Source of the DNA: Octopus sinensis
Lineage: Eukaryota
Assembly: GCF_006345805.1 (NCBI RefSeq)
Contig: NC_043023.1
Location: 14,508,001-14,572,000, forward strand
DNA: 64,000 bases
Direction of reading: 5' to 3'
In this document: one piece after another, positions 1 to 64,000 of the stretch
How the letters are laid out: the number at the start of each line of letters is the position of its first letter
Numbering within the stretch: the stretch's first letter is position 1
The notes under the pieces: generated by a model
What the model was told of the DNA's origin: nothing
Databases searched by the model: none
The model's input: only the letters and a program-made list of their open reading frames with translations
Program-made: the position numbers and the translations under genes

Positions 1-126
1 CTTCCGCACTTTCTCCTTCAGGTCACGCTCCTTCGACAGCAGCAGGGTCTCCTGCTTCTTCAGGAAGTTTTCTTCCCACGCTTCCTTCTCGACGGCCATC
101 CTGTCTCGCAGAGCCTGCAGTTCAGA
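1..126 (-). CDS. CEP131: CEP131 coding exon 17 (partial, runs off window): SELQALRDRMAVEKEAWEENFLKKQETLLLSKERDLKEKVRK
   Basis: ctccctccag acceptor at 127-128; human ELERQAWE...REQELREEIRK. Confidence 0.93.
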
Positions 127-204
127 CTGGAGGGAGAGAGGGAAATGGTTTAGCTGTGTATAGAGAGTGGTGGTAGTGGTGGTGGTGGGGCACTGTATAG
201 CATG

Positions 205-700
205 GAGGGGTGATGGGTGAGGAAGGGGTGGGAAGGGGCGAGAAGGGGAGGGGTGAGGAAGGAGGAGGAGGGAAGAAGAAGCAAAAGAAGAAGAAGGAAG
301 AGGAGAATAATTGGAAGAAGAAGAAAAAGAAGAAGAAGAGGAGGAAGAAGAAGAAGAAGAAGAAGAGGAGGAGGAAGAAGAAGAAGAAGAAGAGGAGGAG
401 GAAGAAGAAGAAGAAGAGGAGGAAGAAGAAGAAGTAGAAAAAGAAGAAGATGAGGAAGAAGGAAGAGAGGAATAATTGGAAGAAGAAGAAGAAAAAGAAG
501 AAGAGGAGGAGAAGGAGGAAGAAGATGAGGAAGAGGGGAATAATTGAAGAAGAAGAAGAAGAAGAGGAGGAAGAAGAGGAGGAGAAGGAGAAGAAGTAGA
601 AAAAGAAGAAGAAGAAAAAGAAGAAGAGCAGGAGGAGGAAGAAGAAGAAGAAGAAGAAGTAGAAAAAGAAGAAGATGAGGAAGAAGAAGGAAGGAGAAGG
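205..700. repeat. (GAA/GGA)n purine-rich microsatellite
   Basis: Directly visible; source of spurious Lys/Arg and Leu-rich ORFs. Confidence 0.95.
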
Positions 701-734
701 AGAATGAAAGAATCCCCCAGAGCCCTATACGTAC

Positions 735-960
735 AGCATGTCTTCTCTCCTGTTCTTCTCGTGCTTTATCAAACTCCTCCTTGGTCGAACTGAGCAGCTG
801 TTGGTGTGCATTGTGCAGCTGTTGCTGCAGTCGGTCGATCTCTGCACGCTCTCGGCAAGACTGGGATGCCAGCCTCCTCTTCTCGTCTTCAATCTCGCTG
901 TACAAACGGCGGCGCTCGTTCTGGAAGGACTCCTCCTCTTGGTGGATTTGTTTCTCGTAT
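735..960 (-). CDS. CEP131: CEP131 coding exon 16: RYEKQIHQEEE...KAREEQERRHA
   Basis: caacag acceptor, gtacgt donor; 226 nt, phase 2 to 0; human RQRLYSEV...GREEQERRH. Confidence 0.95.
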
Positions 961-1039
961 CTGTTGAGGTCAGAGGTCAACGAGAGATTTAATTAATTAA
1001 TAATTAATTAATAACGACAAAGTTATTTTACTAAATAGG

Positions 1040-1800
1040 CGCAGGAGTGGCTGTGTGGTAAGTATCTTGCTAACCAACCAGATGGTTCCGGGTTCATTCC
1101 CACTGCATGGCACCTTGGGCAAGTGTCTTCTGCTATAGCCCCGGACCAACCAATGCCTTGTGAGTGGATTTGGTAGAAGGAAACTGAAAGAAGCCTGTGT
1201 ATATATGTATATAGGTGCAGGAGTGGCTGTGTGGTAAGTAGCTTGCTAACCAACCACATGGTTCTGGGTTCAGTCCCACTGCGTGGCACCTTGGGCAAGT
1301 GTCTTCTGCTATAGCCCCGGGCCGACCAATGCCTTGTGAGTGGATTTGGTAGACGGAAACTGAAAGAAGCCTGTCGTATATATGTATATAGGTGCAGGAG
1401 TGGCTGTGGTAAGTAGCTTGCTAACCAACCACATGGTTCTGGGTTCAGTCCCACTGCGTGGCACCTTGGGCAAGTGTCTTCTGCTATAGCCCCGGGCCGA
1501 CCAATGCCTTGTGAGTGGATTTGGTAGACGGAAACTGAAAGAAGCCTGTCGTATATATGTGTATATATATTTATGTATGTGTGTGTGTTTGTGTGTTTGT
1601 GTGTCTGTGTGTGTCTCCCTAGCATTGCTTGACAACCGATGCTGGTGTGTTTACGTACCCGTTACTTAGCAGTTCGGCAAAAGAGACCGATAGAATAAGT
1701 ACTGGGCTTACAAAAGAATAAGTCCCGGGGTCGATTTTCTCGACTAAAGGCAGTGCTCCAGCATGGCCGCAGTCAAATGACTGAAACAAGTAAAAGAGTA
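1040..1800 (+). mobile_element. tRNA-derived SINE family A, three heads plus one tail
   Basis: Head GGAGTGGCTGTGTGGTAAG...GGTTCAGTCCC...ACCTTGGGCAAGT x3, then (TA/TG)n and tail ending GAAACAAGTAAAAGAG; about 17 copies in the window on both strands. Confidence 0.85.
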
Positions 1801-2168
1801 AATCCTTCATTATTCTCTGAAATTAATTGAAACAAAGTCAAGTGTATTTCAACAGAAATATGGTAACAAAAGGGTTAAAGTAATCTAAATTAAAACCTTC
1901 CAATCAAAAAAATATTCGAGTGAGGTTGTTGCCAGTGCCGCTGGACTGGTTCCTGTGCAGGTGGCACAAAAAGCACCATTTGAGCGTGGCCATTGCCAGT
2001 ACCCCCTGACTGACTCCTGTGCTGGTGGCACTTAAAAAGCACCAACCAATCATGACTGACGCCAGTACCCCCATATTGGTTCGTATGCCGGTGGCACATA
2101 AAAGCACCCACTACACTCTTGGAGTTAAGTAATGTAGGGGGGACAAACACAGACACACAAACATATAT

Positions 2169-2360
2169 ATGTGACTGCGTGTGTACCGTTGGCGATTTTT
2201 TTTCCTCTGTCTTCCCTTCTCTGGATCTTTCCTTCTCTGAAGAGCTCCGCTTGAAACGTTAAACCCTCCTTCTTTCCTGAGCGTCCAATAATACTATATT
2301 TGTTCCACGTCCTTGCGTTGTTGTGTTTTTTTGTGCTTTCTTGTTTGGATTAACTTTATA
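2169..2360 (+). mobile_element. Short Penelope-like (pLTR-type) dispersed element, copy 1
   Basis: Reverse-complement match to 30023-30211; carries GAAGAGCTCCGCTTGAAACGTT. Confidence 0.5.
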
Positions 2361-2457
2361 TATATATATACATATACAATGGGCTTCTTTCAGTTTCTGT
2401 CTGGTAAGCAAGCTGCTTACCACACAGCCACTCCTGCACCTACAAAAAATAAGTCAC

Positions 2458-2570
2458 TATCAAGAGTGGGATTTGAACCCATGCCTATATTTGTGGACCA
2501 GAGTACTCTATGATCTGGTTAAGGTAGTAAACCTTGAGTCTGGCCCCTTAAACCGTTTGGTCATCCTGAT
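2458..2570 (-). pseudogene. Intron-containing tRNA-Leu(CAA) pseudogene
   Basis: Minus strand ATCAGGATGACCAAACGGTTTAAGGGGCCAGACTCAAG-(about 29 nt)-CTCTGG...GCATGGGTTCAAATCCCACTCTTGATA; acceptor and anticodon stems pair, D and T arms have mismatches. Confidence 0.75.
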
Positions 2571-2607
2571 ACACACTCAACACAGAGAACCATGAAAATA
2601 CACCCAC

Positions 2608-2825
2608 CTTTGTTTGGCAAGCTCCCTCTCATGTGAGCAAGCCTCTTCCTTCTCTTTGGCCAGCTGGGAGCGCAAGTCCTCGGTCAACTTCACATACCTC
2701 TGGGCAGCCCTCTCATCTGACTCCAGTAACTCAGCTTCATGGATCTGCTTCACTTTATTCATTTCACCTTTGTGTTTGGCAATCAAACGCTGGATCTCAG
2801 GTTCAAGCCCCTTCACAGTCATCTC
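2608..2825 (-). CDS. CEP131: CEP131 coding exon 15: EMTVKGLEPEIQRLIAKHK...ERELAKQ
   Basis: aatcag acceptor, gtgggt donor; 218 nt, phase 0 to 2; human EVTVRGLEPEIQKLIARHK. Confidence 0.96.
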
Positions 2826-2973
2826 CTGATTATAAATGAAATAAATCAATAACACATACATGCAAACATGCACATACATATATATTCAAGCAGAATGGAA
2901 TACAACAGGTAAAACATGCACTACAAGTGTTTCATAGCAAAATGATGCCTTTTACATAAGTTATAACACACAA

Positions 2974-3360
2974 GTGGAGGCGCAATGGCCCAGTGGTTAG
3001 GGCAGCGGACTCGTGGTCGTAGGATCGCGGTTTTGATTCCCAGACCGGGCGTTGTGAGTGTCTATTGAGCGAAAACACTTAAAGCTCCATGAGGCTCCGG
3101 CAGGGATGGTGGTGATCCCTGCTGTGCTCTGTCACCACAACTTTCTCTCATTCTTACTTCCTGTTTCTGTTGTACCTGTATTTCAAAGGGCCGGCCTTGA
3201 CACTCTCTGTGTCACGCTGAATATCCCCGAGAACTACGTTAAGGGTACACGTGTCTGTGGAGTGCTCAGCCACTTTACACGTTAATTTCACGAGCAGGCT
3301 GTTCCGTTGATTTGGATCAACCGGAACCCTCGTCGTCATAGCCGATGGAGTGCTTCCATA
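2974..3360 (+). mobile_element. tRNA(Arg-like)-derived SINE family D, full length with TSD
   Basis: GTGGAGGCGCAATGGCCCAGTGGTTAGGGCAGCGGACTCG head; 11-bp TSD ATAACACACAA at 2963-2973 and 3361-3371. Confidence 0.85.
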
Positions 3361-3548
3361 ATAACACACAAAAACCAGCTCAGCTTTTCTTCCGGTTCTA
3401 TTACTTCTACCTTGTTTACATTATTGGGTTAAGATGAACAAATGAAATATGAGTTTGATATTTTATTTGTTTATCTCCACATGACAATTTAAACAACACA
3501 GAGGTAAAAGGACCTGATGATTAGCTAAGCTGGCTCTGTGTATGTTTC

Positions 3549-4690
3549 TTATTTCTTTATTGCCCACAAGGGGCTAAACATAGAGGGGACAAACAAGGAT
3601 AGACAAACGGATTAAGTCGATAAGATTGACCCCAGTGCGTAACTGGTACTTAATTTATCGACCCCGAAAGGATGAAAGGCAAAGTCGACCTCGGTGGAAT
3701 TTGAATTCAAAACATAACGGCAGACGAAATACCTATTTCTTTACTACCCACAAGGGGCTAAACACAGAGAGGACAAAGAAGGACAGACAAACGGATTAAG
3801 TCGATTACATTGACCCCAGTGCGTAACTGGTACTTAATTTATCAACCCCGAAAGGATGAAAGGCAAAGTCGACCTCGGTGGAATTTGAACTCAAAACATA
3901 ACGGCAGACGAAATACCTATTTCTTTACTACCCACAAGGGGCTAAACATAGAGGGGACAAACAAGGACAGACAAACGGATTAAGTCAATTACATTGACCC
4001 AGTGCATAACTGGTACTTAATTTATCAACCCCGAAAGGATGAAAGGCAAAGTCGACCTTGGCGGAATTTGAACTCAGAACGTAGCGGCAGATGAAATACC
4101 GCTAAGCATTTCACCCAGTGTGCTAACGTTTCTAATTTCTTTATTGCCCACAGAGGACTAAACATAGAGGGGACAAACAAGGACAGACAAAGGGATTAAG
4201 TCGATTAGATTGACCCCAGTGCGTAACTGGTACTCATTTAATCAACCACGAAAGGATAAAAAGCAAAGTTGACCGTGGCAGAATTTGAACTCAGAACGTA
4301 GCGGCAGACGAAATACCTATTTCTTTACTACCCACAAGTGGCCAAACACAGAGAGGACAAACAAGGACAGACAAACGGATTAAGTCGATTATATTGACCC
4401 CAGTGCATAACTGGTACTTATTTAATTGACCCCAAAAGGATGAAAGGCAAAGTCAACCACAGCGGAATTTGAACTCAGAACGTAGCGATTCATTTCGCCC
4501 GGCGTGCAAACAAGGACAGACAAACGGATTAAGTCGATTAGATTGACCCCAGTGCGTAACTGGTACTTATTTAATCAACCCCAAAAGGATAAAAAGCAAA
4601 GTTGACCTTGACGGAATTTGAACTCAGAACGTAACAGCAGATGAAATACTGCCAAGCATTTCACCCGGCATGTTAACATTTCTGCCATCT
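3549..4690 (-). mobile_element. SINE family B head-to-tail multimer (about 6 diverged units)
   Basis: About 190-bp units with GAGTTCAAATTCC box B and GCCTTTCATCCTTTCGGGGTCGAT central domain. Confidence 0.85.
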
Positions 4691-5193
4691 GTACAATTTC
4701 TAGCAATCAAATTCCATTTATAAGTTACTAGCAGTATCGCCCGGCGTTGCTCAGATTTGTAAGGGAAATAACTATAAAGCATTTTTAGAGAGTTATAGCT
4801 AAAAAATAGCAAAAAAATGGAAAAAAAATGATGGTAAATTTTTTTTGAGAGTTAAAACAGGTGGAGTTGCGTCCCCTAGATGGTCTGTGGTTTGGGTTTC
4901 TGATTCTCGACCCCATGTCGAATTTATCGATTTTTTTCAGAACTGGGGGAACTTTTCAAAATTTTGGCTGCGTTAGTTTTGAATTATGACATTGGGCTAT
5001 GTGTGTGTCAAGTTTCATCAGAATCGGTTGAAAGCCGTGGTCAGGGTGAGGGTACAAGCAAACAGACACACAGAAACACGCACAGACAAACTGCCGTTTA
5101 TATATAGAGAGATGCCAACCAAAGTCTAGAGGAAAAGACACTTGCCCCAGTTTATCCAAGGTACCATACAATGGGATTGAACCCAAAACTTAC

Positions 5194-5290
5194 CTTAATC
5201 TTCTTCGTCTTGTCTTCTATCCATTTCTCGCGGCGTATTTTTTCTGATGTTAACGAAAGTTCTTTAAATTTCTTCAGCTCTGTGTTGTAC
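5194..5290 (-). CDS. CEP131: CEP131 coding exon 14: YNTELKKFKELSLTSEKIRREKWIEDKTKKIK
   Basis: ttctag acceptor, gtaagt donor; 97 nt, phase 2 to 0; human RREKWISEKTKKIK. Confidence 0.95.
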
Positions 5291-5434
5291 CTAGAAGCAG
5301 CAGAAAACACAAGCATCTGCTTAATCAGGTTACATGATGTTACCTCAACATTTTACATCAAATCCTGGGACAAGCATACCAGACATGAAGCAAATATAGA
5401 AACACAAATAAGTTGTCCTCATTAATCCTTTTGA

Positions 5435-6990
5435 TACAACCAAGAGAATGCCCTCCATCAAGCATTTGCCATATTCTGAACGCCTTACTTCCCTGGGCAT
5501 GGACACATTGAAACTCCGACATCTGGCAGCTGACTTGGCAGACACCCATAAAATTATTAACCATCTTACAAACAATAACTCTGAGCACCTTTTCGAGAAG
5601 GCTGAGGGTGTCCTGGCATCACTTACCAAGTCCTTTGTGAGCCGCGCTCCAGCTATTTATCTGCGGCTTTATATAGCTATGGTGCGGCCTCACCCAGAAT
5701 TTGCATCACTGGTCTGGAACCCCTATCTTGCCCAGGATATTAATCGTCTGGAAGCCGTTCAGCAATGTGCAACCAAGAGAATACCCTCCATCAAGCATTT
5801 GCCATATTCTGAACGCCTTACTTCCCTGGGCATGGACACATTGAAACTCCGACATCTGGCAGCTGACTTGGCAGACACCCATAAAATTATTAACCATCTT
5901 ACAAACAATAACTCTGAGCACCTTTTCGAGAAGGCTGAGGGTGTCCTGGCATCACTTACCAAGTCCTTTGTGAGCCGCGCTCCAGCTATTTATCTGCGGC
6001 TTTATATAGCTATGGTGCGGCCCCACCCAGAATTTGCATCACTGGTCTGGAACCCCTATCTTGCCCAGGATATTAATCGTCTGGAAGCCGTTCAGCGACG
6101 TGCAAACAAGAGAATGCCCTCCATCAGGCATTTGCCATATTCTGAACGCCTTACTTCCCTGGACATGGACATATTGAAACTCCGACGTCTGGCAGCTGAC
6201 TTGGCAGACACTCTTTTACTTGTTTCAGTCATTTGACTGTGGCCATGCTGGAGCACCGCCTTTAATCGAGCAACTCAACCCCAGGACTTATTCTTTTGCA
6301 AGCCCAGTACTTATTCTATTGGTCTCTTTTGTCGAACCGCTAAGTGACGGGGACATAAACACACCAGCATCGGTTGTCAAGCAATGCTAGGGGGACAAAC
6401 ACACACATATATATATATACATATATCTACGACGGGCTTCTTTCAGTTTCCGTCTACCAAATCCACTCACAAGGCTTTGGTCGGCCCGAGGCTATAGTAG
6501 AAGACACTTGCCCAAGGTGCCACGCAGTGGGACTGAACCCGGAACCATGTGGTTGGTAAGCAAGCTACTTACCACACAGCCACTCCTGCGCCTATAAAAT
6601 TATTAACCATCTTACTAACAATAACTCTGAGCACCTTTTCAAACTCCACCTGTCTAACACCCGTGGACATATTTACAAAGTCAGAAAACAGCACAGCTCC
6701 CATGACTTCAGGAAACATTTTTTCATGCTAAGAGTTACTGAAGCATGGAACAAACTGCCAGCATCAGTTGTTAGTTGTCGGAGCACTGCATCCTTCAAAA
6801 CTTCCATGCTTCCTGAGATTCGCCAACACTACAACTGATTTTCTCCCCTCCATACACACGCAAGCATGTATCTGACTCATACACTGTTCACTTCCCAGAC
6901 ATTTGTACATTACTGCATATGCTTTATACGCACTTTTGACAAGTTGTGGTGCACCTGAGCACTGTATACAATAATTTCATTAATATTATA
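5435..6990 (+). mobile_element. 5'-truncated CR1/L2-type LINE 3' end, internally duplicated and split by a SINE A
   Basis: VRPHPEFASLVWNP...RLEAVQRRA.KR...YSERL...LRRLAADL RT C-terminal motif; 333-bp unit x2.4; resumes at 6593; tail CACCTGAGCACTGTA. Confidence 0.85.
6207..6592 (-). mobile_element. SINE family A inserted into the CR1 remnant
   Basis: LINE sequence GCAGACAC/ATAAAATTATT is interrupted and resumes. Confidence 0.85.
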
Positions 6991-7210
6991 CCAACCCACC
7001 TGAGATCTTTGGTTCTATGATACAGACTTCATGTTTTGAAGTGATTTTAACTAAAGCCTTCCGTCAAAATTACAAGTTAAGGTTTTAAGTTAGATCACTT
7101 TAATTCTTTTGTTAGAAAACCCCCACCTTATAATAATAACAAAGTTATTTTACTAAACTCTTTGTTATTTTCAAAAGTTATTGAAACAAAGTGTATTTCA
7201 ACAGAAATAT

Positions 7211-8016
7211 CTTGTCTTCTTCTTGTATTAAGACAGCATTCACCCGAGGTGGATTGAGCTGGCTTCATTCATCCTCAATGCTGCATCTCTCACAAACGCC
7301 GAGCAGACCTAGTGATTTGAGGCTAACAACCGCGTGATCTCCAACCACTCCCTATTCCAGCGGTGAACGCTGTAGATATGGGGACCTAGGTTGGGTTCCA
7401 GATCAGCCTTGACCGTCATCAGCCAGGTTTTTTGTGATCCACCACATCGCTTTCACCAACCCTTGAAGGGGAGCTGGGGCAATTGCTTCGTAGGTTGGGT
7501 TCCAGATCAGCCTTGACCGTCATCAGCCAGGTTTTTCGTTGTCCACCACATCGCTTTCGCTAACCCTGAAGGGGAGCTGGGGCAATTGCTTCGTAGGTTG
7601 GGTTCCAGATCAGCCTTAACTGTCATCAGCCAGGTTTTTCGTTGTCCACCACATCACATTCGCCAACCCTGAAGGGGAGCTGGGGCAATTGCTTCGTAGG
7701 TTGGGTTCCAGATCAGCCTTGACTGTCATCAGCCAGGTTTTTCGTTGTCCACCACATCGCTTTTGCCAACCCTGAAGGGGAGCTGGGACAATTGCTTCGT
7801 AGGTTGGGTTCCATATCAGTCTTGACTGTCATCAGCCAGGTTTTTTGTGATCCACCACATCGCTTTCGCCAACCCTTGAAGGGGAGCTGGGGCAATTGCT
7901 TCGTAGGTTGGGTTCCAGATAAGCCTTGACTGTCATCAGCCAGGTTTTTCATTGTCCACCACATCGCTTTCGCCAACCCTGAAGGGGAGCTGGGGTAATT
8001 GTAATTGCTTTGTACG
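7211..8016 (-). mobile_element. 5'-truncated RTE-type LINE with six about 103-bp tandem units and TSD
   Basis: Minus translation GWRKRCGGQRKTWLMTVKADLEPNLGP..RWNREW...VRDA; TSD AACAGAAATAT at 7200-7210 and 8017-8027. Confidence 0.75.
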
Positions 8017-8289
8017 AACAGAAATATGGTAACAGAAGGGTTAAAGGGATCTAAACTAAAACCTTAAATTCAAAATTTCGTTTTGATTTATGTTCCAAAC
8101 TTTAGTGGAACATAATCCTTAGTGGATTATCCTGAGTTTACTCGTGCATCGCAAATGTATTTTTTTAGAATCAGACGAGTATACTCGGTCAAAATTAATT
8201 TTTAATTTTAGCACTTAAATGAGTTTGTTTTGTGTTGTTTCATTTTTGAGCAATCATGAATTTAGTCGCGTTGTCGTACGCCTGGCAGC

Positions 8290-8825
8290 ACATATTCTGG
8301 TGATAACAATGATAATGATGATGATGAAGATGATGATAACAACAATAAGGATGATGATGGTGATGATGGTGATAACAATGATGATGATGATGATGAAGAA
8401 AATGATGACGAAAACAATCATGATGATGAGGACAATGATAAGGATGATGATGATGACAACAACAACAACGAAGAAGAAGGAGGAGAAGAAGGAGGAGAAG
8501 AAGAAGAAGGAGAAGAAGGAGGAGAAGAAGAAGGAGGAGGAGGAGAAGAAGAAGAAAGAGAAGGAGAAGGAGAAGAAAGTGAAGAAGAAGAAGAAGAAAG
8601 AGAAGAAGAAAGAGAAGGAGAGGGAGAAGAAGGAGGTGAAGAAGGAGAGGGAGAAGAAGGAGGAGAAGAAGAAGAAGAAGAGAAGGAGAGGGAGAAGAAG
8701 AAGAAGAAGAAGAAGAACAACAACAACAACAACAAGAACAACAACGATGATGATGACAACAACACCAAGAAGAAGAAGAACAACAACAACAGCAACAAAG
8801 ACAACAATGACGACGACATCAACGG
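8290..8825. repeat. (GAT)/(GAA)/(CAA) trinucleotide mosaic
   Basis: Directly visible. Confidence 0.95.
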
Positions 8826-8865
8826 ATGATAACAAAGGTACTGAAATCTCCCCTCTGTTCCTCAC

Positions 8866-8972
8866 TTGTCCGTCTGATTCTTCATCTTGTCCTGATGCTT
8901 CCTGTCCATCGTTTTCAGCTCCTTCACCAACTGCTCACACTTTTCATTCAGCATCTTCTTGTCATCAATCAA
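8866..8972 (-). CDS. CEP131: CEP131 coding exon 13: LIDDKKMLNEKCEQLVKELKTMDRKHQDKMKNQTD
   Basis: ttttccag acceptor, gtgagg donor; 107 nt, phase 0 to 2; human LIEDKKVLSEKCE. Confidence 0.95.
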
Positions 8973-9044
8973 CTGGAAAAGAAACGAGACAACCATGACG
9001 CAATAGCTGAGACATATCTTACATTAAATCATGACATAGGCACA

Positions 9045-9210
9045 ATGGGAGTGGCTGTGTGGTAAGTAGCTTGCTTACCAACCACATGGTTCCGGGTTCA
9101 GTCCCACTGCGTGGCACCTTGGGCAAGTGTCTTCTGCTATAGCCCTGGGCCGACCAATGCCTTGTGAGTGGATTTGGTGGACAGAAACTGAAAGAAGCCC
9201 ATCGTATATA

Positions 9211-9262
<52 letters not shown>

Positions 9263-9428
9263 AGTGGCTGTGTGGTAAGTAGCTTGCTTACCAACCACAT
9301 GGTTCCGGGTTCAGTCCCACTGCGTGGCACCTTGGGCAAGTGTCTTCTGCTATAGCCCCAGGCCGACCAATGCCTTGTGAGTGGATTTGGTAGATGGAAA
9401 CTGAAAGAAGCCTGTTGTATGTGTGTGC

Positions 9429-9464
<36 letters not shown>

Positions 9465-9690
9465 GCATGTGTGTGTTTGTGTGACTGTGTTGTCCCCCTA
9501 GTATTGCTTGACAACCGATGCTGGTGTGTTTACGTCCTCGTCACTTAGCGGTTCGGCAAAAAAGGCCGATAGAATAAGTACTGGGCTTACAAAGAATAAG
9601 TGCCGGGGTTGATTTGCTCGACTAAAGGCGGTGCTCCAGCATGGCCGCAGTCAAATGATTGAAACAAGTAAAAGAGTAAAAAAGAGAAAA
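9045..9690 (+). mobile_element. SINE family A (two heads plus tail)
   Basis: Matches 1040-1800. Confidence 0.85.
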
Positions 9691-9697
9691 AGAGAGA

Positions 9698-10200
9698 TAC
9701 CGTAAATCCCTGAGTATAGTCCGCCCTTGAGTATAATATGCAGGGGATTTTTAGGGGGCTGTACCTCTGAAAAACCTAAACCTTGTGTATAATACGCACC
9801 CCTTCTCTAACTTGAGTTGTGCGTAATTAAGCCAGCAGCACTTAGTCGAACAAACACTTCCATGCATGTGTAATACAATAATGGTGATGTTCTTAACTGT
9901 TATATGGGAATGTAAATATGTTTGCAAATTGTTTTTGTTATATGTTATTCTGTGTTCTGAATACTTTTATTTTAATAAATGTTGCTTACTGCAAGTTATG
10001 GATGATTCTTTTATGACTTCATTGCTTTCAGGCTTAGCTTAAGGGATTTTCGCGCCCGACATCACAAAATGCGTCTGAATAAACATTGCCAGACAAACAA
10101 ATAGAGACTCGGACATTGCTTAGAAAATAATTTTCATTTTTTAACCTCATATATAATACGCACTAGGGATTTTGACCGTTAATTTTTGGGGAAAAATGCG
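9698..10200 (+). mobile_element. Non-autonomous Tc1/mariner-pogo-like DNA element (one end)
   Basis: Starts TACCGTAAATCCCTGAGTATAGTCCGC with recurring TATAATACGCAC subterminal motifs; right end cut by a SINE A (10200-10570). Confidence 0.4.
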
Positions 10201-11087
10201 GATGTTACTTGTTTCAATCATTTGACTGCGGCCATGCTGGAGCACTGCCTTTAATCGAGCAAATCGACCCCAGGACTTATTCTTTGTAAGCCTAGTACTT
10301 ATTCTATCGGTCTCTTTTGCTGAACTGCTAAGTTACGGGGACGTAAATACACCAGCATCAGTTGTCAAGTGATGTTGAGGATGGACAAACAGACACACAA
10401 ACACATACATATATACGACGGGCTTCTTTCAGTTTCCACCTACCAAATCCACTCACAAGGCTTTGGTCGGCCCGAGGCTATAGCAGAAGACACTTGCCCA
10501 AGGTGCCACGCAGGTGGACTGAACCCGGAACCATGTGGTTCGTAAGCAAGCTACTTACCACACAGCCACTTTATCTTTTACTTGCTTCAGTCATTAGACT
10601 GCAGCCATGCTGGAGCACCTCCACTCAGCATCAATATAAGAAGCACTGTTGTTCTTCCACTACCTCGTTACAATCCACCCTGCTGCGGTCACATGACTTT
10701 GCCATATCCCTATAAGGGTGGTTTAATGAGTGCTATGCCTCGCCAAAGGGCAGTCCATATCTTATTCTACCGATGGAATGAGTATTCCATTATCTGATTA
10801 CACAACCATGGATGCCACCTCTATAGATGCGTTGCAGTTACTCTGTTGATAGAGCTTGGCGATCCTAACTGCTGATCTAGGAATCTTCTGCTCAGCATAA
10901 ATGTAAGAAGCACCATCGGTTCGGTTGAGCTTTTCTGCTACTTGTTCACAATCCACCATGCTGGAGTCCCATGACATTGCCATATCTTTAGCAGGGTGGC
11001 TGAATGGGTACTGTGCCTTGCCAAAGGACAACCCATAACTATGCAGAGCATGGTAGTCACTCTATGAAGTGTTTTTAAAATAGATAA

Positions 11088-11325
11088 GGCGGCGAACTAG
11101 CAGAAATGTTAACGCGCTGGGCGAAATGCTTAGCAGTATTTCGTCTGCCGTTACGTTCTGAGTTCAAATTCCGCTGAGGTTGGCTTTGTCTTTCATCCTT
11201 TTGGGGTCGATAAATTAAGTACCAGTTATGCACTGGAGTCAATGTAATTTACTTAATCCCTTCGTCTGTCCTTGTTTGTCCCCTCTGTGTTTAGCCCCTT
11301 GTGGGTAGTAAAGAAATGGGTATTT
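11088..11325 (+). mobile_element. SINE family B monomer
   Basis: GGCGAACTAGCAGAAATGTTAAC head to GTGGGTAGTAAAGAAAT tail. Confidence 0.85.
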
Positions 11326-11373
11326 TTAAAATAGCCACATATACATAATATAATAAAAAATTGAAAAAAATAC

Positions 11374-11499
11374 CTGATCAATAAAAGATAGATGTCTCTT
11401 AATCGTGTTCTCGTATTGATCTTTCTGATGTTGAAGAAGTCTTTTCATTTCTTTTTCCGCTTCTTTGGCGTGGCGCACAGTCAGTTCTCGTTGTTGGTT
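11374..11499 (-). CDS. CEP131: CEP131 coding exon 12: NQQRELTVRH...YENTIKRHLSFIDQ
   Basis: ttacag acceptor, gtattt donor; 126 nt, phase 0/0; human YEATIQRHLAFIDQ. Confidence 0.95.
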
Positions 11500-12261
11500 C
11501 TGTAACAAAAGTGGAGGAAAGACATTGGTACAGTCACCGCACTAGTGTGTCACTCTATCACTGTAGTATGAGGTACATTTAGCCAGCTGTCATTTGCAGA
11601 TGAGTGCAGCCTTGTGACATGGTAGCATGCTACAGGTTGGTTGCATTACTGCGTTTGATGGCATAAATACACATATGCACACACACATGGACACATACAC
11701 ATGCACACACAAACACACACCATATACACACACACAAATACACACATGGATACACCTACACACACGTATATACATTGTCAGTGGTGTTGGCATCAGAGTG
11801 ACCAGCATTGTCTAATGTCAGTCTTCCATGCTGCTATGGGTAGGATGGTTTGGCAGCAACTGGAAAGTCAGAAGACTACATCAACCTCCACTGCCTGTTT
11901 TGGCATGGTTTTCTATGGTTGAATGCCCTTCATATATGTGTGCATGTGTGTATGTGTGTATACACATTCATACATACATCTATGTTTGTTTATATTAAAG
12001 GCATTACTATACATAAATGCCTCACACTATAAGAAATTCTTAAAGTCAAAACTACCAAAATAAATAAACACATTGTACCAAATACGAGGGAATGCAGCTC
12101 TTGAAGAGAGCATTTTAACACTAACTACTTGATAAATTCTTATATAGATTTTATCCTATTTTTCTATTGTACATCTATGTTTATATATATATATATATTA
12201 ATAGTAATGGTAAGACATCAAAGGAATGAAACCTCGATATTATGTAAATAGAGGAATTTAT

Positions 12262-12735
12262 CTGTATCTTGCTCAGAACATTGACCTCCTGGAATCTGTC
12301 CAGAGACAGGCAACCAAACGCATACCCTCCATCAGACACCTACCATATTCTGAGCGCCTTGTTTCCCTGGGCATGGATTCACTGAAGCTCCGGCGTCTGG
12401 CAACAGACTTGGTAAACACCCACAAGGTTATCAACCACCTCACCAACAACAACACTGAACACCTTTTTGATCTGCATGTGTCTAACACACGTGGACATGC
12501 CTACAAAGTCAGAAAACAGCACAGCTCCCATGACTTTCGGAAACATTTTTTCACGCTCAGGGTTGCTGAAGCGTGGAATAAACTGCCTGCGTCAGTTGTT
12601 GACTGTCATGACACTGCATCCTTTAAGGCCCTCATGCTTCCCGAAATCCGTCGAAACTACACCTGATTATATATACACTTTAGATGAGTTGTAGTGCACC
12701 TGAGCACTGTACACAATTATTATTATTATAAATAT
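12262..12735 (+). mobile_element. CR1/L2-type LINE 3' end
   Basis: IDLLESVQRQATKRIPSIRHLPYSERL...RKHFFTLRVAEAWNKLP; same family as 5435-6990; (ATT)n tail. Confidence 0.88.
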
Positions 12736-13190
12736 TATATGTGGCAATTATTCGGTAGCCACGATAAAACTCCGAGTTTTATCATGCATAGTGGTATTTT
12801 GTCTGCCGTTATGTTCAGAGTTCAAATTCCGCTGAGATCAACTTTGCCTTTCATCCTTTCGGGGTCGATTAAATAAGTACCAGTTATGCACTGGGGTCGA
12901 TGTAATCGACTTAATCCCTTTGTCTGTCCTTGTCTATGTTTAGTCCCTTGTGTGCAATAAAGAAAAAAGAAACTCTTATATTTTTTTAACCTAAATTTTG
13001 ACAAAAAAGGGTTCCTTACACACATTAAAATACGGTATATGTAATTCAAAATATCGCCAATAACAAACTATAAAATAAATTTTTTAGTTTTCAAAATGAA
13101 ACAAAGATGTTACCAGTGAGTGATGGCTAGTTTTTTGTTTTTGTTTTAGTTGACAAGTTTACCAATAGCAGAGACAAAGGAACTACTAAC

Positions 13191-13376
13191 CAGGGCCTTC
13201 TGAAGAAGTTCCACTGACTGCTTCTTCTCGTCAAGCTCCAGACGCTGGGACATCACGTTGTTGGTAATCTCGGCAGCTGTGGCTGTGGCTTCTTCTAGAT
13301 TAAGGGCCTTTATAGGGGTCACCGAGCTGATATTGGTGTCATTTACCTCGTTACCGGAAGTCACAGAATAGGCCTT
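13191..13376 (-). CDS. CEP131: CEP131 coding exon 11: KAYSVTSG...SQRLELDEKKQSVELLQKAL
   Basis: tttcag acceptor, gttagt donor; 186 nt, phase 0/0; human RLKLEVEEKKQAMLLLQRAL. Confidence 0.93.
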
Positions 13377-13549
13377 CTGAAAAGAAGAATAAAATATCAT
13401 CATCATCGCATCATCATGATTAAACGTCCATTGTTCATGCTGGCATGTGCTGGATAGTTTAACCAGGGCTGTAAGCTAAAGAGCTGCACCAGATTCCAGT
13501 CTGACGCTTTGGCATGGTTTCTATGGCTACATGCCCTTCCTAATGCTAA

Positions 13550-13828
13550 CCACTTGCCCAAGATGCCACGCAGTGGAACTGAACCCGGAACCATGTGGTT
13601 GGTTAGCAAGCTACTTACCACACAGCCACTCCTGCGCCTATGTATATATATATATATATATATACAATGGGCTTCTTTTCAGTTTCCCTCTACCAAATCC
13701 ACTCACAAGGCTTTGGTCAGCCCGAGGCTATAGCAGAAGACACTTGCCCAAGATGCCACGCAGTGGGACTGAACTCGGAACCATGTGGTTGGTTAGCAAG
13801 CTACTTACCACACAGCCACTCCTGCGCC

Positions 13829-13873
<45 letters not shown>

Positions 13874-14025
13874 GATGGGCTTCTTTTCAGTTTCCCTCTA
13901 CCAAATCCACTCACAAGGCTTTGGTCAGCCCGAGGCTATAGCAGAAGACACTTGCCCAAGATGCCACGCAGTGGGACTGAACCCGGGACCATGTGGTTGG
14001 TTAGCAAGCTACTTACCACACAGCC
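13550..14025 (-). mobile_element. SINE family A, three tandem heads
   Basis: Three copies separated by (TA)n. Confidence 0.8.
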
Positions 14026-14076
14026 TTGCACCCCAGTATCACTTTGATGGCATGTGCTGCTCTCTTGGTCAATAAT

Positions 14077-14454
14077 GTGGAAGCACTCCGTCGGTTACGA
14101 CGATGAGGGTTCCGAATCAACAGAACAGCCTGCTCGTGAAATTAACGTGTAAGTGGCTGAGCACTCCACAGACACGTGCACCCTTAACGTAGTTCTCGGG
14201 GATATTCAGCATGACACAGAGAGTGACAAGGCCGGCCCCTTGAAATACAGGTACAACAGAAACAGGAAGTAAGAGTGAGAGAAAGTTGTGGTGAAAGAGT
14301 ACAGCAGGGATCACCACCATCCCCTGCCAGAGCCTCGTGGAGCTTTTAGGTGTTTTCGCTCAATAAACACTCACAACGCCCGGTCTGGGAATCGAAACTG
14401 CGATCCTATGACCGCGAGTCCACTGCCCTAACCACTGGGCCATTGCGCCTCCAC
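14077..14454 (-). mobile_element. SINE family D
   Basis: Reverse complement of 2974-3360; GGTCAATAAT on both sides (candidate TSD). Confidence 0.85.
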
Positions 14455-14492
14455 TCGGTCAATAATAATAACGATAACGGTGTTCTACTTAC

Positions 14493-14761
14493 TAATTCGA
14501 TGTCAGTGATTCGGTCAGCTGATTGGACTTCATCCAGAAATGAAATGATGCTCTGTAGTTTGTCGTTTGAGAGATAACCGATGCCATCATCGGGAGGGGA
14601 CAAGGGATGCTGGTCCTGATTCAGCTGTTGTAGGTTCTCAGCAGTTAAGTGGGGGCTTGTTTTTGGAGTGGCCCCTTCTTTGGTTGCACAGCGGGATCTA
14701 GATGAGCATCGACTCTTGTTGGAACCGCCACCAACTTTCAGGGATCCATTTAAATCAGAAA
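14493..14761 (-). CDS. CEP131: CEP131 coding exon 10: VSDLNG...LTAENLQQ...KLQSIISFLDEVQ...DIEL
   Basis: tttttcag acceptor, gtaagt donor; 269 nt, phase 1 to 0; matches human LTADNL and KLQSIMSFLDE. Confidence 0.93.
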
Positions 14762-14911
14762 CTGAAAAACAAAAAACAAACAGCCATCATATAAATATTA
14801 TTAAGGTTGACTTTGCCTTTCATCCTTTCGGGGTTGATAAATTAAGCACCAGTGAAACATTGAGGTTCATGTAATCAGCTAGTCCCCTCCACCAAAATTT
14901 CAGGCCTTGTG

Positions 14912-15043
14912 CCCTAACCTAACCCTAACCTAACCATAACCCTAACCCTAACCTAACCATAACCCTAACCCTAACCATAACCTAACCCTAACCCTAACCA
15001 TAACCCTAACCCTAACCTAACCCTAACCCAACCCTAACCCTAA
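14912..15043. repeat. Interstitial telomere-like array (CCCTAA with CCTAA and CCATAA variants)
   Basis: About 132 bp, directly visible. Confidence 0.9.
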
Positions 15044-15045
15044 AA

Positions 15046-15310
15046 TGGGGGCTTGTTTTTGGAGTGGCCCCTTCTTTGTTTGCACAGCGGGACCTAGATG
15101 AGCATCGACTCATGTTGGAACTGCTACCAACTTTCAGGGATCCATTTAAATCAGAAACTGAAAAACAAAAAAACAAACAGCCATCATATAAATATTATTA
15201 AGGTCAACTTTGCCCTTCGTCCTTTTGGGCTCAGTAAATTAAGCACCAGTGAAACATTGGGGTTCATGTAATCAGCTAGTCCCCTCCACCAAAATTTCAG
15301 GCCTTGTGCC
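15046..15310 (-). pseudogene. Partial duplicate of CEP131 coding exon 10 (acceptor plus first 112 nt) and adjacent intron
   Basis: Diverged direct repeat of 14650-14913. Confidence 0.85.
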
Positions 15311-15574
15311 TTTAATAAAAAGGATCGCCTGGCCCCTGTGCCGGTGGCATGTAAAAAGCACCATCCGTCCGTGGCCGTTTGCCAGCCCCGTCTGGCACCT
15401 GTGCGGGTGGCACGTAAAAAGCACCCACTACACTCATGGAGTGGTTGGCGTTAGGAAGGGCATCCAGCCGTAGAAACACTGCCAGATCAGACTGGGCCTG
15501 ATGCAGTCTTCTGGCTTCACAGACCCCAGTTGAACCGTCCAACCCCTGCTAGCATGGAAAACGGACGCTAAATG

Positions 15575-16290
15575 ATGATGATGATGATTATTATTATTAT
15601 ATTATTATTATTATTATTATTGAGTGAGAGAGCAGTGCATGCCATCAAAGTGACACTGGAGTACAAATATACAAAGCCCAGTATACCCATCATGACTACC
15701 CGTCTGATAAGGGTACACTAGGCACATGCATCACAACCATATGTGCGCGACATGGTGATCTCATATCAAGACAAACGGCACATGACCTTGCAGGTGGGGC
15801 CCAGTTAGAATTTTCTTCTGGTCGAGTTGCCCATCCTGCTCAAAAGGTCCCTGAATAAGGGTTGTTTAAGGATGTTGAATGAAACATCCATGTTTCCAGA
15901 GGTGAATTATCCAAACCCCAAAGAATCCCTCTCAACACATGGCTATGATGCTCCCCCACTACTTCTGCTCATGATCAGACATGCACATATCTATTTCGTT
16001 ACTACCCACAAGGGGCTAAATACAGAGAGGACAAACAAGGACAGACAAAAGGATTAAGTCGATTACATCGACCCCCAGTGCGTAACTGGTACTTAATTTA
16101 TCGACCCCGAAAGGATGAAAGGCAAAGTCGACCTGGGCGGAATTTGAACTCAGAACGTAGCGACAGACAAAATACTGCTGCTACGTCAGCCACTAAAGGA
16201 CATGCTCAACTGGTTACGGTCAAACAACTGACAAGCAAATCTGTGGTATTGAGCAGAATATATCTTTTATACCAAGACAAAACAATGCAT
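15575..16290 (-). mobile_element. Unclassified (AAT)n-tailed dispersed repeat (family F) with nested SINE B at about 15985-16180
   Basis: Reverse complement of 34800-35390. Confidence 0.7.
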
Positions 16291-16414
16291 GTATATGAAT
16301 GCAAATGTGAAGGCATGTGAAGGCATGTATGTGTGCAGGTGTGGTCAAGTGGATATGCATGTGTCTGTATATATCTGAGCACCTGTGCACCTCTGTATGT
16401 GCATGCATGTGCTC

Positions 16415-16815
16415 TTTTACTCTTTTACTTGTTTCAGTCATGTGACTGTGGCCATGCTGGAGCACCGCCTTTAGTCGAGCAAACTGACCCCAGGACTTAT
16501 CCTCTGTAAGCCTAGTACTTATTCTATAGGTTTTTTGCCAAACTGCTAAGTTACAGGGATGTAAACACACCAGCATCGGTTGTCAAGCGATGTTGGGGGG
16601 ACAAACAGACACACAAACACACACACACATATATATAAACACACATATATACGACAGGCTTCTTTCAGTTTCCGTCTACCAAATCCACTCACAAGGCTTT
16701 GGTCAGCCCGAGGCTATAGTAGAAGACACTTACCCAAGGTGCCACACAGTGGGACCGAACCCAGAACCATGTGGTTCATAAGCAAGCTACTTAGCACACA
16801 GCCACTCCTACTCCT
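16415..16815 (-). mobile_element. SINE family A
   Basis: Full tail and head. Confidence 0.85.
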
Positions 16816-16964
16816 ATGCCTACATAGTCTTTTGTGCTGTGTTATTGTAGAGATAACTTGACCAAGCTGCAGCACAGGGGGATTGAACACAAAACCAGAA
16901 GGCTGCAAAGTAAATTTCTTAACCACATAATTGAAGTACATGAAACGAAGTGAGACACACTTAC

Positions 16965-17226
16965 CCCTGGATGTGCTTTTGAGTGGCAAGTCACCTGCCC
17001 CGATATCCTCATCTTCCTCCAGTTTCTTTAGTGTTTCAAGGAGGTCACTCAAAGTACTTTTGGTTGGAGTCTTTGATGCCCTAGCATCAGAGTTGATGAT
17101 GGGGGGTTCAAAACCTGGCTCTGGTGTGTTCCGATCTGGGGTCGGCAGTTGGGAGATTGGCACCGAAGATGTGTGAGAGTTCCTTCGAAGGGTTGAGTTT
17201 GCGACTTTGACCAGCTTGGAGGTTTC
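16965..17226 (-). CDS. CEP131: CEP131 coding exon 9: ETSKLVKV...STLSDLLETLKKLEEDE...KSTSR
   Basis: cacccag acceptor, gtaagt donor; 262 nt, phase 0 to 1; matches human LEELLHTLQLLEKE. Confidence 0.92.
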
Positions 17227-17319
17227 CTGGGTGAAGCAAAAAGGGACGAAACAATAAATAATGTTGTAGAGAATCAGGTGATGGTAGGGGGTGGGAAAGA
17301 CTAATGATTCTGGGGGTGA

Positions 17320-17657
17320 GAAGAAATCGACCCCAGGACTTTGTAAGCCTAGTACTTATTTTATTGGTCTCTTTTGCCGAACCGCTTAAGTTACAGGGAT
17401 GTAAACACACCAGCATCGGTTGTCAAGCGATGTTGGGGGTACAAACACAGACACACAAACATATATATATATATATATATAGATATATATACACATATAT
17501 ACGATGGGCTTCTTTCAGCTCCCATCTACCAAATCCACTCACAAGGCTTTGGCCGGCCCGAGGTCTATAGTAGAAGACACTTGCCCAAGGTGCCGTGCAG
17601 TGGGACTGAACCCGGAACCATGTGGTTGGTAAGCAAGCTACTTACCACACAGTCACT

Positions 17658-17701
<44 letters not shown>

Positions 17702-17860
17702 TATATACGATGGGCTTCTTTCAGTTTCCGTCCACCAAATCCACTCACAAGGTTTTGGTTGGTCCAAGGCTATAGTAGGTGACACTTGCCCAAGGTGCCA
17801 CGTAGTGGGACTGAACTCAGAATCATGTGGTTTGTAAGCAAGCTACTTACCACACAGCCC
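17320..17860 (-). mobile_element. SINE family A (two heads)
   Basis: Matches family A. Confidence 0.8.
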
Positions 17861-18224
17861 ATCTGCTCAGCATCATCTGGTTAGGCATCTTACTCAGACC
17901 AATGTAACTCTCCCAATCCAGATGTCCTGATCAAGCAATAAGGCATTATTCTCTGGCTTTAGCTTTAGTCTTTTGCTAACTGAAATCTCTCATCTATGCA
18001 TGCTTTGCTATAACCAAAATAGTTGAACCTGGCCATTGACAATTTGCCGTGTGTTCATCCACTCAGCATCTAAATTCATTTGATGGAATAGCTCACATCC
18101 CCAGATGTCCCAACTGGGTGATGAGGTATGAATGTCTGGCCCCAGTTTTAGTTACACAGGTCTTTCAGTAACTGAAATATCTCATCTGCACACATCAAAA
18201 CTACATATGATAGCAGTATTTCGT

Positions 18225-18655
18225 TAACTGCGGAGAGCTGGTAGAAACGTTAGCACGTCGGGCGAAATGCTTAGCGGTATTTTGTCTGCTGTTACGTTGT
18301 GAGTCCAAATTCCGCCAAGACCGACTTTACCTTTCATCCTTTCGGGGTCGATAAATTAAGTACCAGTTAGGCACTGGAGTCGATGTAATCGACTTAATAC
18401 CAATGTCTGTCCTTGTTTGTTCCCTCTGTGTTTAGCCCCTTGTGGGTAATAAAGAAATAGGTATTTCGTCTACCGTTACGTTCTGAGTTCAAATTCCGCC
18501 GAGGTCGACTTTACCTTTCATCCTTTCGGGGTTGATAAATTAAGTACCAGTTACGCACTGGGGTCGATATAATCGACTTAATCCGTTTGTCTGTCCTTGT
18601 TTGTTCCCTCTGTGTTTAGCCCCTTGTGGGTAGTAAAGAAATAGGTATTTCATTA
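18225..18655 (+). mobile_element. SINE family B dimer
   Basis: Junction AAAGAAATAGGTATTTCGTC. Confidence 0.85.
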
Positions 18656-18664
18656 ACTGCACTG

Positions 18665-21600
18665 GTTAATCCTGACCATCGACAGCTTTTTGTCTGTTCA
18701 TCCACTCAGCCTCATCTGGTCTGGCATCTTAACCCAAACAGATGTAACTCTTCCACAACCAGATGTCCTGATCAAGCAACACAGCATGAACATCTGGCTT
18801 GAACTTTAGTTACATTGATCTTTCACTTACTGAAATCTCTCTTCTCCACACACCATGACTACAGATGAAAGCAGTAGTTTCCTAACAGAACTGGCTGATC
18901 TTGGCCATTGACACTTTATTATCTGTTCATCCCCTCAGCCTCATCTGGTCAGGTATCTTAACCCAGACAGATGTAACTCTTCCACAACCAGATGTCCTGA
19001 TCAAGCAACACAGCATGGACATCTGGCTTGTACTTTAGTTACATTGATCTTTCACTTACAGAAATCTCTCTTCTCCACACACCATGACTACAGATGAAAG
19101 CAGTAATTTCCTAACAGAACTGGCTGATCTTGGCCATTGACACTTTTATCTGTTCATCCCCTCAGCCTCATCTGGTCAGGCATCTTAACCCAGACAGATG
19201 TAACTCTTCCACAACCAGATGTCCTGATCAAGCAACACAGCATGGACATCTGGCTTGTACTTTAGTTACATTGATCTTTCACTTACAGAATCTCTCTTCT
19301 CCACACACCATGACTACAGATGAAAGCAGTAGTTTCCTAACAGAACTGGCTGATCTTGCCATTGACACTTTATTATCTGTTCATCCACTCAGCCTCATTT
19401 GGTCAGGCATCTTACCCAGACAGATGTAACTCTTCCACAACCAGATGTCTGATCAAGCAACACAGCATGGACATCTGGCTTGTACTTAGTTACATTGATC
19501 TTTCCCTTACAGAAATCTCTCTTCTCCACACACCATGACTACAGATGAAAGCAGTAGTAGTTTCCTAACAGAACTGGCTGATCTTGGCCATTGACACTTA
19601 TTATCTGTTCATCCACTCAGCCTCATTGGTCAGGCATCTTAACCCAGACAGATGTAACTCTTCCACAACCAGATGTCCTGATCAAGCAACACAGCATGAA
19701 CATCTGGCTTGTACTTTAGTTACATTGATCTTTCACTTACAGAAATCTCTCTTCTCCACACATCATGACTACAGATGAAAGCAGTAGTAGTTTCTAACAG
19801 AACTGGCTGATCTTGGCCATGACACTTTATTAGTTCATCCCCTCAGCCTCATCTGGTCAGGCATCTTAACCCAGACAGATGTAACTCTTCCACAACCAGA
19901 TGTCTGATCAAGCAACACAGCATGAACATCTGGCTTGTACTTTAGTTACATTGATCTTTCACTTACAGAAATCTCTCTTCTCCACACATCATGACTACAG
20001 ATGAAAGCAGTAATTTCCTAACAGAACTGGCTGATCTTGGCCATTGACACTTTATTATCTGTTCATCCCCTCAGCCTCATCTGGTCAGGCATCTTAACCC
20101 AGACAGATGTAACTCTTCCACAACCAGATGTCCTGATCAAGCAACACAGCATGGACATCTGGCTTGTACTTTAGTTACATTGATCTTTCACTTACAGAAA
20201 TCTCTCTTCTCCACACACCATGACTACAGATGAAAGCAGTAGTTTCCTAACAGAACTGGCTGATCTTGGCCATTGACACTTTATTATCTGTTCATCCACT
20301 CAGCCTCATCTGGTCAGGCATCTTAACCCAGACAGATGTAACTCTTCCACAACCAGATGTCCTGATCAAGCAACACAGCATGGACATCTGGCTTGTACTT
20401 TAGTTACATTGATCTTTCACTTACAGAAATCTCTCTTCTCCACACACCATGACTACAGATGAAAGCAGTAATTTCCTAACAGAACTGGCTGATCTTGGCC
20501 ATTGACACTTTATTATCTGTTCATCCCCTCAGCCTCATCTGGTCAGGCATCTTAACCCAGACAGATGTAACTCTTCCACAACCAGATGTCCTGATCAAGC
20601 AACACAGCATGAACATCTGGCTTGTACTTTAGTTACATTGATCTTTCCCTTACAGAAATCTCTCTTCTCCACACACCATGACTACAGATGAAAGCAGTAG
20701 TTTCCTAACAGAACTGGCTGATCTTGGCCATTGACACTTTATTATCTGTTCATCCACTCAGCCTCATTTGGTCAGGCATCTTAACCCAGACAGATGTAAC
20801 TCTTCCACAACCAGATGTCCTGATCAAGCAACACAGCATGAACATCTGGCTTGTACTTTAGTTACATTGATCTTTCACTTACAGAAATCTCTCTTCTCCA
20901 CACATCATGACTACAGATGAAAGCAGTAGTTTCCTAACAGAACTGGCTGATCTTGGCCATTGACACTTTATTATCTGTTCATCCCCTCAGCCTCATCTGG
21001 TCAGGCATCTTAACCCAGACAGATGTAACTCTTCCACAACCAGATGTCCTGATCAAGCAACACACAGCATGACATCTGGCTTGTACTTTAGTTACATTGA
21101 TCTTTCACTTACAGAAATCTCTCTTCTCCACACACCATGACTACAGATGAAAGCAGTAGTTTCCTAACAGAACTGGCTGATCTTGGCCACTGACACTTTA
21201 TTATCTGTTCATCCACTCAGCCTCATCTGGTCAGGCATCTTAACCCAAACAGATGTAACTCTTCCACAACCAGATGTCCTGATCAAGCAACACAGCATGA
21301 ACATCTGGCTTGAACTTTAGTTACATTGATCTTTCACTTACAGAAATCTCTCTTCTCCACACACCATGACTACAGATGAAAGCAGTATTTCCTAACAGAA
21401 CTGGCTGATCTTGGCCACTGACACTTTATTATCTGTTCATCCACTCAGCCTCATCTGGTCAGGCATCTTAACCCAAACAGATGTAACTCTTCCACAACCA
21501 GATGTCCTGATCAAGCAACACACAGCATGAACATCTGGCTTGAACTTTAGTTACATTGATCTTTCACTTACAGAAATCTCTCTTCTCCACACACCATGAC

Positions 21601-22140
21601 TACAGATGAAAGCAGTAGTTTCCTAACAGAACTGGCTGATCTTGGCCACTGACACTTTATTATCTGTTCATCCACTCAGCCTCATCTGGTCAGGCATCTT
21701 AACCCAAACAGATGTAACTCTTCCACAACCAGATGTCCTGATCAAGCAACACAGCATGAACATCTGGCTTGAACTTTAGTTACATTGATCTTTCACTTAC
21801 TGAAATCTCTCTTCTCCACACACCATGACTACAGATGAAAGCAGTAGTTTCCTAACAGAACTGGCTGATCTTGGCCACTGACACTTTATTATCTGTTCAT
21901 CCACTCAGCCTCATCTGGTCAGGCATCTTAACCCAAACAGATGTAACTCTTCCACAACCAGATGTCCTGATCAAGCAACACAGCATGAACATCTGGCTTG
22001 CACTTTAGTTACATTGATCTTTCACTTACAGAAATCTCTCTTCTCCACACACCATGACTACAGATGAAAGCAGTAGTTTCCTAACAGAACTGGCTGATCT
22101 TGGCCATTGACACTTTATTGTCTGTTCGTCCACTCAGCAT
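18665..22140. repeat. 229-bp tandem satellite, about 15 homogeneous copies
   Basis: TGGCCATTGACAC at 18902, 19131, 20038, 20267 etc.; diverged copies at 17866-18200, 22985-23200, 23760-24020. Confidence 0.95.
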
Positions 22141-22347
22141 CTTGTGATATTCACCATTGATTCAGTAAGATTCATCTACCGAAATATTTCCCATCCACCA
22201 TGCTTCATCCCATGATTACTATAACTGAACCATAACTCAGTTATCTTGGACTTCATATAACTCTCATTGTTTAAAATATGCCCTTCACCCCAATGTCCGG
22301 TTAGTGGTGTTTGTCACATTGGTCACTATCCGAAACATTTCACATGC

Positions 22348-22975
22348 ACATGAGATGAGGTGGTTAAGCATGACCTTCGAATGTTGGGCCTCACAGAGGC
22401 AATGACAAAAGACCGAGATCTCTGGAGATATGCTGTGACTGCGAAGACCCGACAAATAACGTGAGTTCATGGCTGTTTCCTACACCAGTTTCACATAGAA
22501 GCCCCAGCCCATCCAAAGTACCTTGGATTGCAGAACGACCTGCTGTGCTTACATTGGATTGTAGGGTGACCTGCTGTGCTTGAGGAGACCTATTGAGTCA
22601 AGTACATCAACATCAAAATAAAAATCAAATGGAAATTGTAGTTGTGATACCTGTGCTGGTGACATGCAAAAAGCACCATCTGAACGTGGATGGTGCCAGC
22701 GCCACCTTGACTGGCTTCTGTGCCAGTGGCACATAAAAAGCACCAACCGATCATGGCCACTGCCAGCCTCCCCTGGCACCTGAGCTGGTGGCACGTAAAA
22801 AGCACCCACTACACTCACGGAGTGGTTGGCGTTAGGAAGGGCATCCAGCCGTAGAAACATTGCCAGATCAGACTGGAGCCTGGTGCAGCCTCCTGGCTTC
22901 CCAGATCCCCGGTCGAACCGTCCAACCCATGCTAGCATGGAAAACAGACATTAAACGATGATAATGATGATGATG
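22348..22975 (+). mobile_element. RTE-type LINE 3' end with long 3'UTR (family C), unexpanded copy
   Basis: DEVVKHDLRMLGLTEAMTKDRDLWRYAV C-terminal motif, then GGCGTTAGGAAGGGCATCC domain and (GAT)n tail; shorter copies near 15325, 26120, 28205, 32510, 34455, 40065, 40725, 47105, 49380. Confidence 0.65.
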
Positions 22976-23204
22976 TCACAACTACCAATGCTTGCAATAG
23001 TTCACTAAGTAAACTGGTTGATTCTGGCCATTGACACTGGTCAGGCATCTTACTCAGACCAATTCAACTCTCCCAATCCAGATGTCTTGATCATGTGATG
23101 CAGAATGAACATCTGGTTTGAGTTTTAATCACATTGGTCTTTTACTAACTGAAATATTTCATTTGTACATGCCACATCTACAGATGATAACAGTATTTCA
23201 AGGA

Positions 23205-23750
23205 TATACAAAGTGATTAAGTCGATTACATCAACCCCAGTGCGTAACTGGTACTTAATTTATCGACCCCGAAAGGATGAAAAGCAAAGTCGACCTCGGC
23301 GGAATTTGAACTCAGAACGTAACAGTAGACGAAATACCTATTTCTTTATTACCCACAAGGGGCTAAACACAGGGGGAACAAACAAGGACAGACATAGGTA
23401 TTAAGTCGATTACATCGACCCCAGTTCGTAACTGGTACTTAATTTATCAACCCCGAAAGGATGAAAAGCAAAGTTGACCACGGCGGAATTTGAACTCAGA
23501 ACGTAACAGTAGACGAAATACCTATTTCTTTACTACCCACAAGGGGCTAAACACAGAGGGGACAAACAAGGACAGACAAACGGATAAAGTCGATTATATC
23601 GACCCCAGAGCGTGACTGGTACTTGTTTAATCAACTCCGAAAGGATGAAAGGTAAAGTCGACCTCGGCAGAATTTGAACTGAGAATGTAGCGGCAGGCGA
23701 AATACCGCTAAGCATTTCGCCCGGTGTGCTAACGTTTCTGCCAGCTCACC
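23205..23750 (-). mobile_element. SINE family B trimer
   Basis: GACGAAATACCTATTTCTTTA junctions. Confidence 0.85.
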
Positions 23751-24177
23751 GGTTGATTCTGGCCGCTGACAGTTCATTCTCTGTTCATCTATCAGTTCAG
23801 TTGTCTTACTCAGATGAAAGTAACACTTTAATGCCCAATATCCAGACTGAACTACGTGACATGAATGCCTGGCTTGGGTTTTACTCACACCGGCCTTTCA
23901 TAGACTGAAATATCTCAACAGCACGTGCCAAGACCACAGATGATAGCAGTAGTTCACTAACTAAACTGGTTGATCCTGGTCATTGACAGTTTTCTTTCTG
24001 TTTATCCATTCAATATTTAATGATATTCATCATTGATTGAATAAGTTCATCTCCTAAAATAGTTTACATTCAGTAAATCACATCAATGTAAGCTGGGCTT
24101 ACTCATAGGAGATCCTTTACGACTCTCCACATTGACCCTCGACTCTCCACCCCCACCAAATGAAGTTCAAGAAATCA

Positions 24178-24351
24178 CGGTAGTGGCTGTGCGGTAAGTA
24201 GCTTGCTTACCAACCACATGGTCCCGGGTTCAGTCCCACTGCATGGCACCTTGGGCAAGTGTCTTCTTCTTCTATAGCCTCGGGCTGACCAAAGCCTTGT
24301 GAGTGGATTTGGTAGACGGAAACTGAAAGAAGCCCGTCGTATATATGTATG

Positions 24352-24413
<62 letters not shown>

Positions 24414-25215
24414 GGAGTGGCTGTGTGGTAAGTAGCTTGCTTACCAACCACATGGTTCCGGTTCAGTCCCACTGCGTGGCACCTTGGGCAAGTTTCTTCT
24501 ACTATAGCCTCGGGCCGACCAAAGCCTTGTGAGTGGATTTGGTAGACGGAAACTGAAAGAAGCCCGTCATATATCTGTATATATATATATGTATGTGTGT
24601 GTATATGTTTGTGTGACTGTTTGTCCCCCCCAACATTGCTTGATAACCGATGCTGGTATGTTTACGTCCCTGTAATTTAGCGGTTCGGCAAAAGAGACCA
24701 ATAGAATAAGTACTAGGCTTACAAAGAATAAGCTCTGGGGTCGATTTGCTCGACTAAAGGCGGCGCTCCAGCATGGCCGCAGTCAAATGACTGAAACAAG
24801 TAAAAGAGTAAACTTAGCGGTTCGGCAAAAGAGACAATAGAATAAGTACTAGGCTTACAAAGAATAAGCTCTGGGGTCGATTTGCTCGACTAAAGGCGGC
24901 GCTCCAGCATGGCCGCAGTCAAATGACTGAAACAAGTAAAAGAGTAAACTTAGCGGTTCGGCAAAAGAGACCAATAGAATAAGTACTAGGCTTACAAAGA
25001 ATAAGCTCTGGGGTCGATTTGCTCGACTAAAGGCGGCGCTCCAGCATGGCCGCAGTCAAATGACTGAAACAAGTAAAAGAGTAAACTTAGCGGTTCGGCA
25101 AAAGAGACCAATAGAATAAGTACTAGGCTTACAAAGAATAAGCTCTGGGGTCGATTTGCTCGACTAAAGGCGGCGCTCCAGCATGGCCACAGACAAATGA
25201 CTGAAACAAGTAAAA
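24178..25215 (+). mobile_element. SINE family A with two heads and a 136-bp tail module x4
   Basis: AACTTAGCGG at 24811, 24947, 25084. Confidence 0.88.
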
Positions 25216-25278
25216 GAATAAAAGAAAAGAAAGAAAGAATAAAGATAAAAAAAAACAGAACAAAAAACAAAAACATAC

Positions 25279-25863
25279 CTTGAACAACTCTTCGAGGCGG
25301 CTGTCACAGTCGTCAGTGACCTTCAGGTGGTCAAGCATGCAATTTTCCCCAGCCCCCAGATTTATACTGGACATTTGTGGAGAAATTGAAACCGCACTCC
25401 CTGCTTTACTGTCGTGTTGACTGTAGTCCTTGTTTGTGGACAGGGATTCATAGAAAACATTCCGTCGGTTTCTTTGCGCGGCAACAGGAGGTGAAAGAGT
25501 GGTAGCAGTAGTAGGAGCAGCAGCAGCAGTAGTAGTTGTAGTAGTAGCAGAAGTACCAGAGGCTGTAGTAATAGTAGTAGTAGCAGCAGCGGTAGTAGAC
25601 ATAAGTGAAGAAGCAGCAATAAGCATAGGTGTTTTAGTAGCAGTAGAAGCAGTGGTAACAGCAGCAGTAGCAGTAGTGGTAGTAGTAGTAGCAGCAGTGA
25701 TGTTGCTGTTAACATTTCTCAAGTTGGAGGTCTTCATTGTCACAGTGCGACTACTGGCACAAGAGCTGCTAGACAGAGAACGCTGGAACAGCCGTGGTCG
25801 CACAACAGGGTCCAGCTGTTTGCCAACTTCCCCTTGTCTCTCGGATCGTCTCTTGTGCATGTC
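25279..25863 (-). CDS. CEP131: CEP131 coding exon 8: DMHKRRSE...Thr/Ala-rich tract...RLEELFK
   Basis: ttggcag acceptor, gtatgt donor; 585 nt, phase 0/0. Confidence 0.88.
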
Positions 25864-26649
25864 CTGCCAACGAAGGAAACAAAACAGAGTGAGACTTTTC
25901 AGTAAATTGTGATGACAATAGGTAAGAGAGGACAATAATGGATTGCTCATTAAAACACCTTGATCACTTAAACCCTTTTGTTACCATATTACTCGGCTGG
26001 ACCCACCAAGCCATTTGATGTTAAAAAACATTATATTATATTTTTATAATTAAATACGATTAGAAATTGGATAAAAAGAATTATTGAAATATTTTGCGTA
26101 TTGTAGAAATCAAAATCAAAATCAAATTCGATGACTGGCATCCGTGCTACCAAGGTGCAAAGAGCACCATATGAGTGTGATCGTTGACAGAGCGGTTCAC
26201 CGGCTTCTGTGCCAGTGGCACATAAAAGGCACCATTCAAGTGTGATCGTTACCAGCGTCACCTTACTGGCACTCGAGCCCCGTGCTAGTAGGATGTTAAG
26301 AGCACCATCCGAGCATGATCGTTGCCAGAGCGGTTATTTGGCCTCCATGCCAGTGGCACGTAAAAGACACCATTCAAGCATGATTGTTACCAGCATTGTC
26401 TTACTGTCACCTGTGCCAGTGGCATGTGTAAAAAGATTTGAGCGAGGTCATTGCCAGTACCACCTGACTGGCCCCCCCTGCTGGTGGCGTGTAAAAGCAC
26501 CCACTACAATCACGGAGTGGTTGGTGTTAGGAAGGGCATCCAGCTGTAGAAACTCTGCCAAATCAAGATTGGAGCCTGGTGCAGCCATCTGGATCACCAG
26601 CCCTCAGTCAAATCGTCCAACCCATATTAGCATAGAAAGCGGACGTTAA

Positions 26650-27070
26650 ACGATGATGATGATGAGGATGATGCAGGTGGTGATGATGATGGTGATGATG
26701 ATGGTGATGATGATGGTGGTGATGATGATGATGATGATGGTGGTGGTGATGATGATGGTGGTGGTGGTGATGACGACGGTGATGGTGATGATGATGGTGG
26801 TGGTGATGATGATGGTGGTGGTGATGATGATGGTGGTGATGATGATGATGATGTTGATGGTGATGATGACGATGGTGGTGGTGGTGACGACGACGACGAT
26901 GGTGAAGATGATGATGATGATGGTGGTGGTAGTGATGTTGATGATGTTGATGGTGATGATGATATGGTTGATGATGATGATGATGGTGATGGTGTTGATG
27001 ATGATGATGATGATGATGTTGGTGATGATGATGGTGATGATGGTGGTGATAGTGGTTTTAACGATGATGG
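26650..27070. repeat. (GAT/GGT)n expansion at the tail of a family C copy (26120-26660)
   Basis: Directly follows GGACGTTAAACGATGAT. Confidence 0.92.
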
Positions 27071-27123
27071 AGGAAGACAACGGAGATGATAGTGAAAACA
27101 ATTATAAAGTAATTAATGCTTAC

Positions 27124-27657
27124 CTGTATCGCTTTCTGACGACTCTCCTTCGCCCGGATCTCCTTCAGTATTTCTCTCTCTGTTGCCTTGTCCTTCTTCC
27201 TCAGCGCCTCGTCCCTTTCCTCTCGCTGCTGCTGGATAATCTCCTGCCTCTTCTGCATCAACAACCTCTTCATCGCAGCCTCGCATGCCTTCCTACGCAC
27301 CCTGTGCCGCCGGTACCATTGCTGGATCATCGTCGCCGCCGTTGCTTCACTCATCAGCGTCCCCGCTTGGGCGTTGGCCGTCAAATTTGCCGATGACGGA
27401 TTGGACATCATACTGACGACGGCATTGACAGGGGATGGACTTTTAAGCCAGGACGACGGGGCTGCATTTGTATTGCTGTTGACATAGTTGACGCGGTTCG
27501 ATTCAGAACTGGAGAGGTGGGCCATGAAGGCTGATTTGTTGCTGCCTGCGTGGCTGTGGCTTGATCGCATGGATGCTGCACTGTTGATGCGGTTTACGGA
27601 CGACATGGACTTGGAAAACAAGTTCGGAGGTTCTGATTGGTTAGAATCCTTTCTGAC
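27124..27657 (-). CDS. CEP131: CEP131 coding exon 7 with IQ-like motif (AATMIQQWYRRHRVRRKA)...ESRQKAIQ
   Basis: tttttag acceptor, gtaagc donor; 534 nt, phase 0/0; parallels human TIQRWYRHQVQRR...ARRAAIQ. Confidence 0.93.
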
Positions 27658-27883
27658 CTAAAAAGAAACCCCAAAGGAATATATATATACACATATATAT
27701 ATATTTATATATAAGGGGTGGCTTATCCTGTTCAGGTTATATTATTAGCATTATCCTGCGTTTGAGAATTTAAAATCACTTCTTTAACTTTCTAAGACAT
27801 CCCAATGCTTCTAAAGCAACTTAATTTGTTTGTTTACTTTCATCACAATTTTAATATATGTATGTATATATATATATATATAT

Positions 27884-28061
27884 AACTTATAAATATGGGC
27901 AAATTAAAAAATTTTCTAATGCCAAATATGCCAAAAATTAGACACATTGTCCATAACCATTATAATTTTTTGTGAAAAATTATAATGGTTAAGGACAATG
28001 TGTCTAATTTTTGGCATATTTGGCATTAGAAAATTTTTTCGTTTGCCCTCATTTATAAGTT
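27884..28061. repeat. Near-perfect palindrome: 87-bp arms, 4-nt loop
   Basis: 27884-27970 is the reverse complement of 27975-28061 with about 5 mismatches. Confidence 0.92.
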
Positions 28062-28927
28062 GTTTATAGATTTAACCGTTAAAGGTATTTTTTAATATGC
28101 TGGTCATTGATAAAATTTTTTTTCGAAAAAATTTTATCCTACATTAAATATATATATATAAGTCTACATACATACACACACACATATATATTATGTATAT
28201 ATATCAATAAAAAAATCAATGGAAATTGTAGTTGTGATACCAGTGCTGGTGGCACGTAAAAAGATCCATCCGAACGTTGCTGTTGGCAGCTCCGCCTCGA
28301 CTGGCCTCCGTGCTGGTGGCACGTAAAAAACACCAACCGATCGTGGCCATTGACAGCCTCCCCTGGTACTTGTGCCGGTGGCACGTAAAAAGCACCCACT
28401 ACACTCACGGAGTGGTTGGCGTTAGGAAGGGCATCAAGCAGTAGAAACACTGCCAGATCAGACTGGAGCCTGGTGCAGCCTTCTGGCTTCCCAGACTCCG
28501 GTCGAACCGTCCAACCCATGCTAGCATGGAAAATGGACGTTAAACGATGATGATGATGATGATGAATATATATATGTAATTCATAGATGAGCTCCAGGTA
28601 TTCTCCAAATAGAAATATAATATACTCAGAGTGCTCAGGTGATTTAAACTTGTGCCGGTACAGAAGTAAATGTAAGGATAAGCAGATTAGACATAAAAAT
28701 ATAAAGTATATTTAACCCTTTAGTGTTCAGATTACTCTGTTAAATGTAATTCTTTTTCACTCAAATTGTTTTGAATTAATCATGCATTATGTTATATCTT
28801 TGAGGTTTCAATGATGTAATTGTCTATTTTTAGAATGTCAATGTAGGTTAGGTGTAAGAGGCTGGATATGGCCAGTTTGAATATAAAACATGTAGAATAT
28901 CTGGGCCAGATATGGCCAGTTTAAACA

Positions 28928-29243
28928 TTAACCCCTTACCCAACAATTATTTTGAAAATAAATGTATTTTTTCAGACATATTTTTTAATTGTTTTAATTT
29001 ACTATGTTTTGAATGGTGATTTCGAGGTATATTTCAAACCTTATTTATTATGAATTTTAATTCAATAATATTGATTTTAAATTACCGCTTTGGGCAGAAA
29101 CGAGTTAACCCGTTTTTAGACGAAGGAACTCATTTGCTGTCGATTTTGGCAAGTCTATCTTTTGACGAATTAACTCGCCAGAGATAGAAAAAAACGATTT
29201 CGGTCAAAACGCATATATTCGTTTCTGCTGGGTAAGGGGTTAA
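28928..29243. mobile_element. piggyBac-like MITE
   Basis: TTAACCCCTTACCCA ... TGGGTAAGGGGTTAA terminal inverted repeats with TTAA ends. Confidence 0.7.
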
Positions 29244-29284
29244 AGAGTTTCATGAGAAAAATGTTAGAGAAATGTTGAATTTAC

Positions 29285-29504
29285 CTGGTTAATAGGTGCT
29301 TTGGATTTGAAATTTTGGTAGGAATTTTCAATGCTGGATAAGGAGGCTTTGGCCTGTGGTGACATGGCTTGGGATGTCATGTTATTGGCAATGCTTGTGA
29401 GACTGCGTGGTGTGTTGCAGGAACTGCTCAGCATGGTGCGGTGGCTGTTCAGTGCATCATCCATTCCAGAGAAAACACTGAAGGGTTTCTGGTTATCGGA
29501 TAAG
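29285..29504 (-). CDS. CEP131: CEP131 coding exon 6: LSDNQKPFSVFSGMDD...KAPINQ
   Basis: ttccag acceptor, gtaaat donor; 220 nt, phase 2 to 0. Confidence 0.85.
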
Positions 29505-29754
29505 CTGGAATGAGAAAGAATAAGCTTCTATAATAATAATAATAATAATAATAAATGTAAATTCTGTCTGTGTGTCCATCTGTCTAGGACCTCTGGATCT
29601 CGGTCTACATTCGCTCTAGATAACTTTATTGGCCACACAGGGCTGAACCTGGAGGGGACAAATACAAATGTAGGGCTTTTTCTTTTTGAAAATGAAAAAA
29701 AAAGGGGGAAAAAACGAGAAAAAAAAATTCTAATCAAAAGGGATCACTCTCTTA

Positions 29755-30212
29755 TTCCTTACTCTTTAGCTTGTTTCAGTCATTTGACTGCGGCCATGCT
29801 GGAGCACCGCCTTTAGTCGAGCAAATCGACCCCCCAGGACTTATTCTTTGTAAGCCTAGTACTTATTCTATCGGTCTCTTTTGCCGAACCACTAAGTTAC
29901 GGGGGGACGTAAACACACCAGCATCAGTTGTCAAGCGATGTTGGGGAGACAAACACAGACACACAAACATATACATGCACATACATACATATACACTCAC
30001 ACACACACATATATATATATATAGTTAATCCAAACATGAAAGCACAAAAAAACACAACAACGTGGAACAAATATAGTAAGTATTATTGGACGCTCAGGAA
30101 AGAAGGAGGGTTTAACGTTTCGAGCGGAGCTCTTCGTTGGAAGCATAGGAGAAGGAAAGATCCAGAGAAGAGAAGACAGAGGAAAAAAAATCGCCAACGG
30201 TACACACGCAGT

Positions 30213-30264
<52 letters not shown>

Positions 30265-30795
30265 TATACATATAAACGACGGGCTTCTTTCAGTTTCTAT
30301 CTACCAAATCCACTCACAAGGCTTTGGTCAGCCTGCGACTATATTAGAAGACACTTGCTCAAGGTGCCACGCAGTGGGACTGAACCCGGAACCATGTGGT
30401 TCGTAAGCAAGCTACTTACCACACAGCCACTCCTACGCCTACATATATATGACGGGCTTCTTTCAGTTTCCGTCTACCAAATCCACTCACAAGGCTTTGG
30501 TCGACCTGAGGCTATAGTAGAAGACACTTGCCCAAGGTGCCATGCAGTGGGACTGAACCCGGAACCATGTGATTCGTAAGCAAGCTACTTACCACACAGC
30601 CACTCCTACGCCTACAGATATACATATATACGACGGGCTTCTTTCAGTTTCCGTCTACCAAATCCACTCACAAGGCTTTGGTCAGCCTGTGGCTATAGCA
30701 GAAGACACTTGCTCAAGGTGCCACGCAGTGGGACTGAACCTGAAACCATGTGGTTTGTAAGCAAGCTACTTACCACACAGCCACTCCTACGCCTA
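29755..30795 (-). mobile_element. SINE family A with multiple heads, hosting a Penelope-like element in its microsatellite
   Basis: Tail 29755-30000, heads 30280-30795. Confidence 0.8.
30023..30211 (-). mobile_element. Short Penelope-like element, copy 2, with minimal hammerhead-like core
   Basis: Minus strand GCTT-CCAACGA-A-GAGC-TCC-GCTC-GAAACGTT-AAAC; inserted in (TA/CA)n. Confidence 0.5.
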
Positions 30796-30989
30796 TTATA
30801 GTTATACTATTTAACTCTCTCTAGTTTGGCACTGCAGGCCCAAATAGCCCTCCACTTGAGCCAGCATTTAAGTCTGTACGGGGTGTGGCTTTTAACCTAG
30901 TCTATAATAATAAATGCAAAATTCTGTCTGTCCATTTCTCTGAGACTCCTGTATTGCAGTCTACATCTGCTCTGCATAAACATATTATA

Positions 30990-31760
30990 CCTATTTCTTT
31001 ACTGCCCACATAGAGAGGACAAACAAGGACAGACAAAGGGATTAAGTCGATTATATTGACCCCAGTGCGTAACTGGTAGTTAATTTATCGACCCCAAAGG
31101 GATGAAAGGCAAATTCGACCTCGGCGGAATTTGAACTCAGAACAATAGCGGCAGACGAAATACCTTTTTCTTTACTACCCACAAGGGGCTAAACATAAAG
31201 GGGACAAACAAGGACAGACAAAGAGATTAAGTCAATTATATTGACCCCAGTGCATAACTGGTACTTAATTTATCGACCCCGAAGGGATGAAAGGCAAATT
31301 CGACCTCGACGGAATTTGAACTCAGAACGTAGCGGCAGACGAAATACCTATTTCTTTACTACCCACAAGGGGGTAAACATAGAGAGGACAAACAAGGACA
31401 GACAAAAAGATTAAGTCGATTATATTGACCCCAGTGTGTAACTGGCAATTATTTTATCAACCCCGAAAGGATGAAAGGCAATGTTGACCTCGGCGGAATT
31501 TGAACTCAGAACATAGCGGCAGACGAAATACCTATTTCATTACTACCCACAAGGGGGTAAACATAGAGAGGATAAACAAGGACAGACAAAGGGATTAAGT
31601 CGATTATATTGACCCCAATGCGTAACTGGTACTTAATTTATCGACCCCGAAGGAATGAAAGGCAAATTCGACCTCGGCAGAATTTGAACTCAGAACGTAG
31701 CGGCAAATGTAATACCGCTAAGCATTTCACCCAGCATGCTAACGTTTCTGCCAGCTCGCA
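30990..31760 (-). mobile_element. SINE family B tetramer
   Basis: Four units, same junction. Confidence 0.87.
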
Positions 31761-33292
31761 CAGACATATTATACCGTTTTGGAATCGAGATGATCCCGGG
31801 ATTGAAAGTCTGCCCTTCATTGGAATCTTATTTAACAGCATCTGGGTTGCTATTTCTAGCAGGTAAAGCGACCGTGTGAAGTTTCAAAGCCATAATATTT
31901 AAAGAGATAGGTAAACGGTTTACAAGAGTTACCTCCCTTAGCTTGAAGCTTTACTAAGGTATTTGGTGGTTGTTTTAACTATTACAGTCATCAGACTGCG
32001 GTCATGCTGGGGCAACACCTTGAGTAATTTTAATTGAACAAATCGACACCAGTTCTTTCCTTTTTATGCCTGGTACTTTTTTTTTATTGGCCTCTTTCGC
32101 CAAACCTCTAAGTTACGTGAACGTAAACACACCAACACCGGTTACCAAGTAGTGGTAAGGGACAAACACAGACACACAGCCACAATATATATATATATTC
32201 TTTTACTTGTTTCAGTCATTTGACTGCGGCCATGCTGGAGCACCGCCTTTTAGTCAAAGAAATCGACCCCCAGGACTTGTTCTTTGTAAGCCTGGTACTT
32301 ATTCTATCGGTCTTTTTTGCTGAGCCACTAAGTTATGGGGAAGGTAAACAACACACCTACATCAGTTGTCAAGCGTTGGTGATGGGGGGGGGGACAAACA
32401 CAAACATATATATGCACATACATACATATATACGACGGGCTTCTTTCAGTTTCCCTCAACTAAATCCATTCACAAAAATATACGAACATACATACATACA
32501 TACATATATATATATATCCAAGCGTGGCCGTTTGCCAGCCTCGTCTGGCACCTGTGTCGGTGGCACATAAAATCACCCACTACACTCTCGGAGTGGTTGG
32601 CGTTAGGAAGGGCATCCAGCTGTAGAAACACTGCTAGATCAGACTGGAGCCTGGTGCAGCCTTCGGGCTCCCCAGACCCCAGTTGAACCGTCCAACCCAT
32701 GCTAGCATGGAAAGCGGACGTTAAATGATGATGATGATGATGATGATGATATATATATATATATATATACGACGGGCTTCTTTCAGTTTCCAAATCCACT
32801 TGCCAAATCCACTTGCCCAAGGTGCTACGCAGTGGGACTGAACCCGGAACAATGTGGTTGGTAAGCAAGCTACTTACCACACAGCCACTCCTGCGCCTAT
32901 GTTGTCTATTTTTTCTCTTAATTCCTTACATGTTCCTCTCCAATTCTGAGAGCTCGTGTATTTGTGTGTCTGTGTGTCCATTTGACTGCAACTGTATGTG
33001 TCTATGTCTGTAGGTTTCCGTAATTCTGGGTTATCTCGTTTCTGATCTGCATGACTCTGTCCTTCTAATTCTTTTACAGGTAATTCCACTGGAAGAACAT
33101 AGCTTAGTGGTTACAGGTGTTGGAGTCATGGTCTTAAGATTGTGGTTTCAATCCCTAGTCTGGGTGACACATTGTATTCTTGAGCAAAACACTTCATTTC
33201 ACATTGTTCCAGCCTATTTAACAGGTGTGAGTATAATTTTGTTGGTAAGGTGTAAGGGCCACAAGGGTCAAATTGAGGTCGGATATACTCAC

Positions 33293-33510
33293 CTATTTTT
33301 GGGGCTGAATGTTCTGGCTGCTTTGTTGAGGGAACGAGATAGTATCTCATCCACTTTCAGTTCAGCAATGGAATCGTCCGAGCTGAAACTGACCCCATTC
33401 AGGTAATGTATGTCTGCTGGGATGTCATCAGTCAGGTCGTCTTTGGCCAGCGGTTGACGTGGAGTGGTCTGAGTACTGGACATTGGCGACCTCGCAAATG
33501 GGCGTATGTC
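33293..33510 (-). CDS. CEP131: CEP131 coding exon 5: DIRPFARSPMSSTQ...ARTFSPKN
   Basis: catcag acceptor, gtgagt donor; 218 nt, phase 0 to 2. Confidence 0.8.
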
Positions 33511-33516
33511 CTGATG

Positions 33517-33554
<38 letters not shown>

Positions 33555-33556
<2 letters not shown>

Positions 33557-33973
33557 TTTTAAATTTTTCCACAAGGGCAGCAATTTTGGGGGAGGGAATG
33601 AGTTGGACCTCAGTGTCCAACTTGTATTTATTTTATTGACCCCTAAAAGATGAAAGGTAAAGTCGACCTCGGCAGAATTTGAACTCAGAATGTAGTGATG
33701 GAATGATAATAATAATATAATAATAATAATAATGATTTTAAATTTTTCCACAAGGGCAGCAATTTTGGGGGAGGGGACGAGTTAATTACTACATCGACCC
33801 CAGCGTTCAGCTGGTACTGATTTTATCAACCCTGAAAGGATGTAAGACAAAGTCAACCTCGGCGAAATTTGAACTAAGAATGCAAGGATGGACCAAATAC
33901 TGCTAAGCATTTTGCCCGGTGTGCCAACGATTCTACCAGCTTGCTGCCCAATAATAATATAATAATAATAATA

Positions 33974-34009
<36 letters not shown>

Positions 34010-34158
34010 TTTTAAATTTTTCCACAAGGGCAGCAATTTTGGGGGAGGGAATGAGTTGGACCTCAGTGTCCAACTTGTATTTATTTTATTGACCCCTAAA
34101 AGATGAAAGGTAAAGTCGACCTCGGCAGAATTTGAACTCAGAATGTAGTGATGGAATG

Positions 34159-34189
<31 letters not shown>

Positions 34190-34419
34190 TTTTAAATTTT
34201 TCCACAAGGGCAGCAATTTTGGGGGAGGGGACGAGTTAATTACTACATCGACCCCAGCGTTCAGCTGGTACTGATTTTATCAACCCTGAAAGGATGTAAG
34301 ACAAAGTCAACCTCGGCGAAATTTGAACTAAGAATGCAAGGATGGACCAAATACTGCTAAGCATTTTGCCCGGTGTGCCAACGATTCTACCAGCTTGCTG
34401 CCCAATAATAATAATAATA

Positions 34420-34459
<40 letters not shown>

Positions 34460-34460
34460 C
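33555..34460. repeat. About 453-bp direct duplication of SINE-B-like fragments with (AAT)n
   Basis: GATTTTAAATTTTTCC at 33555 and 34008; near identical except microsatellite length. Confidence 0.85.
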
Positions 34461-34799
34461 ATCATCATCGTCTAACGTCCGTTTTCCGTGCTAGCACGGG
34501 TTGGCCGGTTCGACCGGGGTCTGGGAAGCCAGGAGGCTGCACCAGGATCCAGTCTGATCTGGAAGTGTTTCTACAGCTGGATGCCCTTCCTACTGCCAAC
34601 CACTCCGTGAGTTTAGTGGGTGCTTTTTACGGGCCACCGGCACAGGGGCCAGGGGAGTCTGGCAGCGGCCATGATCGGTCGGTGCTTTTTACGTGCCACT
34701 GGCACAGAAGCCAGTCAAGGCGGCGCTGGCATCAGCCACGTTCGGATGGTGCTTTTTACGTGCCACCGGCACAAAAATAATAATAATAATCATAATAAT

Positions 34800-35351
34800 A
34801 ATAAATGCCCTTATGCAGTACCAGGCAGTGGCTCCTGATCTTAACTGATTGGAAGTGTTATCATGTACATTGTTTTGTCTTGGTATAAAAGAGGGTCTAC
34901 AGCAAATATTCTGCTCAATACTACAGATTTGCTTGTCAGTTGTTTGACTGTAACCAGTTGAGCATGTCCCTTAGTGGCTGATGATATGTGCATCTCTGAT
35001 CACGAGCAGAAGTAGTGGGGGAGCATCATAGCCATGTGTTGAGAAGGATTCTTTGGGGTTTGAACAATTCACCTGTGGAAACATGGGTGTTTTGTTCAAC
35101 ATACTTAAACAATCCTTATTCAGGGAACTTTTGAGTGGAATGGGCTACTCAACCTGAAGAAAATTCTAACTGGGCCCCACCTGCAAGGTCATGCGCTGTT
35201 TATCTTCATATGAGATCACCATGTTGCGCACATATGGTTGTGATGCATGTGCCTGGTGTACCCTTATCAGATGGGTAGTCATGATGGGTATACTGGGCTT
35301 TGTATATTTTACCCCAGTGTCACTTTGATGGCATGCACTGCTCTCTCACTC

Positions 35352-35386
<35 letters not shown>

Positions 35387-35390
35387 TAAT
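34800..35390 (+). mobile_element. Unclassified (AAT)n-tailed dispersed repeat (family F)
   Basis: Matches 15575-16290 and fragment 14028-14076. Confidence 0.7.
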
Positions 35391-35712
35391 CCTTTCTATT
35401 ATAGACACAACGCCTGAAATTTTGGGGGGGTGTAAGGGAAATAAGGGGTTAGAGAAGCAAGGAGGCATAGTGACAGAGAATTAAGGAGACGGCAGTAGGG
35501 AACAAGACAACAGAGACAGAGGGACAGTGAGACAAAAATGAGAGAGATAGAGAAGCAAGGGGACAGCATTAGGAAGCAAAGAAAAAGAGAGACAGGGTGG
35601 TAAGGGGTTAGAGGGGCAGGGAGACATAGAGACAGAGAGAGACATAGAGACAAAGAGAGACATTGAGACAGAGAGACAGTGAGACACAATAATACAACAG
35701 TAATAGACTCAC

Positions 35713-35806
35713 AGTGTTGAGATGTTGCGAAGGCTTCTTCGATCGAGCAGAGGTCGGCTTCTGCTTCTGTTTGTTGTTGTCACCAAACATTGAGGTGAAC
35801 ACATCA
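35713..35806 (-). CDS. CEP131: CEP131 coding exon 4: SDVFTSMFGDNNKQKQKPTSARSKKPSQHLNT
   Basis: (TC)n-ttacag acceptor, gtgagt donor; 94 nt, phase 2 to 0; DVFTSMFG resembles human DFLMLFE. Confidence 0.8.
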
Positions 35807-35807
35807 C

Positions 35808-35841
<34 letters not shown>

Positions 35842-35846
<5 letters not shown>

Positions 35847-36830
35847 TCAAAGACGTTCCAGCTGTGACCATCCCATCTTTTATTGAGACATAGTGTATCT
35901 AGGAGTACATTATCTAATGTATAGTATAACAGTATTAGTGGCTATAATTATTGTTGTTTAACCCCAGGTCAGTCTTGGTCCAGACAGACCTATGATTACA
36001 GATGTTCCAAATGTGACCATCCCATCGTTCATTCAGGCATAGTGTGTCTAGGACTACATTATCTAATGTATAGTATAGTAGTTAGTGTTAGTGGCTATAG
36101 GTGTTTTTGTTGTTTAGCCCCAGGTCAGCTCTGATCCAGTAGACCTATGATCAAAGACGTTCCTGCTGTGACCATCCCATCTTATTCAGGCATAGAGTAT
36201 CTAGGACTACTTTATCTAATGTATAGTATAGCAGTTAGTATTAGTGGTTATAGTTGTATAGTCCAAGGTCAGTTCTGATCCAGTAGACCTATGATCAAAG
36301 ACGTTCCTGCTGTGACCATCCCATCTTTTATTCAGACATAGTGTATCTAGGACTACATTATCCAAAGTACAGTATAGCAATTAGTGTAAGAGGCTTTAAG
36401 TGTTGTTTAACCTCATACCAGTTCTTACCCAGTAAACCTATGATCAAAGACGTTCCAGCTGTGACCATCCCATCTTTGATTCAGACATAGTGTATCTCGG
36501 ACTATTTTATCTAATGTATAGTACAATAATTAGTATTAGTGGCTATAGTTGGTGTTGATGATGATATTGTTGTTGTTAAGCCCCAGGTCAGTCCTAATCC
36601 AGTAGACCTATGATCAAAGATGTTCCAGCTGTGACCATCACATCTTTTATTCACACATAGTGTATCTGGGACTACATTATCTAATGTACAGTGTAGTGGT
36701 GAGTATTAATGGCTAGAGTTGTTACTGTTTAGCCCTGGGTCAATCCAGATCCAGACAGACCTATGATTAAAGACATTCCAGCTGTGACCATCTCATCGTC
36801 TATTCAGACACAGTGTACCTAGGACTATAT
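35842..36830. repeat. Diverged tandem array, about 145-170-bp unit x7
   Basis: ATGATCAAAGACGTTCCAGCTGTGACCATC recurs near 35842, 35992, 36147, 36291, 36440, 36610, 36763. Confidence 0.88.
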
Positions 36831-37193
36831 TTATTCTTTTATTCATTTCAGTCATTTGACTGTGGCCATGCTGGAGCGCCGCCTTTAGTCAAGCAAATTG
36901 ACCCCAGGACTTATTCTTTGTAAGCCAGTACTTATTCTATCGGTCTCTTTTGCCGAACCACTAAGTGACAGGAACGTAAACACACCAGCATCAAAGTCAA
37001 GCGATGTTGGGACACACACACACACACACACAAACATATACATACACATACATATATGTGTGTGGTGCTTTTTATGTGCCACCGGCACAAGGGCCAGAGG
37101 AGGCTGGCAACGGCCACGATTGGTTGGTGCATTTTATGCGCCACCGGCACAGGTATCACGTGTATTTATTATTGATTTGGTAGGGTGTTGAAG

Positions 37194-37440
37194 GTGGAGG
37201 CGCGTGGCTTAGTGGTTAGGGTGTCAGCACCATGATCGTAAGATTGTGGTTTCGATTCCTGGACTGGGCGATGTGTTGTGTTTTTGAGCAAAACACTTTA
37301 TTTCACGTTGCTCCAGTCCACTCAGCTGGCAAAAATGAGTAACGCTGCGATGGACTAGCGTCCCGTCCAGCTAGGGAACACATATGCCATAGAAACTAGG
37401 AAACCGGGCCCATGAGCCTGGCTAGGCTTTAAAAGAGCGC
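37194..37440 (+). mobile_element. tRNA-derived SINE related to family D
   Basis: GTGGAGGCGCGTGGCTTAGTGGTTAG...GGTTTCGATTCC; related copy at 38770-39070. Confidence 0.7.
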
Positions 37441-37770
37441 AAGAAGAAGAAAAGGGTGTTGAAGGAGAAGCAAGGTGTCTTGCTATAGAGATGATTCATA
37501 GCTACCCCGCATTCATATAAGGGTGGGAGGGAGTATCTGGGAGAAAGGTAAGATGGTATGAAAAGGGTACTAGTGTAACAACCCTCAAGTAGAGATGACA
37601 CAAGCAATGGTTCGGGATGAGGGAAGCAGTTATAAAAGTGTAAGGGGATAGTACCCGATGGCTAGAGATGGGACTAGAAGGGGTAGAATAAAGAATAAAG
37701 AAATAGTCAACACTTTCCATTGACAAGTGAGAATATGATACAAGAGCGGTTTGGTGATACCAATACTTAC

Positions 37771-37867
37771 CTTCTGGGAGGTTTGGCATAGTTTGTGTTG
37801 CTTTTGGTACCAGTGACTGACCTTGAGACAGACGACTGAAAGAGGTTGTGCACTGGGCTGCTGGGAT
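37771..37867 (-). CDS. CEP131: CEP131 coding exon 3: DPSSPVHNLFQSSVSRSVTGTKSNTNYAKPPR
   Basis: ttccag acceptor, gtaagt donor; 97 nt, phase 1 to 2. Confidence 0.8.
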
Positions 37868-38513
37868 CTGGAATCAGAAAATGGAAAATGTATCTGGATC
37901 TGTTCCTTCTAAAATGGGTGCTCAGAGTGATGTCAGGAGTGCATGGAATATATACATGCAGATATATATATAGTAATAATATTATTAAAAATAAAAGTAG
38001 GGAATATAATTCCAAACTTACAGGGAAAAATTCAATTCAGTAATTCCAAATCAAATTTCACAATATATAATATAAGTATATAATTAAAAGAAATAACCTC
38101 TATTAAGTAATTCAATAGTGAAAGACTTATCTATATCATATAGAAACATTAAATATACTATAATAAATATTATTCAAAACATCACTAAATAAAATAAACA
38201 TTGAATTGACTACGTGCGTTTTGTGACTATATGTTTAAATCGATAATAATAATATCAATACTATTTAAATTAATTTGATTTAAAAATATAGCCACTCTTC
38301 AGGTCTAAAGTAATAATAAAATAAATGTAGGTATGTTAATATATAATAAATAAATATAGAAATATACATATCTTAACTATAAATAATCGAATAAATGATT
38401 ATGATGATCATCATCATTTAACGTCCGCTTTCCATGCTAGCATGGGTTGGACATAACAATATTAATGAAAAATAAAATCATAACTTATTTTATTGAAGAA
38501 TTCCAGTTAACTC

Positions 38514-38554
<41 letters not shown>

Positions 38555-39097
38555 TCATAACTAAGGGTATCTAAGAGATACCACCATGCTTGAAATAGCA
38601 GTCAAAACCTGACTCTAAAACCACATTATGTATTTAATACAGGACAAGATGAAAAGACAAATACAGGCCCAGCATCCAAAGATCTTTTCTCACCACTTCA
38701 TCCCACATCTTCCTGGGTCTACCTCTTCCACAGGTACCCTCCACACTTAGAGCTTGGCATTTCTTCATGTGTGGAGGCACATGGCCTAGTGGTTAGAGCA
38801 GTGGACTCGCAGCCGAGGGATCGCGTGTTTGAATCTCAGACCAGGCGATGTGCGTTTATGAGTGAAACACCTAAGCTCCATGCGGCTCCGGCAAAAAGAA
38901 TAGCGAAATTCTGCTGACTTTTTTACCACAACTTTCTCTCACTCTTACCTCCTGCATCTAGCAGCTCACATGTGACAGACCGGTGTCCCATCCAGGTGGG
39001 GAACCTATACGTCAATTAAACCAGGAAACCGGCCCTAATGAGCCAGGTATGGCTCAAGAAGGAACAAATGACAACAACACTTCTTTATGCATTGATA

Positions 39098-39258
39098 TAG
39101 GAGTGGCTGTGTGGTAAGTAGATAGCTTACCAACCACATGGTTCTGGGTTCAGTCCCACTGCGTGGCACCTTGGGCAAGTGTCTTCTACTATAGCCTCGA
39201 GCCGACCAAAGCCTTGTGAGTGGATTTGGTAGACGGAGACTGATAGAAGCCCGTCATA

Positions 39259-39318
<60 letters not shown>

Positions 39319-39540
39319 AGTGTGTGTGTGTTTGTGTATCTGTGTTTGTTCCCTCAACATCGCTTGACAACCGATGCTGGTGAGTTCATGTCCCCATAAC
39401 TTAGCGATTCGGCAAAAGAGACTGATAGAATAAGTACTAGGCTTACAAAGAATAAGTCCTGGGGTCGATTTGCTCGACTAAAGGCAGTGCTCCAGCATGG
39501 CCACAGTCAAATGACTGAAGCAAGTAAAAGAGTAAAGAGT
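39098..39540 (+). mobile_element. SINE family A
   Basis: Full head and tail. Confidence 0.85.
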
Positions 39541-39907
39541 AAGATGCAAATCACCACACCTCCCTATCGCTTGTCATCCCCTCTGTGAGGCCCAGTGTCT
39601 GAAGATCCTCTCTCACCACTTCGTCCCATGTCTTTCTGCCTTTACCCCTTCCACTGCTTTCCTCCTCAATTAGAGCTCATCACTTCTTTACCCAGCTGTC
39701 CTCATCCATACGCACCACATGTCAAAACCAACGCAGTCTTCTCTCTTGCACACAACATCCGATGTCTCTTATACCCAGTTTTCTTCTTAAAATCATTTAC
39801 CCTCTGTCATGCATGCACACGGACATTACCCATCCAGTGGAGTGCAAGTCCTCTGTCGTCAAAGCCCTTGTACATAAACAAGAGTCTACTAAGAATGTTG
39901 GCTTTAC

Positions 39908-39971
39908 CTGTCTTCCTTCTTGAGGATTCAGAAATCAGTGAGGTATTGCTTTTAGCAGACAAGGGCCGTTT
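39908..39971 (-). CDS. CEP131: CEP131 coding exon 2: KRPLSAKSNTSLISESSRRKT
   Basis: ttccatag acceptor, gtaaag donor; 64 nt, phase 0 to 1, fits both neighbours. Confidence 0.75.
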
Positions 39972-41618
39972 CTATGGAAACAGAAAGGAAAAATAAATAA
40001 TAAAATTGCTTCAACATTATTAATATTTAACAAATTACATGTGAAAAAATTTATGTAGTTTGTATCATCATCATCATCATCATCATCATTTAACGTCTGT
40101 TTTCCATGCTAGCATGGGTTGAACGGTTTTGACTGAGGGCTGGTGAACCAGATAGCTGCACCAGGCTCCAGTCTTGATCTGACAGAGTTTCTACAGCTGG
40201 ATGCCCTTCCTAACGCCAACCACTCCGAGAGTGTTGTGGGTGCTTTTTACGTGCCACCTGCATGGGAGCCAGTCAGGTGGTACTGGCAATAACCTCGCTC
40301 GAATCTTTTTACACGTGCCACTGGCACAGGTGCCAGTGAAGCGACGTTGGTAACGATCACGCTCGAATGGTGCCCTTTTACATACCAAGGGTACGGAAGC
40401 CAGTTGGCTGCTCTGGCAACGATCACAACGTATATATTGCTTAAGTGTTTGTTCAGGACAGGCAGTCTACAAGCTCATATTAGTTACTAGTATTGATTGA
40501 GCTATTATAATGTTATCACTTTCCAGTCAGCACAGGGTTATCTCTCTTAGGTATCCGCTACTGAGGAGGGCACAATGAACCAGAATTGCCTCAAAGGATC
40601 CAATAGAGGGGACCACTGAGCTGATATTGAAGCGAGAATTTTTTCTTCACAATAAACTGCAATGAAATTATCTTCATAGTTAAAATTTCACAAACATATG
40701 CGATAGCACATGGGAAAACTTGTCAGATCATCATCATCATCATCATCGGTTAACATCCGCTTTCCATGCTAGCATGGGTTGGACAATTTGACTGAGGGCT
40801 GGCGAACCAGATGGCTGCGCCAAGCTCCAATCTGATCTGGCAGAGTTTCTATACCTGGATGCCCTTCCTAATGCCAACCACTCCGAGAGTGTAGTGGGTG
40901 CTTTTAAAGTGCCACCGGCGCGAGGGCCAGTCTGGCGGTACTGGCAACGGCCACGCTCAAAAAATGGTGTTTTTTATGTGCCACCTGCACAGGAGTCAGT
41001 CCAGCAGCACTGGCAACAACCTCACTCGAATGTTTTGTTCACATGCCACCGGCACTGCTAAATAAACACTTGACAACTGGTGTTGGTTTGTTTCTGTTCT
41101 ATAATTCTTCAGTTTGGTAAAAAAAAAAAGACTGATAAAATAAGTTCAAAACTTGAAAGTACTGGGGCTGGTTTGTTTGACTAAAGAAGAACCCCTGCAA
41201 GGCATTGCTCCAGCATGGCCGCAGTCCAATCAAGGAAACAAGTAAGAAATAGAAAATAATAATTTACAAAGGAGTGGTTGTGTGGTGAGAAGTTTGCCTC
41301 CTAACCACATGGTTCCAGGTTCAGTCCCACTTTGAGGCCCTTGAGCAAGTATCTTCTACTATGGCCTCCGGCTGATCAAAGCCTTGTGAGTGGATTTGGT
41401 AGATGGAAATTGAAAGAAGCCCATCATATATATATATATATATTGGGCCTCACAGAGGCAATGATGAAAGACCGAGATCTCTGGAGATATGTTGTGACTG
41501 TGAAGACCCGATAAATAACGTGAATACATGGCTGTTTCCTGCAACAGCTTCACACAGCAGCCCCAGACCATCCAAAGTACCTTGGATCGCAGGATGGCCT
41601 GCTGTGTTTACCTTAGAT

Positions 41619-41896
41619 CAGTGCTTTTCAAACTTTTTGCTGGAGCGGAACCTCAAGGAAACATTCCACTGGTTCGAGGAACCCCTGTGCAATAATTTAA
41701 TAGTCTTATGCACACATATCCCCCCTACATGGCCTTGCTTTTTGCTTTTTGAGCCAAAAAATTAACTAACTAAAATATCTGCACAGGAGAATTACAAATT
41801 ACTGCCGATTTTAGCAGTTTTGTAACTTCTTGCGGAACACCTGCACTGTACTGGCGGAATCCTAAGGTTCCGTGGAACCCTGGTTGAAAACCACTG
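41619..41896. mobile_element. hAT (Charlie-like) MITE, 278 bp
   Basis: TIRs CAGTGCTTTTCAA / TTGAAAACCACTG; perfect 8-bp TSD CCTTAGAT (41611-18, 41897-904). Confidence 0.9.
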
Positions 41897-42069
41897 CCTT
41901 AGATCATAGGGCGACCGGCTGTGCTTGATGAGACCTACTGAGTCAAGTACATCAACATCAAAATAAACATCAAGTGGAAATTGTAGTTGTGATACCTGTG
42001 CCGGTGGCACATAAAAAGCACCATCCGAACGTGGCCGATGCCAGTGCCACCTCGACTGGCTTCCATGCT

Positions 42070-45000
42070 GGTGGCATATAAAAAGCACCAACCGATCATG
42101 GCTGGTGGCATGTAAAAAGCACCATCCGAACGTGGCCGATGCCAGCACAGCCTTGACTGGCATCCGTGCCGGTGGCATATAAAAAGCACCAACCGATCAT
42201 GGCTGGTGGCATGTAAAAAGCACCATCCGAACGTGGCCGATGCCAGCACAGCCTTGACTGGCATCCGTGCCGGTGGCATATAAAAAGCACCAACCGATCA
42301 TGGCTGGTGGCATGTAAAAAGCACCATCCGAACGTGGCCGATGCCAGTGCCACCTCGACTGGCTTCCATGCTGGTGGCATATAAAAAGCACCAACCGATC
42401 ATGGCTGGTGGCATGTAAAAAGCACCATCCGAACGTGGCCGATGCCAGCACAGCCTTGACTGGCATCCGTGCCGGTGGCATATAAAAAGCACCAACCGAT
42501 CATGGCTGGTGGCATGTAAAAAGCACCATCCGAACGTGGCCGATGCCAGCACAGCCTGACTGGCATCCATGCCGGTGGCATATAAAAGCACCAACCGATC
42601 ATGGCTGGTGGCATGTAAAAAGCACCATCCGAACGTGGCCGATGCCAGCACAGCCTTGACTGGCATTCCGTGCCGGTGGCATATAAAAAGCACCAACCGA
42701 TCAGGCTGGTGGCATGTAAAAAGCACCATCCGAACGTGGCCGATGCCAGCACAGCCTTGACTGGCATCCGTGCTGGTGGCAGATAAAAAAGCACCAACGA
42801 TCATGGCTGGTGGCAGTATAAAAAGCACCATCCGAACGTGGCCGATGCCAGCACAGCCTTGACTGGCATCCGTGCCGGTGGCATATAAAAAGCACCAAAC
42901 CGATATGGTCTGGTGGCATGTAAAAAGCACCATCCGAACGGGACGTGGCCGATGCAAGCACAGCCTTGACGGCATCCGTGCCGGTGCATATAAAAAGCAC
43001 CAACCGATCATGGCTGGTGGCATGTAAAAAGCACCATCCGAACGTGGCCGATGCCAGCACAGCCTTGACTGGCATCCGTGCAGGTGGCATATAAAAAGCA
43101 CCAACGATCATGGCTGGTGGCATGTGTAAAAAGCACCATCCGAACGTGGCCGATGCAGCACAGCCTTGACTGGCATCCGTGCCGGTTGGCATATAAAAAG
43201 CCACAAACCGATCATGGCTGGTGCATGTAAAAGCACCATCCGAACGTGGCCGATGCCAGCACAGCCTTGACTGGCATCCGTGCCGGGGCATATAAAAAGC
43301 ACAACCGATCATGGCTGGTGGCATGTAAAAAGCAAATCCGAACGTGGCCGATGCCAGCACAGCCTTGAATGGCATCCGTGCCGTGGCATAAAAAAGCACC
43401 AACCGATCATGGCTGTGGCATGTAAAAAAGCACCATCCGAACGTGGCCGATGCCAGCACAGCCTTGACTGGCACGTGCCGGTGGCATATAAAAAGCACCA
43501 ACCGATCATGGCTGGTGGCATGTAAAAAGCACCATCCGAACGTGGCCGATGCCAGCACAGCCTTGACTGGCATCCGTGCCGGTGGCATATAAAAAGCACA
43601 AACGATCATGGCTGGTGGCATGTAAAAAGCACCATCCGAACGTGGCCGATGCCAGCACAGCCTTGACTGGCATCCGGCCGGTGGCATATAAAAAGCACCA
43701 ACCGATCATGGCTGGTGGCATGTAAAAAGCACCATCCGAACGTGGCGATGCCAGCACAGCTTGACTGGCATCCGTGCCGGTGGCATATAAAAAGCACCAT
43801 CCGATCATGGCTGGTGGCATGTAAAAAGCACCATCCGAACGTGGCCGATGCCAGCACAGCCTTGACTGGCATCCGTGCCGGTGGCATATAAAAAGCACAA
43901 CCAACCGATCATGGCTGGTGGCATGTAAAAAGCACCATCCGACGTGGCCGATGCCAGGCAAGCCTTGACTGGCATCCGTGCCGGTGGCATATAAAAAGCA
44001 CCATCCGATCATGGCTGGTGGCATGTAAAAAGCACCATCCGAACGTGGCCGATGCCAGCACAGCCTTGACTGGCATCCGTGGCCGGTGGCATATACAAAG
44101 CCCCAAACGATCAGGCTGGTGGCATGTAAAAAGCACCATCCGAACGTGGCCGATGCCAGCCACAGCCTTGACTGGCATCCGTGCCGGTGGATATAAAAAG
44201 CACCATCGATCATGGATGGTGGCATGTAAAAAGCACCATTCGAACGGGCGATGCCAGCACAGCCTGACTGGCATCCTGCGGTGGCATATAAAAAGCACCA
44301 ACCGATCATGGCTGGTGGCATGTAAAAAGCACCATCCGAACGTGGCCGATGCCAGCACAGCCTTGACTGGCATCCGTGCGGTGGCATATAAAAAGCACCA
44401 ACGATCATGGCTGGTGGCATGTAAAAAGCACCATCCGAACGTGGCCGATGCCAGCACAGCCTTGACTGGCATCCGTGCCGGTGGCATATAAAAAGCACCA
44501 ACCGATCATGCTGGGGCATGTAAAAAGCACCATCCGAACGTGGCCGATGCCAGCACAGCCTTGACTGGCATCGTGCCGGTGGCATATAAAAAGCACCAAC
44601 CGATCATGGCTGGTGGCATGTAAAAAAGCACCATCCGAACGTGGCCGATGCCAGCACAGCCTTGACTGGCATCCGTGCCGGTGGCATATAAAAAGCACCA
44701 ACCGATCATGGCTGGTGGCATGTAAAAAGCACCATCCGAACGTGGCCGATGCCAGCACAGCCTTGACTGGCATCGTGCCGGTGGCATATAAAAAGCACAA
44801 CCGATCATGGCTGGTGGCATGTAAAAAAGCACCATCCGAACGTGGCCGATGCCAGCACAGCCTTGACTGGCATCCGTGCCGGTGGCATATAAAAAGCACC
44901 AACCGATCATGGCTGGTGGCATGTAAAAAGCACCATCCGAACGTGGCCGATGCCAGCACAGCCTTGACTGGCATCCGTGCCGGTGGCATATAAAAAGCAC

Positions 45001-46440
45001 CAACCGATCATGGCTGGTGGCATGTTAAAAAGCACCATCCGAACGTGCCGATGCCAGCACAGCCTTGACTGGCATCCGTGCCGGTGGCATATAAAAAGCA
45101 CCAACCGATCATGGCTGGTGGCATGTAAAAAGCACCATCCGAACGTGGCCGATGCCAGCACAGCCTTGACTGGCATCCGTGCCGGTGGCCATATAAAAAG
45201 CACCAACCGATCATGGCTGGGGCATGTAAAAAGCACCATCCGAACGTGGCCGATGCCAGCACAGCCTTGACTGGCATCCGTGCCGGTGGCATATAAAAAG
45301 CACCAACCGATCATGGCTGGTGGCATGTAAAAAGCACCATCCGAACGTGGCCGATGCCAGCACAGCCTTGACTGGCATCCGTGCCGGCATTAAAAAAGCA
45401 CCAACGATCATGGCTGGTGGCATGGCATATAAAAGCACCATCCGAACCGATGGCCGATGCCCCAGCCTTGCCTGGCATCCGTGCCTGGCATATAAAAAGC
45501 ACCACCCCGATTGGCTGGTGCTGGGGGGTGTAAAAAGCCCATCCGAACGTGGCCGATGCCAGCACAGCATTGACTGGCATCCGTGCCGGTGGCATATAAA
45601 AAGCACCACAAACCGATCATGGCTGGTGGCATGTAAAAAGCACCATCCGAACGTGGCCGATGCCAGCACAGCCTGACTGGCATCCGTGCCGGTGGCATAT
45701 AAAAAGCACCAACCGATCATGGCTGGTGGCATGTAAAAAGCACCATCCGAACGTGGCCGATGCCAGCACAGCTTGACTGGCATCCGTTGCCGGTGGCATA
45801 TAAAAAGCACCAACCGATCATGGCTGGTGGCATGTAAAAAAGCACCATCCGAACGGGCCGATGCCAGCACAGCCTTGACTGGCATCCGTGCCGGTGGCAT
45901 ATAAAAAGCACCAACCGATCATGGCTGGTGGCATGTAAAAAGCACCATCCGAACGTGGCCGATGCCAGCACAGCCTTGACTGGCATCCGTGCCGGTGGCA
46001 TATAAAAAGCACCAACGATCATGGCTGGTGGCATGTAAAAAGCACCATCCGAACGTGGCCGATGCCAGCACAGCCTTGACTGGCATCCGTGCCGGTGGCA
46101 TATAAAAAGCACCAACCGATCATGGCTGGTGGCATGTAAAAAGCACCATCCGAACGTGGCGATGCCAGCACAGCCTTGACTGGCATCCGTGCCGGTGGCA
46201 TATAAAAAGCACCAACCGATCATGGCTGGTGGCATGTAAAAAAGCACCATCCGAACGTGGCCGATGCCAGCACAGCCTTGACTGGCATCCGTGCCGGTGG
46301 CATATAAAAAGCACCAACCGATCATGGCTGGTGGCATGTAAAAAGCACCATCCGAACGTGGCCGATGCCAGCACAGCCTTGACTGGCATCCATGCCGGTG
46401 GCATATAAAAAGCACCAACCGTTCATGGCTGGTGGCATGT
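42070..46440. repeat. 101-bp tandem satellite, about 43 copies
   Basis: GGTGGCATATAAAAAGC at 42171, 42272 etc.; source of all ORFs between 41792 and 46418. Confidence 0.95.
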
Positions 46441-47560
46441 AAAAAGCACCCACTACACTCACGGAGAGGTTGGTGTTAGGAAGGGCATCCAGCTGTAGAA
46501 ACTCTCAGACTGGAGCCTGGTGCAGCCTCCTGGCTTCCCAGACCCTGGTTGTACAGTCCAACTCATGCTAGCATGGAAAATGGACGTTAAACGATGATAT
46601 ATATATATACTTATAAATTGAGGATATAATCATTAAAATTATTATATCAGTGGCTAGTTCTTTTACTCATTTACGGATTGACTGAGGACTGGCGAACCAG
46701 ATGGCTGCACCAGGCTCCAATCAGATCTGGCAAGGTTTCTACAGCTGGATGCCTTCCTAAAGCCAACCACTCCGAGAGTGCAGTGGGTGCTTTTTACATG
46801 CCACCAGCACAGGGGCAGGTCGTTAGTATTTTTCTTTTGTTGCTAATTATGTAATTGGGAAAAGCATGAACGACACATATTTCCACATCTCTTAAAATCA
46901 AAGAACATAAGCATGTATGAAATTAAAGCAACTGCCTATCACAATTAAAACAATGTCATAAATACAGTTCGTTAAATTTTAAGATTAAATTAATTTTAGA
47001 AGGGAAACGTGCGTGTATGTAACTTTGTATTAGTGTTTGTCCCCCACCACCACTTGTCCCCATAACCTAGCAGTTCAGCAAAAGAGACCATTAGAATAAT
47101 TACATCATCATCATCATCCTCATCATCGTTTAACGTCCGCTTTCCATACTAGCGAGGTTTGGATGATTTTGACTGAGGGCTGGCAAACCAGATGGCTGCT
47201 CCAGGCTCCAATCTTGATCTGGCAGAGTTTCTACTGCTGGATGCCCTTCCTAATGCCAACCATTCTGAGAGTGTAGCAGGTGCTTTTATGTGCCACCGGC
47301 ACGGGGGCCAGTCAGGCGGTACTGGCAATGACCTCGCTCGAATCTTTTTACACTACGATACTCTCTCTTTTACTTGTTTCAGTCATTTGACTGTGGCCAT
47401 GCTGGAGCACCGCCTTTAGTTGAGCAACTCGACCCCGGGACTTATTCTTTTTGTAAGCCCAGTACTTATTCTATCGGTCTCTTTTTGCCAAACCGCTAAG
47501 TGATGGGGACGTAAACACACCAGCATCGGTTGTCAAGCAATGCTAGGGGAACAAACACAG

Positions 47561-47595
<35 letters not shown>

Positions 47596-47878
47596 ACAGG
47601 CTTCTTTCAGTTTCCGTCTACCAAATCCACTCACAAGGCATTGGTCGGCTCGGGGCTATAGCAGAAGATACTTGCCCAAGATGCCACGCAGTGGGACTGA
47701 ACCCGGAACCATGTGGTTGGTTAGCAAGCTACTTACCACACAGCCACTCATAAAAATTTCTGGGGTCAATTAGCGAGTAAACAATTCCTCAAGGTAGTGC
47801 TCCAGCATGGCCGCAGTCTAATGACAGAAACAAATGATAGGTAAAAGGTATATTAAAAAAAGGAAATACAAAACATAC

Positions 47879-48025
47879 CGGTTTCTTGTCTGTTTCATTG
47901 ACGGAGTTCGGACTTCTCAGTTGCTTAGCAACAGGTGTGCGACACGGAGAGGAGAGCAGAGTCATCTGTGACCCGGACACCTGCAGGTCAGCGCTGTCCT
48001 CATTGATGTTTTTGTGGCTGGACAT
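47879..48025 (-). CDS. CEP131: CEP131 coding exon 1 (ATG at 48025; exon starts 48036): MSSHKNINEDSADLQVSG...ETDKKP
   Basis: Acceptor tttttgtttcag at 48037-38, donor gtatgt at 47878; 147 nt, phase 0; DLQVSG resembles human DLSLTG. Confidence 0.8.
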
Positions 48026-48076
48026 GTTAGTGGGATCTGAAACAAAAAAAAACAAAAAAAAAATTACAGTCTAAAT

Positions 48077-48680
48077 CAGTGGTTCTCAACGTGGGCCCAT
48101 TATGGCCCCTGAGAGCCCATGCAACAAAATACTAAATTGGGGACCCATAATGGTATTTTAAGGGGCGAGCTTGCAGAAATGTTAGCACGCCGGGCGAAAT
48201 ACTTAGCGGTATTTCGTCTGCCGTTACGTTCTGAGTTCAAATTCCGCCGAGGTCGACTTTGCCTTTCATCCTTTCGGAGTCGACAAATTAAGTACCAGTT
48301 ACGCATTGGGGTTGATATAATCGACTTAATCCATTTGTCTGTCCTTGTTTGTCCCCTCTATGTTTAGCTCCTTGTGGGTAGTAAAGAAATAGGTATTTCG
48401 TCTGCCGTTACGTTGTGAGTTCAAATTCCGCCGAGGTCGACTTTGCTTTTCATCCTTTCGGGGTCGACAAATTAAGTACCAGTTACGCACTGGGGTCGAT
48501 CTAATCGACTTAATCCCTTTGTCTGTCCTTGTTTGTCCACTCTATGTTTAGCCCCTTGTGGGTAGTAGAGAAATAGGTATTTTAAGGGGCCACTGAAGAA
48601 AATTTGCTTTAGATGTATGTATTGGTACATATTGCAAGAAACAGCTGGATTTCTTTCTCTAATATTTTACACAGTGGGTG
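48077..48680 (+). mobile_element. hAT-like element left end with nested SINE B dimer (48163-48580)
   Basis: CAGTGGTTCTCAAC terminus; GGTATTTTAAGGGG duplicated around the SINE; right TIR not found. Confidence 0.55.
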
Positions 48681-49085
48681 TAGGAGTGGCTGTGTGGTAA
48701 GTAGCTTGCTTACGAACCATGTGGTTCCGGGTTCAGTCCCACTGCATGGCACCTTGGGCAAGTGTCTTCTACTATAACCTCGGGCCGACCAAAGCCCTGT
48801 GAGTGGATTTGGTAGATGGAAACTGAAAGAAGCCTGTCTTATATATGTATATGTATATATGTGTGTGTGTGTGTTTGTGTGTCTGTGTTTGTCCCCCCAA
48901 CATAGCTTGACAACCGATGCTGGTGTGTTTACGTCCCCATGACTTAGTGGATTGGCAAAAGAGACCAATAGAATAAGTACTAGGCTTACAAAGAATAAGT
49001 CCTGGGGTTGATCTGCTCGACTAAAGGCAGTGCTCCAGCATGGCCGCAACCAAATGACTGAAACAAGTGAAAGAGTAAAAGAGGG
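48680..49085 (+). mobile_element. SINE family A
   Basis: Full head and tail. Confidence 0.85.
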
Positions 49086-50054
49086 TATATAAAACTGTTT
49101 CTACTATATGTACAAGGACTAAAATTTGGAGGCAGGGGGATAGTGGATTACATCGACCCCAGCGCCTGACTAGTACTTCTTTTATCAAGCCCCGAAAGGA
49201 TGAAAGGCAAAGTTGACTTCAATGGGATTTGAACCCAAGATGTAAAGACCAATGAAATGCCACTAAGCATTTTGTCCCATGTGCTAATGATTCTGCCAGT
49301 TCACAGCCTTAATAATCCTTTCTTGTTTCTTTATTGCCCACAAGGGGCTAAATATAGCCTAACGAATTTTTATTTAATTTAACGATTCGGATAGTGCTTT
49401 TTACGGACCCCTGGACTGGAGATACGTAAAAAGCACTATCCGAATTGGGGCCGATGCCAGCGCCGCCTCGACTGGCTTCCGTGTTGGTGGCACGTAAAAA
49501 GCACCATCCGAATCGTGGCCGAAGCCAGTCCTGCCTCGACTGGCTTCCGTGTTGGTGGCACGTAAAAAGCACCAATCCGACCGTGGCCGATGCCAGCCTC
49601 GCCTGGCACCAGTGCAGGTGGCACGTAAAAAGCACCCACTACACTCACGGAGTGGTTGTGTTAGGAAGGGCATCCAGCTGTAGAAACATTGCCAGATAAG
49701 ACCGGAGCCTGGTGCAGCCTTCTGGCTTCCCAGATCCCCGGTCGAACTGTCCAACCCATGCTAGCATGGAGAACGGACGTTAAACGATGATGATGATGAT
49801 GAGATTTACATTTACTGGGACATAACTTCATCAGACATGGGTGTACCCCTGATTAAACCATGTCCCTATCCAGTCACTCCCACCCACCCTTATATAATGC
49901 AGGGTCACTGCAGTAAGACACGTGTTCCTGTCCTTCTATCAGACCCATTTCTTTACTACCCATAAGGGGCTAAACGAGGACAAACGGATTAAGTGGATTA
50001 TATCGACCCCTGGACATGTTTTACACAGTGAACTGGAAACAAATGATAATATAT

Positions 50055-51540
50055 ACATTTCTTTATTGTCCACAAGGGGCTAAACATAGAGGAGACAAAC
50101 AAGGACAAGGGATTAAGTTGATTAGATCGACCCCAGTGCGTAACTGGTACTAAATTATTGACCCCAAAAGGATGAAAGGTAAAGTCGACCTCAGCGGAAT
50201 TTGAACTCAGAAAGTAAGGGCAGACAAAATACTTATATATATGTTTCTTTATTGTCCACAAGGGGCTAAACATAGAGGAGACAAACAAGGACAGACAAAG
50301 GGATTAAGTTGATTAGATCGACCCCAGTGCGTAACTGGTACTAAATTATTGACCCCAAAAGGATGAAAGGTATAGTCGACCTCAGCGGAATTTGAACTCA
50401 GAAAGTAAGGGCAGACAAAATACTTATATATATGTTTCTTTATTGTCCACAAGGGGCTAAACATAGAGGAGACAAACAAGGACAGACAAAGGGATTAAGT
50501 TGATTAGATCGACCCCAGTGCGTAACTGGTACTAAATTATTGACCCCAAAAGGATGAAGGTAAAGTCGACTCAGCGGAATTTGAACTCAGAAAGTAAGGG
50601 CAGACAAAATACTTATATATATGTTTCTTTATTACCACAAGGGGCTAAACATAGAGGAGACAAACAAGGACAGACAAAGGGATTAAGTTGATTAGATCGA
50701 CCCCAGTGCGTAACTGGTACTAAATTATTGACCCCAAAAGGATGAAAGGTAAAGTCGACTCAGCGGAATTTGAACTCAGAAAGTAAGGCAGACAAAATAC
50801 TTATATATATGTTTCTTTATTGTCCACAAGGGGCTAAACATAGAGGAGACAAACAAGGACAGACAAAGGGATTAAGTTGATTAGATCGACCCCAGTGCGT
50901 AACTGGTACTAAATTATTGACCCCAAAAGGATGAAAGGTAAAGTCGACCTCAGCGGAATTTGAACTCAGAAAGTAAGGGCAGACAAAATACTTATATATA
51001 TGTTTCTTTATTGTCCACAAGGGGCTAAACATAGAGGAGACAAACAAGGACAGACAAAGGGATTAAGTTGATTAGATCGACCCCAGTGCGTAACTGGTAC
51101 TAAATTATTGACCCCAAAAGGATGAAAGGTATAGTCGACCTCAGCGGAATTTGAACTCAGAAAGTAAGGGCAGACAAAATACTTATATATATGTTTCTTT
51201 ATTACCCACAAGGGGCTAAACATAGAGGAGACAAACAAGGACAGACAAAGGGATTAAGTTGATTACATCGCCCCCAGTGCGTAACTGGTACTTTATTTAT
51301 CGACCCCGAAAGGATGAAAGGTAAAGTCGACCTCGGCGGAATTTGAACTCAGAAAGTAAGGGCAGACAAAATACTTATATATATGTTTCTTTATTACCCA
51401 CAAGGGGCTAAACATAGAGGAGACAAACAAGGACAGACAAAGGGATTAAGTTGATTACATCGTCCCCAGTGCGTAACTGGTACTTAATCTATCGACCCCA
51501 AAAGGATGAGAGGCAAAGTCAACTTCAGAATTTGAACTTA
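50055..51540 (-). repeat. 191-bp tandem array of headless SINE B units, about 8 near-identical copies
   Basis: CATAGAGGAGACAAAC at 50085, 50271, 50462 onward. Confidence 0.92.
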
Positions 51541-51988
51541 GCCTTTGTAACAGTGGATATTGTCAGGCCAAAGAGGAGGCTTTTTGATTTGCTAAAAATA
51601 GCAGCCGAATCTACATAGAATCGTGTGGAGACAAACACCACTCGCAAAAAGAAACGAACTAGACTTTACATCACTACAATATATTTTAGCAGCCTACAGT
51701 GACCCACTTCATTGAATTCCTTCTCCCCTATAAGTGGGCCAATGAAGAGGACCTGCATTAATAGCTTACTCGATTTTCTAAAAACAACAGCCAAATCTAC
51801 CTTGCATGAAAACTGAAAACTAATATAAGCTTAAAAAAGAAAAATCTTATGATTTTTACACCATTTCAATTGTGGTAAGAAACTCTCAAGGGAGTTGAAT
51901 AGCAGGTCTTCAGAGAAGATCCTCGCCCCGCCATCTGCCCTCAAGTGTTTGGGCCCTTAATTTTTTACAGTCTGAGGGGGTCATGCCG

Positions 51989-52294
51989 GGTACTACGTAA
52001 GAAGAGTGGTCCCGGTGCGTGCACTAGCATACTCGTGCATCTGTGCTTGGTAGTCGTGACTAGTCGATCCTACAACGACTACCTAGCAAAGTAAATAAAA
52101 CAAAATAAATAATTCTTTTACACGAAGTGTAGGCGCAGGAGTGGCTGTGGTAAGTAGCTTGCTAACCAACCACATGGTTCCGGGTTCAGTCCCACTGCGT
52201 GGCATCTTGGGCAAGTGTCTTCTGCTATAGCCCCGGGCCGACCAATGCCTTGTGAGTGGATTTGGTAGACGGAAACTGGAAGAAGCCTGTCGTA

Positions 52295-52361
<67 letters not shown>

Positions 52362-52684
52362 AAGTGTGTGTATATGTTTGTGTCTGTGTTTGTCCCCCTA
52401 GTATTGCTTGACAACTGATGCTGGTGTGTTTACGTCCCCATGACTTAGCGGCTCGGCAAAAGAGAGCGATAGAATAAGCACTGGGCTTACTAAGAATAAG
52501 TCCCGGGGTCGATTTGCTCGACTAAAGGCGGTGCTCCAGCATGGCCGCAGTCAAATGACTGAAACAAGTAAAAGAGTAAAGAGTAAAGAGAAGTAAATAA
52601 AACACAAAAACAAAGTAAGGATCGACTAGTCACTACTTGCTAGCGCGGATGCGCGCACCGGGACCACTTTTTTAAAGTAGTACC
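51989..52684. mobile_element. MITE with long imperfect TIRs and nested SINE A (52128-52590)
   Basis: GGTACTAC..AGTGGTCCCGGTGCG..GTGACTAGTCGATCC inverted at both ends. Confidence 0.7.
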
Positions 52685-52859
52685 GTTGACCTCGGCTGAA
52701 TTTGTACAACTAAATGCGGAGATTCTTTAAAAACGAAAACAACAGCAAAATAAATAAATAAATAAAAGACAGAATGGTCATGCCTGGAACACTTTTGATC
52801 ATAAATCTACAAGATTAGGCTTGTCCTACGCTTAAAGAACCCGCCACAAGCGGACTTGT

Positions 52860-53010
52860 GCGGTATGGTGGCTTAAGTTACAGAAGCATAAATGGTAATT
52901 CCAAACCAAGGACTGGAAGAGGAAGGCCTTCCCTTAGGGGCCAGCCCAGAGTCGAGAACAGTGGAAGAAAGCCATCAATGACTTATGTTCCGTGGGGATC
53001 AAGGGCTTAA
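52860..53010 (+). mobile_element. Degenerate RTE-like LINE C-terminal remnant (related copy 56060-56300)
   Basis: AQSREQWKKAINDLCS and AHYREQWRKFLGGL resemble RTE terminal A-x-x-R-x-x-W-R motif; nucleotide similarity between the two. Confidence 0.4.
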
Positions 53011-53095
53011 TTAATATTTGTTTTATGTTAAGTTATAAAAACAATTTTATATTAATCTGATGGGTTACTCTATTCTTTTGTAGAGAAAAAGCATC

Positions 53096-53487
53096 TTTTC
53101 CTTTTGAATGGCACTTTGTAACATAATTTCTAGGTAACTAAAAAGTTTTAAACTTCGTATACTGGTAGAATGTGTTATAAAACATCATTTTCTCTTGGTT
53201 TTATTGACACGCGTAACAAATTAATTTAACAATTAAGAAAAAAAAAATTTAGGGTTAGGGTTAGTGACAGGATGTTGTCTCAGTTTTAGACGCAGCAAAT
53301 GATTTTAGCTCAATTAGAGGCGATTCATTGGTTAAAATTCTAAAAATTAAACTACGTTAAACAAACGAATTACAATTTTATCAAGAAAGCCAAGAGAAAA
53401 AAATGTTTTATTTTGACACATTCTACCAGTATACGAAGTTTAAAAGTGTTTAGTTAACTAGAAATTGTGTGCCGTTCAAAAGGAAAA
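53096..53487. mobile_element. MITE with about 110-bp TIRs
   Basis: TTTTCCTTTTGAATGGCAC..CTTCGTATACTGGTAGAATGTG inverted. Confidence 0.75.
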
Positions 53488-53559
53488 AATCCGAGAAGAA
53501 ATTTATTATTCTTATACAAGAATATTGTTGACAGTGACTTCGAAGTTAATACTTTATAC

Positions 53560-53745
53560 TACGAGGGGATGTTGAAAAATTCCTGGTTTTAGATGAAAGA
53601 AAAAAAATACACGAGGATCAGTTAATTATGATTTTATTTAACATTTTATTCAGATCCACACACATATTGCAGCGGCCCTTCTGTTTTTCTAAGTCCTGTA
53701 AAAAAACTCGGAAGGTTGGGCCTCCGACCAGGCCTTTCGGGGCAC
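53560..53745 (+). mobile_element. Mariner-like element left end
   Basis: TA-CGAGGGGATGTTGAAAAATTCC terminus resembling mariner TIRs. Confidence 0.5.
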
Positions 53746-53750
53746 CAGCA

Positions 53751-54166
53751 ATCTTTCGTCTCTAGTAGACCTTTCCGTCGATTTCCGTAAAAAATTTTTT
53801 TTTTTTTTAGATATGGGCTTGCGTGAACTTTTGAAGTAATGAGAGCGAAAGAGACTAAGAGAAAGCGATTGTATGACGAGGGAAGTTCTTTTGAAGTTAC
53901 CGTGCATGGCAAGCATTGATGTACATGTGTGTGTGTGTGTGTTTGATGGGGTGCGGGAGACAGACAGTATGTTGTGTAAGTGAAGTGCTTCTGTTAGTGT
54001 GTGTGAAGAGACAGAGTAATGTGTGAAAGAAAGAGATAACTGAAATTTTTTACTCGGTGTATGTGTATATGTATGTATATTACTTCAAAAGTTCCCGCAA
54101 GCCCATATGTAAAAAAAAAAAAAATTTTACGGAAATCGACGGAAAGGTCTACTAGAGACGAAAGAT
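53751..54166. mobile_element. MITE with about 90-bp TIRs
   Basis: 53751-53840 inverted at 54079-54166. Confidence 0.8.
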
Positions 54167-54379
54167 CGTCGGGGCACCTTTTAAAATCAGGAACTTTCCA
54201 GCAAACCTCGTGTGAGTGTGTGTGTGTACATATTCAGAAGTCAAACACGTATAATAAATAAACAAACGGACATACATTTTGCTTTTAGGTTCAATTATAA
54301 TAAAAACAATTTTACATTAATCTGATGGGATTACTCGATACTTTTGTAGAATGCAAATTAATTATTCTAATAGTGTCAA

Positions 54380-54775
54380 CAATGGAGTAGCTGTGTGGTA
54401 AGTAGCTTGCTAACCAACCACATGGTTCCGGGTTCAGTCCCACTGCGTGGCATCTTGGGCAAGTGTCTTCTGCTAAAGCCCCGGGCCGACCAATGCCTTG
54501 TGAGTGGATTTGGTAGACGGAAACTGAAAGAAGCCTGTCGTATATATATGTATGTATATGTATGTATGTGTCTGTGTTTGTCCCCCTAGCATTGCTTGAC
54601 AACCGATGCTGGTGTGTTTACGACCCCCGTCACTTAGCGGTTCGGCAAAAGAGACCGATAGAATAAGTACTGGGCTTACAAAGAATAAGTCCCGGGGTCG
54701 ATTTGCTCGACTAAAGGCGGTGCTCCAGCATGGTCGCAGTCAAATGACTGAAACACGTAAAAGAGTAAAGAGTAA
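54380..54775 (+). mobile_element. SINE family A
   Basis: Full head and tail. Confidence 0.85.
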
Positions 54776-55082
54776 TGATTTCAAATTTATATATATATAT
54801 ATATTTATATATATATAAATGGAGTTAAACGCAGGTGTTATTTATATATATTGTACAAAAAATTCCACGTAAACCTGAAATCTCTACCTTTAAAAACAAG
54901 GAGTTACACCCTTTTTACTTGTGTGATTTTTTTGCTACCCTGGTAACTATTTATCTATTTTTCCCTGTTAATTGTTAACAAGGGGAAAATACACACAACT
55001 ATCTATCTATATATCTATCTATCTATCTATCTCTACATATATATATATTAGAAGGTTTGGAGATGATGTACAGGTATTATAT

Positions 55083-55244
55083 ATTAGAAGAAATGAGGTG
55101 CTCAGAAATCTGGATGGTTAGACTCCACTAGAATGGACGAAAGCGCTAATATATGATATATGATTTATAAAAACATGTAACATACTAATAAATATCTGTA
55201 AATATAAAACCATCCGAATTTCTGAGTACCTCATTTCTTCTAAA
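55083..55244. mobile_element. Small TA-embedded MITE
   Basis: TTAGAAGAAATGAGGT.CTCAGAAAT..GGATGG TIRs; solo TIR at about 59948-59985. Confidence 0.7.
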
Positions 55245-55245
55245 A

Positions 55246-55277
<32 letters not shown>

Positions 55278-55459
55278 TGTGTACAGTGCTCAGGTGCACT
55301 ACAACTCATCTATATATATATATATTTCTTTACTACCCACAAGGGGCTAAACACAGAGGGGACAAACAAGGACAGACAAAGGGGTTAAGTAGATTACATC
55401 GATCCCAGTGCGTAACTGGTACTTAATTTATCGACCCCGAAAGGATGAAAGGCAAAGTC

Positions 55460-55506
<47 letters not shown>

Positions 55507-56549
55507 CACACACACACACTCATGAGTTTAATTCAGTATTTATCATAACTGTCCGACGAACGGGAACGTGAAACTCAGAGTAAGTTCTGTGATAATTTTG
55601 CAGTTTTTATATATATACGTGTGTGTGTGTGTGTGGGGGGGGGGGGATAAAAACTACGAGAAGTTCTCTCGTGGTAAACAACGCAGTATTCCTTGTTCTG
55701 ACACAACATCCACTTTTAAGGGGTGATAAATATACCTTTTGGCATTAATATTTCTTCTGTCACTATTAATTATTTTACACATAGACATATATACATATAT
55801 ATACACCGTAATGTACAAAACTTGTTGCGGTGTGGCAGCTTTTGTGCCGCTATCTCCCTCAGAGCTAGCTATACCTATTTCTTTACTACCCACAAGGGGC
55901 TAAACACAGAGAGGACAAACAAGGACTGACATACAGGTTAAGTCGATTATATCGACCCCAGTGCGTAACTGGTACTTATTTAATCGACCCCGAAAGGATG
56001 AAAGGCAAAATCGACCTCGGCGGAATTTGAACTCAGAAAGAGCTAGCTATACCAATAGATCGCAAGTCCCTGGCAGGCCCCTACAGTAATGGACAAGTGA
56101 AAGGAGAGAAACTAGACAAATATGGATTACCCCCTATGTATGAAAAAAAGGTCCCAAAACAGAAGCAAAGTTACAAAAGCATCGATGATAATTCAAACCC
56201 GACAAGATCCGAGGGAAGGAAGGTTTTTACTCGGGGGTACGGCTCATTATCGAGAACAGTGGAGAAAATTCCTCGGTGGCCTACCAAACGGCTTGAGTAA
56301 GTATATAGAGATCAACAAAAACGATGTTTGCTTTATCATAAACTTACAAGGAAAACAAAAGGATGTTGTTTATGTGGTCTCTGATTGTGGTTTTGTTTTT
56401 CCCATCCTGTATTACATCGATGTGTTAGAGGGCAGTTGTCAGAACAAGGAAAAACTAAAGCAGAGTTTCCCAACCTATTTCTCCCTTGGCCCCCACTGTA
56501 ACTTTCCAGAAAAAGGTATGCCCTACCGGTGATTGGAAAAAAAAACACC

Positions 56550-56755
56550 TTTACTCTTTTACTTGTTTTAGTCATTTGACTGCGGCCATGCTGCAGCACC
56601 GCCTTTAGTCGAGCAAATCGACCCCGGGACTTATTCTTTGTAAGCCCAGTACTTATTCTATCGGTCTCTTTTTGCCGAACCGCTAAGTGATGGCGACGTA
56701 AGCGCACCAGCATCGGTTGTCAAGCAATGCTAGGGGTACAAACACAGACACACAA

Positions 56756-56788
<33 letters not shown>

Positions 56789-56845
56789 CACATATATACG
56801 ACAGGCTTCTTTCAGTTTCCGTCTACCAAATCCACTCACAAGGCA
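56550..56845 (-). mobile_element. SINE family A (truncated)
   Basis: Tail plus partial head. Confidence 0.8.
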
Positions 56846-57149
56846 TGTTTAATAATTCATAATTATATACTTTGCTTACAAAAAACATACACATCAGGGC
56901 ATTAGAATAGCGCTTGTCTGTATAAAGAAATATTGTCTGTAGCAAACCATCTTCACACAGAATGTTTGGCCGGTGTAGTATGTTTGTTGTGAAAAATAGA
57001 TTTTCGTAATTCCATGTCCCAATTAAAATAAAAGGAAAACAAAATTGGAACCCCCACCCACCACAATTTTCTCAGATCCCACCTTGGAAAAACCACTGAA
57101 CTAAAAGCAAACAAGCTCGCTTCGATGAAGGGTGGAATTCTGGTTTAAA

Positions 57150-57685
57150 CACCCCCATTTAAATATATATATTATATATATATATTATACACACATATAT
57201 ATATATATATACATGTATATACATATTTATACACACATATAATATACATGTATATATATATTATACACACATATATATATATATACATGTATATACATAT
57301 TTATACACCATATATATATACATGTATATATTATTTATACACACATATATATTATATAATACATGTAATATATACACACACATATAATAACACACACATA
57401 TATATATATACACACACATATATATATACAACACAACACACATATATTACACACACACACACAATATATACACAACACACACACACATATATACACACAC
57501 ACATATACACACCACACACATATATACACACACACACACACACTATATATACACACACACACATATATACACACACACAACATATATACAACACACACAT
57601 ATATATACACACACACACATATATATACACACACCACATATTATATACAACACACACACACATATATATATATTATATATATATA
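57150..57685. repeat. (TA/CA) microsatellite mosaic
   Basis: Directly visible. Confidence 0.95.
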
Positions 57686-57806
57686 CTCAAAGAGCAATAA
57701 AGATTCAAGTTAATTTAAAAAATTTACTTGAATATGGTACCTAACTTAGATGCACCAAAAAAAAACTATACTGATTTAACAATACAGTAATGTGGGGTGA
57801 TTATAA

Positions 57807-58254
57807 GCGAGAAAGAAGCAACAAGAATGGATAGGTTTTTAGTACGATCGTTTCATACAAGGACAGGTTTTATTAAAAGTTGCAAGATTACAGCATATAA
57901 ACGAGTCCCGTACTCATCAGCTAAAATACATGTAAGTTCTCTAGACATCCTAGTGTTTGAGGCTATACTCATGAAGTAATGTAGATAATTAAACAGATTT
58001 CTAAAGTTCATATCTGTGATAAGACTATACATCATCTTTAAAGAACTTTAATGAACTTTAGAAATCTGTTAATTATCTACATTACTTCATGAGTATAGCC
58101 TCAAACACTAGGATGTCTAGAGAACTTACATGTATTTTAGCTGATGAGTACGGGACTAGTTTATATGCTGTAATCTTTGCAACTTTTATAAAACCGTCCT
58201 TGTATGAAACGATCGTACTAAAAAACCTATCCATTCTTGTTGCTTCTTTCTCGC
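57807..58254. mobile_element. Foldback element/MITE: about 205-bp near-perfect arms, 39-nt spacer
   Basis: 57807-58011 inverted at 58051-58254; TA-rich flanks. Confidence 0.88.
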
Positions 58255-58879
58255 GTATATATATATATATATATATTACAAAACTATTTTGGAGTTTTCT
58301 AAAAAATTTTGCGAAGTTAATCACACAAGGATTCATACTATTATGAAAAACAAATTTAAAAAAGATTTCAATAATCCACCCGCATAAATCCTAAAATTTC
58401 CACTCTTTTTGGAATTAAAAAAAATCCAGCCTTTAAAATATGGACAGTCCGGATATCCTGCTTAAATCCCAGCAATGGATCACTCTTGGGTGCATCATCA
58501 TTCCATTAAATGTGTTTACGGGGAGAAAAATATTGAGAAGCATCAACACAGGTCAGAGTGACTAAGAATCGAGGAAGGTATCAGGTGGTCGTGAGACGTG
58601 CTAAAAACAACAGCTAAATCGCCCTTAAAAATCATGCACAAAATAATTTTTGTCACAATCGCATGAACTCCCGTGTGTAGAACACAAATTAACAAAACAA
58701 TTTCTGAAAATTCCTCAAATAGTTATGGGGAGTTATATTAGGCAATCACACACACGTATATATATATGTTATAATGATAAGGGTAAAATTAATTAATTAA
58801 TTACTAATTAATAATTTTACCAAGCAGTGTTCAGTATGTAAAAGGACCATTTTACGGTAAATTTAAACATTATTTTATA

Positions 58880-58987
58880 TAATTAGGGTTCAGCAAAAAA
58901 AGTAGAGGAAATAGCTAGATTTTTTGGCTGCTATTTCTAAAAAGTTCGGTGTGTGATAAAGCAACATTTTTTGCTGAACCCTAATTA
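58880..58987. mobile_element. 108-bp MITE with 21-bp perfect TIRs
   Basis: TAATTAGGGTTCAGCAAAAAA / TTTTTTGCTGAACCCTAATTA. Confidence 0.7.
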
Positions 58988-59020
58988 TATATATATACGT
59001 ATATACATACATACATATAT

Positions 59021-59052
<32 letters not shown>

Positions 59053-59648
59053 GTCTATATATATATGTCATTATATATGTATATATATATGTATATATAT
59101 ATGTCTCTCTCTATATATGTATATATATATATATGTCTATAATATATATTATATATATGTCTCTCTCTATATATATGTATATATATAGGTATAATATATA
59201 TATATTATATATATATATGTCTCTATATATATTATATATATATGTCTCTATATATATATATATGTCTCTATATATTATATATATGTCTCTTATATATATA
59301 TAGTCTCTATTTAAATATGTATATATATATATATTATATATATAATATTTGCATATATATTATGCATATATATATATATGCATATAATATATATATGTAT
59401 ATATATATGCATATATATATATATATATGTATATATATATGCAATATATATATATTATATGTATATATATATGCATATTATAATATATATGTATATAATA
59501 TGCATATTATATATATATATATGTATATATATATGCATATATATATATATATGTATATATATATGCAATATATATATGTATATATATATGCATAATATAT
59601 ATATATATGTATATATATATGCATATATATATATATATATATAGATAA

Positions 59649-59691
<43 letters not shown>

Positions 59692-59716
59692 CTAGCTAGA
59701 TAGATTTACACGTACA

Positions 59717-59759
<43 letters not shown>

Positions 59760-59845
59760 CACACACAATCACATATACATATACGTACATACATACATAC
59801 ATGTATATATATATATAGATATGTGTGTGTGTATATATATATGTG

Positions 59846-59882
<37 letters not shown>

Positions 59883-59945
59883 TATATATATATGTGTGTG
59901 TATATATATATGTGTGTGTATGTATATAATATAGATATATATATA
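58988..59945. repeat. About 950-bp (TA)-dominated low-complexity tract
   Basis: Directly visible. Confidence 0.95.
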
Positions 59946-60040
59946 TAAAACCATCCGATTTTCTGAGTACCTCATTTCTTCTAATATATATACACATATA
60001 TATACATATATATGTGTGTTATGTATGAGAAAAAGTTTAC

Positions 60041-60230
60041 CTGTGTTGTTGATGGGTCCGATCTGCAGCGGCTGTGTCCGGCCGCGGCTGCCTGGATGAA
60101 GGCGTGCACCTCTCGTGGCAAGGCAAGGGCAGCAGACAGAGGGAGGCGGCCAACAGCATGTAAACAACCCAGAGACGAGATCGCATTGACATCGCCACCA
60201 AACAACAAATGTGATCGGCGGTTGCTAGCA
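60041..60230 (-). other. Probable first (5'UTR/uORF) exon of CEP131; upstream boundary unknown
   Basis: GC/CpG-rich island between microsatellites, strong CAG|GTAAAC donor at 60040, promoter motifs nearby; no ATG seen in the CEP131 frame. Confidence 0.55.
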
Positions 60231-60233
60231 ACC
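60220..60233. promoter_or_regulatory. RFX X-box-like palindrome GGTTGCTAGCAACC
   Basis: Perfect 14-bp palindrome fitting GTNRCY/RGYAAC half-sites at the 5' end of a centriolar-satellite/cilia gene. Confidence 0.6.
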
Positions 60234-60490
60234 ATAAAGTCACATGATACACAACACACCTCTCTCTTCGCTTGTGCGAATGTGAAGCGCCGTGCGTAGT
60301 ACGTCACCGAAACGTGGGGTAAGCGATTGTGCCGTGGCCGTGGATGCGTGCGTCTGTGTGAGAGTGCGCGTACGTGTGTCTGTGTGTGTGTGCGTACGGC
60401 TTCTGTGTATGTGTGTGTCTGTGGTGACGGTGCACGAAGTGGCGACGATGGTTGGGTTGTGGGGGAAGGGGTGGTGAAGTACAGTAGTTC

Positions 60491-60504
60491 TGACGTCACT
60501 TCCG
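60491..60504. promoter_or_regulatory. Overlapping CRE+ETS composite TGACGTCACTTCCG (reverse CGGAAGTGACGTCA)
   Basis: Full CRE palindrome overlapped by an ETS core, about 260 bp upstream of the X-box. Confidence 0.6.
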
Positions 60505-60509
60505 TTTTG

Positions 60510-61770
60510 TCACACACATACACAATCCCACACACATACAATCACACACATACACAATCACACACACATACACAAACACACACATATATGTGTACAGGCA
60601 TAATACAATCACACACATACACAATCACACACACATACACAAACACACACATATATGTGTGTACAGGCTTAATACAATTACACACAAGCATATATATATG
60701 TACGCACACACACACAAATAGTTATACACATATAATGTCCACATACACACACATATATGTGTGTACTGGCACAATACACTTATACACACACAAGCATATA
60801 TATATATATATATGTACGCACACACACACAGTCATACACATATATATGTACGCACACACACACACAGTCATACACATATATATGTACGCACACACACACA
60901 CACACAATAATCATACACATCTATATATATATACGTCCACATACACACATACATACGTATAGCCATATCTATTTCTGTATATACGTTTATGTATGTATGT
61001 GTGTGAACGCATAAACGCACAGATCCTATGAGTGCATATACACAGATTGATTCTGCGTATATGTTTTATAGCACACGTATACATATATATTAATATATGT
61101 ATGTAAGAGGGAGAAAGAGAAAAATAGACAGGGAAAGAGAAGAATAGAGAGAGGGAAGAGAGAGAAAGAAAGAGAGAGCGAGAAAGACAGAGAGAGAGAG
61201 AGAGAAAGAGAAAGACAGAGAGAGAAAGGGAGAGAGTGAGAAGAAAGAGAGAATCAGAGAGAGAGAGAGAGAAAGATAGAGAGAAAAAGATAGAGAGAGA
61301 AAGATCGAGAGAGAAAGACAGAGAGAGAGAGAAAAAGACAGAGAGAGAGAGAGAAAGAGCGAGAGAGAAAAAGAAAGAGCGAGAGAGAAAGAAAGCGAGA
61401 AAGAGAGAGAGAGAGATACAAGCAGACAGACAGCGACTATAATTATTTGTTGTCTCTGCTTCTTCCTTCTCCGTTACCACCACCACCATCAGCACTAGCA
61501 CTACCACCACCATAAACACAAGTACTACCACTATCACCACCGCCACCACCACCACCATAAACACAAGTACTACCACCATCTCCACCACCACCATAAACAC
61601 AAGTACTACCACTATCACCACCACCACCACCACCACCATAAACACAAGTACTACCACCATCTCCACCACCACCATAAACACAAGTACTACCACTATCACC
61701 ACCGCCACCACCACCACCATAAACACAAGTACTACCACCATCTCCACCATCACCACCGCCGCCACCACTA
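60510..61770. repeat. (CA/TA), then (GA), then CCACCACCATAAACACAAGTACTA minisatellite tracts
   Basis: Directly visible. Confidence 0.9.
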
Positions 61771-62129
61771 TTCTTGCCTTGCTCCCTTCCTGTAACAGTT
61801 ACGCAAACAACTTCCGCCAAGCTCTGTCTGTCTGTCTCCGTCTGCACTAATTTTGCCCTTTTAATTTTCTTTTCGGCTCATTTTTTTTTTTGTCTTTGAT
61901 TTGTATATTTACTTTTGCTAAACATTTTTTTTAAAAATGCTGTTTAAACCAGAAATCGTTAAGCAGAACATTATTCTGCTAAAAATCTTTTTTTTTACCC
62001 TTAAGGTAATATCACCCTCCCCACCAACTTCAAAATATATTAAAAACTAATTTAATTCTCATCAATAAAAATTAAAAAAATTATCAATAATTTTAAAGTT
62101 ATACACAAATTTTTACGAAATTTTATTGG

Positions 62130-63506
62130 GAGGGCTTCTCTCTCTCTCTTTCTTATTCACTCCATCTCTCTTTTTCTATCTCTCTCTCTTATTCACTTAC
62201 TCTTTCTCTTTCTGTTATTTACTTACTCTTTCTATCTCCGTTACTTTCTTACTCTTTCTCTTTCTGTTATTCACTTACTCTTTCTTTTTCTGTTATTTAC
62301 TTACTCTTTCTCTCTCTGTTATTCACTTACTCTTTCTCTCTCTGTTATTCACTTACTCTTTCTCTTTCTGTTACTCTGTTACTCTTTCTCTTTGTTACTC
62401 TCTCTTACGCACTCACTCTATTTTGCTTTTTCGGAATGATTTCGAGATTGATATACGAAAGCAAAACTGCTGGTACCCCCTCCACTCATTAAAATATTCT
62501 AAAAAAATATCTAATTCTCATAAATAAACATTTTTAAGAATTATTAATAATTTTCAAGTTATATAAATTTTTACGAAATTTTGTGGTGGATTTGTCTATG
62601 TTTGTTACTTTCTTACTCTCTCTCTTCTGATGCTTTTCTCTCTTTTTCTTTGTCACTCTTTATTCACTCACTCTCTCGTTTTTTCTGTCACTCTTATTCT
62701 CTCTCTCTCTTTTCCCCTTCTCTCTCTCTCTTTTCCCCTTCTCTCTCTCTCTTTTCCCCTTCTCTCTCTCTCTCTCTCTCTCTCCCCTGATGTTTTATTT
62801 TAATCGGTTTGAGAACGAGATACGAAAACAAAACTGCTGGAGAAATTCAACTTCAAAATACTTCCCAAAAAATAATTTAATTTTTATAAATAAACATTTA
62901 AAAAAATTATTAATAATTTTTAAATTATACAAATTTTAAAGAAATCCACTAGGCATTTTTCTGTCTTTGTCAGCTACCCTCTCTCATTTGCATTCAATTT
63001 TATTTCTTTCTCTTACTCCCTTTATCTCTTAGTCTTTCCCTTACTCACCCTCTTACATCACTTTCTCTTTCCCACGCTCTCACTCACTCAGTGTGTCTCC
63101 TGACACTTTTTATCTCTCTGTATTTCATTCTCTCTCTGTCACTCTCTTTAACTCATTCACCCTGTCTCCTGACGATTTTTTGTCTCTCTCTCTCTTTCTT
63201 TCTCTTCCCCTCTCATTCTTTCTGCGTCACTCTCTCTTACTCACACACTCACTCACTGTGTCTTATAACGCTTTTTGCCCCTCTCTCATTCTCTCTGTGT
63301 CACACTCTCTCACTCACTGTGTCTTATAACGCTTTTTGCCTCTCTCTCATTCTCTCTATATCACTCTCTCTCACTCACTCACTGTCTTATAACGCTTTTT
63401 GCCTCCCTCTCATTCTCTCTATATCACTCTCTCTCACTCACTCATTGTGTCTTATAACGTTACTCTCTCTCTCTCTCTCACTCACTCACTGTGTCTTATA
63501 ACGCTA

Positions 63507-63543
<37 letters not shown>

Positions 63544-63830
63544 TCACTCACTCACTGTGTCTTATAACGCTACTCTCTCTCTCTCTCTCTCACTCACTCA
63601 CTCACTGTGTCTTATAACGCTTTTCGCCCCTCTCTCATTCTCTCTATATCACTCTCTCTCACTCACTCACTCACTCACAGTGTCTTATAACGCTTTTCGC
63701 CTCTCCCTCATTCTCTCTATATCACTCTCTCTCACTCACTCACTCACTCACTGTGTCTTATAACGCTTTTTCGCCCCTCTCTCATTCTCTCCGCTTCGCT
63801 CTCACTCACTCACTCACTCACTCAGTCACT
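62130..63830. repeat. CT-rich microsatellites and CACTCACTGTGTCTTATAACGC minisatellite, interleaved with a repeated AAAACTGCTGG/AT-rich block
   Basis: GATACGAAA.CAAAACTGCTGG recurs near 62450, 62818, 63866. Confidence 0.85.
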
Positions 63831-64000
63831 CTTTCCCTGTCTACTGACTGATGCTTTGAGATCGAGATACGAAAACAAAACTGCTGGAAACAAAAACAGT
63901 TCTGACCAGAAAGACGGACGCCATTTTGGTTAATCAAGTGGACAAGACAAGAAGTTGACAAGAGACAGAAGCAACGGCCCCTTGTTTGTTTATCGGCCAC

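What the first reader, a model, noticed from the sequence alone, without database searches (positions are those of the whole stretch)
14650..15310. Telomere-repeat insertion joins a partial duplication of a CEP131 coding exon, creating a second splice acceptor
Structure: 264-bp copy (14650-14913), 132 bp of mixed TTAGGG/TTAGG/TTATGG repeats, then a diverged copy (15046-15310) holding the intact acceptor (15158-59) and first 112 nt of exon 10. The scattered substitutions argue against assembly error. It resembles a double-strand-break repair scar with telomeric filler. If the upstream acceptor is used, the frame runs ...KTSPHFRVRVGLGLG-stop (poison exon). A TTAGG variant also offers a phase-1 AG|GTTAGG donor just before that stop, which could yield an in-frame cassette exon of about 46 codons ending in telomeric DNA; the gene already uses a GTTAGT donor at 13190.
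Basis: partly seen in the sequence, partly recalled or inferred. Interest (0 to 1): 0.8.

Follow-up and report, generated by a model that had tools for sequence, protein, structure and literature searches.

The report
Telomere-repeat scar duplicating a CEP131 exon start
In this octopus genome an old chromosome break inside the CEP131 gene was repaired with 23 telomere-type repeats and a 267-base duplication that copied an exon's splice acceptor; this kind of repair scar is known from mammals, and nothing shows that the extra acceptor is used.

Summary
Window 14647-14913 (copy A) and 15043-15310 (copy B) are direct repeats, 93.7% identical. Between them lie 23 telomere-type units: 13 TTAGGG, 5 TTAGG, 4 TTATGG, 1 TTGGG, with the G-strand on the gene's sense (minus) strand. 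It is the only such array in the 64 kb.

The gene is CEP131/AZI1. Each copy carries the same polypyrimidine tract, the CAG acceptor and the first 112-115 nt of the exon at 14761..14493.

The orthologous Octopus bimaculoides locus has one copy and no telomeric repeat, so it is an empty site. Argonauta hians and a more distant cephalopod also have a single exon. With O. bimaculoides as outgroup the two copies changed independently: 7 A-derived and 7 B-derived changes, interleaved. That rules out an assembly error and rules out a loss in O. bimaculoides.

The flanks of the two copies are as a tandem duplication with filler predicts, and the A-side junction shares GG. The closest known kind is the short interstitial telomeric sequence inserted at a double-strand break with target-site duplication, described in primates, rodents and horse. 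This case differs in three ways: a very long duplication, a variant-rich periodic array, and a position inside a coding exon.

Use of the acceptor is untested. Interest is moderate to low.

The parts
14647..14913 (-). Copy A of the duplicated unit (267 nt). It holds a SINE-like intron fragment, the polypyrimidine tract, the acceptor and the first 115 nt of the functional exon. Its downstream flank is the ancestral rest of the exon; its upstream flank is the telomeric array.
14912..15043 (-). Interstitial telomeric array of 23 units (13 TTAGGG, 5 TTAGG, 4 TTATGG, 1 TTGGG) with the G-strand on the gene's sense strand. It shows a 23-nt higher-order pattern, TTAGGG TTAGGG TTATGG TTAGG. Its end bases overlap ancestral bases: GG at 14912-14913 and T at 15043. 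The net filler is 14914-15042.
15043..15310 (-). Copy B of the duplicated unit (268 nt). Its upstream flank is ancestral and collinear with O. bimaculoides; its downstream flank is the telomeric array.
14493..14761 (-). It enters in phase 1 and leaves in phase 0, with acceptor AG at 14763-14762 and donor TTA|GTAAGT. It encodes VSDLNGSLKVGGGSNKS...YLSNDKLQSIISFLDEVQSADRITDIEL.
   Evidence: conserved in O. bimaculoides at 92% and in P0001
15046..15157 (-). Pseudo-exon: the duplicated first 112 nt of the exon, behind an intact duplicate acceptor (AG at 15159-15158).
15017..15157 (-). Hypothetical in-frame cassette of 141 nt (47 codons) if the donor-like TTAG|GTTAGG (GT at 15016-15015) were used. 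The site matches the CAG|GTAAGT consensus at 6 of 9 positions, against 6-7 of 9 for the gene's real donors.
   Evidence: use not shown
15012..15014 (-). First in-frame stop (TAG), inside the telomeric array, if acceptor B is used and no donor in the array is used.
15021..15040 (-). The one canonical G-quadruplex motif (GGGTTAGGGTTGGGTTAGGG), on the sense (non-template) strand. The sense RNA of the array also carries 12 UAGGG[A/U] motifs.
16965..17163 (-). 3' part of the preceding CEP131 exon. The donor is GGG|GTAAGT after 16965, phase 1.
   Evidence: 95% identical protein in O. bimaculoides
13191..13376 (-). Next CEP131 exon, with donor CTG|GTTAGT. This shows that a +3 T donor is used in this gene.
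14789..14913 (+). Fragment of a dispersed SINE-like family, with 35 other copies in the window. In copy B and in O. bimaculoides the homologous fragment continues past the duplication edge, so the edge lies inside the element.
15326..15612 (+). Lineage-specific SINE-like insertion (TE2), absent from the O. bimaculoides site. It lies 15 bp from the upstream edge of the duplication and is not part of the duplicated unit.

Best explanation
This is an interstitial telomeric sequence laid down during repair of a chromosome break in the germ line. The event happened on the lineage leading to this octopus, after it separated from Octopus bimaculoides.

The ancestral locus read U-X-D: upstream intron, then a 267-nt stretch X running from inside a SINE-like fragment to 115 nt into the exon, then the rest of the exon. 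It now reads U-X(B)-(TTAGGG-like)23-X(A)-D.

Most likely course (inferred). The break had long complementary single-stranded ends, or was a one-ended break at a collapsed fork. The sense-strand 3' end stopped at ...CCCCCATTT, where the ancestral sequence continued AACTG. Telomerase, or a polymerase copying a telomeric template, extended that end with G-strand repeats. The overhangs were filled in. The extended end was then joined through a GG microhomology to the end that began at GGCACAAGG. Because both ends still carried X, the join made a tandem duplication with telomeric filler.

The array was variant-rich from the start or was later reshaped by slippage of a 23-nt block. Both copies have since drifted about 3% each.

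Consequences. One strong duplicate 3' splice site now sits 396 nt upstream of the real one. A TERRA-like UUAGGG tract now sits in the sense pre-mRNA. I expect normal CEP131 mRNA to be made from acceptor A and copy B to be mostly skipped, or to give a minor transcript with a premature stop. That expectation is inference only.
For: Shown:
- The direct repeat and the array are present.
- The gene is CEP131. The top hit is 'centrosomal protein of 131 kDa-like [Octopus bimaculoides]' at 94% identity, with CEP131_CC and CEP131_C domains.
- In O. bimaculoides locus L006 one stretch (5985-6442) matches both copy B (5985-6256) and copy A (6004-6442). It lies in gap-free sequence, and the 26 kb holds no telomeric repeat.
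- Argonauta hians (L007) and a more distant cephalopod (L001) have one exon and no array.
- Copy B keeps the ancestral upstream flank and copy A keeps the ancestral downstream flank.
- There are 7 A-derived and 7 B-derived changes and 2 sites where all three differ. They are interleaved along the unit, which fits independent drift and not a recombinant deletion.
- Junctions: ancestral CATTT|AACTG became CATTT|TAGGG, and the last unit shares GG with the start of copy A.
- TTAGGG is the telomere motif found by FISH in an octopus (Adachi 2014, as cited in PMC13218726 and PMC6160780).

From the literature:
- Telomeric repeats are inserted at double-strand breaks. Flanking direct duplication occurs in 4.5-16% of loci and is attributed to staggered breaks. 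[quoted passage not shown]
- Fill-in by the CST complex and Pol alpha-primase at complementary 3' overhangs makes tandem duplications (PMC8355091).
Against: - Only one assembly of this species was available. No reads and no second individual could be examined.
- A 267-nt stagger is very long for a target-site duplication. I did not check the sizes reported in the mammalian papers, so a one-ended break with re-invasion behind the break may fit better.
- Only 1 nt (T) is in register with the repeat at the B junction in an ungapped comparison. It would be TTA only if a later 1-nt change in the T run is assumed.
- Ten of 23 units are variants of just three kinds in a periodic pattern (P about 5e-5 under independent single hits). 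About 4 changes are expected from the drift seen in the flanks. A plain telomerase product that decayed at random does not explain this.
- Polarisation by the SINE-family consensus disagrees with the O. bimaculoides outgroup at some sites, two of them at a decayed CpG. Individual assignments are therefore uncertain, although both methods show changes in both copies.
Confidence: 0.85

Rival explanations
1. The event is the same break-repair and duplication, but telomerase did not make the filler de novo. It was copied from an existing variant-rich telomeric or subtelomeric array, or reverse-transcribed from telomeric RNA. The route would be template switching (microhomology-mediated break-induced replication) or target-primed reverse transcription from the plus-strand 3' end ...GTGCC at 14913.
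For: The array has recurrent TTAGG and TTATGG variants in a 23-nt higher-order pattern, which independent decay does not explain. Either junction could have served as the primer end. Templated insertions at breaks are a described class (PMC5110952, listed; abstract only). The ancestral break sequence TTT|AA resembles an L1-type endonuclease site; this last point rests on my own knowledge and was not tested.
Against: No donor array is known. Later slippage of a mutated 23-nt block explains the pattern equally well. In the mammalian cases telomerase is the favoured source (PMC2246262).
Confidence: 0.25
2. Assembly artefact: a false tandem duplication or a haplotype join, with telomere-like sequence placed between the copies.
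For: Only one assembly was seen. Tandem repeats and simple arrays are error-prone regions.
Against: The copies differ at 15 sites plus an indel (5.6%). The changes are split evenly between the copies relative to an outgroup. Each copy keeps exactly one ancestral flank. The array is degenerate and ordered, not a pure terminal repeat.
Confidence: 0.03
3. The array is the internal part of a transposable element (a MITE or a telomere-associated retroelement) that inserted here.
For: The locus is packed with SINE-like repeats, and part of the unit (14789-14913) belongs to a dispersed family.
Against: The flanks are direct copies of the local ancestral sequence, exon included, and not element termini. 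The duplication edge lies inside the SINE-like fragment. None of the 35 family copies in the window carries telomeric repeats, and there is no other array in the 64 kb. The inverted-repeat search found no pair of arms bracketing the array.
Confidence: 0.03
4. The duplication with the array is ancestral to both octopus lineages and was deleted in O. bimaculoides by recombination between the two copies.
For: Direct repeats 396 bp apart can recombine. The estimated age of the duplication is close to the species split.
Against: A recombinant single copy would be B-like at its 5' end and A-like at its 3' end. Instead the O. bimaculoides states switch between B-like and A-like eight times along the unit. 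Argonauta and a distant cephalopod also lack the duplication and the array.
Confidence: 0.03

Closest known systems
Short interstitial telomeric sequences inserted during double-strand-break repair (Nergadze et al. 2004, 2007; Santagostino et al. 2020: primates, rodents, horse), subclass with target-site duplication
   Same: It is a short, one-orientation array of the species' own telomere motif at an internal unique site. A related species has an empty orthologous site. A direct duplication of the sequence flanking the break is present, a class reported at 4.5-16% of loci and attributed to staggered breaks. There is microhomology at the junctions.
   Different: The host is a cephalopod mollusc. 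I found no such locus-level case for cephalopods in the searched papers, but that search was not exhaustive. The duplication is 267 nt. The array is variant-rich (10 of 23 units) with a 23-nt higher-order pattern, not near-perfect hexamers. The break lay inside a coding exon of a conserved gene, and the repair duplicated a splice acceptor.
Small tandem duplications from fill-in of complementary 3' overhangs by the CST complex and Pol alpha-primase, followed by end joining (Schimmel et al. 2021, PMC8355091)
   Same: The result is a tandem duplication bounded by the two nick positions. A 3' overhang is also the substrate telomerase needs, and CST is the telomeric C-strand fill-in factor (and general knowledge).
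   Different: Those duplications are small and carry no telomeric filler. No enzyme dependence can be tested from sequence.
Neotelomere formation and telomere-spanning junctions at breaks (for example 'Neotelomere formation by human telomerase', bioRxiv 10.1101/2022.10.31.514589)
   Same: Telomerase adds repeats to a non-telomeric 3' end at a break (abstract).
   Different: Here the repeat-capped end was rejoined to the same locus. The result is a germ-line, apparently fixed internal scar, not a new chromosome end.
Pseudo-exons, poison exons and decoy splice sites created by intragenic duplication
   Same: An intact duplicate 3' splice site lies upstream of the real one. There is a premature stop if it is used, and a possible weak donor downstream.
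   Different: No transcript evidence exists. The tract downstream of the pseudo-exon is a run of UAGGG[A/U], the SELEX motif of the splicing repressor hnRNP A1 (PMC3794818). That predicts repression rather than use. The prediction comes from vertebrate work and was not tested in cephalopods.

Membership tests
Short ITS inserted at a double-strand break | Internal array of the species' own telomeric motif, in one orientation | tested here: met
   There are 23 units, all with the G-strand on the minus strand. TTAGGG is the octopus telomere motif by FISH, as cited in PMC13218726 and PMC6160780. The telomere of this particular species was not examined.
Short ITS inserted at a double-strand break | Empty orthologous site in a related species, with collinear flanks | tested here: met
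   O. bimaculoides L006 5985-6442 is a single copy, has no array and has collinear flanks. Argonauta and L001 also lack the array.
Short ITS inserted at a double-strand break | Flank change of a described type (none, deletion, addition or direct duplication) | tested here: met
   There is a direct duplication of 267/268 nt, and each copy keeps one ancestral flank. The type is described in PMC7215372 and PMC2246262. The size here is unusually large.
Short ITS inserted at a double-strand break | [quoted passage not shown] | tested here: inconclusive
   Ancestral CATTT|AACTG compares with CATTT|TAGGG. One nt (T) is in register without gaps. It would be TTA only if a later T-run indel is assumed. 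GG is shared at the other junction.
Short ITS inserted at a double-strand break | Near-perfect hexamers, as expected of a telomerase product (my own recollection of how the mammalian short class is described; not checked in the papers read) | tested here: not met
   Ten of 23 units are variants of three kinds in a 23-nt period. This lowers the claim 'plain telomerase product'. It does not lower the claim 'telomeric filler at a break'.
Fusion-type or subtelomeric-type ITS | Head-to-head arrays, or flanking subtelomeric repeats | tested here: not met
   The array has a single orientation. The flanks are the gene's own intron and exon.
Transposable element (MITE or similar) carrying an internal telomere-like array | Several copies with the same array and termini; terminal repeats; its own short target-site duplication | tested here: not met
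   There is one array in 64 kb. The 35 SINE-family copies lack it. The flanks are direct copies of the ancestral local sequence. A genome-wide test was not possible.
CEP131/AZI1 gene | Homology to named CEP131 proteins and to the CEP131 Pfam domains | tested here: met
   Seventy-nine hits include 'centrosomal protein of 131 kDa-like [Octopus bimaculoides]' (94% identity) and many '5-azacytidine-induced protein 1', with PF27681 and PF27695 on the hits. A weak IQ-motif match is present in the upstream exon.
Alternative cassette or poison exon | Spliced transcripts that use acceptor 15157 | not testable with these tools
   No transcript or read data for this species could be reached. Only the sequence potential was shown.

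The most novel reading that the evidence does not exclude
The duplicated acceptor is used in some tissue or stage together with the TTAG|GTTAGG site at 15017. CEP131 would then gain an in-frame 47-codon cassette. The cassette would repeat the first 37 residues of the exon in diverged form, and its last nine codons and its splice donor would be telomeric-repeat DNA.
Probability: 0.07. Interest if true: 0.6.

Novelty: new member of a known kind. Interest (0 to 1): 0.35.

Why it matters
It is a clean natural record, with an empty site for comparison, that telomeric repeats are used as filler in germ-line break repair outside vertebrates. The target duplication is long enough to copy a functional splice site of a conserved centrosome and cilium gene.

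It also offers a natural test. Does a run of UUAGGG in a pre-mRNA silence an otherwise perfect decoy acceptor, or does the cell tolerate a poison or cassette exon? If only the structural part holds, it is one more interstitial telomeric sequence of a known kind.

Tried and rejected
- Same-species or sister-species evidence. A protein search with the exon 9-11 peptide found only two ORFs from a distant cephalopod. Exact look-ups of two window ORFs, including the one spanning the copy-B/array junction, found nothing. Two metagenome scans, one for the junction and one for a 40-mer conserved between the window and O. bimaculoides, found nothing. No second individual, no closer species and no transcripts could be examined.
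- Pfam on the window's exons gave only weak matches such as IQ. Gene identity came from named homologues instead.
- Asymmetric, error-prone synthesis of one copy. This was suggested by copy A's higher identity to the SINE family. It was rejected because the outgroup gives 7 versus 7 changes and the family consensus gives about 3 versus 7, which is not significant.
- Conservation of the duplicate acceptor. The 80-nt stretch without substitutions around the acceptor has P = 0.06, and P = 0.5 if the indel is counted. This is not evidence for selection or gene conversion.
- MITE or other transposon origin, assembly error, and loss in O. bimaculoides were all rejected (see the rival explanations).
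- A tRNA scan of 13000-18000 found no tRNA gene.

Full report
**1. What is in the sequence**

Window 14647-14913 (copy A) and 15043-15310 (copy B) are direct repeats. They are 93.7% identical over 268 columns. They differ by 15 substitutions (12 transitions, 3 transversions) and one 1-nt indel, giving K2P 0.059.

Between them lies a telomere-type array. Read on the minus strand it has 23 units: 13 TTAGGG, 5 TTAGG, 4 TTATGG and 1 TTGGG. A telomeric 14-mer with up to one mismatch occurs 13 times in the window, 12 of them here. Chance expectation is 0.03.

**2. The gene**

The minus strand carries CEP131/AZI1. A query made of four exon translations returned 79 hits. The top hit was 'centrosomal protein of 131 kDa-like [Octopus bimaculoides]' at 94% identity. 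Many others were named '5-azacytidine-induced protein 1', and the hits carry the CEP131_CC and CEP131_C domains.

- The preceding exon ends at 16965 (GGG|GTAAGT, phase 1).
- The exon in question is 14761..14493 (269 nt; acceptor TTTTTCAG|, donor TTA|GTAAGT).
- The next exon is 13376..13191, with donor CTG|GTTAGT.
- That last donor is confirmed by the O. bimaculoides protein P0003, which reads ...LQKAL|NQQREL....
- The C-terminal half of the exon (YLSNDKLQSIISFLDEVQSADR) is conserved in a distant cephalopod (P0001) and in Argonauta.
- I did not verify the label 'exon 10'.
- At 94% protein identity and about 90% intron identity to O. bimaculoides, the window comes from a related but different octopus.

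**3. The empty site**

The O. bimaculoides orthologue (L006; GCA_001194135.2, CM046629.1) is collinear with the window around this exon.

- Window 17265-16833 matches L006 4581-5014.
- Window 15897-15613 matches L006 5702-5986.
- Copy B with its upstream flank (15325-15043) and copy A with the rest of the exon (14909-14461) both match one stretch, L006 5985-6256 and 6004-6442.
- That stretch lies in gap-free sequence between N runs at 4278-4287 and 7233-9988.
- L006 has no telomeric repeat anywhere.
- Argonauta hians (L007) and a more distant cephalopod (L001) also have one exon and no array.

The three-way alignment shows that copy B keeps the ancestral upstream flank and copy A keeps the ancestral downstream flank. 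A tandem duplication with filler predicts exactly that.

**4. Real and old, not an artefact**

With O. bimaculoides as outgroup, 7 differences are A-derived and 7 are B-derived. At 2 sites all three sequences differ. Nine substitutions and three indels are shared by both copies against the outgroup.

The A-derived and B-derived sites are interleaved along the unit. O. bimaculoides is therefore not a B-5'/A-3' recombinant left by a deletion.

The SINE-family consensus gives a similar picture, roughly 3 A-derived versus 7 B-derived. It disagrees with the outgroup at some sites, two of them at a decayed CpG, so single-site assignments are uncertain.

About 8/264 changes per copy after the event, against 9/264 on the rest of the path to O. 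bimaculoides, put the event close to the species split. The counts are small and the error is wide; this is my estimate.

Assembly errors do not produce copies that are 5.6% diverged, changed symmetrically against an outgroup, and each attached to one ancestral flank.

**5. Junctions and mechanism**

In gene sense the ancestral sequence at the break was ...AAGCCCCCATTT|AACTG... (O. bimaculoides, and copy A apart from one T>C change). Copy B reads ...AAGCCCCCATTT|TAGGGTTAGGG... That leaves one base (T) in register with the repeat. It would be TTA if a later change in the T run is assumed.

At the other end the array reads ...TTAGGTTAGG|GCACAAGG. Its last GG is shared with the ancestral AAGG|CACAAGG.

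The G-strand continues from the 3' end of copy B on the sense strand. This is the polarity expected if that 3' end was extended with telomeric repeats.

Two routes fit:
- A break with long complementary single-stranded ends, with extension of one 3' end, fill-in and end joining. Fill-in by the CST complex and Pol alpha-primase at such ends is known to make tandem duplications (PMC8355091).
- A one-ended break whose extended end re-annealed 267 nt behind the break and resumed synthesis.

I cannot separate these from sequence.

**6. The array is not a randomly decayed perfect repeat**

At the flanks' drift, about 4 changes are expected in 132 nt. Instead 10 units are variants, of only three kinds. 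They are arranged as TTAGGG TTAGGG TTATGG TTAGG blocks; TRF gives 90% matches at period 23 against 84% at period 6.

Under independent single hits, three or fewer variant kinds among ten variant units has P about 5e-5. So the variants were either present at birth (a templated or stuttering origin) or were spread by slippage of a 23-nt block.

**7. Not a transposon feature**

Positions 14789-14913 belong to a dispersed SINE-like family with 35 other copies in the window. None of those copies carries telomeric repeats. In copy B and in O. bimaculoides the fragment continues beyond the duplication edge. The exon part of the unit is unique in the window. The flanks of the array are direct copies of local sequence, and the inverted-repeat search found no pair of arms bracketing the array.

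**8. Splicing**

The two acceptors are identical over 40 nt apart from T7 (B) versus T6 (A) in the polypyrimidine tract.

- From exon 9 in phase 1, acceptor B gives VSDLNGSLKVGSSSNMSRCSSRSRCANKEGATPKTSPHFRVRVGLGLG-stop, with TAG at 15014-15012.
- The site TTAG|GTTAGG with last exon base 15017 matches the donor consensus at 6 of 9 positions, like the gene's own donors at 6-7 of 9. It would give a 141-nt in-frame cassette.
- The three B-derived changes in the pseudo-exon are all non-synonymous (G>S, G>S, R>M). This gives no sign of coding constraint, but the numbers are tiny.
- The substitution-free 80 nt around the acceptor is not significant (P = 0.06).
- The sense RNA of the array carries 12 UAGGG[A/U] motifs and one G-quadruplex motif.
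- UAGGGA/U is the SELEX motif of hnRNP A1, a splicing repressor that also binds telomeric repeats (PMC3794818).

By inference from vertebrate work I expect the pseudo-exon to be mostly repressed. No transcript data could be reached.

**9. Comparison with what is known**

The closest known kind is the short interstitial telomeric sequence inserted at a double-strand break. It was documented in primates, rodents and horse by the same empty-site logic.

In those studies the flank was unchanged, deleted, added to, or directly duplicated. Duplication occurred at 4.5% of horse loci, 4.6% of rodent loci and 16% of primate loci. It was attributed to staggered breaks. Bases in register with the repeat were often found at the break (PMC7215372, PMC2246262).

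This locus meets the tests of array, empty site and flank duplication. The in-register test is inconclusive. It fails a near-perfect-hexamer expectation, a criterion I took from memory and did not check in the papers.

It differs in host (a cephalopod), in the 267-nt duplication, in the periodic variant array, and in lying inside a coding exon so that a splice acceptor was copied. I file it as a new member of a known kind.

**10. Limits**

There is one assembly of this species, no reads and no closer relative. The protein collection and the metagenome scans returned nothing from this species or a closer relative than O. bimaculoides. The mechanism steps are inferred from junction anatomy and the literature. 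The splicing outcome is open.

Noticed in passing
window 15326-15612: A SINE-like element with an (ATG)n(ATT)n tail is absent from the O. bimaculoides orthologous site (L006 5985/5986). Its 5' end lies only 15 bp from the upstream edge of the duplication (15310). Whether its insertion and the break are linked is unknown.
   Followed up: partly
window 42003-46450: There is a 101-bp satellite of about 44 copies at 93% identity. It is built from the GGTGGCATGTAAAAAGCACC module that also occurs twice in the element at 15326-15425 and in many dispersed copies.
   Followed up: no
window 18654-22138: There is a 229-bp tandem array of about 15 copies at 96% identity, inside a CEP131 intron.
   Followed up: no
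window 3550-4633, 23199-23706, 31008-31716, 48208-48582, 50049-51528: The SINE-like core that contributes 14804-14876 to the duplicated unit mostly occurs as short tandem arrays with a 184-191-bp period, not as single insertions.
   Followed up: partly
L006 7233-9988 (O. bimaculoides): An N gap inside CEP131 coincides with the public annotation splitting the gene into a 432-aa model and a 313-aa model. P0003 starts at a methionine inside the exon that corresponds to window 13376-13191.
   Followed up: partly
L007 about 1100-1571 (Argonauta hians): The orthologous exon in Argonauta appears to extend much further upstream as open reading frame, with a repetitive Gly-rich N-terminal part (acceptor not mapped). 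Only the C-terminal YLSxDKLxSIISFLDEVQSADR block is conserved across cephalopods, so the duplicated N-terminal part of the exon is the fast-evolving part.
   Followed up: no
window 13639-14025: There is a 208-bp tandem duplication (1.9 copies, 97% identity) of a SINE with a (TA)n head, in the intron just downstream of the exon. It is another recent local duplication in the same gene.
   Followed up: no
window 150-980 minus strand: The ORF that holds a C-terminal CEP131 exon (…EEQERRHAV) runs on into a long low-complexity Leu/Pro/Phe tract made of GAA-rich simple repeat (272-704). The O. bimaculoides model P0003 ends in a similar tract, so that model probably reads through a donor site.
   Followed up: no
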